The translations under genes were made by a program, and so were the position numbers. A stretch of 32,000 bases of DNA from Fibrobacteria bacterium (GTDB lineage: Bacteria > Fibrobacterota > Fibrobacteria > UBA11236 > JADFYW01): the NCBI GenBank assembly GCA_050294405.1, contig JBNKOC010000012.1, positions 103,031-135,030 on the forward strand. The letters are read 5' to 3'. Positions 1-32,000 of this stretch are shown piece after piece. Numbering within the stretch: position 1 is the stretch's first letter; each line of letters begins with the position of its first letter. The notes below the pieces were generated by a model that did not search any database, was not told the origin of the DNA, and saw only the letters and a program-made list of their open reading frames with translations.

Positions 1-1
1 A

Positions 2-436
2 GCGCGACCTATGGGAGGAGTGTTTTCAGATAGATTTGGCCGCAGGGGCACTTTGTTAGTTTTGTTTTCTTGCCTCTTTTTTACATATATTGGCATGGGT
101 TTTTTAAATAGCAGTTGGCCCCTGGTTTTTGCCATCATGTTAACTATGCTGTGTTCCTTTTGCGTTCAGTCCGCCGAAGGAGCGGTGTTTTCCATTGTTC
201 CCTTAATAAAAAGACGCATAACAGGCCAAATTGCAGGTATGGTCGGGGCTTACGGTAATGTGGGAGGAGTTTGCTTTCTCACAATTTATAGTTTAGCGAG
301 CCCGCAGGTGTTTTTCTATTCTATTGCCGGATTTAGCCTCATTTCATTAGCCAGTAGCCTGGCGCTAAAAGATCCTAAAGGCAAGATAATGGAAGTGCAG
401 CCCGATGGAACAATAGAAATGCTTGAAGTCGCCTAA
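2..436 (+). CDS. narK: C-terminal fragment of an MFS transporter, NarK/NasA nitrate-nitrite type (5' end outside window)
   Basis: The frame is open to the window edge, reading ARPMGGVFSDRFGRRG. This matches the conserved MFS loop (RPxGGxxSDRxGxR). The later AGMVGAYGNVGG resembles the NarK nitrate signature. It sits next to nirBD. Stop at 434-436. Confidence 0.72.
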   Translation, partial: ARPMGGVFSDRFGRRGTLLVLFSCLFFTYIGMGFLNSSWPLVFAIMLTMLCSFCVQSAEGAVFSIVPLIKRRITGQIAGMVGAYGNVGGVCFLTIYSLASPQVFFYSIAGFSLISLASSLALKDPKGKIMEVQPDGTIEMLEVA

Positions 437-440
437 CCAC

Positions 441-476
441 CGGAGTAGAAAACGTTCTCTTGATGTTTCTACTCCG
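441..476. terminator. Perfect 11-bp stem hairpin between convergent narK-like and nirD genes; likely bidirectional terminator
   Basis: CGGAGTAGAAA (441-451) pairs perfectly with TTTCTACTCCG (466-476), with a 14-nt loop. It lies directly after the narK stop, but the T-tract is weak. Confidence 0.5.
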
Positions 477-626
477 ATATTTCTATTTAAGTGGCCCTTA
501 TAGTCGAGCTCAATTTACATTCCACTTCGATTTGCTTTGCGATGGCACGGAAATTTGATAGATCCTCAAATAAGTAAGTGGCAATCTTTATCGGGGACTT
601 TGTTGCTGCCCCTTTTAAAAGTTTAA

Positions 627-974
627 TTATTCCTGCAGTCCGATATAAACAAAGCCTTTTTCAACTCGCACATTATAGATTTGAATTTTATAGTTTTCAC
701 CGCTTAAGCACTCCCCATTGGTTAGAGAAAATGTTTTTTTATGATGGGGACAGGCAACTTTTGGAATACCATCTTTTGTGCCGGTTAAGCCTCTAGCTAA
801 TACATTATCTCTTTTGTGAGGACATAAATTTTGACAAGCATACCAGTGCTTGTAATTAGAAAAATTAAATATGGCGATTTGTTTGCCCTTTAATTTTGCA
901 CAGGCTCCTCCATTCATTGGGAAATCTGATACGGCAGAAACCTTATGCCAAGTAGTGCTTTGCTGAGCAATCAT
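627..974 (-). CDS. nirD: Nitrite reductase (NADH) small subunit, Rieske [2Fe-2S] type
   Basis: 115 aa with Rieske-like CPHK...CPHH motifs. Overlaps the 3' end of nirB by 4 nt. Confidence 0.9.
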   Translation of the reverse strand: MIAQQSTTWHKVSAVSDFPMNGGACAKLKGKQIAIFNFSNYKHWYACQNLCPHKRDNVLARGLTGTKDGIPKVACPHHKKTFSLTNGECLSGENYKIQIYNVRVEKGFVYIGLQE

Positions 975-3493
975 GCTTTAACCTCTTCTAATTCATTAAC
1001 GATCCATTGGTTAGGGCGCTTTTGTCCCCGTTCATAAATCCATTGTATGTTATCGTCACCTTCATTACTATTAATAAAATGCCGGAATTTTTTACGCTTT
1101 TCAGGGTTTTCAACAGTGGATTTCCATTCGCACTGGTAAGTGTCAATTAGATGCAGCATATCTTTTTCTAAAGTATCGGCGATTCCGAGCTTGTCTTCTA
1201 TAATAACCTCTTTTAAATAGTCTAATCCACCTTGGAGTTTATTAAACCAGGTTGCGGTGCGCGTCAATTTGTCTGCCGTTTTGATATAATACATAATAAA
1301 TCGATCTAAATAACGCACCACAGTTTCTTCTGGAATATCAGTTGCAAGTAAAACTCCATGTTGAGGTTTGGCTCCGCCATTTCCACATACATATAAATTC
1401 CACCCCTTGTCAGTGGCCACAACTCCAAAGTCCTTTGATTGAGCTTCTGCACATTCCCTTACGCATCCAGAACAGGCACTTTTTAGCTTATGCGGGGCTC
1501 TAATTCCTTTATAACGGTTTTCAAGGCGGATAGCAAATCCTGTGGAGTCTTGAACGCCGTAACGGCACCAAGTTGAACCGACACAGCTTTTAACGGTGCG
1601 CAAGGCTTTTCCATAAGCGTGACCACTTTCAAGCCCAACAGCTATCAATTCCTCCCATATTTTGGGAAGTTCATGTAATTGAGCTCCGAAAAGATCTATT
1701 CTTTGGCCACCAGTGATTTTACAATACAAGTTGTATTTTTTTGCAACACTGCCAATGGTAATGAGCTGCTCTGGAAGAATTTCTCCTCCGGGAACACGAG
1801 GAACCACTGAATAAGTCCCTCCCTTTTGTATGTTGGCTAAAAATCTATCATTGGTGTCTTGCAATGTGTCTTGTTCCAAAATCATTTCGTTCCACACGCT
1901 GGCGAATATAGAAGCAATGGCAGGTTTACATACCTCACAGCCCTCTCCACGTCCGTGTTTTAAAAGAAGTTCTGAAAAACTTTTAATTTCCCCGATTTTA
2001 ATCAAGTCGAATAGTTCTTGTCTGGAGTAAGGGAAATGCTCGCAAATGGAGTGTGAAACTGCTTTGCCCTCAGATTCTAGGACGGCATTTAAAATGTCCT
2101 GAACCATTGGTAGACAGCCTCCACAGCCAGTTCCAGCATTTGTACAGTTTTTGAGGGCGCCAATTTCAGTAACGCCGTCTCGAACAGCATTTACGATATC
2201 CCCTTTAGATATGTTGTTACAAGAGCAAATTTGCGCTGAGTCAGGCAAAAAGGCTATTGACATGGGGTTTTCACCTTCTCCGCCTCTTTTGCCAAGTAAT
2301 AGCTCTTCTGGATCTTTAGGAACTGCTGTTTTGTTTTTCATAACTTGTAGCAGTTGATTGTATAGGGAAGCATCCCCTACTAACATACCTCCCAGTAAAT
2401 AGTCTCCATATTTTGATAGGGTAAGTCTTTGGTATACTCCTTTGGGATCGTTTTGATATACCATTGTTTTGGAATCAGGAGTTTCTCCGAAAGCATCTCC
2501 AAAGTTTGCTACATCAACTCCCATTAGCTTTAGCTTTGTGGGAGTGTCGGCACCCTTAAACTCTTTCCTGTCGCCTAGAAGATTACTTGCTAAAACGTCA
2601 GCCATTTCATAGCCAGGAGCTACTAAACCATAAATTAAACCGTTATGCAGTGCCACCTCTCCGATAGCATAAATGTCGGGGTCGGAAGTCTGCAATTTGT
2701 TGTTAATTATGACCCCTCCTCTTGGATGCACATCAAGACCGCAATCTTTGGCGAGTTCGTCTCTGGGGCGAATCCCAGCGGAAACTATGATCATATCCAC
2801 ATCTAGCTCTTCGCCATTTTTAAACAACATTTTTTGTACTTTGCCGTTTCCTTGAATTTCTTGGGTTTGAGTATCTGTATGAACTTTAACTCCTAAGGAT
2901 TCGATACTATTTTTGAGTAACCTACCTCCCATATCATCAATTTGGCGGGGCATAAGTCTTGGCGCAAATTCAATTACATGAGTTTTGAGCCCAAGATCTA
3001 AGGCTGCTTTGGCTGCTTCTAAGCCTAAAAGCCCACCTCCAATAACCGCTGCCTTCTTACTGCTTTTTGAGTATTCAATTATCTGTTCCAAGTCTTCAAT
3101 AGTTCGGTATACAAAGACGCCTTTTTTGTCTACACCTGGGATGGGTGGAACAAAGGCAGATGACCCTGTTGCAAGAACAATTGCATGATAAGGAATTGAA
3201 ACCCCTTTTTCGCTTAATACTAATTTTTTCTCTCTATCTATTTTGGCGGCTTTGTCTCCTACATGCAGTTCAATCTTGTTTTTTTTGTACCAATCTAAAC
3301 TTCCTAACATAAGAGGTTCGGCAGAACGTTCTTCAAAAAATTTTGTCAATTGAACCCGGTCATAAGCTGGCCTAGGTTCTTCGCAAAAAGTAATGAGGTT
3401 ATACTTAATATGATAGGCCTTCTCCACCAGCTTTTCGCAAAGTTTGTGGCCAACCATTCCATTTCCAATAACAATTAAATTTTTCATTTCCAT
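971..3493 (-). CDS. nirB: Nitrite reductase (NADH) large subunit, siroheme/[4Fe-4S], FAD-dependent
   Basis: 840 aa. N-terminal GNGMVGHKLCE FAD-binding domain, BFD-like [2Fe-2S] Cys motifs (CSCNN...CGGC), and sulfite/nitrite reductase siroheme signatures (VKSCVGSTWCRYGVQDS, KSACSGCVRECAEAQ). Confidence 0.97.
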   Translation of the reverse strand: MEMKNLIVIGNGMVGHKLCEKLVEKAYHIKYNLITFCEEPRPAYDRVQLTKFFEERSAEPLMLGSLDWYKKNKIELHVGDKAAKIDREKKLVLSEKGVSIPYHAIVLATGSSAFVPPIPGVDKKGVFVYRTIEDLEQIIEYSKSSKKAAVIGGGLLGLEAAKAALDLGLKTHVIEFAPRLMPRQIDDMGGRLLKNSIESLGVKVHTDTQTQEIQGNGKVQKMLFKNGEELDVDMIIVSAGIRPRDELAKDCGLDVHPRGGVIINNKLQTSDPDIYAIGEVALHNGLIYGLVAPGYEMADVLASNLLGDRKEFKGADTPTKLKLMGVDVANFGDAFGETPDSKTMVYQNDPKGVYQRLTLSKYGDYLLGGMLVGDASLYNQLLQVMKNKTAVPKDPEELLLGKRGGEGENPMSIAFLPDSAQICSCNNISKGDIVNAVRDGVTEIGALKNCTNAGTGCGGCLPMVQDILNAVLESEGKAVSHSICEHFPYSRQELFDLIKIGEIKSFSELLLKHGRGEGCEVCKPAIASIFASVWNEMILEQDTLQDTNDRFLANIQKGGTYSVVPRVPGGEILPEQLITIGSVAKKYNLYCKITGGQRIDLFGAQLHELPKIWEELIAVGLESGHAYGKALRTVKSCVGSTWCRYGVQDSTGFAIRLENRYKGIRAPHKLKSACSGCVRECAEAQSKDFGVVATDKGWNLYVCGNGGAKPQHGVLLATDIPEETVVRYLDRFIMYYIKTADKLTRTATWFNKLQGGLDYLKEVIIEDKLGIADTLEKDMLHLIDTYQCEWKSTVENPEKRKKFRHFINSNEGDDNIQWIYERGQKRPNQWIVNELEEVKA

Positions 3494-3605
3494 AACTTAC
3501 TAATCGGTTTTGTGAGATAACTAATAACGTGAAAGCAAAACCTATACCATCTCCAAACCTTGTTTTTTGTTAAAAAATAAGGAAAATGGAGCGTTGCTGG
3601 AATAA

Positions 3606-3629
3606 ATTGTCATACAATTTTCTGACAAT
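3606..3629. promoter_or_regulatory. Inverted repeat ATTGTCA-N10-TGACAAT in the nirB/kinase divergent region; candidate operator
   Basis: 7-bp perfect arms (3606-3612 and 3623-3629) placed immediately upstream of a TTGACA-like -35 element. Confidence 0.4.
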
Positions 3630-3631
3630 AC

Positions 3632-3660
3632 TTGACATTGTATATTAACCCCTAAATATA
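3632..3660 (+). promoter_or_regulatory. Candidate sigma70-type promoter for the phosphatase/kinase gene
   Basis: TTGACA (3632-3637), 17-nt spacer, AATATA (3655-3660). This placement would make ATG 3714 the natural start codon. Confidence 0.4.
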
Positions 3661-3713
3661 TGAGTTTCACAGAGTCTCTTTTTTGGTACAAGTGTTGCTC
3701 TTTCATAATAAAT

Positions 3714-5441
3714 ATGATAGCCATCCAAGAACGCAATAATCACAAGCTAGAAATAGTTTTGGGTCAATCCAGTTTGACTGGTCTTAGGGAGCGTAATGAA
3801 GATTTTTATGCATGTATTAAGCCGCAAAAGGTATCGACTTTAAATTACAAGGGTATTGCAGCAGTAATTGCGGATGGTGTTGGAGATACGGGTTATGGAC
3901 AAGAGGCTAGCCGTTATGCGGTGAGCACTTTTTTCTCAGAATATTTCAGTACTCCCGATTCTTGGAGCATAGAGCGATCCGGGGAAGAGGTGATAAAATC
4001 CATTAACAGTTGGTTGTACTCCCAGTCAGAACGCAACATTGGGGATAGTGGCCTTATGACGGCTTTCTCTGCAGCTATTTTATGTGGAAGCACTCTGCAT
4101 ATTTTCCATGTGGGAGACACAAGAATTTATTTAAAAGCAAAAAATAAATTAAAAAGGCTCACCAAGGATCATAGGGCTCATCACGGCCAAAATCAAATAA
4201 TTCGGGCATTGGGGTTAGATAGTAATGTTTACATCGATTATACACAGGAGATATTGGAACCAGATTCTTCTGTTATTATGATGACGGATGGCGTGCATAA
4301 TTATTTATCTGATGATAAAATCACAGGTTTTTTAAATAAGTTTGCAGCTCCTCAAGTGGCTTCAGAAGCATTAACAATGGCATCTCTTCGTGAGGGAAGT
4401 ACTGATAACATAAGCTGTCAAATAATTAACATAAAACACCTTCCTCCGTCGACAAAAAATGAAATTTATCAACGTTCCCGTGACTTGAAATTCCCCCCTC
4501 CCTTGAAAGTGGGTGCTTTTGTGGATTCTTATGAAATTCAGGAAGAACTAGGTTATGGAGCTATGGGGATAGTGTATTCCGCTTACGATTCTAAGAATGA
4601 TAAAGTGGTGGCTTTAAAGTGTCCCCGACAAGAATTTGAACAGGATATTATTTTCAGGGAAAGGCTCCTAAGGGAGGAATGGATTGGCCAGCGAGTTCAC
4701 AATCCAAATTTGATGAAAGTGCTGAATCCGAGTCATGTGCGCATGGAATACCATTATTTGGTAATGGAGTATTGTAAGGGATTTTCTCTTCGGGAACAAT
4801 TGGATAGTGGTAAGCATTTTAGTCATAATGATGTTGTTGAAATTGCTAAACAAATATGCAGAGGGTTGACAGAACTTCATCACATGGAAATTGTCCATAG
4901 GGATATTAAACCTGATAGTATTATTTGGAGTCAAGACGGTATGGTTAAGATAATCGACTATGGCATAGCCAAAGTTGGTAGTTTAAAATCTTTAACTTCA
5001 AATGCCAACGCTCCATGGATGGGAAGTCCCAATTACATGGCTCCTGAGATGTTCAAAAACAGTAGGGGGAATTCTGTCACGGATATATTCAGCCTTGGTG
5101 TCACCATGTATGAACTGTTAACAAGCTCCATGCCATATGGGGAGATAGACGCTGGAAAAGGTTATAAGAATACTGAGTTTGTTTCTTTACAAGAACTAAA
5201 CCCGGAAGTACCTAGCTGGCTTTCTACGGTGGTAGTTAAATGTTTGCACTTAGATCCTGACTCACGGTATCAAGCTGCTTCAGAAGTTCTATATGATTTG
5301 GAACATCCAGAAAAGGTTTTGCCTGATATGCGTTTTATTCCTTTATTGGAACGAAACCCTGTACTTGTTTGGAAAGTGATTTCGGCGACATTGCTTGGGA
5401 TTGTAGTTGTTTTGTCAGTGCTTTTGATTCGAGGGCGTTAA
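3714..5441 (+). CDS. Bifunctional PP2C-type phosphatase / Ser-Thr protein kinase with C-terminal TM helix, nitrite-assimilation associated
   Basis: PP2C motifs (RERNEDFY, IADGVGD, GDTRIYL, MMTDGVHN, GSTDNIS) are followed by a kinase domain (LGYGAMGIVYSA, VALKCP, VHRDIKPDS, IIDYGIAK, GSPNYMAPEM) and a C-terminal TM helix. The track starts at ATG 3660, but ATG 3714 fits better with the promoter and domain start. Confidence 0.88.
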   Translation: MIAIQERNNHKLEIVLGQSSLTGLRERNEDFYACIKPQKVSTLNYKGIAAVIADGVGDTGYGQEASRYAVSTFFSEYFSTPDSWSIERSGEEVIKSINSWLYSQSERNIGDSGLMTAFSAAILCGSTLHIFHVGDTRIYLKAKNKLKRLTKDHRAHHGQNQIIRALGLDSNVYIDYTQEILEPDSSVIMMTDGVHNYLSDDKITGFLNKFAAPQVASEALTMASLREGSTDNISCQIINIKHLPPSTKNEIYQRSRDLKFPPPLKVGAFVDSYEIQEELGYGAMGIVYSAYDSKNDKVVALKCPRQEFEQDIIFRERLLREEWIGQRVHNPNLMKVLNPSHVRMEYHYLVMEYCKGFSLREQLDSGKHFSHNDVVEIAKQICRGLTELHHMEIVHRDIKPDSIIWSQDGMVKIIDYGIAKVGSLKSLTSNANAPWMGSPNYMAPEMFKNSRGNSVTDIFSLGVTMYELLTSSMPYGEIDAGKGYKNTEFVSLQELNPEVPSWLSTVVVKCLHLDPDSRYQAASEVLYDLEHPEKVLPDMRFIPLLERNPVLVWKVISATLLGIVVVLSVLLIRGR

Positions 5442-5463
5442 CAGGTTAACATAAGCCCAAAAA

Positions 5464-5871
5464 TTATTCAGCGGGGAATAAATCGTAAATAAAAACCGGA
5501 GGTTTTATGGGATGCCCTTTTGGATGTATAAAGGCATGCAGCGTTTGCCCTGTGGCAATCGTATTGCCATTTTTTTGAACCTCATAACAAAATTTAATTT
5601 TTGCTTTACCAACAAGATATCGGGTAGATTTTATTGTGATGGTATCGCCAAAAAAAGCAGGTTTTTTGTAGGTAGCTTGGGAAGCTATCACAGGAATGAG
5701 AATGTTATTTTTTTCCATCTCCTGATAGGGGTACCCTAAATCTTCAAAAATTTCGATTCGAGCCGCTTCAAAATAGGTATAGTAATTTCCATGGTGGACA
5801 AAGCCCATGGCATCCGTTTCTGCATATCTGATTTTTATATTAAAGAAATGTGGGTTATGGGGGTGTTCCAT
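5464..5871 (-). CDS. Acyl-CoA thioesterase, 4HBT/YbgC-like hot-dog fold
   Basis: Starts IRYAETDAMGFVHHGNYYTYFEAARIE, the canonical 4HBT signature. 135 aa. Confidence 0.9.
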   Translation of the reverse strand: MEHPHNPHFFNIKIRYAETDAMGFVHHGNYYTYFEAARIEIFEDLGYPYQEMEKNNILIPVIASQATYKKPAFFGDTITIKSTRYLVGKAKIKFCYEVQKNGNTIATGQTLHAFIHPKGHPIKPPVFIYDLFPAE

Positions 5872-7250
5872 TATGCGGCATTTGGAACGCTTTTTTTAGA
5901 AGCGGTTAATATCCAGATAGTGGCTATACTACCCATTAACATGTTAGTTAGCATAGGGGCGTAGTGAAGGCCGTATTCGCCAAGCGTGGTATGCTTGGAT
6001 AAAATATAACTCAGAGCAAAATTAACGACTGCAATCCTTAATATAGTTATATACATGCTGGGAGTTCCCCTTCCCAGGCCTTGAAAGGCGCCGCCGGCAA
6101 CCATGGCCATTCCTATAAAGCCGTAGCTTAAGCTAACGCAGGATAAATAATGGATAGCAGAAACAAGGGTCTGTTTTTCCGGGTTAAATAACCCCAGTAA
6201 AGGACCTTTTAACAAAAATAAGATGACTCCAACCAATGAAGCGCAGATAAAAACGGATAATAGGCCTTTTACAATGGATTCCCGAACTCTCTCAATATTT
6301 TGCGCACCATAGTTTTGGCCCACCAAAGAAACAATGGCCGACATGATGGATAAGGAGGTAAAAACTCCAATGGTGTCTATTCTCATTCCAATTCCCAATG
6401 CGGCAATTGCAGAAGAGCCAAATGGAGTAGCCAGGGCGGTTAACAGTGTTACCCCTACACCGAACATGGATTGGCTAACGGATGCTGGCAGGGAAACTCT
6501 GATAATGCTTTTTAAATGTTGGGTGTCCGACCAGCTTGGGAGGATGGGCCATTTTAAAGCGCTTTTTCCTTTAAGGAAATACATTACGATAACTAAAGAC
6601 ATGGTGAAGTTTGCCACTACTGTTGCAATAGCTGCTCCAGGTACTCCCCAACCAAGGCCCTGTATATTCATTCCCAAAAATTTAAAACTGTCAAAAATAA
6701 AAAGTGGGTCCAGAATCAAATTTAAAATGGTTCCATAGAACATAGCCATGGATAGGGTTCGCATGTTTCCTTCGGCCCTCAATGCGCCTCCCAAAACAAG
6801 AGCTGAGGAGGTAAACATAAACCCAATCATTACAATTAGCACATAGGATTGGGTCAGGCCGGAAGTTATGGGGTCTACTTTTAATCCGGCCAAATAAAAT
6901 TTTAAAATAAATGGAATGAGTATAATTAAAACTACAAATACTCCCAAAGCAGTGAGAACGGTTTGCGCTAATGTTTGTTCCGCCTCTTTAACTTTTTTTG
7001 CCCCTAAAAGTTGGGCGAGTATGGCAGAACTTCCAGAGTTAAGTCCGTTAAAAAGGGCGAAAGGCACATAGAACATGGGAAAGCCGTAATTGAGAACGGC
7101 CATAGATGCCTGTGTACCCAATCTGGAAACGTACATGGCGTCGGCGATATTGAGCACCATATGAGCTACTAGCCCCAGAAACATGGGCAGTGCCATGCGG
7201 ACTATATGGGGGATTATATTGCCCTGGGTTAAATCTTTTTTGCTTTGCAT
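5871..7250 (-). CDS. MATE family (multidrug/sodium) efflux transporter
   Basis: 459 aa, roughly 12 TM segments, MATE-like motifs (FNPEKQ loop, GLGWGVPGAAIATVVA, QNYGAQN). Overlaps the thioesterase start by 1 nt. Confidence 0.93.
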   Translation of the reverse strand: MQSKKDLTQGNIIPHIVRMALPMFLGLVAHMVLNIADAMYVSRLGTQASMAVLNYGFPMFYVPFALFNGLNSGSSAILAQLLGAKKVKEAEQTLAQTVLTALGVFVVLIILIPFILKFYLAGLKVDPITSGLTQSYVLIVMIGFMFTSSALVLGGALRAEGNMRTLSMAMFYGTILNLILDPLFIFDSFKFLGMNIQGLGWGVPGAAIATVVANFTMSLVIVMYFLKGKSALKWPILPSWSDTQHLKSIIRVSLPASVSQSMFGVGVTLLTALATPFGSSAIAALGIGMRIDTIGVFTSLSIMSAIVSLVGQNYGAQNIERVRESIVKGLLSVFICASLVGVILFLLKGPLLGLFNPEKQTLVSAIHYLSCVSLSYGFIGMAMVAGGAFQGLGRGTPSMYITILRIAVVNFALSYILSKHTTLGEYGLHYAPMLTNMLMGSIATIWILTASKKSVPNAA

Positions 7251-7269
7251 TTGTCCGGCATTTTTTGGC

Positions 7270-7773
7270 CTAGGTGGGCCTTGACCCCCTGGTCATTATG
7301 ATTTTACCGGATCGAACATACTCAATAATGCCAAACTTGTCTAGCATAAGGTGAAGGGCGTCTAGCTTGTCAGAATTGCCGGTAGCTTGCAAAATCAGAT
7401 TTTCTTCTGTTAAATCCACAGTTTGACATTTAAAATGTTTTGAAATTTGCAGAATTTCCGATCTTTGATCCGCATTGCAATTGACTTTGATAAGCAACAG
7501 CTCCTTTTCAATATTTCCTTCGGAAGAATGGTGTTGGGCGTGAATAACGTCCACCAATTTGTTGAGTTGTTTGATGATTTGATCGAATGTTAAGGGATCG
7601 CCACTGGCAACCAGACTCATTCTGGAAAAATTAGGATCGTGAGCCGGAGAAACTACAGCGCTTTCAATATTAAAACCCCTGCGGGCAAAAACCAGGGCGA
7701 TGCGAATAAGAACACCTGGTCGGTTATTTACCAAAAGACTAATTGGATATTGTTCCATTTTTTGACTGTTCAT
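7270..7773 (-). CDS. ilvN: Acetolactate synthase small (regulatory) subunit
   Basis: ACT domain starting ISLLVNNRPGVLIRIALVFARRGFNIESAVVSP; adjacent to ilvB. Confidence 0.92.
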   Translation of the reverse strand: MNSQKMEQYPISLLVNNRPGVLIRIALVFARRGFNIESAVVSPAHDPNFSRMSLVASGDPLTFDQIIKQLNKLVDVIHAQHHSSEGNIEKELLLIKVNCNADQRSEILQISKHFKCQTVDLTEENLILQATGNSDKLDALHLMLDKFGIIEYVRSGKIIMTRGSRPT

Positions 7774-7774
7774 A

Positions 7775-9490
7775 TTAAGTACTCCCTTTTGGTTTTTCCA
7801 CAGCTTCTTTGGGACGTTCCAGCATCATTTTTGAATAGGGAGCTCCCGCGGGAACCATTGGGAAAACATTATCTTCCTTCTCTACTTCTGCGTGAATCAC
7901 ACAAGGACCTTCGTTATACTCCATAGCCGCTTGCAGCACTTTTCTTACTTCAGCATTTCTTTTAATGCGAAAGCCTTTGCAGCCATAGGCTTCAGCCAGT
8001 TTTACAAAGTTGGGGTTTCCAACCATATCTACACCGGAATATCTGTTATCAAAAAAGATATCTTGCCATTGGCGAACCATGCCTAAATACCGATTGTCTA
8101 TTACCAGTATTTTAATGGGAAGTTTATGAATAACAGCCGTAGAAATTTCGCACAAAGTCATTTGAAAACCGCCGTCACCAACAATAGCTACTACCTGTTC
8201 TTCTGGCATAGCCAATTGAGCGCCGATTGCGGCAGGGAATCCAAATCCCATCGTGCCGGCACCACCGGAAGATATCCAGAAGTTTCTTTTATTTACTTTG
8301 TAAAATTGGGCCGCCCACATTTGATGCTGCCCTACATCGGTAGTCACTATGGCTCCGCCCTGGGTTACATGGTAGAGTTCATCAATTACATATTCGGATT
8401 TTAAGCCCCCCTGTTTTTTGTACTTGAGAGGGTATTGCTTTTTCCATTTTTGAACTTGCTTAACCCAGTTTTCTGTATCTCCAGGTCTTACCATGGTGTT
8501 GAGTTCTTCAACCACCAATCTGGCGTCTCCTAAAACAAAGATATCGGGTTGAATCATCTTTCCATTTTCGGATAGGTCTATGTCAACATGTATCTTTACA
8601 GCGTCTTTACAAAATTCATCCAGTTTGCCAACAATACGGTCATCCCATCTGGAACCAATGGACATTATTAAATCGCAATCCATTACAGCGTAATTGGCGT
8701 ATGCCGTTCCGTGCATACCTAACATCCCTAAGTTTAAAGGATGGGTTTCCGGAAAAGCCCCTTTTCCCAAAAGAGTATTTACCACGGGAATCTTCATTTT
8801 TTCCACTAAATTGGAAATAGCCTTGGAAGCGTTGCTGATAACAGCGCCATGCCCTAATAGCAAAATCGGTTTTTTGGCGTTGTTCAATGCTGTGGCCACA
8901 GCCTGGATGTCCTCAAACTCTCCTCTGCCAGGAATAGTGTAACCAGGAAGATTTTTTTCCACGGAAAAATCGGGTTCGAATGGAGTAGAGGAAACATCCT
9001 TGGGCAAGTCTATGAGAACGGGTCCTGGACGTCCTGTTTCGGCAAGGTAAAAAGATTCTTTAACTATTTTTGGGATTTCCGTAACATCTTTAACCAGGTA
9101 GCTGTGTTTTACAACCGGGTAAGAGATTCCGGATACATCGGCTTCCTGGAAGGCGTCCAAACCTAAATTAGCTGTTATTGTTTGCCCGCAAATGATAATC
9201 ATAGGAATTGAATCCATGTGAGCTGTCATAATTCCTGTTATGGTATTAGTGGCCCCGGGACCGGAAGTGACCAGAACAACACCTGCCTTGCCTGTGGCTC
9301 TGGCATATCCATCTGCCATATGAGTGGCTCCCTGCTCGTGGCGGGAAAGAATTAATTTGATTGGAGAATCAATTATGGCGTCAAAAATAGGAATGCTTGC
9401 GCCACCCGGGTAGCCGAAAATATATTCAACCCCATGCTGTTCTAGCCCATCTATTAGTGCTTGAGCTCCAGTTCTTGTAAGTTTACTCAT
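7775..9490 (-). CDS. ilvB: Acetolactate synthase large (catalytic) subunit, ThDP-dependent
   Basis: 571 aa. Motifs [49 protein letters not shown]...N (ThDP binding). Confidence 0.96.
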
Positions 9491-9712
9491 AATTATACCA
9501 TTTATTTGGTTGGGTGTTGGTTTACTGTGGTAATTCTACTAATTTTTACCAGTTTTTCCAGTACATTTTTGAAAATAATATTAACTTTTAAAAATATTCG
9601 CTAATTTTAGAGATAGTCAATATAGTTATGAGTGAAGTATATCTATAAAACTAGATTTTTTTGCCAAATAGTCGGCGAATACTGTTTGATACTGTTAAAA
9701 AATAGGTGATAA

Positions 9713-10384
9713 ATGGACAAAATAAGTTCTGGTATGCTGCCCAGAGAAAAAATAATGCGTTTTGGGGTGGAAAAGTTAGAGGTATGGGAGTTGTTTGCTG
9801 TAGTTTTAGGGGTTGGTTACCCAGGAAAAGGTATTCTGGAACTTTCCAAAGATATCATTGAGGGTATTTCTGCCAACTCTAGTTATCCTAATCTTGAAGA
9901 ATTGGTTCAAATAAAGGGAATTGGTGAGGCTAAGGCTTGCAAAATATTAGCTGTTTTGGAGCTTTCCAAAAGGTTTATACCATTTGCAGAAAGAGCTAGT
10001 CTTAATTGCCCAGAGGATTTTATTCCGCTACTAGCACCCTTAAAATTTGCCAACCAGGAAGAGTTTTGGGTTTTTACGCTGGATTCAACAAATAAGCTTA
10101 TACAATCCCATGCAGTTACAAAAGGTTTGGTGAACCAAAGCCCCATTCATCCCCGAGAGGTTTTTGCTCCTGCTATAGTAGATAGAGCTGTAAACCTAGT
10201 TTTATGCCATAACCATCCTTCTGGAAGCCTCAAACCCTCCAGGGCAGATTTGGATGTGACTCGGGAATTGGTGAGTTTGGGTTCTCAATTAAAAATACCC
10301 ATCCTAGATCATATTATCGTATCCAGCAAAGGTATATGTTCTTTATCCAGGGAAATGCCGGATTTATTTTTGTATGGCCCTTAG
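9713..10384 (+). CDS. radC: RadC family protein (MPN+/JAB domain)
   Basis: HhH region (VQIKGIGEAKACKILA) and metal-binding CHNHPSGSLKPSRADLDVT. Confidence 0.92.
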   Translation: MDKISSGMLPREKIMRFGVEKLEVWELFAVVLGVGYPGKGILELSKDIIEGISANSSYPNLEELVQIKGIGEAKACKILAVLELSKRFIPFAERASLNCPEDFIPLLAPLKFANQEEFWVFTLDSTNKLIQSHAVTKGLVNQSPIHPREVFAPAIVDRAVNLVLCHNHPSGSLKPSRADLDVTRELVSLGSQLKIPILDHIIVSSKGICSLSREMPDLFLYGP

Positions 10385-10410
10385 GGGAAAAGAAGACCAT
10401 AATTAGGTAC

Positions 10411-11919
10411 ATGCGGGTAATCCATAAATTTTGGAAAAGAATAGGGCTGCTTTTGTGCTCAGCCTATTTGGTTTCAAGTTGCGTAAAGATTGAAACAAAA
10501 GAAATAAAATACCCTGATGGAGCGATAAAAGAAAAATATAGCTATTACCTGGCTGAAGGCGGTTTGGAAATCTGGGATGGAAAATACAGCCGTTGGTATC
10601 CATCGGGAAAACTCGCCGAAGAATCAAATTGGAATGAAGGTATTCTCCACGGGGTTCAAACTCAGTGGTATGAAAATGGCAATAAAAAAATGGAAGGAAA
10701 CTGGATTTTTGGAGAGGAAGAAGGTGTTTTTAAGAAATGGTATGTAAATGGTCAGTTGGCTGAAGAAATGGCTTTTGAAACCGGCCGCCCCAAAGGACAA
10801 AAAACAGTGTGGCATCCTAATGGAAAGAAAAAATCAGAATTGATGATTGTTAACGGATTAGAAGATGGGATAGAAAATATATGGGATGATAATGGAGATG
10901 TTTATTCCCAAAGGTTTTGGATAAGTGGAAAGCTTGATAGCGTTAAAACATACATTCCCGAGTCAGAGTTGAAACAAATGTCAATCGAGTTTGAGCCTGG
11001 AAAAAAGGCGGAGGAATTTAGCTATTTTTTAGATCCTGATGGAAACCAAATTCGACATGGAGATTTAAAGCAATGGTATGACAACGGGCAGTTGGAACGA
11101 AATATTTCTTTTGATTTCGGAAAAAAAAATGGAATGGAAATTTGGTATTTCGAAAATGGTTTAAAAAAATCAGAAATTCCCTGGAAGGTTGGGAAAAAAG
11201 ATGGCGTGGAAAAACATTGGTATCCAAATGGTGAATTTCAAAAAAGTGAAGAAAACTATGATACAGGGATATTAAATGGAGTTGTAAAAAACTGGTACCC
11301 AAATGGTAAATTAAAAAGTGAATTTTATTACGTTGATGGCAAACTCAGCGATACAGCAATGCTGTGGTTTGAATCGGGTACATTAAAGTCCAAAGCAGTT
11401 TACAGTGAAGGTAAGCTCAATGGCCAGGTGATCAGTTGCTACCCTATAGGACAAAAGAAATCTGTAGCTAGTTTTCAGGAAGGTGTAAAACATGGGAAAT
11501 ACCAGGAGTTTTATACTCATGGTCAGATAAAGTTGGAAGTGGAATACAATCGGGGTATAAAAATTGCGGAAAGTGTTAAGAAGTGGACTAAAGGTGGAGA
11601 TAGGGTGGATTTGAGCAAAATGTATACAGCTGTTGAAAAAGCCCAGTTGGAGCAAAAAATCAAACAATCCCATTCTAATTGTCAAAAAGAAATTGAGAAC
11701 GTTGCTGAACTTAAGGCAAAGTTAAATAGCGGTAGCCTGTATAAAGAACTGCAAAAACTTGAAATCAGCTACAACAGATCAGAACAAAAAAAAGAGGAAG
11801 AGTGCGAGTCCTACGGGGACAAAGTTGAAGAATACTTAAATTATTTTTCAAAAGAAGAATTGGATGAATTTTTACGTCTACAAAACTTAAGCCCTCTTAA
11901 TAGCCCCGGTTTCAACTGA
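10411..11919 (+). CDS. Putative lipoprotein with many MORN/YwqK-antitoxin-like repeats and a C-terminal coiled-coil region
   Basis: ATG 10411 gives MRVIHKFWKRIGLLLCSAYLVSSC (lipobox). About 12 repeats of the W-Y-x-N-G-K/Q-L type follow, then a charged helical tail. The track start at 10336 overlaps radC and is probably too long. Confidence 0.85.
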   Translation: MRVIHKFWKRIGLLLCSAYLVSSCVKIETKEIKYPDGAIKEKYSYYLAEGGLEIWDGKYSRWYPSGKLAEESNWNEGILHGVQTQWYENGNKKMEGNWIFGEEEGVFKKWYVNGQLAEEMAFETGRPKGQKTVWHPNGKKKSELMIVNGLEDGIENIWDDNGDVYSQRFWISGKLDSVKTYIPESELKQMSIEFEPGKKAEEFSYFLDPDGNQIRHGDLKQWYDNGQLERNISFDFGKKNGMEIWYFENGLKKSEIPWKVGKKDGVEKHWYPNGEFQKSEENYDTGILNGVVKNWYPNGKLKSEFYYVDGKLSDTAMLWFESGTLKSKAVYSEGKLNGQVISCYPIGQKKSVASFQEGVKHGKYQEFYTHGQIKLEVEYNRGIKIAESVKKWTKGGDRVDLSKMYTAVEKAQLEQKIKQSHSNCQKEIENVAELKAKLNSGSLYKELQKLEISYNRSEQKKEEECESYGDKVEEYLNYFSKEELDEFLRLQNLSPLNSPGFN

Positions 11920-11979
11920 TATTCAGTGGAATTCTGATTAAATATCCTTAATAACCAGGAATTGGTTAATTTTTTCAGC

Positions 11980-14157
11980 ATGGAAATTCCAGTAGCTGTA
12001 AAAGCAGCAAAATATTTAATGCTGCTGTCTGCTTTATCTCTGCAATTTTCCTGTAAGCAAAATGGAAGTGTAAAAATGGAAAATAAATTACGAAATGAAA
12101 AAAGCCCCTATCTCCTGCAGCATGCTAAAAATCCGGTCCATTGGTATCCTTGGGGTGAGGAAGCGTTTAACAGAGCTAAAAAAGAAAATAAACTAATACT
12201 ATTGTCCATTGGTTATTCTACTTGCCACTGGTGCCATGTCATGGAAAAAGAATCTTTTGAAAAAGAGGATGTGGCAGCTATCCTTAACAAATATTATGTA
12301 AGTATTAAGGTAGATAGAGAGGAACGCCCGGATGTAGATAATTTGTATATGGGATTAGCACAAGCTTTAGGGGTTGGGGGAGGCTGGCCCCTTAATTTGT
12401 TCTTAACTCCCGACCAGGTTCCTTTTACCGGGGGCACCTATTTTCCTCCGGAAGATGCTTATGGTAAGCGAAGTTTTAAATATGTGCTTCAAACTGTGGC
12501 AAAAATGTGGGAAAGCGAACCTCAGAAAATTTTAGATACAGAAAAAGGGGTGCTAAAATATATCAATCAAAAAAATGAAGTAACCCCCACAGCTGTAAAT
12601 ATTGAAGCGTTGCATCAAAAGGCGATTTTAGAAAAAGCTTCTATGTATGAGCCGGCGTATGGGGGCTTTTCTTCAGCTCCAAAGTTCCCTATGGGTCACG
12701 CACTTTCCTATTTGATATTGCTCGAAAAAAGAAATCCAGACAAAGTGCTTCTCAATAGAATAACCCACACTTTGGATAACATGGCTTCGGCCGGGCTTTA
12801 CGATCAAATTGGAGGGGGGTTTCATCGTTATTCCACAGACAGGGAATGGCTGGTGCCCCATTTTGAAAAAATGTTATACGACCAGGCGCTTTTGATTACT
12901 GCATATGCCAATGCCTACAGCAATACCTTAAATAGCCGCTATGCAGAAATTGTAGCGGAAACAATTGAGTATCTGCGTAGAGATATGTTGGATGAAAAGG
13001 GAGGTTTTTATTCGGCTGAAGATGCCGATAGCGAGGGAGAAGAAGGGACTTTTTATTTATGGGAAATATCGGAACTCAAGGAATTAGTTCCAGAGAATAT
13101 TGGAATGTTAATGGATTGGTTTGATATAAAAGAGCATGGGAATTTCGAGGGAAAAAATATTTTAACCCGTAAACATACTATTAGATGGTTGGCGGAAAAG
13201 TATGGAAAAGATGAAGACGGGTTGAAAGCTAAAATAAAGGAAATGAATTCCAGGCTTTTGGCCGCAAGAAGCCAAAGAATCCGGCCTCATTTGGACGATA
13301 AAATTTTAACAGACTGGAACGGTTTAGTTATATCGGCGTTAAGCAAGGCAGCCCAGGCTTTGCCCGATTCGCTGGGCGATATATATAAAAAAGAAAATAG
13401 CCTTAATATGGCAAAAAATGCGGCCGAATTTGTTTTAAAAGAATTAAGAGATAAGGATAACCGGCTTTTAAAAAGTTACAGGCAAGGGCCTTCTAACATC
13501 GCAGGGTTTATTGAGGATTACGCCTTTTTTGCCAATGGACTATTGGACTTGTATGAAAGCAGTTTCGAAGTAAAATACCTTGAGGAGGCTGTGGCTACAG
13601 CCCGCCAGATGATTGAAAATTTTTGGGACTCCAAGGACGGTGGCTTTTATTTTATTCCTAAAGATGGAAGCATGCTCTTAAAAAATGCCAAGGAACTCAA
13701 TGACGGAGCTATTCCCAGCGGAAATAGTGTGGCGGCGCAGGTATGTGCTCGTCTATATCGCATTACCGCAAATGAGGAATACAAAAACATATTGGAAAAA
13801 ATGATTTCCTTTTTTGGCCCTCAAATTAATACCTATCCTTCCAGCTATCCTGTTTTTTTATCCGCATTGGATATGTATTATAATCCCGGTCCTGAAATTA
13901 TTTTATCCGGAAATAAAGAAAACGAATCCTTTAAAAAAATTTGGAGCCTGGTAAAAAAATACCCATCCATAAACCAAATATTAATTCATGTTCCTGAACA
14001 CAGTGAATCAGCCATATTTGAAATAGCTCCTTTTACCAAACAACAACGAGTCGTTGAAGGAGATGTAACCTTTTATTATTGCCAAAATAGAACATGCCAA
14101 AGACCTTTGAATTCTCCCGTAGATGTGGAAGAATTTTTAAAATCAGTTGCCGGATAA
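11980..14157 (+). CDS. DUF255 / thioredoxin-domain protein, YyaL (SSP411)-like
   Basis: Motifs [24 protein letters not shown] and [17 protein letters not shown], and an (a/a)6-like C-terminal region. The track start is TTG 11962; ATG 11980 gives a signal/lipobox-like N-terminus. Confidence 0.93.
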
Positions 14158-14850
14158 TATTTGCAATATTGTGCTTTTGTGATTATCGAGATAATAAGAA
14201 AAATCGTGAAGGCCATCAGGGAAAATATACAGGCTGGTGTTTGGATTTTGTTTTTTCCATTCTTTAAAAACAGGTTCAATTTTTTCAATTGGAAAGAGTC
14301 TGTCGTTTCCTCCCTGAAAAAAGTGCCAATGCCCTTTTTGAAACCCATCTTGACTGTAATTTTTTTGATTTAAAATAATTTGAGGGGCGCTGGAAAATAA
14401 AAGCCTCTTGGTTATATTAAAGGGGCTGTTAATACTAAAGTGAATCACGGCTAAAGAGCCATCCGAAACACCAAATAAAATAATCGGCAATTTTTCCAAT
14501 TGCTGTTTGGCGATAAATTCCCTTAAAAAACTATTTATGTTTGTCATTAGTTGCGGGTGAAGCCAATGTAAGTTTCTATTGGCTGAGGGGCTGAATACTA
14601 TATAATCATTTCTGTTTATAAGAGGGTATATGCCTGTTAAGGCTTGTTTCCCTTTGTCTGATATGGGACTATTCATGCCGCCATGAAACCAGATGATAAT
14701 ACCTTTGGCCGAGGTCATGTTTGAAGGAAAGCTGGCGCCGTAGAAAACATTTTCAGAGCCGAATTGAAAAATGGAGTCCCGGAAGGAAAAAGAATTCTCC
14801 AGAAAGAAAAACAAATGGCAAAATAATAAAAGATGAATCTTTGTATTCAT
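14143..14850 (-). CDS. Exported alpha/beta hydrolase (serine esterase-like)
   Basis: [22 protein letters not shown] signal peptide, IIWFHGG, nucleophile elbow FGVSDGS, later GGNDRLFP and DGLHDF (Asp/His). The track starts at TTG 14865; ATG 14850 is more likely. Confidence 0.75.
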
Positions 14851-14886
14851 ACTCATTAATTGCAATATAGCACAATGAATAGTTGC

Positions 14887-15561
14887 TTAGTGGATTCGAA
14901 TTACAATTCTTCTGTTGGCGGCTTGGTTTTCTGGAATGGGCTTGCCGTTGGAGTCCCTGTTGGGAGCAACAGGCTTGGTATCTGCATATCCTGCAGCCTT
15001 AAGCCTGTCCCCATTCACGCCAGTTTCTATCATATACTTAACAATGTTTGTTGCCCTGGAAACGCTAAGCTCCCAGTTTGAGGGAAAACGAATGGTGTTA
15101 ATGGGAACATCATCTGTATGTCCTTCCACATCCACTACAAAGGGGTAATAATCAACCTGCTTAATGGCTTGTGAAACCTTATCAATCAGGTTTTGTGCTG
15201 TTGGGCTTATGTCGGCACTCCCGCCAGCGTAAAAAGCCGAACTTGCAAATTTTAACATTATGTTTTTTTGGTCCTGCTTTATATTAACCTGCTGGGCTGC
15301 TTTCTCATCAGCCAATAACGAGTCCAGAGCCCGCTTAATATCAGCCAAGGGAGTTTTTATCTTCTCGTCTTTGATTTCCGAAATGATTCCAGATTTCATT
15401 TGTTCCCATAAGCTCATATCCACTTTTGAAATGGATATTAACATTAAAAAAAACGCCATAAGAAGGGTTATCATATCCCCGTAGGTATTCATCCAGTCAT
15501 CTAAATTCACCTCTTCAGGTTCGTTTAGTCTGTATTTGTTTTTATGGGATTTTAAAGCCAT
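14887..15561 (-). CDS. motB: MotB-family stator protein with OmpA-like peptidoglycan-binding domain
   Basis: DDWMNTYGDMITLLMAFFLMLISIS TM helix with the proton-channel Asp (D29). OmpA domain EGHTDDVPI...NWELSVSRATNIVKYM...RLKAAGYADTKPV...NRRIVIRI. Confidence 0.92.
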   Translation of the reverse strand: MALKSHKNKYRLNEPEEVNLDDWMNTYGDMITLLMAFFLMLISISKVDMSLWEQMKSGIISEIKDEKIKTPLADIKRALDSLLADEKAAQQVNIKQDQKNIMLKFASSAFYAGGSADISPTAQNLIDKVSQAIKQVDYYPFVVDVEGHTDDVPINTIRFPSNWELSVSRATNIVKYMIETGVNGDRLKAAGYADTKPVAPNRDSNGKPIPENQAANRRIVIRIH

Positions 15562-15572
15562 GAATCGCTGCC

Positions 15573-16367
15573 TTATTTTTTGGGCTCAGCATCCATTTGA
15601 AATTTATTTTTTCTGTCCAAATAGGCGTTTAATTTATCCTGAATATAAAATGGACTTTTCTTTTCCAGTATTAACATAAACCCTTCAAGGATTAGATATT
15701 CCCGGAACCTTTGGATTCCTAAAATTTGCTTTACTTTGGTGGAGCATGGTTGGAATATAAATCTGGCGAATAAAACCCCATATAATGTGGTCATGAGGGC
15801 AATAGACAAACCAGGTCCCATTTGAGAGGGGTCATCCATTTTGCTTAACATTACAATTAATCCAATTAAGGTGCCTACCATGCCAAAAGCCGGAGCGGCA
15901 GAGGCCATTGTGTTTAATATGTTGGATTCGGATAGATGTCTGAAGTAGTGCTCTTCAATGGCGGTTTCGGTAAACTCAGCCACCTCATCTTTGGAATAGC
16001 CGGTACTGATTAAGGAACTAACATACTTCACGAAATCATCTTTTGTCTCATTTCCGATGTTTTCAAAAGCGTTGATTCCGTCTTGGGATACACGCCTGGA
16101 CCAGCTGATAACCATTCCCACATCCTGCATAAGAGATTTTGGAGTTATTTTCTGGCGTACGAAAACTTTAAATATAGATAAAAGAGCTACAAAAATATAG
16201 CGCCAGCGATACCCGATAAAAGCAGATGTTACGGTACCTCCAACAACAATGGAAGCGCTGGGACCGCTGATAAATATGCTCCAGTCATTAGTTGCGCTTA
16301 AAACACCCCAGGAAACAATTCCCACACCAAAAATAACACCGAATACGGTGGAAAGGGAAAGAAACAT
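15573..16367 (-). CDS. motA: MotA/PomA-family flagellar-type stator protein
   Basis: IVVGGTVTSAFIGYRW, SWSRRVSQDGINAFE cytoplasmic loop, MASAAPAFGMVGTLIGLIVMLSKMDDPSQMGPGLSIALMTTLYGVLFA, FQPCSTKVK. Confidence 0.95.
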   Translation of the reverse strand: MFLSLSTVFGVIFGVGIVSWGVLSATNDWSIFISGPSASIVVGGTVTSAFIGYRWRYIFVALLSIFKVFVRQKITPKSLMQDVGMVISWSRRVSQDGINAFENIGNETKDDFVKYVSSLISTGYSKDEVAEFTETAIEEHYFRHLSESNILNTMASAAPAFGMVGTLIGLIVMLSKMDDPSQMGPGLSIALMTTLYGVLFARFIFQPCSTKVKQILGIQRFREYLILEGFMLILEKKSPFYIQDKLNAYLDRKNKFQMDAEPKK

Positions 16368-17044
16368 TAATTTTGCTCCAAACTTTTGTTGGCTTTTTTA
16401 AGCTTATTCAACATTTGAATAACAGCTGGCATATCAGGGTTTAATCTAAGAGATTGCAACCAGGCTTCTTTGGCGGCGGGCATATCGTCCATCATGTATA
16501 ATATGCTTCCCATAAGGGCGTATCCATCTGACGTTTCTTGTTTTTGTAAACTGAATTTCACCATGTCCAAAGCTTCCGGAAATCTTTTCTGATAGAAAAA
16601 CTCCTGCGCCTTTCTAATTTCCGCCAAGACCTGCTGCATATCGCCTTTTGTAAGGTCATTGCCTTTGGCTATATCCATAACATCATCCCAATTTTCTTTT
16701 TTGTCTTTTTCTTCTTCCTCTTTAGCGGCAGAGTCTACGGAGGTTTTTTTGCTGGATTGCTGGACTTGAGGGGCGACAGGAGAAGGCGGGGGAACCGGGC
16801 TGCCTGACATTACCAAATTTACATCCTGGCTGTTTATGTCCACAACCATAGTTACATTTGAAGACTTGTTAGTGTATGAAATTTTCATTTCATTGCTATT
16901 TTTTGGCGCTGGAGAAGAAACCTGGTTATTCTCTGCACGGGTATCCGCGCTTTTTTTATCTGCCTTTGAGGAGGCGCAGCCCATAGCTCCCAATAGGGCT
17001 ATGTAAATCAGGCTAGAAGGTATAATTAAGGATGTCCACTTCAT
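16367..17044 (-). CDS. TPR-repeat lipoprotein of the rotor-stator cluster
   Basis: Signal/lipobox LLGAMGC, a Pro-rich linker, then TPR-like helices (EFFYQKRFPEALDMVKFSLQKQETSDGYALMGSILYMMDDMPAAKEAWLQSLRLNPDMP). Its TAA and the motA ATG overlap by 1 nt. Confidence 0.8.
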   Translation of the reverse strand: MKWTSLIIPSSLIYIALLGAMGCASSKADKKSADTRAENNQVSSPAPKNSNEMKISYTNKSSNVTMVVDINSQDVNLVMSGSPVPPPSPVAPQVQQSSKKTSVDSAAKEEEEKDKKENWDDVMDIAKGNDLTKGDMQQVLAEIRKAQEFFYQKRFPEALDMVKFSLQKQETSDGYALMGSILYMMDDMPAAKEAWLQSLRLNPDMPAVIQMLNKLKKANKSLEQN

Positions 17045-18092
17045 AAGCTAGTTTCTCAAAGGTGATTTTGTGCCCCACTGCATCTCCCAAAGAACCGGTG
17101 ATAAACCGATCTCCAGCTATGTAACTTACCCCAATGGATACTCCAAAATGTTTGGAGAGTTGAGCGTTATATCCATAGGTAAAAACCGGAATGCTGCCTG
17201 TAAATAAAAAAGGAACATAATAGTAGGCGCTAAAATAGGTCCCCAACCAATGGCCCCTGTCCCGGTTTCCTTTGGGAACTAACACGGCCCAAACTCCAAC
17301 TCCAATTTGCATGGTGTATATGCCGCTGTAGCCCAATTCAATACTGTCTTTTTTGGAGATTGCCATGCGGGATACACCTGCGTTGATGTTAAACCACAAC
17401 CTTCGGTTTTTGGTCAAGGCTTCAGTGACACTCCCTTCAATGGCGACTTGGTTAAACCCGGTTTCCTTGTCTATGCCGCTTTGTCCCTCAAACTTTTCCA
17501 TGGAAAAAATTCGAATAGGTACATGAGCGGACCATTTTAAGTCGAATATGCTAGGCTCCACCTTGTTGGGTCCTGCGATAAAATCTCCAGACCACAATAT
17601 TTCAGCAGTTCGGTGCTTCACTAATTTTAGATTTAACATTACATCGCCATCCTTGGACTTGCTGCAAGAACCTTCAATAAAAGCGTCAATTCTTAATTTA
17701 TCGCCAAGCTTCCAAAGCTCTTCGATAGTAGGAATGGTGTTAGACATGCTAAAGGAGGTATCGGTGCTGATAATATTCAGGGTTTTTAGTTCGGGGGGAG
17801 ATACTAGCGTACGGCGGCCTTCATCCCGCAATGTAGTTTCAATTCGGCCTTGAATGTATCTGGACTCCCCTTTTGTGAAACCTTTGGAATCCGTTCTGAT
17901 TTGGTAAATGGCGATTTTTTCCACCGAGGGAGGTATATCCCCTAATGTTTCCTTTAGCTCAGCAATAATTTTTTCAATTTGCTTGATTCCGGAGGATGTT
18001 TCATAAAAGGGATGGTTCTCCGGTAGGTTTTCCGTTACATTGTCCCCGAAAGAAAAGGCGAATAGAAACCCCAATAATGTTAGTATTCTCAT
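17013..18092 (-). CDS. Exported protein: FlgO/CsgG-like N-terminal domain plus possible outer-membrane beta-barrel C-terminal region
   Basis: MRILTLLGFLFAFSFG signal. IAIYQIRTDSKGFTKGESRYIQGRIETTLRD...LVSPPEL...LGDKLRIDAFIEGS...LKLVKHRTAEILWSGDF resembles FlgO/CsgG-type folds. The C-terminus has alternating aromatic/Gly strands and ends in Phe (NYTF). Confidence 0.55.
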   Translation of the reverse strand: MRILTLLGFLFAFSFGDNVTENLPENHPFYETSSGIKQIEKIIAELKETLGDIPPSVEKIAIYQIRTDSKGFTKGESRYIQGRIETTLRDEGRRTLVSPPELKTLNIISTDTSFSMSNTIPTIEELWKLGDKLRIDAFIEGSCSKSKDGDVMLNLKLVKHRTAEILWSGDFIAGPNKVEPSIFDLKWSAHVPIRIFSMEKFEGQSGIDKETGFNQVAIEGSVTEALTKNRRLWFNINAGVSRMAISKKDSIELGYSGIYTMQIGVGVWAVLVPKGNRDRGHWLGTYFSAYYYVPFLFTGSIPVFTYGYNAQLSKHFGVSIGVSYIAGDRFITGSLGDAVGHKITFEKLAYEVDILNYTF

Positions 18093-19909
18093 GCCTCCGG
18101 CCTCCCGCCATAGGCTTTGATATCCTGCCTGATTTTTTGCAAAAGGGTTTTTTGCGCGCTTTCAATTTCTTCAGCTTTTAAATCGGTTTTGGTTTCCAAA
18201 CCCGATTTTATCATAAGCTGCATCCGCTCAGGTAGTAAGGAAATTACTTTTAATTTTATGTCTTCTTCTACTCCGGCAAGGGCATTGGTAAGTACATCCT
18301 GGTTTACATTTCTAACAGAATTAGTGAGAAACTTGTCGGGAAGGCTGGTGATTTCAGGTAGGGTGATAAAATTGTTTTTGATTTTTTCCGCCAGGTTTAA
18401 ATCCACTTCTGCAATGGAATTCAGATATTCTCCCTGGACAGAAATGGGAAGGCTGTCTAAAACATCCAGTACGCTTTCAATGCCATCAGAAGCTACATAG
18501 CGCATGTTTATAACTTCAAGCGCGTTGGCAGACAATCTATCCGCTAGTTCCTTGTATACTTTAAGGGGGATGTTTTGAATTTTTCCCATTCCCGCAAGAA
18601 TTTTTGTGCGCTTGGATTTATCCAATTTTTGAAGTATGGAGCTTGCTTTGGACGGTTCCACCTGGGCTAAAGCCATGCCAATGATTCCTTCAGATTCCTC
18701 CTTTAACAGGTGGAGGATTTGTTGTTCGTTCATCTGGCGCAAAAACCCAAAGAGATCTGCATATTCGCTTTCGTTTATTATGGAGCTGGTTTGGTTTTGG
18801 TAATCTTCTTTGAATTGCTTATACACAGCTAAAACTTCTTCCCCCGCCAAGGGTTCCAATTGTTTTAACCTATTTTCGATATTTTTAGTTTCTTCTTTTC
18901 CCAGTTCTGTGGAAACAACTTTTAATATTCTTTCATCAACTGCCTTAATTAATTTTGTTGTTTCCTGATGTCCTTCTTCACCTTTTTGCTGAATCCATTT
19001 CTTTAATACCTGAGAGCTGGAGGCTGTGTCCCCAATAAAGGCGCTTAACACATAAGAACGCATTTCCCGGAGTTCGTTATTCCCACTGTCCTCTTCTTTA
19101 TTAGCCTCTGTAGATTTTTCTTTTTCGGGAGCTGTTTTAATTTCCTGGAGTTCGTTGATGATGTTAGTATAGGAATCCTGGACCTTGCTTCGCTGCCGGT
19201 TTTTAGAAAACGCTCGGGAAACAATAACGGCAATTAACAAAACAAAAATGCAAATGATGAGTAGGGGTATTAAAGAAGCCAGGTTGTCCACCAAAGGTTT
19301 GAAGGGGTTTAATTTTTCCTCTTTTTCCAACAGCTCGGAATCCGCCTTACTGCTGGGTAAGGCTTTTGGGTCCATGTTTTCAGCCAATTGATATCCCGAA
19401 TTAGGCTTTTTCTGGACTGGGAAAATTCCGGAGCGAATATCCAGCCTGTCTCCCCGATATTCATTTAAATTTGCCGACATGCTAATAAGCTTTTTAATAA
19501 AGGAGTAGTCTTTATCTTCATAGCTTGTATCCACCATGATTTCCACTTCCACATGGTTAATGGAAAAGTCACTTTGTTTTTTCCCAGCCCTGGCTTTTGC
19601 CGCCCCTTCCTTCATGTCATTGGGCAACACAGGCAGCCCCGGCAGGGTGTATATATCATCCAAATCCCCTTCCAGATCAATTTCTTCAGACTCGTTCAGA
19701 AACACATTGGCATCTACTAAAAAAGTCCGTTCATCATAATATTTGCTGAGAACATCTTTTATTAGAACTTCGTAGTAGTGGGAGGCTTTGCGAGATTGGG
19801 CTTCGTATTTGCTTCTATCCTCATTTTTAACTTTAAATTCCTGGCCATTAGCCGGGGCAAAAAGGATTATTGCAAAAAAGGCCCACTGGATGATGCCTGC
19901 AAATTTCAT
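18089..19909 (-). CDS. Natural fusion: signal peptide, FliF C-terminal (RBM3-like) periplasmic domain, TM, cytoplasmic FliG (middle and C-terminal domains)
   Basis: FliF-like NHVEVEIMVDTSYEDKDYSFIKKLISMSANLNEYRGDRLDIRSGIFP. TM helix LASLIPLLIICIFVLLIAVIVSRAF. FliG-like IGMALAQVEPSKASSILQKLDKSKRTKILAGMGKIQNIPLKVYKELADRL...GIESVLDVLDSL...DLNLAEKIKNNFITLPEI...ALAGVEEDIKLKVISLLPERMQLMIKSGLE...EEIESAQKTLLQKIR. The track start is TTG 19933; ATG 19909 gives a clean signal peptide. Confidence 0.85.
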   Translation of the reverse strand: MKFAGIIQWAFFAIILFAPANGQEFKVKNEDRSKYEAQSRKASHYYEVLIKDVLSKYYDERTFLVDANVFLNESEEIDLEGDLDDIYTLPGLPVLPNDMKEGAAKARAGKKQSDFSINHVEVEIMVDTSYEDKDYSFIKKLISMSANLNEYRGDRLDIRSGIFPVQKKPNSGYQLAENMDPKALPSSKADSELLEKEEKLNPFKPLVDNLASLIPLLIICIFVLLIAVIVSRAFSKNRQRSKVQDSYTNIINELQEIKTAPEKEKSTEANKEEDSGNNELREMRSYVLSAFIGDTASSSQVLKKWIQQKGEEGHQETTKLIKAVDERILKVVSTELGKEETKNIENRLKQLEPLAGEEVLAVYKQFKEDYQNQTSSIINESEYADLFGFLRQMNEQQILHLLKEESEGIIGMALAQVEPSKASSILQKLDKSKRTKILAGMGKIQNIPLKVYKELADRLSANALEVINMRYVASDGIESVLDVLDSLPISVQGEYLNSIAEVDLNLAEKIKNNFITLPEITSLPDKFLTNSVRNVNQDVLTNALAGVEEDIKLKVISLLPERMQLMIKSGLETKTDLKAEEIESAQKTLLQKIRQDIKAYGGRPEA

Positions 19910-20024
19910 TGATACACTCAATTTTTGAAGCAAAATATTCTCTAACGATTTTTTTCATGGTATTACAATCCCGGTTGGGTTTGCAAAGGTTTTTTAGGAA
20001 GGGCCTTTAAAAATTCAAAAAAAA

Positions 20025-21461
20025 TTAAACGTTTAATTTCCAAAAAATTGGGGCTAGCCAGCGCAGAACCGCGAAAATGAGGAAAATTCCCAATAGATTT
20101 AACGCAAATCCAACACTTGCCATTTTTTTTATGGATACGTGTCCCGAGCTAAAAATTACAGCATTAGGAGGTGTGGCAATGGGAAGCATAAATGCGTAGG
20201 AAGCAGCCAAAGCTACGGCGCTGGTAAAAAGAATGGAATCTTGCTGATTTTGATAGCCAAGTCCGGCCATTATTGGAATGAGCATGCTTGCGGTAGCTGT
20301 ATTCGAGGTGACTTCGGTTAAAAAAATTGTAGTAAGAATAATGGCTAACAATATCAAGGAAACCGAACTTAAATTCCAGGAAGAAAATTGAGCGCCAATA
20401 TATTCAGTTAAGTTTGAAGTTGAAAATGCGTTGGCCAGGCTAAGTCCGCCTCCAAACAGGATCAAAACTCCCCAGGGCAAAGATATGGTATCTTCCCAGA
20501 CCATAAGAAACTCCTGTTTTTTTAGGGAGACAGGTAAAATAAATAACAGGCAGGCCCCGAAGATGGCTATGGTGGCATCGCTCATTAATGGAGAGATCCA
20601 ATTTTTTAAAAAGCCCTGAAAAACCCAACATAGGGCGACCAGAGTAAAAACAGCAAGCACCATTTTTTCGGGCTTACTAATGGGGCCTAATTCTTTTAGT
20701 TCCTTTAGTATTAAGGCGTTCAATTGTCCGGGTTTCAGGAAGATTTCCCTTAACTGAGTTTTCCATAAATATAGCCAGGTTAATATCAACATTATTATGG
20801 ATAAAGGCAGTCCTACTAACATCCAGCTTATAAAACTTATGTTAAAATGCAAATGCTTTTGAACATATCCTGCCCAGAAAATATTAGGAGGAGTCCCTAT
20901 CAAGGTAGCGGCCCCTCCAATGGAGGCTCCGTAAGCAATACCTAACATAAGCCCGATGCTTATTTTTGTGTTTTTATTTTCCCCCACGGTTGCCATTTTG
21001 TTGCCCACTGCAAGAGCTATGGGTAACATCATCATGGCAGTTGCTGTATTGCTGATCCACATGGATAAAAAGGCCGAGGCTCCCATGAATCCCAGTAATA
21101 GCCCGGGGCCGCTGCTACCTACCCATTTTATAGTGGTAAGGGCGATTCTTTTATGCAAATTCCATTTTTCAATACTCAAGGCAATGATGAACCCACCTAA
21201 AAAAAGAAATATTAAGTGATTGGCGTAAGGAGCGGCCGCTGACTTAGAGTCGGCAATTTTTAAAACAGGAAACAGGACTAAAGGCAATAATGATGTTATT
21301 GCCATTGGAATGGTTTCGGTAACCCAAAACACAGCCATTAAAAAGGCACAGGCGGCGGTTTTTTGGCCAGCTGCACTTAAGCCCTCTGGTTGCGGAAGTA
21401 AGAGGATTATTATAAAGCCCGATGGGCCAAGTAACCAGCCAATTTTTTGAGAAGTTTTCAA
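20025..21461 (-). CDS. DASS/SLC13 family sodium/anion (dicarboxylate or sulfate) symporter
   Basis: ETIPMAITSLLPLVLFPVL, FLFLGGFIIALSIEKWNLHKRIAL, SNTATAMMMLPIALA, TEVTSNTATASMLIPIM, FMLPIATPPNAVIFSSGHVSIKKM. Confidence 0.93.
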   Translation of the reverse strand: MKTSQKIGWLLGPSGFIIILLLPQPEGLSAAGQKTAACAFLMAVFWVTETIPMAITSLLPLVLFPVLKIADSKSAAAPYANHLIFLFLGGFIIALSIEKWNLHKRIALTTIKWVGSSGPGLLLGFMGASAFLSMWISNTATAMMMLPIALAVGNKMATVGENKNTKISIGLMLGIAYGASIGGAATLIGTPPNIFWAGYVQKHLHFNISFISWMLVGLPLSIIMLILTWLYLWKTQLREIFLKPGQLNALILKELKELGPISKPEKMVLAVFTLVALCWVFQGFLKNWISPLMSDATIAIFGACLLFILPVSLKKQEFLMVWEDTISLPWGVLILFGGGLSLANAFSTSNLTEYIGAQFSSWNLSSVSLILLAIILTTIFLTEVTSNTATASMLIPIMAGLGYQNQQDSILFTSAVALAASYAFMLPIATPPNAVIFSSGHVSIKKMASVGFALNLLGIFLIFAVLRWLAPIFWKLNV

Positions 21462-21479
21462 TCTGGCTTCAAAATAAAA

Positions 21480-21827
21480 TCAATCAGGGTAGTGTTTATA
21501 AATTTCTGAAGTTTTTTGAGCCATCCATAAATCTTTTTTTTGTATTCCTTTAAGACTGTGGGTCCACCAGGAGACTTCCACTTTTCCCCATTCCAATATT
21601 ATTCGGGGGTGGTGGTTATTCTGTTCGGCCAGATTGCCAATTTCGTTGCTGAACTTTTGGGCCGTTTTAAAATCTTTAAAGCTAAATCCAGCCTGAATAT
21701 AAGGAATTTCATCCGTTTGAAACAAACTCCATTGAGGAAGTTCCTTTAAGGCAATATATATCTGGTCCAATTCCATTTTTTGGGCGGAACCAGGTTGGGT
21801 TTCAGATTCATTTAAATCAAAAATCAT
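21480..21827 (-). CDS. 4a-hydroxytetrahydrobiopterin (pterin-4a-carbinolamine) dehydratase-like
   Basis: FSFKDFKTAQKFSNEIGNLAEQNNHHPRIILEWGKVEVSWWTHSLKGIQKKDLWMAQKT is the conserved family signature. Confidence 0.88.
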   Translation of the reverse strand: MIFDLNESETQPGSAQKMELDQIYIALKELPQWSLFQTDEIPYIQAGFSFKDFKTAQKFSNEIGNLAEQNNHHPRIILEWGKVEVSWWTHSLKGIQKKDLWMAQKTSEIYKHYPD

Positions 21828-21841
21828 TATTTTCCCCCTAT

Positions 21842-22276
21842 TTATTTTTTACGGATATTTAAAATGAGTTGATCTAAACTCCGCCTTCCCCCACCGGAAA
21901 AAGCATAGTAAAGACTCATTACCATCAATTCAATGGGGTGAGAAAATTTATTAAACCCGTCTGCCTGGCTAATGTGCTTAATAGAAGCGACTAACATGGT
22001 AAAAGCAATTAAGGCTGCCGCTGGCCTGGTGAATAATCCCAGGAGCAGTAAAATGCCTCCTCCAAATTCGGCAAAACTGGCCATAAATCCCCAAAATACT
22101 GGGAAAAAATGGATACCTAATTCTCCCATGGCTCCTCCAAGCTTTTCCCACATTGGGACACCGCCTATTATTTTCGGATAGCCGTGAACAATGAAGCTTA
22201 TTCCCAAAACAGCCCTGATAGCAAGAAGCAAGGGTTCTGAATTTTTATAGCTAAAGAGAGATTCTTTAAATTTCAT
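21842..22276 (-). CDS. DoxX family membrane protein
   Basis: AVLGISFIVHGYPKIIGGVPMWEKLGGAMGELGI and TRPAAALIAFTMLVA; about 4 TM segments. Confidence 0.9.
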   Translation of the reverse strand: MKFKESLFSYKNSEPLLLAIRAVLGISFIVHGYPKIIGGVPMWEKLGGAMGELGIHFFPVFWGFMASFAEFGGGILLLLGLFTRPAAALIAFTMLVASIKHISQADGFNKFSHPIELMVMSLYYAFSGGGRRSLDQLILNIRKK

Positions 22277-22330
22277 TTTTGCACCCCTAAAGGAAATTAC
22301 AAAAATTCAAATGAAAAGGGTGTTTGTGAA

Positions 22331-23305
22331 CTAAATCCAATGTTTTTTGCGGAATAAAAACAACTGGCCAACCACCACAAGGGTAAGAATAAGGCAAAAA
22401 ATCCAAAAAGCCCACTGGTTATCCGCTCCAGGTATTCCGCCCACATTAATGCCTAACATGCCCGTTAAAAAACCCAATGGAAGAAAAACCGCCGCAATGA
22501 TGGAAAGTACATACATGCGGTTGTTTAGTTGATCGGCTAATTGGTTGCTTATTTGGTCTGCGATTACCGTTGCTCTTTCCCTTATGGATTCTAAATCTTC
22601 AAGGTACCGGGTCTGCTGATCCACAATTTCCCTCAGGCGAAAATTATCTTTTTGAGACATCCAACTCATTTCCTCTGATAATATCTTCCAAAGGGCTTCT
22701 TTTTGAGGATGTAAGTAACGCCTCAATAATATTGCTTTTTTCCTAATTTGGGATAAGTCGTCCCTAATTTGGCTGGTAACTCCATTTAGAGTTTCTTCTT
22801 CCAGGTCTCCAATTTTTTCTTCCGCGGTTTCAATGGTATTTTCCATTCTGACAGTTAATCGGAAACACAAATCCACCAAAAATTCTCCTGAGTTTCTCGG
22901 GCCCCTGTTTTCTTTTAAAGCCTGGAAAATATCCTGGATAGATAACATTTTCCGTTTGCGGGAGGTGATGATTAAGTTGTTGGAAATAAAGCTGCGAAGG
23001 GAAACCATATCTTCCGGGTTCTCTCCGGGGTTTAAGTTAACCCCCCGCAAGGTTAGCAATAGATAATCCTCTGTGCCGTGGCTTCGGGGGCGTGTTTCTT
23101 CGGCCAAGAGGGCGCTTTTGGAAATGCCGTCCAGATTGGGATGTTTTAATATCCAGTTTTTTGCATCAGGATTGGAATAATCTAAATGTATCCATAGAAT
23201 TCCTTCCCAAGGGTGATATTGGGTAATATGTTCTGCGTCGAGGGAAAGCATTCCTCCCTTTGCATCCAAAAAACAAGAAAAAATAAAAGGGTTACTATTT
23301 GGCAT
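22331..23305 (-). CDS. CorA-family metal transporter, ZntB-like
   Basis: C-terminal TM pair with the signature GMLGINVGGIPGADNQWAFW (GxN motif). Confidence 0.9.
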   Translation of the reverse strand: MPNSNPFIFSCFLDAKGGMLSLDAEHITQYHPWEGILWIHLDYSNPDAKNWILKHPNLDGISKSALLAEETRPRSHGTEDYLLLTLRGVNLNPGENPEDMVSLRSFISNNLIITSRKRKMLSIQDIFQALKENRGPRNSGEFLVDLCFRLTVRMENTIETAEEKIGDLEEETLNGVTSQIRDDLSQIRKKAILLRRYLHPQKEALWKILSEEMSWMSQKDNFRLREIVDQQTRYLEDLESIRERATVIADQISNQLADQLNNRMYVLSIIAAVFLPLGFLTGMLGINVGGIPGADNQWAFWIFCLILTLVVVGQLFLFRKKHWI

Positions 23306-23311
23306 AGGCTT

Positions 23312-24067
23312 TTAAAAAGGAAGTTGGGTAATGGGAATGCATTTGTCTTCCCCCACAATCATGGTATGTTCATGTTGGGCTGCAAAACTCCCATGTTCAG
23401 TGCTCAGGGACCAGCCGTCTTTGCCTTCAATTACAAAATTATCATCTTCAGCCAAAAAGGGTTCCAGAGTTATTACCATATTTGTGCCTAGCACTCTCTT
23501 TTCTTTTGAAGAGTAAAAGGGAAGTATTTCATTTGGATATTCATGCAACGACTTTCCCACCCCATGGCTGCATAAATTTTTAATTATGTGGTAGCCTTTT
23601 TGGTGGGCGAAATTTTCAAAATGAGCCCCGATTTTTTTGAGGGGAGTTCCGGATTCAATAAATTCCACAGCGCCCATTAAAGCTTCGTAGGTGGAATTGC
23701 AAAGGTCCTGGATTTCCTCTGTAAAGGGAGGAATTTGAAAAGAATGTCCGGTATCCGCGAAATAGCCGTTTACTTTGGCAGATACATCGATGTTTATCAA
23801 ATCGCCTTCCTCAAGGATGACATGGTGGCTGGGAATACCGTGTGCGGCCACCTGATTCACGCTTATGCAGGTGTAACCGGGAAACTTGTAACAAAGTTGG
23901 GGGGCGGATTCCGCTTTGTATTTTTTAAATAGAGAAGCGGCGTAATCATCTAGCTCTTTGGTGGTGACGCCCGCTTTGGCTCTGTGTTTTAACTCCGCTA
24001 AAATTTCCGAGACAATGTTAGCTGCATGGCGAATACCCAAATGATCGGATTGATTTCTCAAAGTCAT
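23312..24067 (-). CDS. map: Type I methionine aminopeptidase
   Basis: CISVNQVAAHGIPSHHVILEEGDLINIDVSAKVNGYFADTGHSF, CSHGVGKSLHEYPNEI, VITLEPFLA, EHTMIV. ATG 24067 is preferred over 24082. Confidence 0.95.
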   Translation of the reverse strand: MTLRNQSDHLGIRHAANIVSEILAELKHRAKAGVTTKELDDYAASLFKKYKAESAPQLCYKFPGYTCISVNQVAAHGIPSHHVILEEGDLINIDVSAKVNGYFADTGHSFQIPPFTEEIQDLCNSTYEALMGAVEFIESGTPLKKIGAHFENFAHQKGYHIIKNLCSHGVGKSLHEYPNEILPFYSSKEKRVLGTNMVITLEPFLAEDDNFVIEGKDGWSLSTEHGSFAAQHEHTMIVGEDKCIPITQLPF

Positions 24068-24075
24068 AATTACAC

Positions 24076-24441
24076 CTACCAATACATAGATAATATTTTA
24101 GGAATAAAAATAAAAATTCCCAGAATAACAGATAAAATAGCCCCAAGTAGTACAGCTCCTGCGGCCATGTCTTTTATGGCGCCAAGGCTAGGCTTTTTTT
24201 CCAGAGAAATTTCGTCCACAATTTTTTCAATGGAAGTATTAATGGTTTCCAGGGATATAACAAAAAAAATAACCGAAATAACAAATAGTAACTCTATTCT
24301 GGAAATTTTTAGCCACCAGGATAATAAAAGTCCAATGCAACTCATCAAAAGATGAATTTTCATATTCTGGCCTTCACGAATGGCCAAGTATATGCCATTA
24401 GCCGCATATTTGAAACTTTTTATTAACTTGATAAAATCCAT
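24076..24441 (-). CDS. dgkA: Diacylglycerol/undecaprenol kinase family protein
   Basis: SFKYAANGIYLAIREGQNMKIHL, ETINTSIEKIVDEI, GAIKDMAAGAVLLGAI. Confidence 0.87.
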   Translation of the reverse strand: MDFIKLIKSFKYAANGIYLAIREGQNMKIHLLMSCIGLLLSWWLKISRIELLFVISVIFFVISLETINTSIEKIVDEISLEKKPSLGAIKDMAAGAVLLGAILSVILGIFIFIPKILSMYW

Positions 24442-24544
24442 TTATGCTCAAAGGCCTTATTCAAAGGTTTTGTTTAAACATAATTTATTGATGGGATACA
24501 ATCCAGAAATACCTCCATTGCAGTGCTTGGAAACATACAGATTT

Positions 24545-25240
24545 TTACCAGTTGAAGCTATATCGAATTCCTGTGCTTCCTGAAAAAAAAATGGGGCTAA
24601 GATACCCAATCTTCATTTTTTCTGACGGACCATTTTTATGGGTAGATCCAAAATGTTTAAATATTTCAGCCATAGTGGTTCCAAGAATGACTCCCGCTAA
24701 TAGGTCTGCGGGGTAATGCCCAGCTTCATATATTCGGGACCAGGCTAATGTTGCAGCATATCCATACCATATGGCTTTATATCCTGTTATTTCCGAAAAA
24801 TAATGGGCGCTAAAACCTATTAATGTCAGGGATAATGAAGGCATGCTGTATTTTTCAGAAGGAACTAAATCCGTAACAAAACCTTCATTGGAATGACGGC
24901 CTTTTGCCTCTTCCAGGGCATATATTGGTCGTTTTCTTTTAAAAGAAGCTTTTAAAATCTGATTGATTGTCAAACTGGCAGCTAAACCATAAAATCCATA
25001 ATAGGCGGCGTGTTTTAAGGAGTCATTATTACTCTTGCTTCCAAGTCCATATGTATAGCAAAGGGCGATAGGGCTTACAACCTGCATATAATAAATACCT
25101 GTGGAAAGCCAGTCTAAATGGGGGTGGCCGGGATCGTTGATATTTAAAAAAAGACGTTCATCCGTATTTTCGCTATGGCTTAGGGCTACAAGGCCCAGTA
25201 CTAAAGTAAAACTTAAAATTCTAAAAGGGCCCAAATTCAT
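24545..25240 (-). CDS. PAP2-superfamily (phosphatidic acid phosphatase-like) membrane protein
   Basis: KASFKRKRPIYA, PSLSLTLIGFSAHYF, SRIYEAGHYPADLLAGVILG. Confidence 0.8.
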   Translation of the reverse strand: MNLGPFRILSFTLVLGLVALSHSENTDERLFLNINDPGHPHLDWLSTGIYYMQVVSPIALCYTYGLGSKSNNDSLKHAAYYGFYGLAASLTINQILKASFKRKRPIYALEEAKGRHSNEGFVTDLVPSEKYSMPSLSLTLIGFSAHYFSEITGYKAIWYGYAATLAWSRIYEAGHYPADLLAGVILGTTMAEIFKHFGSTHKNGPSEKMKIGYLSPIFFSGSTGIRYSFNW

Positions 25241-25330
25241 TTGCCTAATTGCATTCTTTTCTGGGGTTATTATTGAACAAAAGCATGGAAATGGTTAATA
25301 TACCATTATTCATCAACCTCTGAGTGATTT

Positions 25331-25612
25331 ATGGAAATTTATGTCGCAAACATCGGGTATACAGTATCTAAAGAAGATTTGGAAAAATTATTTGGTAAAT
25401 TTGGAGAAGTTTCCAAAGTTCGATTGGTTGAAGAAGACGGTTACAATAAGGGCTGGGGTTTTGTTACCATGGAAGATGAAGAGGCCGCTCAGAGAGCCAT
25501 TAAAGCTTTAAACTTGAAAAGCTTTAAGGGCAAAAATTTAAAAGTGGCCAAGTATAGGCCCAAATCCAAAGATCCCAATCGTCCTCAATTTGGCCAGTGG
25601 ATTCCAAAATAA
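25331..25612 (+). CDS. RNA-binding protein with a single RRM domain
   Basis: RNP2-like IYVANIGYTV and RNP1-like KGWGFVTM; 93 aa. Confidence 0.92.
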   Translation: MEIYVANIGYTVSKEDLEKLFGKFGEVSKVRLVEEDGYNKGWGFVTMEDEEAAQRAIKALNLKSFKGKNLKVAKYRPKSKDPNRPQFGQWIPK

Positions 25613-25656
25613 GGCAACAAAGCCCTAAGCCGAAGAAGGGAATTTTTGCCAACCCT

Positions 25657-26460
25657 TTATAGTTTTGCGCCGCATTTTTTGCAATAGAAGGCATCTATTT
25701 CATGGCCTTCATAGCTGCAACTTGGACAGGCCTGAGTTGAAATAAAATCTTGTTTGCTCTGGCTGAGCTCTGCAGACACAATCCCTGTGGGAACAGCTAA
25801 AATTCCAAATCCCATTACCATTACTATTGATGATAAAAATTGCCCCAGCACAGTTTGAGGGGTGACATCCCCATAACCCACAGTGGTGAGAGTGACTATG
25901 GCCCAGTATATGCCTTTTGGGATAGAAGTGAAACCGTTTTTTTCACCCTCTACCAGATACATCAGGCTTCCGATTATAATAACCAAAGTGAGAACACCAA
26001 TTAAAAACACAGTGATTTTTGGACTGGCTGCTTTCAAGGCCCTGGTTAAAATTTGACCTGCTTTTAAGTAACGCCCCAGCTTAAATATTCTGAATATTCT
26101 AACTAAACGAATGGCGCGTATTATCAACAGGTAATGGAAATCTTGCAGAAACAGGCTTAGGTATGTTGGCAGCAAACTCAGCAAATCTACAATTCCATAG
26201 AAACTGAAAATGTATTTGCTTGGGCGCTCAATGGAAATAATCCGCAGGCCGTATTCTAGGGTAAACAAAATAGTGATTACCCATTCTAAAATACGCAGTT
26301 CCCTGCCAAAGGCCAGGTTAAAACTCTTTACGCTTTCTAACATCACCGCAAGGATACTAATTCCAATTGCCCCCAAAAGGGCCACATCAAAGGCTTTTCC
26401 CATAGGGGTGTCTGCCTCATAGATAACGGTATGTAGAGTTTGTCGCCACTTTGATTTCAT
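25657..26460 (-). CDS. Voltage-gated-type potassium/ion channel with C-terminal zinc ribbon
   Basis: S4-like LLIIRAIRLVRIFRIFKLGRYL, selectivity filter TLTTVGYGDVTP, C-terminal CPSC...CKKCG. Confidence 0.93.
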   Translation of the reverse strand: MKSKWRQTLHTVIYEADTPMGKAFDVALLGAIGISILAVMLESVKSFNLAFGRELRILEWVITILFTLEYGLRIISIERPSKYIFSFYGIVDLLSLLPTYLSLFLQDFHYLLIIRAIRLVRIFRIFKLGRYLKAGQILTRALKAASPKITVFLIGVLTLVIIIGSLMYLVEGEKNGFTSIPKGIYWAIVTLTTVGYGDVTPQTVLGQFLSSIVMVMGFGILAVPTGIVSAELSQSKQDFISTQACPSCSYEGHEIDAFYCKKCGAKL

Positions 26461-26547
26461 GGAGATAAATTAAATAAATAACGGCTGCCTGTTACGCAAT
26501 TCGCATTTCAGATGCATTTTTTTTAAAATGATCCTATAATCAAAATT

Positions 26548-27711
26548 ATGCTTCGTTTGGCAGTTATAGGGGATTTGCATTACGAACCAAAAGACAGCTT
26601 GTCTTTTGATAGCTATTTCGAGCAAATAAGAAAACAAAAGCCCCATGTTGTGTGTCAATTAGGTGATATTGGGGGGTACAGTTATTCCGGTTCCTTCCAA
26701 TCTTTTGTGGACGGAAAAAGTTTCTTGTCTCGCTTTGAAGTGCCCTATTATACCCTTATGGGAAATCATGATTTAGAAGGGGAAGAATTTAGCACCGACG
26801 AAAAATCCATTGAAGCCTGGTGCCAGGTATTTGATTACCTTTTGCCCTATCAGCAAGTTGAAATGGAAGGCTACTTGTTGGTGTTTTTATCTTCCACAGC
26901 TTATCGAAGCAATCCAAACAGTTGCCATGAAGTATATGTGGACGATATGCAATTTGAATGGCTACAAAATGTTTTGAAAAATAATACGGATAAAAAAATA
27001 TTGGTATTCTCCCACTGTCCCATATTTGCCTCTCAATTAAAAATACTGCAAAATTTGCATTTGAGAGTTCCCAATGCCTATGTTAACCATAGCCAGTCGC
27101 CCGAAAAATTTATCGAGCTGGTTCATCAATATGATAACATTAAGCTTTGGTTTTCCGGGCACAACCATTTGGGCCAAAACTACTCAAACTCCATTTCCAA
27201 GGTAAACCAATGCCATTTTGTGCACACAGCCGTAATGGGCAATATTACTCGGGATGGATTCAAACAAAGCCGCATTGTGGATTTAAATAAAGATAGTATT
27301 GCAATACATAGCCTGGATCATTACTCGGGAAATATGTTGCTGGATTACGAAGTAAATCTGGAGACAGGTAAAGAAAAACGTCATTTAGTCAAATTTGAAA
27401 AAGACAAAGAAAAATTTTACTCCCCCCCTTCATTTGATGGTTCCCACGAAAAAATAAAATTCGGCAAAAGTGTTTTTATCTTTTACCGGGATATGTTAGT
27501 GGAATTCGACGCCAAATGGAAAACGGCTCGCGGAGTCGTTGCGGATAACATGGCCGGAGCTAAATTGGAAGTTTTAGAGAATAGCCTTATTTTAATCACC
27601 AAAGATGGGTTTTCCAAAATCTTAAAGGCGGATAAAAATGGGTTTTACAGCAAGGTATTTTTTAGGAACCCCTATTTGAAGAGCAGCCCAAAAAAGAAAA
27701 CGGCTTCCTGA
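26548..27711 (+). CDS. Calcineurin-like metallophosphoesterase
   Basis: AVIGDLHYE, QLGDIGGY, YTLMGNHDLEG, FSHCPIF, WFSGHNHLGQN. Confidence 0.88.
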   Translation: MLRLAVIGDLHYEPKDSLSFDSYFEQIRKQKPHVVCQLGDIGGYSYSGSFQSFVDGKSFLSRFEVPYYTLMGNHDLEGEEFSTDEKSIEAWCQVFDYLLPYQQVEMEGYLLVFLSSTAYRSNPNSCHEVYVDDMQFEWLQNVLKNNTDKKILVFSHCPIFASQLKILQNLHLRVPNAYVNHSQSPEKFIELVHQYDNIKLWFSGHNHLGQNYSNSISKVNQCHFVHTAVMGNITRDGFKQSRIVDLNKDSIAIHSLDHYSGNMLLDYEVNLETGKEKRHLVKFEKDKEKFYSPPSFDGSHEKIKFGKSVFIFYRDMLVEFDAKWKTARGVVADNMAGAKLEVLENSLILITKDGFSKILKADKNGFYSKVFFRNPYLKSSPKKKTAS

Positions 27712-27717
27712 ATATTC

Positions 27718-28434
27718 TTACTGTTTGTTTATATACTTCAAGCCTTCCCTTTTGGTCAGGGCGGGTAATGTTTGGGATTTGATAAATTGAACAACGGTTT
27801 TTGCATTTGTTTTGGAATATTCCCGCAAAGCCCAGCCCATAGCTTTTTGAATAAAAAACTCTTTAGATTCCCTCTCCTGCAAGATAAAGTTTTTTAAAAT
27901 CTCCCAATCTGTTGTTTGTTTGTATTTTAGCTGGAATAAAATGGCAGAACGGCGAATCCACATGTTATTATCTGTTATCCAATTATTAAGGGACTGTTTT
28001 AGCTCCTGATTTTTTGCTAAGTGCCCCAGAATATAGCTGCTTAAAAAATCCACCGTATCCCACCAGGATTTAGAGCGAATTAATTTTTTGAGCTGGGGTA
28101 AAAAATAGGGCGTTAGTAAAGATTTGTGAGAAATTAATAAATCCACTGCGCATAATTGGAATTCTCTTTCGGGAAGCTTGTAGAAGTCGTTAGACATTTT
28201 GATAAGGCTTTTTTCAGAGGGAAAGGCAATAACAGCAAAATGTTTTTTTAACAATTGTCTTCTTTCGTCGGCGTTTATTCCAAAAAAGGAAAATTTGTTT
28301 TTTAAATAGGCCTCCATTTGCGAGGCCTTGTGTTTGTTGCTGTGCTTTTTAAAATCTGCCTGAAGTCTTTCAAATGCCTTAACATATTGCCCGGCAAAAT
28401 CCAAAGCCATCTTAATTTTCCGCAGATAAGCCAA
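27718..28434 (-). CDS. AlkD-like DNA alkylation repair enzyme (HEAT-like repeats)
   Basis: FFGINADERRQLLKKHF, WWDTVDFLSSYILG, DNNMWIRRSAILFQL, QKAMGWALREYSK. Confidence 0.9.
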   Translation of the reverse strand: MAYLRKIKMALDFAGQYVKAFERLQADFKKHSNKHKASQMEAYLKNKFSFFGINADERRQLLKKHFAVIAFPSEKSLIKMSNDFYKLPEREFQLCAVDLLISHKSLLTPYFLPQLKKLIRSKSWWDTVDFLSSYILGHLAKNQELKQSLNNWITDNNMWIRRSAILFQLKYKQTTDWEILKNFILQERESKEFFIQKAMGWALREYSKTNAKTVVQFIKSQTLPALTKREGLKYINKQ

Positions 28435-29338
28435 GTTTTTTGAGCAGGGCCCTATCTTTGTCGGAGTTTTTTCCCCAGTAGGCGCTATGTAATTGGTGGG
28501 TTTTTACAGCACTGGTTGTAAGGGGTTCCCCCCCTTTAATACTTGGGTAGCTTTCGGTCCATTTGTGAATTTCAAATGGAAAATTAGCTTCAAAATAAAC
28601 AATGAGTTCTCTTTTTAATTCGGGATAGCTCAGAGTATAAGCCACCAGCTCTTTTCCCTCCGCGTTTTTTTCCTGGGATTTAGCTAGGCTTGCCTTTGCT
28701 GTATATGCCTTAAGCGGCTTGTGAACCATGCGGATGTAAGAACTAAAGGGGATTATATTACTTTCACCCAGTGGTAATTTGTTTGGGTTTAAGCGAATAG
28801 TGCTAAACAACCCATCTTCTGTAAAATTGGCGGGGAGGTTAAAATTTTTATCTCCCTCTGATTCAAAATAGGAACGCACTTCCACCTCATAATTCTTTTC
28901 TCTTAAATTAAATTGGTTGAATACATGGCCACACCACTCCGATACGCTGGTGCTGATTTTATAGGGAAGCAATTGTTTGTCCGCATTAACATTGTTAAAG
29001 CTGGAAGTCATAATGGTGTATGGATAAATCCCAGTATAAAATCTCTTATAGGCATTTAATTTTAAAATGGGCTTGGAAGTGGAATCAGGGTAATCCGCTT
29101 TCACTTGTTTTTCGGGGTTGAACTTTTCTGTCACAAATATATGAACGGCACTGCCCTTGTGGTTTTCTCCATAACGAGCTTGACTTAAGTCAAAACGAGT
29201 GATTTCGGCTCCCTTGTGGTACCAGTACTTTTTAAAGTTTTCAGGTTCAGGCAATTTGAAAATTATAGTTTGCTCTTTTCCCAGACAGCTCAAAAGCGAA
29301 AGCTGCATTATCAACAGACATAGAAACTGAAATTTCAT
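28412..29338 (-). CDS. Uncharacterised exported protein (putative lipoprotein)
   Basis: MKFQFLCLLIMQLSLLSCLG signal/lipobox and a 308-aa uninterrupted ORF. No motif I can assign to a function. Confidence 0.7.
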   Translation of the reverse strand: MKFQFLCLLIMQLSLLSCLGKEQTIIFKLPEPENFKKYWYHKGAEITRFDLSQARYGENHKGSAVHIFVTEKFNPEKQVKADYPDSTSKPILKLNAYKRFYTGIYPYTIMTSSFNNVNADKQLLPYKISTSVSEWCGHVFNQFNLREKNYEVEVRSYFESEGDKNFNLPANFTEDGLFSTIRLNPNKLPLGESNIIPFSSYIRMVHKPLKAYTAKASLAKSQEKNAEGKELVAYTLSYPELKRELIVYFEANFPFEIHKWTESYPSIKGGEPLTTSAVKTHQLHSAYWGKNSDKDRALLKKLGLSAEN

Positions 29339-29373
29339 GGTTATGTTCTCCTCTTCGTCTATTGGTCTTTGTT

Positions 29374-29392
29374 AATGTAAAAAAGTTACATT
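29374..29392. promoter_or_regulatory. Perfect inverted repeat AATGTAA-AAAAG-TTACATT upstream of the 28412-29338 gene; candidate operator
   Basis: 7-bp perfect arms with a 5-nt spacer in the divergent intergenic region. Confidence 0.25.
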
Positions 29393-29551
29393 TATGTGGT
29401 AAAAGTATTGAGGTTTGGTTGCCTGAAATTTTGTCAGAAAAATAATCCAAAGAAAAATTGAAAGATACCTCAATCTTGTATATCTTAGTCAAGATAGCGG
29501 GCAGTAGTGGGATTGTAATAAGCCATAAAGATTTGGCTTAATGGAGATTTT

Positions 29552-30553
29552 TTGGGTTCCTGGTTGTTGAATATAGCGAGCTTTGCTGCTTGGGCCGTTT
29601 TATTGGCTGCGCTTTGGCAAAGTTGTGAAGAAAGTAACATCACCCAGCCTTCCATGGATAAATTACCGGCTTCCATTTCCACTTCCGGTGTATTAAAAGA
29701 TGCAGGCTGGACCGATAGCTCATATTCTAAGCTGGGAATTGTAAAACATGGCGATAATTACGACAAAATTTTGCGGAACCACTCTTACCTCCACGCCTTT
29801 CGCCCTTCGCCTGTTACCAAAGATTCCTTAGAAACAGTCCTTTCCCAGGTAATCACTCAGGTGGTTTCCGGGGCGGGAGAATTGCAAATCCCCTCTATTA
29901 AAACCACAGCATATTCCTTTTCCAAAGGAAGGATGGGTGATGTGCTTTGGGAAATGGAAGCGCCTGGAATCAACGGGGAAATTTTTAATGGCTTTTATCG
30001 CGTTGAACGCAAGGAATGTTGTGGCCTCGGAAAGCTTTATGCCCTTTATAATCTTACCAGCGGTCAAAAAATTATCAGCTATTCCAACAGCTATTTAAAA
30101 TTAGAAGCTGTGGATGGAAGCGCAAAAAGGCTTTTGGGCCTTAAATCCGGCGCCAGCAGCTATCTTGAAATTTATGAAGAAGATCCATTATACATAGGGA
30201 CTTTAAGTTACTCCAGTATGGAAGGAGAATTGGAAATAGCTGTTTTGATGGCCAAAGACAGCCTTTCAAAATCCAAATTGGAGAACTCCCTCAGTCTTAA
30301 CTTTTTGGCTCCATTAAGTGCAAACATATCCCAGGATGTTATTTTTGGAGAAAGGAGCTTTAGGGTTCCTCCTCAGCCAGCGGAAGGTTCGAATTACCCC
30401 CTTTGTACAGTTTCCTTAAACCTGGAGCCGGAAGAAAAAAGTCTATCCATCGAAGTTTATTCCGACAGTCTGGGCCTGCAAAACTTAAGGGAAAATGGGT
30501 TGTCCGTGGATATTATTAACCCCATGCTTCCTGTGTCCACAAAAGCGGAATAG
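29552..30553 (+). CDS. Uncharacterised exported protein, possible lipoprotein (TTG start)
   Basis: 333-aa ORF with a hydrophobic N-terminus ending LLAALWQSC. No recognisable domain. Confidence 0.6.
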   Translation: MGSWLLNIASFAAWAVLLAALWQSCEESNITQPSMDKLPASISTSGVLKDAGWTDSSYSKLGIVKHGDNYDKILRNHSYLHAFRPSPVTKDSLETVLSQVITQVVSGAGELQIPSIKTTAYSFSKGRMGDVLWEMEAPGINGEIFNGFYRVERKECCGLGKLYALYNLTSGQKIISYSNSYLKLEAVDGSAKRLLGLKSGASSYLEIYEEDPLYIGTLSYSSMEGELEIAVLMAKDSLSKSKLENSLSLNFLAPLSANISQDVIFGERSFRVPPQPAEGSNYPLCTVSLNLEPEEKSLSIEVYSDSLGLQNLRENGLSVDIINPMLPVSTKAE

Positions 30554-30718
30554 CCTTTAAACCGCAAAAAACCCAATTAATTAAAAATATCCCAATTTTT
30601 AAAAAACGCCTGATACTTCGCAAAAACATGGGGTTTATTTTGTACATCCCTGAATATTGAAATTTATTTGAATATAACTGGACAAGGCAGCCTATTTATA
30701 GGAAAATTTTCCCTAATT

Positions 30719-30874
30719 ATGGGTCATTCAGCAAAATTAGATTGGGTCAAAAAAATGGTGTTGGTCGTGAATGCTTTTTTTCTGGCTTTTATTTTGTACC
30801 AGGTTGTATTGGGATCGGAGCCGCAAGAAACCCCTGACCCCAATCTGCATTCTCAAAGTCTTTTAAATAACTAA
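30719..30874 (+). CDS. Possible small single-TM membrane protein
   Basis: MGHSAKLDWVKKMVLVVNAFFLAFILYQVVLGSEPQETPDPN: one TM helix. The track ORF starts at 30668; ATG 30719 fits better. It is short, so low support. Confidence 0.35.
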   Translation: MGHSAKLDWVKKMVLVVNAFFLAFILYQVVLGSEPQETPDPNLHSQSLLNN

Positions 30875-30899
30875 AAGCCTGTATAAAAACCAACTGGTG

Positions 30900-32000
30900 T
30901 TAGTCCAGTTTTAATCCAACGTATAGATCACCACCGTTGCGAATAACATGGAGCAGGCAAACCTCTCCTTTTACGCTATTTAAAATTTCATATACCTCTT
31001 CTGCGGATTTGACAGCCTGCCTATTGGCTTCAACAATAACATCGCCCTTTTTTAACCCCGAATTGTCGGCTAAAGAATTTGGTTCCACATCCATAACTAA
31101 AGCACCGTTTGCAGAATTTATGTCCAGGCGCTTGGCGCTGTGGTAATCCAAGTCTCTAAGGCTAAGCCCGAAATCATCTTCTGGTTCTTTAGTCGGCTTT
31201 TTTGCTTCCTTTTCATCTTCCCTTTCGCCAATGTTTATGTCAACCTTTTTGATTTTTCCATTGCGAATGATTTCAAAGGGGTAGCTTTGAGAAGGTTTTA
31301 ATAGGGCAACAACATTTCGCAGCTGATTTACATCTTTAATGTCTTTTCCATCCACCTTAATAATAACATCCATATCCTGAAGGCCGGCTTCTTCGGCGGG
31401 GGAATTTTCTATAACACTGGAAATCAAGGCTCCTTTAGTGTTGTCCAGATTTAATGCCGAGGCTATGTTATTATCCAGCGCCTGGAGATACACGCCTAAA
31501 TAACCACGGGTGACAGCACCGTCGTCAAGCAAATCCTGCATAATTTTTTTAGCCATGTTAATGGGAATGGCAAAGCCTATGCCGTGACTTCCTCCGGTGC
31601 GGGAGGCTATTGCCGTATTAATTCCAATCACCTTGCCGTCCAGATTTACCAGGGCGCCACCGCTGTTGCCCGGATTAATGGAAGCATCGGTTTGCAAATA
31701 ATTTTCGTAGGAATTAACGCCAACAGTTCTCCCTTTGGCGCTGATGATTCCCATGGTCACAGTGTTGGAGTATCCGAAAGGGTTTCCAATAGCCAGAACG
31801 GTTTCACCAATATCCATGTTATTAGAGTTGCCCAATTCGGCTACGGGTAAATCGGCAGGAGGGCTTTTTATTTTTATAACAGCAACATCGGATAATTTGT
31901 CTGTGCCAATTATTTTAGCTTCAAATTGCCTGTCATCGGATAGAGTGATCATCAATTCATCGGCTTCCCCAGCTACGTGGTGATTTGTGATGATGTAACC
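30900..32000 (-). CDS. degP: HtrA/DegP-type serine protease, S1C trypsin-like plus two PDZ domains (5' end beyond window)
   Basis: Reverse frame to the window edge reads GYIITNHHVAGEADELMITLSD (catalytic His). Also LSDVAVIKI (Asp), QTDASINPGNSGGALVN (Ser), and two PDZ regions. Confidence 0.93.
   Translation of the reverse strand, partial: GYIITNHHVAGEADELMITLSDDRQFEAKIIGTDKLSDVAVIKIKSPPADLPVAELGNSNNMDIGETVLAIGNPFGYSNTVTMGIISAKGRTVGVNSYENYLQTDASINPGNSGGALVNLDGKVIGINTAIASRTGGSHGIGFAIPINMAKKIMQDLLDDGAVTRGYLGVYLQALDNNIASALNLDNTKGALISSVIENSPAEEAGLQDMDVIIKVDGKDIKDVNQLRNVVALLKPSQSYPFEIIRNGKIKKVDINIGEREDEKEAKKPTKEPEDDFGLSLRDLDYHSAKRLDINSANGALVMDVEPNSLADNSGLKKGDVIVEANRQAVKSAEEVYEILNSVKGEVCLLHVIRNGGDLYVGLKLD

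Follow-up and report, generated by a model that had tools for sequence, protein, structure and literature searches.

A conserved five-gene operon combining a putative FliF(RBM3)-FliG rotor protein with flagellar-type stators in Fibrobacterota and Balneolaceae

High-torque flagellar motors carry scaffolds such as the FlgP disk and the TPR proteins PflA/PflB in Campylobacter, FlgO/FlgP/FlgT and MotX/MotY in Vibrio, and the TPR collar FlcA in spirochaetes. Among ion motors that act without a flagellum, GldLM serves type 9 secretion and gliding, and AglRQS is the gliding motor of Myxococcus. Fusion of the rotor proteins FliF and FliG is also known. The natural FliF-FliG fusion of Chlamydiaceae (Bergeron 2016, PMC4768692) has about 330 aa and comprises an RBM2-like domain, a second RBM and, of FliG, an M-like region only; the same paper ties it to the injectisome and says nothing of stator genes next to it. 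Rings have been obtained from engineered FliF-FliG fusions (PMC11481574). Models of flagellar origin differ on whether the secretion apparatus and the rotor-stator module were ever separate. A conserved operon in which FliF(RBM3) and FliG make up a rotor of one polypeptide, accompanied by dedicated stators of the flagellar type, would bear directly on this debate.

Such a locus is located on the minus strand of a 32,000 nt stretch of DNA from a member of the Fibrobacteria (the window). Positions 14887-19909 contain five co-directional ORFs (A to E) that abut or overlap: A and B overlap by 4 nt, B and C by 32 nt, and C and D by 1 nt, and a gap of 11 nt separates D and E. These coordinates confirm the tight packing that an earlier note on this DNA had described. 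For gene A (18089..19909, 606 aa) we used the ATG at 19909, which is the start in the public gene call; a mechanical ORF list reaches a TTG at 19933 (614-aa ORF). The 115 bp intergenic region upstream of A (19910..20024, minus strand) is, judged from its sequence, the likely promoter region of the operon. A promoter consensus scan of this region found promoter-like sites no more often than in shuffled controls, and a comparison of the window to Rfam gave no match. As to the neighbouring genes, the proposed DASS transporter was verified (2.9e-81), while the supposed esterase has a weak Hydrolase_4 match alone (E 6.5e-4). A MORN_2-repeat lipoprotein gene on the plus strand (10336..11919) is a possible clade-specific accessory gene: its homologs divergently adjoin gene A in 12 Fibrobacteria loci, but in the window it lies 3 kb off and the link is weak.

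Gene A is the rotor candidate. Its product starts with a hydrophobic signal peptide or signal anchor read from the sequence (MKFAGIIQWAFFAIILFAPANG, aa 1-22, 19844..19909), followed by a FliF-RBM3-like domain that is periplasmic, a linker, one transmembrane helix, a disordered linker and the cytoplasmic FliG N, M and C domains. The RBM3-like split ring-building motif (aa ~42-164, 19418..19786) was delimited by alignment, profile and hhalign; in the alignment an alpha-beta unit is followed by an insert with the invariant LPGLPxLP and then by a beta-alpha-beta unit with RGD. The transmembrane helix (aa ~208-232, 19214..19288) was placed by invariant columns of the family alignment; it is nearly invariant within Fibrobacterota (SLIPLLxxC) and is preceded by a conserved NPF motif. 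The FliG domains occupy aa ~314-595 (aa 322-603 of the 614-aa ORF; 18125..18970), all on the minus strand.

The FliG homology of A is solid as judged from profiles: FliG_C (7.6e-18) and FliG_M (2e-9) of Pfam both exceed their cut-offs, FliG_N is also matched, and a family profile of A recovers T. maritima FliG from the PDB with an E value of 7.8e-20. The NCBIfam equivalog for FliG, TIGR00207, scores 82.7 bits, under its cut-off of 226.7. For the FliF part, the window protein alone yields a sub-threshold match to YscJ_FliF_C (E 0.005), but some distant members of the family pass, such as P0145 with 33 bits against a cut-off of 23.8. A broad profile of the N-terminal domain matches only FliF chains in the PDB (best 9yh6_Oj, E 4.6e-5, whole domain aligned), and hhalign aligns the RBM domain to residues 372-433 of E. 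coli FliF with an E value of 9.5e-4. RBM1 and RBM2 are absent from A, as its periplasmic part spans about 185 aa with one RBM, and the N-terminal YscJ_FliF family of Pfam is not matched. Both homologies were recovered in HMM searches, and the FliF/FliG fusion proposed in the earlier note holds for FliG; for FliF it holds for the RBM3-like domain and the transmembrane helix and fails for RBM1/RBM2. The FliF homology is real but partial.

Genes D (15573..16367, 264 aa) and E (14887..15561, 224 aa), both on the minus strand, encode the A and B subunits of a PomA/MotA- and MotB/PomB-type stator. D has a MotA_ExbB domain and its best NCBIfam matches are PomA (5.5e-42) and MotP, with TolQ (5.1e-4) and ExbB (5.4e-4) far behind. 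E matches MotB_plug (3.6e-15) and OmpA (4e-17), the OmpA-like peptidoglycan-binding domain. The equivalents of the channel Asp of MotB (E. coli D32) and of P173 and P222 of MotA are present in every aligned member of both clades (10-11 sequences). Retention of these residues, and the assignment to true flagellar stators and not to ExbB/TolQ types, had both been claimed before and agree with our alignment and with the NCBIfam scores. D and E both remain far short of the equivalog cut-offs in NCBIfam (PomA 143.8 versus 341 bits, MotD 158.1 versus 283), which places them as a divergent subfamily of flagellar stators. The two proteins make up a 5:2 stator of the flagellar type in which the ion path is intact and which has both a plug and an anchor for peptidoglycan. 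Since D carries Thr at the positions of PomA T158 and T185/T186 (residue roles: PMC6677748), the coupling ion is probably Na+. Two other ion motors were considered and rejected. A Zorya system (ZorAB) does not fit, because the ZorA match of D is weak (E 0.0037-0.045, PADLOC), ZorB matches reflect the common MotB fold, and ZorC, ZorD and ZorE are missing. ExbBD or TolQR was dismissed, since PomA is by far the better match and the operon has no TonB- or TolA-like gene.

The residues at which rotor and stator meet were compared between clades. The Arg of the FliG torque helix (E. coli R281) is present in all 57 members of the A family; D288, K264 and R297 are not kept. At the position of D289, all 41 Balneolaceae sequences have E (one D) and combine it with K or R at MotA-90. 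The 16 Fibrobacterota sequences have G at this position and mostly Q at MotA-90, with E or D at MotA-98 in 14. The charge pairs differ between the clades in matched fashion, a covariation at clade level that counts as one single evolutionary event. Of the FliM-binding motif EHPQR, only E125 is retained, and H126, P127, Q128 and R160 are replaced in all aligned members.

The two remaining genes encode putative envelope partners. B (17013..18092, minus strand, 359 aa) is an exported protein with a conserved N-terminal periplasmic domain of about 150 aa; a small outer-membrane beta-barrel anchor is probable from the OMP-type Y-x-F strand at the end of its C-terminal half. The OMP_b-brl family matches the B family weakly, in 4 of 23 members; B has no family in Pfam or NCBIfam and no sequence match in the PDB. 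The label 'FlgO/CsgG-like' given to B by the earlier note was right about export and is not established beyond that, resting on a hairpin motif of 21-22 residues: in hhalign only the terminal hairpin aligns, to CsgG 169-190 at 1.7% and to LpoB 187-207 at 23% probability, and B has no lipobox, unlike the lipoproteins CsgG and LpoB. C (16367..17044, minus strand, 225 aa) proved to be a TPR lipoprotein, as had been suggested. The hydrophobic segment at the N-terminus is followed by a Cys, both in the window protein, whose lipobox reads AMGC, and in the N-termini of family members that were inspected. A low-complexity linker leads to a C-terminal TPR domain, in which Pfam finds one TPR.

The five-gene order, which the earlier note had proposed to check in related genomes, is shared by some 60 genomes from two phyla (Fibrobacterota and Balneolaceae), at every locus with enough flanking sequence, and no flanking family is common to both phyla. 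For all five genes dN/dS was 0.00-0.26 (8 pairs). The operon is passed on as a whole, all five genes are under purifying selection, and they lie apart from any flagellar gene. Both lineages have been proposed to have lost flagellar genes (PMC4704652, PMC9909488), as would be expected if the operon were a decaying, functionless remnant of a lost flagellum. Selection and synteny already contradict this reading, which we consider very improbable: besides the low dN/dS values, both phyla preserve the order of the genes and their overlaps, the residues for catalysis and at the interface do not vary, the partners B and C are peculiar to this system, and the wider A family has 174 diverged representatives (at 50% identity), which share the same architecture and are mostly ~570-750 aa long where full length.

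In agreement with the earlier description of the locus as lacking export, rod, hook and filament genes, the window contains no gene for a type III export gate, ATPase, rod, hook, filament or switch. When 22 E. coli flagellar proteins were compared to 1.25 Mb around 70 related loci, gene A was the only match. Two carriers are cultured, Balneola sp. EhC07 and Gracilimonas tropica DSM 19535 (locus L036); the latter is a non-motile organism (PMC5167729) for which a lack of flagellar assembly genes is reported (PMC9909488). Flagella are inferred to be an ancestral and widespread trait of Fibrobacterota (PMC4704652), and some of the carriers may therefore possess them. The operon could then provide extra rotor/stator paralogs or a periplasmic scaffold for a flagellum encoded elsewhere, and a chemosensory operon 1.4 kb away from one locus (L021) would be in line with this. 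So would the known role of TPR and outer-membrane-associated disk proteins (PflA/PflB, FlgP, FlgO/FlgT) as flagellar stator scaffolds. We nevertheless rate such an accessory function as quite unlikely. A owns a ring-building domain and a transmembrane helix and, as it lacks RBM1/RBM2 and the FliM-binding motif, it can hold no export gate and take no part in a switch complex. Furthermore, the cluster was never linked to flagellar genes in the regions searched, it is present in G. tropica, and Aliifodinibius, a Balneolaceae genus reported to have flagellar genes, is not among the 65 loci of a pattern-based, non-exhaustive scan.

We rather lean, with slightly more confidence than doubt, to the view that the operon encodes a self-contained non-flagellar rotor-stator machine composed of the torque-generating core of the flagellar motor. 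The combination of a rotor, stators and two envelope partners without export, rod, hook or filament genes points to a probably undescribed ion-powered envelope machine. The earlier note knew of no named system with this gene set, and our literature searches likewise found no paper or database name for it. In the mechanism that we envisage from the domain content, A would assemble into a ring in the inner membrane by means of its RBM3 and FliG domains, with a single polypeptide in place of MS-ring and FliG-ring. Peptidoglycan-anchored D/E would conduct ions and push the C-terminal torque helix of FliG, so that the ring turns. With no FliM/FliN and no EHPQR motif, a CheY-controlled switch of the flagellar kind would be absent. 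The C-type TPR domain may dock onto the periplasmic ring, and B may link the complex with the outer membrane; B and C could act either as a stator scaffold, by analogy to the TPR proteins and outer-membrane-associated disks of Campylobacter and Vibrio, or as receivers of torque. An obvious load or output component is not encoded in the operon. As output, the machine might move or reshape a component of the outer membrane or the cell surface, or drive motility that does not depend on flagella; the earlier note had suggested gliding or envelope energy transduction.

Four distant variant clusters retain the RBM3-TM-FliG protein, the C-type TPR domain (in all four) and MotA, while other partners vary; MotB follows in two of them, and a contig end cuts off the other two. 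In one variant the C-type TPR domain is fused to three RBM3-like domains. Some distant A-like proteins carry an N-terminal LysM peptidoglycan-binding domain, and their clusters also encode an OmpA-anchored MotB, which poorly fits a freely turning ring. A could instead be a fixed, envelope-anchored platform, in which ion flow drives conformational work or signalling via FliG and the periplasmic partners in a Ton/Tol-like manner, with no continuous rotation. The operon encodes no rod, bushing or obvious load, and the periplasmic partners seem to be anchored themselves, as B looks outer-membrane-embedded and C is a lipoprotein. Still, the parts are of the torque-generating flagellar kind and not of the Exb/Tol kind (by the classification of PMC12505986, which has MotAB/PomAB stators as its 'FIT' class), with a plug, a PomA-type cytoplasmic domain and a FliG torque helix with its invariant Arg, and LysM is missing from A of the window type. 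A static ring is unlikely in our view.

If the rotary machine exists, a living motor core would work alone, be it ancestral or derived, in bacteria reported as non-flagellated, and the rotor-stator module could work without a type III export apparatus. We hold it conceivable, if short of probable, that the torque core (RBM3 ring, FliG ring, PomAB-type stator) forms a rotary machine that stands by itself and has outer-membrane and TPR partners of its own, a third flagellum-related machine beside the injectisome. It might power an unrecognised envelope or motility function, for example in Balneola, for which both motility and an absence of flagellar assembly genes from the genomes are reported. 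It would also be a new ion-driven envelope machine beside Ton, Tol, Gld, Agl and Zor, and alone among them would have a FliG rotor. The two cultured carriers, G. tropica DSM 19535 and Balneola sp. EhC07, make this view experimentally testable.

Compared to the flagellar motor core, the system shares the RBM3-type split domain, FliG M and C with the torque-helix Arg, and a stator of the 5:2 type that has the channel Asp, the prolines of TM3/TM4, a plug and an OmpA-like peptidoglycan anchor; the electrostatic residues between rotor and stator are retained in part. It differs in that FliF and FliG form one polypeptide without RBM1/RBM2, EHPQR is lost and FliM/FliN are lacking, genes for a type III export gate, rod, hook, filament or L/P rings are not part of the locus, an OMP-like protein and a TPR lipoprotein serve as partners, and the stators stay well under the equivalog cut-offs of NCBIfam. 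In the Chlamydia fusion, too, a single chain holds a periplasmic MS-ring-type RBM, a TM helix and part of FliG, and the host has no flagellum, whereas the protein described here has full FliG M and C, dedicated stators and RBM3 as the retained domain. The engineered Salmonella and Vibrio fusions (PMC11481574) show that a chain of this kind is able to form rings. As in the high-torque scaffolds, genes for a periplasmic protein associated with the outer membrane and for a TPR protein accompany those of MotAB-type stators, and the TPR gene abuts motA. In contrast to these scaffolds there is no flagellum to decorate, searches of Pfam, NCBIfam and PDB detected no sequence homology, and the likeness of B to the CsgG/LpoB/FlgO fold is one hairpin motif. 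GldLM, AglRQS, ExbBD-TonB, TolQR-TolA and ZorAB are inner-membrane ion motors that power the periplasm or outer membrane without a flagellum, the same task as proposed here. They use an extended B subunit or a TonB/TolA-like arm and no FliG-type rotor, whereas the stator of the present system is of flagellar lineage and has a FliG ring as its putative partner.

The five genes, designated A to E in transcription order, lie close together at 14887-19909 on the minus strand: gene A (19909-18089, 606 aa), gene B (18092-17013, 359 aa), gene C (17044-16367, 225 aa), gene D (16367-15573, 264 aa) and gene E (15561-14887, 224 aa). The ORF list reproduced exactly the coordinates at which the earlier note had placed five tightly packed co-directional genes. 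In the public gene call A starts at ATG 19909, and the mechanical ORF list reaches to TTG 19933. The genes overlap by 4 nt (A/B), 32 nt (B/C) and 1 nt (C/D), and a gap of 11 nt lies between D and E. At nearly all loci, in both phyla carrying the operon, roughly the first 30 nt of gene C lie within gene B, an overlap that suggests translational coupling. The window has its match in contig JBNKNQ010000001.1 (768 kb, assembly GCA_050293925.1). The G+C content is uniform along the whole window, scans for promoters and terminators gave site numbers not above those of shuffled sequence, and neither Rfam families nor tRNAs were found in the window.

The gene called an esterase in the earlier note (14143-14865, minus strand) follows in the same direction only about 21 nt past gene E and may be co-transcribed with the operon here; its match to Hydrolase_4 is weak, and it does not neighbour the cluster elsewhere. 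Further away, a 593 aa protein (3660-5441, plus strand) has a PP2C phosphatase domain at its N-terminus and a Ser/Thr protein kinase domain at its C-terminus. In the region 627-3493 (minus strand) a gene for a NirB-like large subunit, with FAD/NAD oxidoreductase, BFD-like 2Fe-2S and nitrite/sulfite reductase domains, precedes one for a NirD-like Rieske subunit; the two form a nitrite reductase pair of the assimilatory kind.

Public databases name gene A 'FliG C-terminal domain-containing protein', 'hypothetical protein' or 'FliG', and nothing more. FliG_N, FliG_M and FliG_C were matched significantly (Pfam) at residues 322-603 of its 614 aa ORF, and a profile of 15 A-family members matched FliG of known crystal structure with an E-value of 7.8e-20. 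Of the EHPQR motif, which binds FliM, Glu alone is left. Ahead of FliG, A starts with a hydrophobic signal/anchor and continues with a conserved periplasmic domain (about 125 aa), a linker rich in Pro and charged residues that has a conserved NPF motif at its end, and a single, very conserved transmembrane (TM) helix. The periplasmic domain is of alpha-beta type, with an insert carrying an invariant LPGLPxLP and a beta-alpha-beta unit with RGD. For the window protein alone the FliF signal was limited to a sub-threshold match to YscJ_FliF_C (E 0.005), and a narrow profile of the N-domain had no match in the PDB and only a weak one by hhalign. As this profile was too narrow, we widened it with distant members to 42 sequences. 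Searched against PDB sequences, the broadened profile matched six FliF entries and nothing else, the best being 9yh6_Oj (E 4.6e-5) with the whole domain aligned. In hhalign the beta2-alpha2-beta3 part fell on E. coli FliF 372-433 (E 9.5e-4), and distant members reached or approached the Pfam cut-off for YscJ_FliF_C (33 bits versus 23.8 for the A-like protein P0145). Moreover, the insert sits at the same position as in the split ring-building motif 3 (RBM3) of FliF. Because of these matches and the position of the insert, we assign A as a module of FliF RBM3 plus TM helix, fused to FliG and devoid of RBM1 and RBM2. The designation as a FliF/FliG fusion in the earlier note thus holds for the FliG domains and for RBM3 and the TM helix of FliF, while RBM1 and RBM2 are absent. 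The TM helix (19214-19288) hardly varies within Fibrobacterota (SLIPLLxxC). A mere membrane anchor is not usually so conserved, and the helix may make contact with the stator or with adjacent subunits inside the membrane.

For D the best NCBIfam models were PomA (5.5e-42), MotP and MotA, and for E they were MotD, MotB and MotS. For D, TolQ and ExbB reached only about 5e-4 and ZorA 0.004-0.045. Matches to ZorB reflect the fold it shares with MotB, ZorC, ZorD and ZorE were absent, and a reading of D/E as Zorya anti-phage components was rejected. The channel Asp of MotB, the plug, the OmpA domain and the equivalents of MotA P173 and P222 are present in every aligned member. This ranking and the retained Asp and prolines bear out the view that the stators are of the flagellar MotA/PomA-MotB type and not of the ExbB/TolQ type. 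We regard the domain identities in the operon as established, and likewise that the stator keeps its ion path intact and its anchor to peptidoglycan. All D/E scores are far below the NCBIfam equivalog cut-offs, and D/E therefore form a divergent stator subfamily. In D, Thr is found where PomA has T158 and T185/T186, residues on which Na+ binding depends in Vibrio (PMC6677748). Since these threonines match, the sequence hints at coupling to Na+.

All 57 aligned family members keep the torque-helix Arg that is equivalent to E. coli FliG R281. The other charges vary by clade, in a matched fashion. All 41 Balneolaceae sequences combine K/R at MotA-90 with E (one D) at FliG-289; in Fibrobacterota FliG-289 is G, MotA-90 is mostly Q, and MotA-98 is E/D in 14 of 16. 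The E. coli counterparts of these positions are the pairs R90-D289 and E98-R281 (PMC12505986). The pattern fits a conserved electrostatic rotor-stator interface, as judged from the alignments, and since no more than two clades are set apart by the covariation, it represents one evolutionary event.

Gene B has no relative in Pfam or NCBIfam, and a search of PDB sequences returned chance matches only. The protein carries a signal peptide that lacks a lipobox, and its N-terminal domain is conserved. In its C-terminal half the last strand is alternating hydrophobic with Phe at the terminus, and OMP_b-brl was weakly matched in 4 of 23 members; a scan for period-2 hydrophobicity was uninformative for barrel strands. 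The support for the label 'FlgO/CsgG-like' is one hairpin motif (L.l.l..v.TgEIvWS), which hhalign placed on CsgG 169-190 with 1.7% and on LpoB 187-207 with 23% probability, and we treat it as a lead and not as a result. The description of C as a TPR lipoprotein proved sound: the hydrophobic stretch is followed by Cys, both in the window protein and at the family N-termini compared, and a low-complexity linker leads to a C-terminal domain matching TPR.

A single-protein query had found no relatives. When an alignment was used as the query against 185,579 species, each represented by one genome, 65 loci were recovered, about 20 in Fibrobacterota (32-53% identity for A) and about 45 in Balneolaceae or Rhodothermia (28-31%). 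Two are from cultured bacteria, Gracilimonas tropica DSM 19535 and Balneola sp. EhC07; the closest relatives of the window are Fibrobacterota MAGs and one single-cell genome. The order A-B-C-D-E and the overlaps are identical at every locus with enough flank, across two phyla. Flanking gene families are common within sub-clades only, none being common to both phyla, and dN/dS was 0.00-0.26 for all five genes (Nei-Gojobori, eight moderately diverged pairs). The five genes are co-inherited under purifying selection, and the module is, by its conserved order, its unrelated flanks and these dN/dS values, a functional, self-contained unit. Selection and synteny contradict a decaying relic, which we consider highly improbable.

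A lipoprotein with MORN_2 repeats (10336-11919, plus strand, lipobox LVSSC) is encoded 3 kb beyond gene E. Its homologs stand divergently beside gene A, directly upstream, in 12 Fibrobacteria loci (L005-L014, L022, L067), and it may be a clade-specific accessory component.

No other flagellar genes were found in the window or its public gene calls, in agreement with the earlier note, which had seen no export, rod, hook or filament genes at the locus. With 22 E. coli flagellar proteins as queries, tblastn against the window and 70 related loci (1.25 Mb) gave FliG matches to gene A only, and a single marginal match for flgD (48 residues, E 8e-4). FliM and FliN are not encoded near gene A. The operon could still serve as an accessory of a flagellum encoded elsewhere in the genome. 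In Fibrobacterota flagella were inferred to be ancestral and lost in Fibrobacteraceae only (PMC4704652), and one Fibrobacteres MAG (L021) has a complete chemosensory operon (MCP, CheA-CheW-REC hybrid, CheW, CheB, CheR; 1101-8533, minus strand) on the strand opposite to gene A, 1.4 kb upstream of it. Such an operon was seen at no other locus; a 'CheA' cluster near Balneolaceae loci was rejected, as it consists of common hybrid histidine kinases that single linkage had grouped together. Against an accessory role stand the missing linkage to flagellar genes and the domain losses in A: without RBM1 and RBM2 the export gate cannot be housed, so that A cannot be the sole FliF/FliG of a flagellum. 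The case of G. tropica also speaks against it. This species is non-motile (PMC5167729), and one paper's KEGG analysis, which is the basis for the absence of flagellar genes from cultured carriers, states that flagellar assembly genes are missing from G. tropica DSM 19535, Balneola, Fodinibius and other genera but not from Aliifodinibius (PMC9909488). Aliifodinibius is absent from the 65 loci. Balneola vulgaris was cited as motile with flagella (PMC5167729), in contrast to the KEGG result for Balneola (PMC9909488). Autonomy from the flagellum is supported for some of the carriers, and we consider an accessory role rather improbable.

Searching the N-domain profile against 1.84 billion representatives yielded a family of 174 representatives (50% identity clusters, E ≤ 0.001); most full-length members measure some 570-750 aa and carry the domain N-terminally. 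We read four distant clusters. One (L073) has the architecture of the window. In two others (L072, L075) a large upstream protein ending in a C-type TPR domain is followed by an A-like protein, a small lipoprotein and MotA, and then by MotB in L072 or a truncated ORF in L075. The fourth (L074, 8001-14137) encodes a soluble protein of the periplasm in which three RBM3-like domains in tandem are fused to a C-type TPR domain, together with a second TPR protein, an RBM3-TM-FliG protein, MotA and MotB, and reads as a stacked-ring version of the module. The fusion of RBM3 domains with C-type TPR in this protein points to binding of the periplasmic ring by the TPR domain. The invariant core, as drawn from these four clusters, is RBM3-TM-FliG, a C-type TPR domain and a MotA-type stator; MotB is present wherever the contig reaches far enough, and the B-type protein is limited to clusters of the window type.

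In L072 the A-like protein (6666-8891) carries an extra N-terminal LysM ahead of the RBM3-like domain. This peptidoglycan-binding domain stands at the same place in the distant A-like proteins P0159, P0191, P0212 and P0122. LysM on a supposed rotor sits uneasily with a ring that turns freely, and no obvious load is encoded. Both points favour a static platform with Ton/Tol-like energy transduction; the parts of the operon, being of the torque type, argue against it, and we consider this alternative unlikely.

An autonomous rotor-stator machine is the reading we lean towards, with somewhat better than even confidence on the basis of sequence comparison; for any particular output of such a machine our confidence is much lower. 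A would polymerise via RBM3 and the FliG domains to an inner-membrane ring. Units of the D5E2 type, opening on docking and fixed to peptidoglycan, would turn this ring by Na+ or H+ flow, without CheY-FliM switching. C would dock on the periplasmic ring and/or MotB, B may join the assembly to the outer membrane, and B and C together could act either as stator scaffold or as torque receiver.

Full-text literature searches found no description of this rotor-stator system, which, with the generic database names for A, accords with the earlier statement that no named system is known to have this gene set. A recent survey classed plug-bearing PomA-like stators as specialised for the flagellum (PMC12505986), and a rotor-stator module as proposed here would be an exception to that class. 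The parts of the operon fall into the FliF, FliG and MotAB/PomAB families, with some defining features missing. The closest precedent for the fusion in A is the FliF-FliG protein of Chlamydiaceae (PMC4768692), and engineered FliF-FliG fusions form S-rings (PMC11481574). In function, the closest analogies are the non-flagellar 5:2 motors GldLM, AglRQS, ExbBD, TolQR and ZorAB, but unlike the operon described here, none of these has a FliG rotor.

Follow-up and report, generated by a model that had tools for sequence, protein, structure and literature searches.

To our knowledge, flagellar rotor proteins normally occur only inside flagella. Established FliF structures place the export gate and the rod within RBM1, RBM2 and the beta-collar, and in-frame fusions of FliF to FliG are motile in Salmonella. 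Around the basal body of Vibrio, the T-ring and H-ring proteins (MotX, MotY, FlgT and FlgO/FlgP) are periplasmic and outer-membrane accessories that hold the stators; among them is MotX, whose repeats are of the Sel1/TPR kind. The other 5:2 motors work as energy transducers: GldLM/T9SS, AglRQS-Glt, TolQR-Pal, ExbBD-TonB and ZorAB all combine a motor of the MotAB family, driven by protons or sodium, with envelope-spanning partners and no flagellum, as the cassette described here would, but they act via an elongated B subunit or a TonB/TolA-like partner and not via a FliG ring.

A natural FliF-FliG fusion is on record from the Chlamydiaceae (Bergeron 2016, PMC4768692), and this FliF-FliG(M) protein is the nearest precedent for the one that we describe. 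In both cases a shortened FliF is naturally joined to FliG-like sequence, and the chlamydial host is thought not to build flagella (PMC4768692). The chlamydial protein has about 330 residues, both transmembrane (TM) helices, RBM2 with a second RBM-like domain and only a FliG_M-like region, and no dedicated MotAB was reported for it (PMC4768692). The present fusion differs in every feature compared: it keeps only RBM3, its FliG is complete with three domains and the torque helix, and it comes with stator genes of its own. In the engineered or spontaneous Salmonella fusion (PDB 8z4d, 8z4g) the end of FliF is likewise joined to the start of FliG; that chain, however, carries a full-length FliF, totals 945 residues and works in a complete flagellum.

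The present fusion gene lies in a 32,000-nucleotide stretch of a Fibrobacteria bacterium genome (contig JBNKOC010000012.1; hereafter the window), at the head of a five-gene operon that looks like a stripped-down rotary motor without a flagellum. We consider it probable that its product, a natural fusion in which a complete FliG follows the C-terminal part of FliF, constitutes, together with the MotA and MotB encoded in the operon, a self-contained, ion-driven rotor-stator module that stands outside any flagellum. No description of the cassette was found in the searchable literature.

Domain architecture of the fusion protein

The fusion gene occupies positions 18089..19909 of the minus strand and encodes 606 residues from an ATG start to a stop codon at 18089-18091, as judged from the open reading frame, Pfam and hhalign. 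The NCBI gene call (P0001) is the identical 606-residue protein, and the open frame reaches upstream as far as a TTG at 19933. A putative cleavable signal peptide opens the protein; a single periplasmic domain and then a lone TM helix lead to FliG, which is complete. As read from the sequence, the putative signal peptide covers residues 1-22 (19844..19909, minus strand; MKFAGIIQWAFFAIILFAPANG/QEF, the slash marking the cleavage site), with small residues at -3 and -1 and, at +1, a glutamine (Q23) that is nearly invariant among relatives; the cleavage sites of the homologues are of the AxA/Q type.

Only about 14 residues separate the signal peptide from the RBM3-like helix. The periplasmic ring-building domain, which resembles RBM3, is found at approximately residues 37-166 (19412..19801, minus strand; hhalign and Pfam YscJ_FliF_C). 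A family profile built from 132 diverse members of the fusion family aligns with E. coli FliF 374-551, a stretch running from the second half of RBM3 through TM2 into the tail (hhalign E 7.7e-9), and with Salmonella FliF 6scn (E 4.6e-10), while the periplasmic domain alone matches a 144-residue FliF chain in the PDB (9yh6, E 2.4e-5). Taken separately, the second half of the domain aligns with E. coli FliF 374-434 (hhalign E 1.7e-4), and the first half with FliF 233-268, a match that is weak alone (hhalign E 0.05-0.09) and in the correct order. The Pfam family YscJ_FliF_C (PF08345) remains under its cut-off in the fusion protein itself (17.8 bits, E 0.005) and matches 12 of 16 relatives, with a best E of 1.5e-5. 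There was no match to PF01514 (YscJ_FliF, which covers RBM1 and RBM2) at E<=1 in the fusion protein or at E<=0.1 in the 16 relatives, and in the hhalign comparison the beta-collar, roughly residues 269-373 of E. coli FliF, has no counterpart in the family. The collar is replaced by a loop of about 45 residues (19562..19693, minus strand) bearing a near-invariant LPGLP at residues 89-93, of which P90 and G91 are conserved in at least 90% of the 132 members. In all, 26 positions of the periplasmic part are invariant among relatives that are 30-49% identical.

The single TM helix, equivalent to TM2 of FliF, lies at about residues 209-233 (19211..19285, minus strand), as placed by hydropathy and the FliF alignment; the hydropathy peak (score 3.33, residues 212-230) is aligned with the TM2 region. 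The equivalent of the FliF C-terminal tail, the FliG-binding helix region, follows at about residues 276-310 (18980..19084, minus strand), ends in ...VLKKWIQQKG and contains an invariant tryptophan, W305; this piece alone aligns with E. coli FliF 526-551 (hhalign E 1.6e-4). Because the family profile runs to the penultimate residue of FliF and FliG_N starts only a few residues later, the reading frame is, on the evidence of these alignments, a true end-to-end fusion. With homology extending through TM2 and the FliG-binding tail to that penultimate residue, the junction therefore falls exactly where a fliF stop meets a fliG start.

All three FliG domains exceed their Pfam cut-offs. The N-terminal domain (about residues 311-385; 18755..18979, minus strand) is matched by FliG_N over residues 314-404 (30.8 bits, cut-off 25) and by PDB 5tdy (E 3.6e-5) and 3hjl from its residue 11; the middle domain (about residues 386-470; 18500..18754, minus strand), also delimited by comparison with FliG of E. 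coli and of T. maritima, scores 38.0 bits with FliG_M (cut-off 25); and the C-terminal domain (about residues 471-603; 18101..18499, minus strand) scores 65.3 bits with FliG_C (cut-off 23.3), the family profile matching PDB 1lkv at E 1.2e-49. Against the full-length Aquifex aeolicus FliG (3hjl, residues 11-326) the profile gives E 5.7e-45, and against the Salmonella fusion chain it aligns in two stretches with E 6.9e-49. The equivalog model for FliG (TIGR00207, cut-off 226.7 bits) gives 82.7 bits over the middle and C-terminal domains only. The FliG part is no separate soluble protein with a non-covalent hold on a FliF tail; it is covalently continuous with the FliF-tail homologue, the TM helix and the periplasmic domain.

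In the torque-helix equivalent (residues 556-575; 18185..18244, minus strand; ISLLPERMQLMIKSGLETKT), as aligned to E. coli FliG, R562 corresponds to R281, and that column holds R or K in 128 of 132 members. The positions of D288 and D289 are S and G, the D289 column being acidic in 66 of the 132; K264 has become A and R297 has become K. The FliM-binding motif EHPQ of FliG_M is replaced by EESEG in alignments to E. coli and T. maritima FliG, and the corresponding columns of the family hold E (110/132), S/P/D, P/E/D and G/R. The fusion has much in common with the flagellar MS ring and upper C ring (RBM3, TM2, the FliG-binding tail, the N, M and C domains of FliG and the R281-equivalent arginine), yet differs from flagellar FliF and FliG in being one polypeptide, in having a putative signal peptide in place of TM1 and in lacking RBM1, RBM2, the beta-collar and the EHPQ motif.

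An earlier note on this DNA, made from the sequence alone, had proposed one polypeptide in which FliG is preceded by no more of FliF than its C-terminal part (RBM3, TM and tail), without RBM1 or RBM2, and on this Pfam and hhalign agree with it. The FliF similarity that it saw in the periplasmic segment is borne out by the YscJ_FliF_C, hhalign and 9yh6 matches, and the FliG similarity is specific over all three domains rather than of a generic MgtE-N-like kind (MgtE_N reaches 19.1 bits, under its cut-off of 25.9). Sequence and hydropathy likewise uphold a putative signal peptide with a single TM helix, unlike the pair of TM helices and cytoplasmic N-terminus of FliF. The note had put that helix too far along, at 219-240. 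Its claim of a new topology holds for the N-terminal anchor, which a signal peptide replaces, and not for the retained part, which is oriented as in FliF with RBM3 outside, TM2 crossing and the tail inside. The loss of the beta-collar is an addition to what it had described.

Stator genes and envelope partners

The operon is tightly packed, with overlapping start and stop codons. Immediately after the fusion gene, whose stop codon overlaps its ATG, comes the gene for a conserved partner that we call p359 (17013..18092, minus strand). It has a signal peptide and a conserved N-terminal domain; its C-terminal half is rich in glycine and aromatic residues, ends in ...NYTF and is probably an outer-membrane barrel. 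The protein, of about 360 residues, has no match in Pfam, NCBIfam or the PDB, and all 58 of its homologues are annotated as hypothetical and are devoid of Pfam domains; homology to the proteins of distant loci ranges from E 1e-9 to 1e-34. Next is a probable TPR lipoprotein (16367..17044, minus strand) that has a low-complexity linker and, at its C-terminus, a TPR module (Pfam TPR_1, E 1.2e-5). A cysteine follows the signal sequence both here and in the homologues, and homologues occur beside the fusion gene in at least 11 of 12 annotated loci with E 5e-14 to 8e-31. Neither envelope protein of the cassette has significant similarity to the T-ring or H-ring proteins of Vibrio: among 15 p359 relatives there are faint Pfam matches to FlgT_M (E 0.054) and FlgO (E 0.069), in one member each and far under the cut-offs.

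The earlier note took MotA to adjoin the fusion; its gene (15573..16367, minus strand) is in the same operon, two genes downstream. MotA carries a MotA_ExbB channel domain (79.8 bits in Pfam) with a large cytoplasmic loop. It matches the NCBIfam models for PomA (143.8 bits, equivalog cut-off 341) and MotP (140.4 bits), both under the equivalog cut-offs, and the PDB structures of Clostridium sporogenes MotA (E 1.2e-33) and PomA (E 1.8e-27), as against only 13.7 bits with ZorA. By these profile matches it is of the flagellar (PomA/MotA) type and not of the Exb/Tol/Zor type, which sets the cassette apart from the non-flagellar 5:2 motors. MotB (14887..15561, minus strand) has a plug, a TM helix with a conserved aspartate and an OmpA-like peptidoglycan-binding domain (Pfam MotB_plug 55.7 bits, OmpA 62.8 bits; NCBIfam MotD 158.1 bits, under the equivalog cut-off of 283).

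Both the plug and the aspartate of MotB are conserved, the latter within a Y[GAS]D motif in 17 of 17 homologues, and the equivalent of MotA E98 is E or D in all 17 Fibrobacterota MotA sequences. S, Q or T takes the position of MotA R90; two to three residues upstream of it lies a conserved K/R pair. In this clade, unlike in flagellar motors, both the D288/D289-equivalent acids of the fusion and the R90-equivalent base of MotA are absent, which leaves one of the two canonical charge pairs. There is a tendency for the second pair to be kept or lost together in MotA and the fusion, with L032, L033, L005 and L008 as exceptions, among sequences that are not independent of each other.

Occurrence and gene neighbourhoods

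At E<=1e-30 the fusion family has 178 representatives, and the fusion layout is present in about 130 of the best 150; the clusters at 50% identity that show it number at least 130. Named hosts include Fibrobacterota, Elusimicrobia, Gammaproteobacteria and metagenome-assembled "Deltaproteobacteria". The five genes stand in identical order in 17 of the 17 Fibrobacterota loci that have enough DNA; among distant loci the order is kept in L032, L034 and L036 and shuffled in L030 and L033. Flagellar-type motA and motB accompany the fusion gene in 10 of 12 annotated loci (L029 and L031 have no motAB adjoining it), the TPR lipoprotein does so in at least 11 and p359 in 9.

Unlike a flagellar motor, the cassette has no flagellar neighbours; p359 and the TPR lipoprotein accompany it instead. 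The window and the 12 Pfam-annotated neighbourhoods, which cover about 10 kb on either side of the fusion gene, contain nothing flagellar, no type III export gene and neither FliM nor FliN, so that full flagellar gene sets may lie elsewhere in the host genomes. Flagella are ancestral and common in the Fibrobacterota; the Fibrobacteraceae, to which one member of the fusion family is assigned by its label, are reported to lack them (PMC4704652). With respect to the covalent link between MS ring and C ring that the earlier note had envisaged, the fusion is indeed natural, but its gene context favours a separate, non-flagellar module over a flagellum. Flanking genes vary between loci: L002 and L033 have polysaccharide-export genes beside the cassette, and L035 has adhesin-like ones.

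Possible mode of action

After cleavage of the signal peptide, many copies of the fusion would form a ring via the RBM3-like domain on the periplasmic face of the inner membrane, comparable to the S-ring of the MS ring, which in FliF has about 34 subunits; on the cytoplasmic face each copy would present a FliG of its own. MotA5B2 units, anchored to the peptidoglycan by the OmpA-like domain of MotB, would conduct ions past the conserved MotB aspartate and push the torque helix of FliG_C, and so turn the ring; at the contact the R281-equivalent arginine would face the E98-equivalent acid of MotA. Such a ring would have neither a socket for an export gate or rod nor a FliM-binding motif, and could therefore neither build nor drive an axial filament; it is probably not under chemotaxis switching either. 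The output would most likely be on the periplasmic side, where the near-invariant LPGLP loop stands in for the collar. As for p359 and the TPR lipoprotein, they may be a stator scaffold, as the T-ring and H-ring proteins are in Vibrio, or else carriers of motion that would pass it on to the outer membrane or the cell surface.

A bolder reading, which we judge slightly less likely than not, is that of a rotary machine that stands apart from any flagellum and is present in several bacterial phyla: a FliF-RBM3/FliG ring spun by its own MotAB, without type III export, rod, hook or filament, and coupled via the TPR lipoprotein and a new outer-membrane protein to some envelope or surface process. 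A less probable extension of this reading would make the machine the descendant of a rotor-stator module older than flagella, and not of a flagellum that was reduced.

Given that every part of the module is a flagellar homologue, that flagella are ancestral in the Fibrobacterota (PMC4704652) and that in-frame Salmonella fusions have solved structures (PDB 8z4d/8z4g), the protein could perhaps be the true rotor of an unusual flagellum, replacing or supplementing FliF and FliG, with the operon MotAB as the flagellar stator. This is quite improbable for a protein without RBM1, RBM2 or a beta-collar, in which the FliM-binding motif is replaced; moreover, no fliE, fliH, fliI, fliM, fliN or other flagellar gene adjoins it in the 12 annotated loci, what accompanies it constantly is a TPR lipoprotein together with an envelope protein that carries no annotation, and one member is labelled as belonging to a family reported to be flagella-less (PMC4704652). 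It is also conceivable, if on balance unlikely, that a ring or oligomer of FliG only docks MotAB and that the work reaches p359 and the TPR lipoprotein by way of the TM helix and the periplasmic domain, much as in Tol-Pal, TonB, Agl-Glt or GldLM; it would serve some envelope task, for example the upkeep of the outer membrane, the export of polysaccharide or gliding on surfaces. The partners do span the envelope, from a protein of the inner membrane by way of a lipoprotein whose linker is long to what is probably an outer-membrane protein, and the polysaccharide-export and adhesin-like genes mentioned above would suit such tasks. The parts retained, however, are exactly those of the rotating S-ring and torque ring of flagella, the MotA is of the flagellar type with a large cytoplasmic torque interface rather than of the Exb/Tol type, and the flanking genes change from one locus to another.

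Orphan rotor genes are common in non-motile species, 11% of which have at least one of FliG, FliM and FliN and no filament (PMC12199754), and the cassette might on that account be a decaying, functionless remnant of a lost flagellum. We judge this very improbable in view of the intact reading frame, the invariant periplasmic positions among such divergent relatives, the conservation of gene content with reshuffled order over at least four named phylum-level groups and the recurrence of the layout in more than 130 sequence clusters. Anti-phage defence of the Zorya kind, which likewise employs MotAB-like motors, is scarcely credible. MotB matches ZorB models (E 2e-19) because of generic MotB similarity; MotA scores far lower with ZorA (13.7 bits) than with PomA (143.8 bits). 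Zorya combines a long-tailed ZorA with ZorC and ZorD or equivalents, whereas the cassette has no ZorC/D-like genes, its other three proteins being without a PADLOC match.

On the preferred reading, the rotor-stator module would separate the torque-generating core of the flagellar motor (S-ring domain, FliG and MotAB) from the secretion apparatus and the axial structure. As a candidate for the use of rotor proteins outside flagella, the cassette is concrete, widespread and well conserved. Were it to rotate, it would rank as the simplest flagellar motor in nature and offer a tractable system for rotor-stator coupling, with a fixed 1:1 ratio of FliF to FliG and no switch complex; it would also be a new data point on how the motor module could exist, or arise, independently of the type III export apparatus. 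With p359 and the TPR lipoprotein, the cassette also defines two protein families that are new and functionally tied to it.

The fusion gene and its operon

The fusion protein is encoded by an uninterrupted reading frame on the minus strand that runs from an ATG at 19909 to 18089 and specifies 606 aa; the frame remains open upstream as far as a TTG at 19933, and the NCBI gene call is the identical 606-aa protein (GCA_050293925.1, contig JBNKNQ010000001.1, 768 kb). This gene (18089-19909) is the first of a minus-strand operon in which the genes are packed tightly, either overlapping or almost abutting. It is followed by the gene for p359, a putative envelope protein of 359 aa (17013-18092) whose ATG overlaps the stop codon of the fusion gene, and then by the genes for a 225-aa TPR protein (16367-17044), MotA (15573-16367) and MotB (14887-15561). 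No promoter or terminator prediction scored better than shuffled sequences. The GC content is even over the whole window (~0.40), and its remaining genes are of the housekeeping kind (nitrite reductase, acetolactate synthase, a MATE pump, CorA and methionine aminopeptidase, for example), with no other flagellar genes among them.

A 240-aa ORF that comes after motB (14143-14865, minus strand) was considered as a further cassette member and set aside, being absent from all the other loci; it has weak matches to alpha/beta-hydrolases (Hydrolase_4, E 6.5e-4). Elsewhere, the window carries a NirB/NirD-like assimilatory nitrite reductase pair (627-3493, minus strand), with an 840-aa protein (Pyr_redox_2, BFD-like and NIR_SIR) followed by a 115-aa Rieske_2 protein, and a 593-aa protein (3660-5441, plus strand) in which a PP2C phosphatase and a Ser/Thr kinase domain share one chain.

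The FliF half and the junction

Taken alone, the fusion protein has only a sub-threshold match to Pfam YscJ_FliF_C (17.8 bits, E 0.005), and this region is matched in 12 of its 16 relatives, at best with E 1.5e-5. A profile made from the periplasmic parts of these 16 close relatives found no PDB match at E<=10 and reached E. coli FliF only at E 0.076; it is too shallow for the FliF signal, which is visible only with a diverse profile, an alignment of 132 sequences obtained from representative-library matches. (A protein search with E. coli FliF was unsuited to building a FliF profile, all 120 matches listed being at least 82% identical.) In hhalign, with the single sequence of E. coli FliF as target, the diverse profile gave a probability of 95.8% and E 7.7e-9 over 157 columns, and in a PDB HMM search it matched Salmonella FliF in 6scn (E 4.6e-10) and 8z5s (E 6.9e-10).

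In this alignment, residues 117-310 of the fusion protein correspond to FliF 374-551, a stretch that spans the strand-helix-RGD-strand closing the third ring-building domain (RBM3), the second transmembrane helix, the charged cytoplasmic linker and the C-terminal helix, the end of which (...RQWINNDH in FliF) aligns with ...LKKWIQQKG. FliF has 552 residues. Since the homology reaches the penultimate one and Pfam FliG_N starts at residue 314, the junction is exactly what the loss of a fliF stop codon would give; the E. coli genes fliF and fliG have an 8-base overlap. The separate pieces can also be placed. In hhalign comparisons with FliF, the second half of RBM3 alone gives E 1.7e-4 and the FliF tail alone E 1.6e-4. 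The first helix-strand (residues 37-72) alone gives only E 0.05-0.09, and it can be placed only at FliF 233-268, where RBM3 starts, in the correct order. A profile restricted to the periplasmic domain matches a 144-aa FliF chain in 9yh6 (chain Oj, 34 copies in the entry) over 132 residues (E 2.4e-5), and its halves map onto both RBM3 halves in three other FliF sequences. The 9yh6 chain aligns with the family's periplasmic domain from end to end, and a ring model would best be built on this template. The similarity to FliF that the earlier note had seen in the periplasmic segment is thus borne out, both by the YscJ_FliF_C matches and by 9yh6, and so is the absence of RBM1 and RBM2 that it proposed: neither the fusion protein nor its 16 relatives have a match to PF01514. 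We have little doubt that the FliF-FliG fusion itself is real.

The beta-collar of FliF (~105 residues) is replaced by a loop of ~45 residues in which only LPGLP is strongly conserved, its P90 and G91 to at least 90% over the 132 sequences. The idea that this motif tracks the presence of p359 was dropped: by regular expression it is absent from two loci without p359 (L029 and L031) but also from one that has it (L036).

As to topology, the N-terminus, with one Lys, a 15-residue hydrophobic core and A-N-G|Q, resembles a cleavable signal peptide (a prediction from sequence), and the relatives have AxA|Q-type cleavage sites with a nearly invariant Gln at +1. There is a single strong hydrophobic helix at about residues 209-233. 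The signal peptide and single transmembrane helix of the earlier note therefore stand, with the helix moved by about 10 residues from the 219-240 given there, but to speak of a new topology is an overstatement, because the retained part is oriented as in FliF and the N-terminal anchor alone differs.

The FliG half

In the fusion protein FliG_N (30.8 bits), FliG_M (38.0) and FliG_C (65.3) all exceed their Pfam gathering scores, whereas MgtE_N, at 19.1 bits, remains under its cut-off of 25.9; the C-terminal half is thus FliG-like, as the earlier note had supposed, and more than a set of MgtE-like helices. With the 16-relative profile, the FliG proteins of T. maritima and A. aeolicus are found at about E 1e-20. 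E. coli FliG aligns at E 2.6e-11 in hhalign, and the 132-member diverse profile finds 1lkv at E 1.2e-49 and full-length FliG (3hjl, residues 11-326) at E 5.7e-45.

By its sequence features the protein is nevertheless no ordinary FliG. It scores 82.7 bits with TIGR00207, the FliG model, against a cut-off of 226.7. EHPQ, the motif of FliG_M that contacts FliM in flagella, is replaced by EESEG at the aligned position. The torque helix retains an Arg at the position of E. coli R281, which is invariant in the close relatives and basic in 128 of the 132 family members; Ser and Gly occupy the positions of D288 and D289, and just half of the family has an acid in the D289 column. Two stand-alone proteins of FliG size, P0163 (310 aa) and P0137 (331 aa), match the family profile at E 1e-35 to 1e-42 and, as in the family, have KDE..xI where ordinary FliG has EHPQ; either could be an unfused relative of the family or a truncated gene call.

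Partner proteins and the rotor-stator contact

The MotA of the operon scores 143.8 bits with the NCBIfam model for PomA and 140.4 bits with that for MotP, both under the equivalog cut-offs. Its PDB matches are C. sporogenes MotA (E 1.2e-33) and PomA (E 1.8e-27), with only 13.7 bits against ZorA. Judged by these scores, it is a MotA of the flagellar kind. MotB combines a plug with an OmpA-like domain, and its Asp in the Y[GAS]D motif is shared by all 17 homologues. A known defence system was ruled out by PADLOC as the identity of the cassette. The TPR protein, a probable lipoprotein, has a Cys after the signal sequence, then a Pro/Ser-rich acidic linker and a C-terminal TPR module. For p359 there is no match in Pfam, NCBIfam or the PDB, and its 58 detectable homologues are all called hypothetical, none of them with a Pfam domain. 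The signal peptide of p359 is followed by a well-conserved N-terminal domain and a C-terminal half rich in Gly and aromatic residues that ends in YxF; going by this composition and the terminal YxF only, the protein is probably an outer-membrane barrel. A hydrophobic-moment scan was uninformative on this point.

In E. coli, MotA R90 contacts FliG D288/D289 and MotA E98 contacts FliG R281 (PMC12505986). The second of these pairs appears to be kept: all 17 Fibrobacterota MotA sequences have Glu or Asp at the E98 position, and the R281 equivalent is conserved in the fusion protein. In the Fibrobacterota clade both partners of the first pair are missing, with S, Q or T at the MotA position and S/G and G at those of FliG. 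Of the individual loci, L030 has both the MotA "RK" and the FliG "EE", L034, L035 and L036 have a base and an acid, and the charge pattern is broken in L032, L033, L005 and L008. This co-variation is suggestive of a cognate MotA-FliG interface. It is supporting and not independent evidence, because the sequences are phylogenetically related.

Distribution and conservation of the cassette

The genome scan yielded 22 loci, 20 of them in MAGs or SAGs labelled Fibrobacterota, Fibrobacteria or Fibrobacterales, one labelled Balneolales and one Bifidobacteriales, the last (L007) probably a binning error. The Balneolales-binned member (L027, 1895-3793), on a 4.4-kb contig, has 632 aa and the same layout. 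All 17 scan loci with enough downstream DNA have the five genes in the same order. When the ORFs of all loci were clustered, the five cassette families were the only widely shared ones, except for one MORN-like protein syntenic in 12 loci. The latter (~530-580 aa, with faint MORN_2 matches) lies near the cassette (window 10336-11919, plus strand; L003 6056-7792, minus strand), and in L003 and L004 directly upstream of it in divergent orientation. It may be a sixth partner, or its recurrence may simply reflect the synteny of related Fibrobacteria. Directly after motB, three loci (L002 13678-17223, L005 6155-9425 and L008 11724-14488) have a block of 3-4 small unannotated ORFs and a ~500-aa TPR protein that is absent there in the window.

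An exhaustive search of the representative library showed the family to be much larger than a word-based search had implied, with 178 representatives at E<=1e-30; most of the best 150 have 560-730 aa and match end to end. The distant members are 17-25% identical and come from genomes labelled Elusimicrobia ADurb.Bin231, Gammaproteobacteria MAG, Pseudomonadota MAG, Deltaproteobacteria RIFOXYA12 and, in one case, Fibrobacteraceae MAG. Their neighbourhoods (~10 kb either side of each fusion gene) retain the gene content while the order varies. All five genes keep their order in L032, L034 and L036; in L030 the order is p362, TPR, fusion gene, MotA and MotB; in L033, MotA, MotB, p372 and TPR precede the fusion gene; and L035 is missing p359. 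Profile searches find the partners in these distant loci at E 1e-9 to 1e-34 for p359 and E 5e-14 to 8e-31 for the TPR protein. L029 and L031 have no motAB nearby, and their TPR and fusion genes are accompanied by a gene for a barrel-like protein of ~215 aa. This protein, placed after the fusion gene (L029 10944-11597, L031 3174-3812), has a signal peptide and an aromatic last residue and resembles a small outer-membrane barrel, with no detectable homology to p359 (E 0.1-2). None of the 12 Pfam-annotated neighbourhoods contains other flagellar genes.

A possible non-flagellar motor

In the flagellum, RBM1, RBM2 and the collar hold the export gate and rod, and EHPQ binds the switch proteins. Every piece that the fusion protein retains is one that in a flagellum makes up the S-ring, membrane anchor, torque ring or the joint of FliF with FliG, and every piece that it lacks is needed for one of the two tasks just named, gate and rod or switch-protein binding. 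Given that the operon also encodes its own flagellar-type stator, the most economical interpretation is a minimal non-flagellar rotor-stator motor: the fusion proteins would form a ring that is driven by the operon's MotAB outside any flagellum. We consider this full statement, with its three components of a ring, a drive by these MotAB and a non-flagellar role, somewhat more probable than its contrary. The output of such a motor might be coupled through the LPGLP loop, p359 or the TPR lipoprotein. Alternatively, these same three elements may constitute a stator scaffold, like the T and H rings of Vibrio; the p359 relatives do give faint hints of FlgT_M and FlgO, although at E ~0.05, with one member each, these are not significant.

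The Chlamydiaceae are reported to have a FliF-FliG fusion of natural origin (Bergeron 2016, PMC4768692). Unlike the present protein, it has ~330 aa, two transmembrane helices, RBM2 and a FliG_M-like region only (PMC4768692). For Salmonella there are engineered FliF-FliG fusions with solved structures (8z4d, 8z4g). Our full-text literature searches found no description of the five-gene cassette; a 2025 survey explicitly asked what role rotor proteins have in species without filaments (PMC12199754). In the Fibrobacterota flagella are ancestral and have been reported lost in the Fibrobacteraceae (PMC4704652), so that the one family member labelled Fibrobacteraceae lends weak support to a flagellum-free host.

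Two unrelated hosts have genes for polysaccharide synthesis and export (Wza/SLBB, Wzi, Wzc-like, Wzy_C and glycosyltransferases) on the flanks of the cassette (L002 127-6486 and L033 12614-18819). In L035, the locus without p359, the fusion gene is preceded (594-9964) by a run of unannotated ORFs and then DUF4402, fn3_5 and a 1003-aa SdrD_B-like protein, which may together specify a surface structure. As clues to the output, the polysaccharide-export genes beside the cassette in L002 and L033 and the adhesin-like ones in L035 are leads only.
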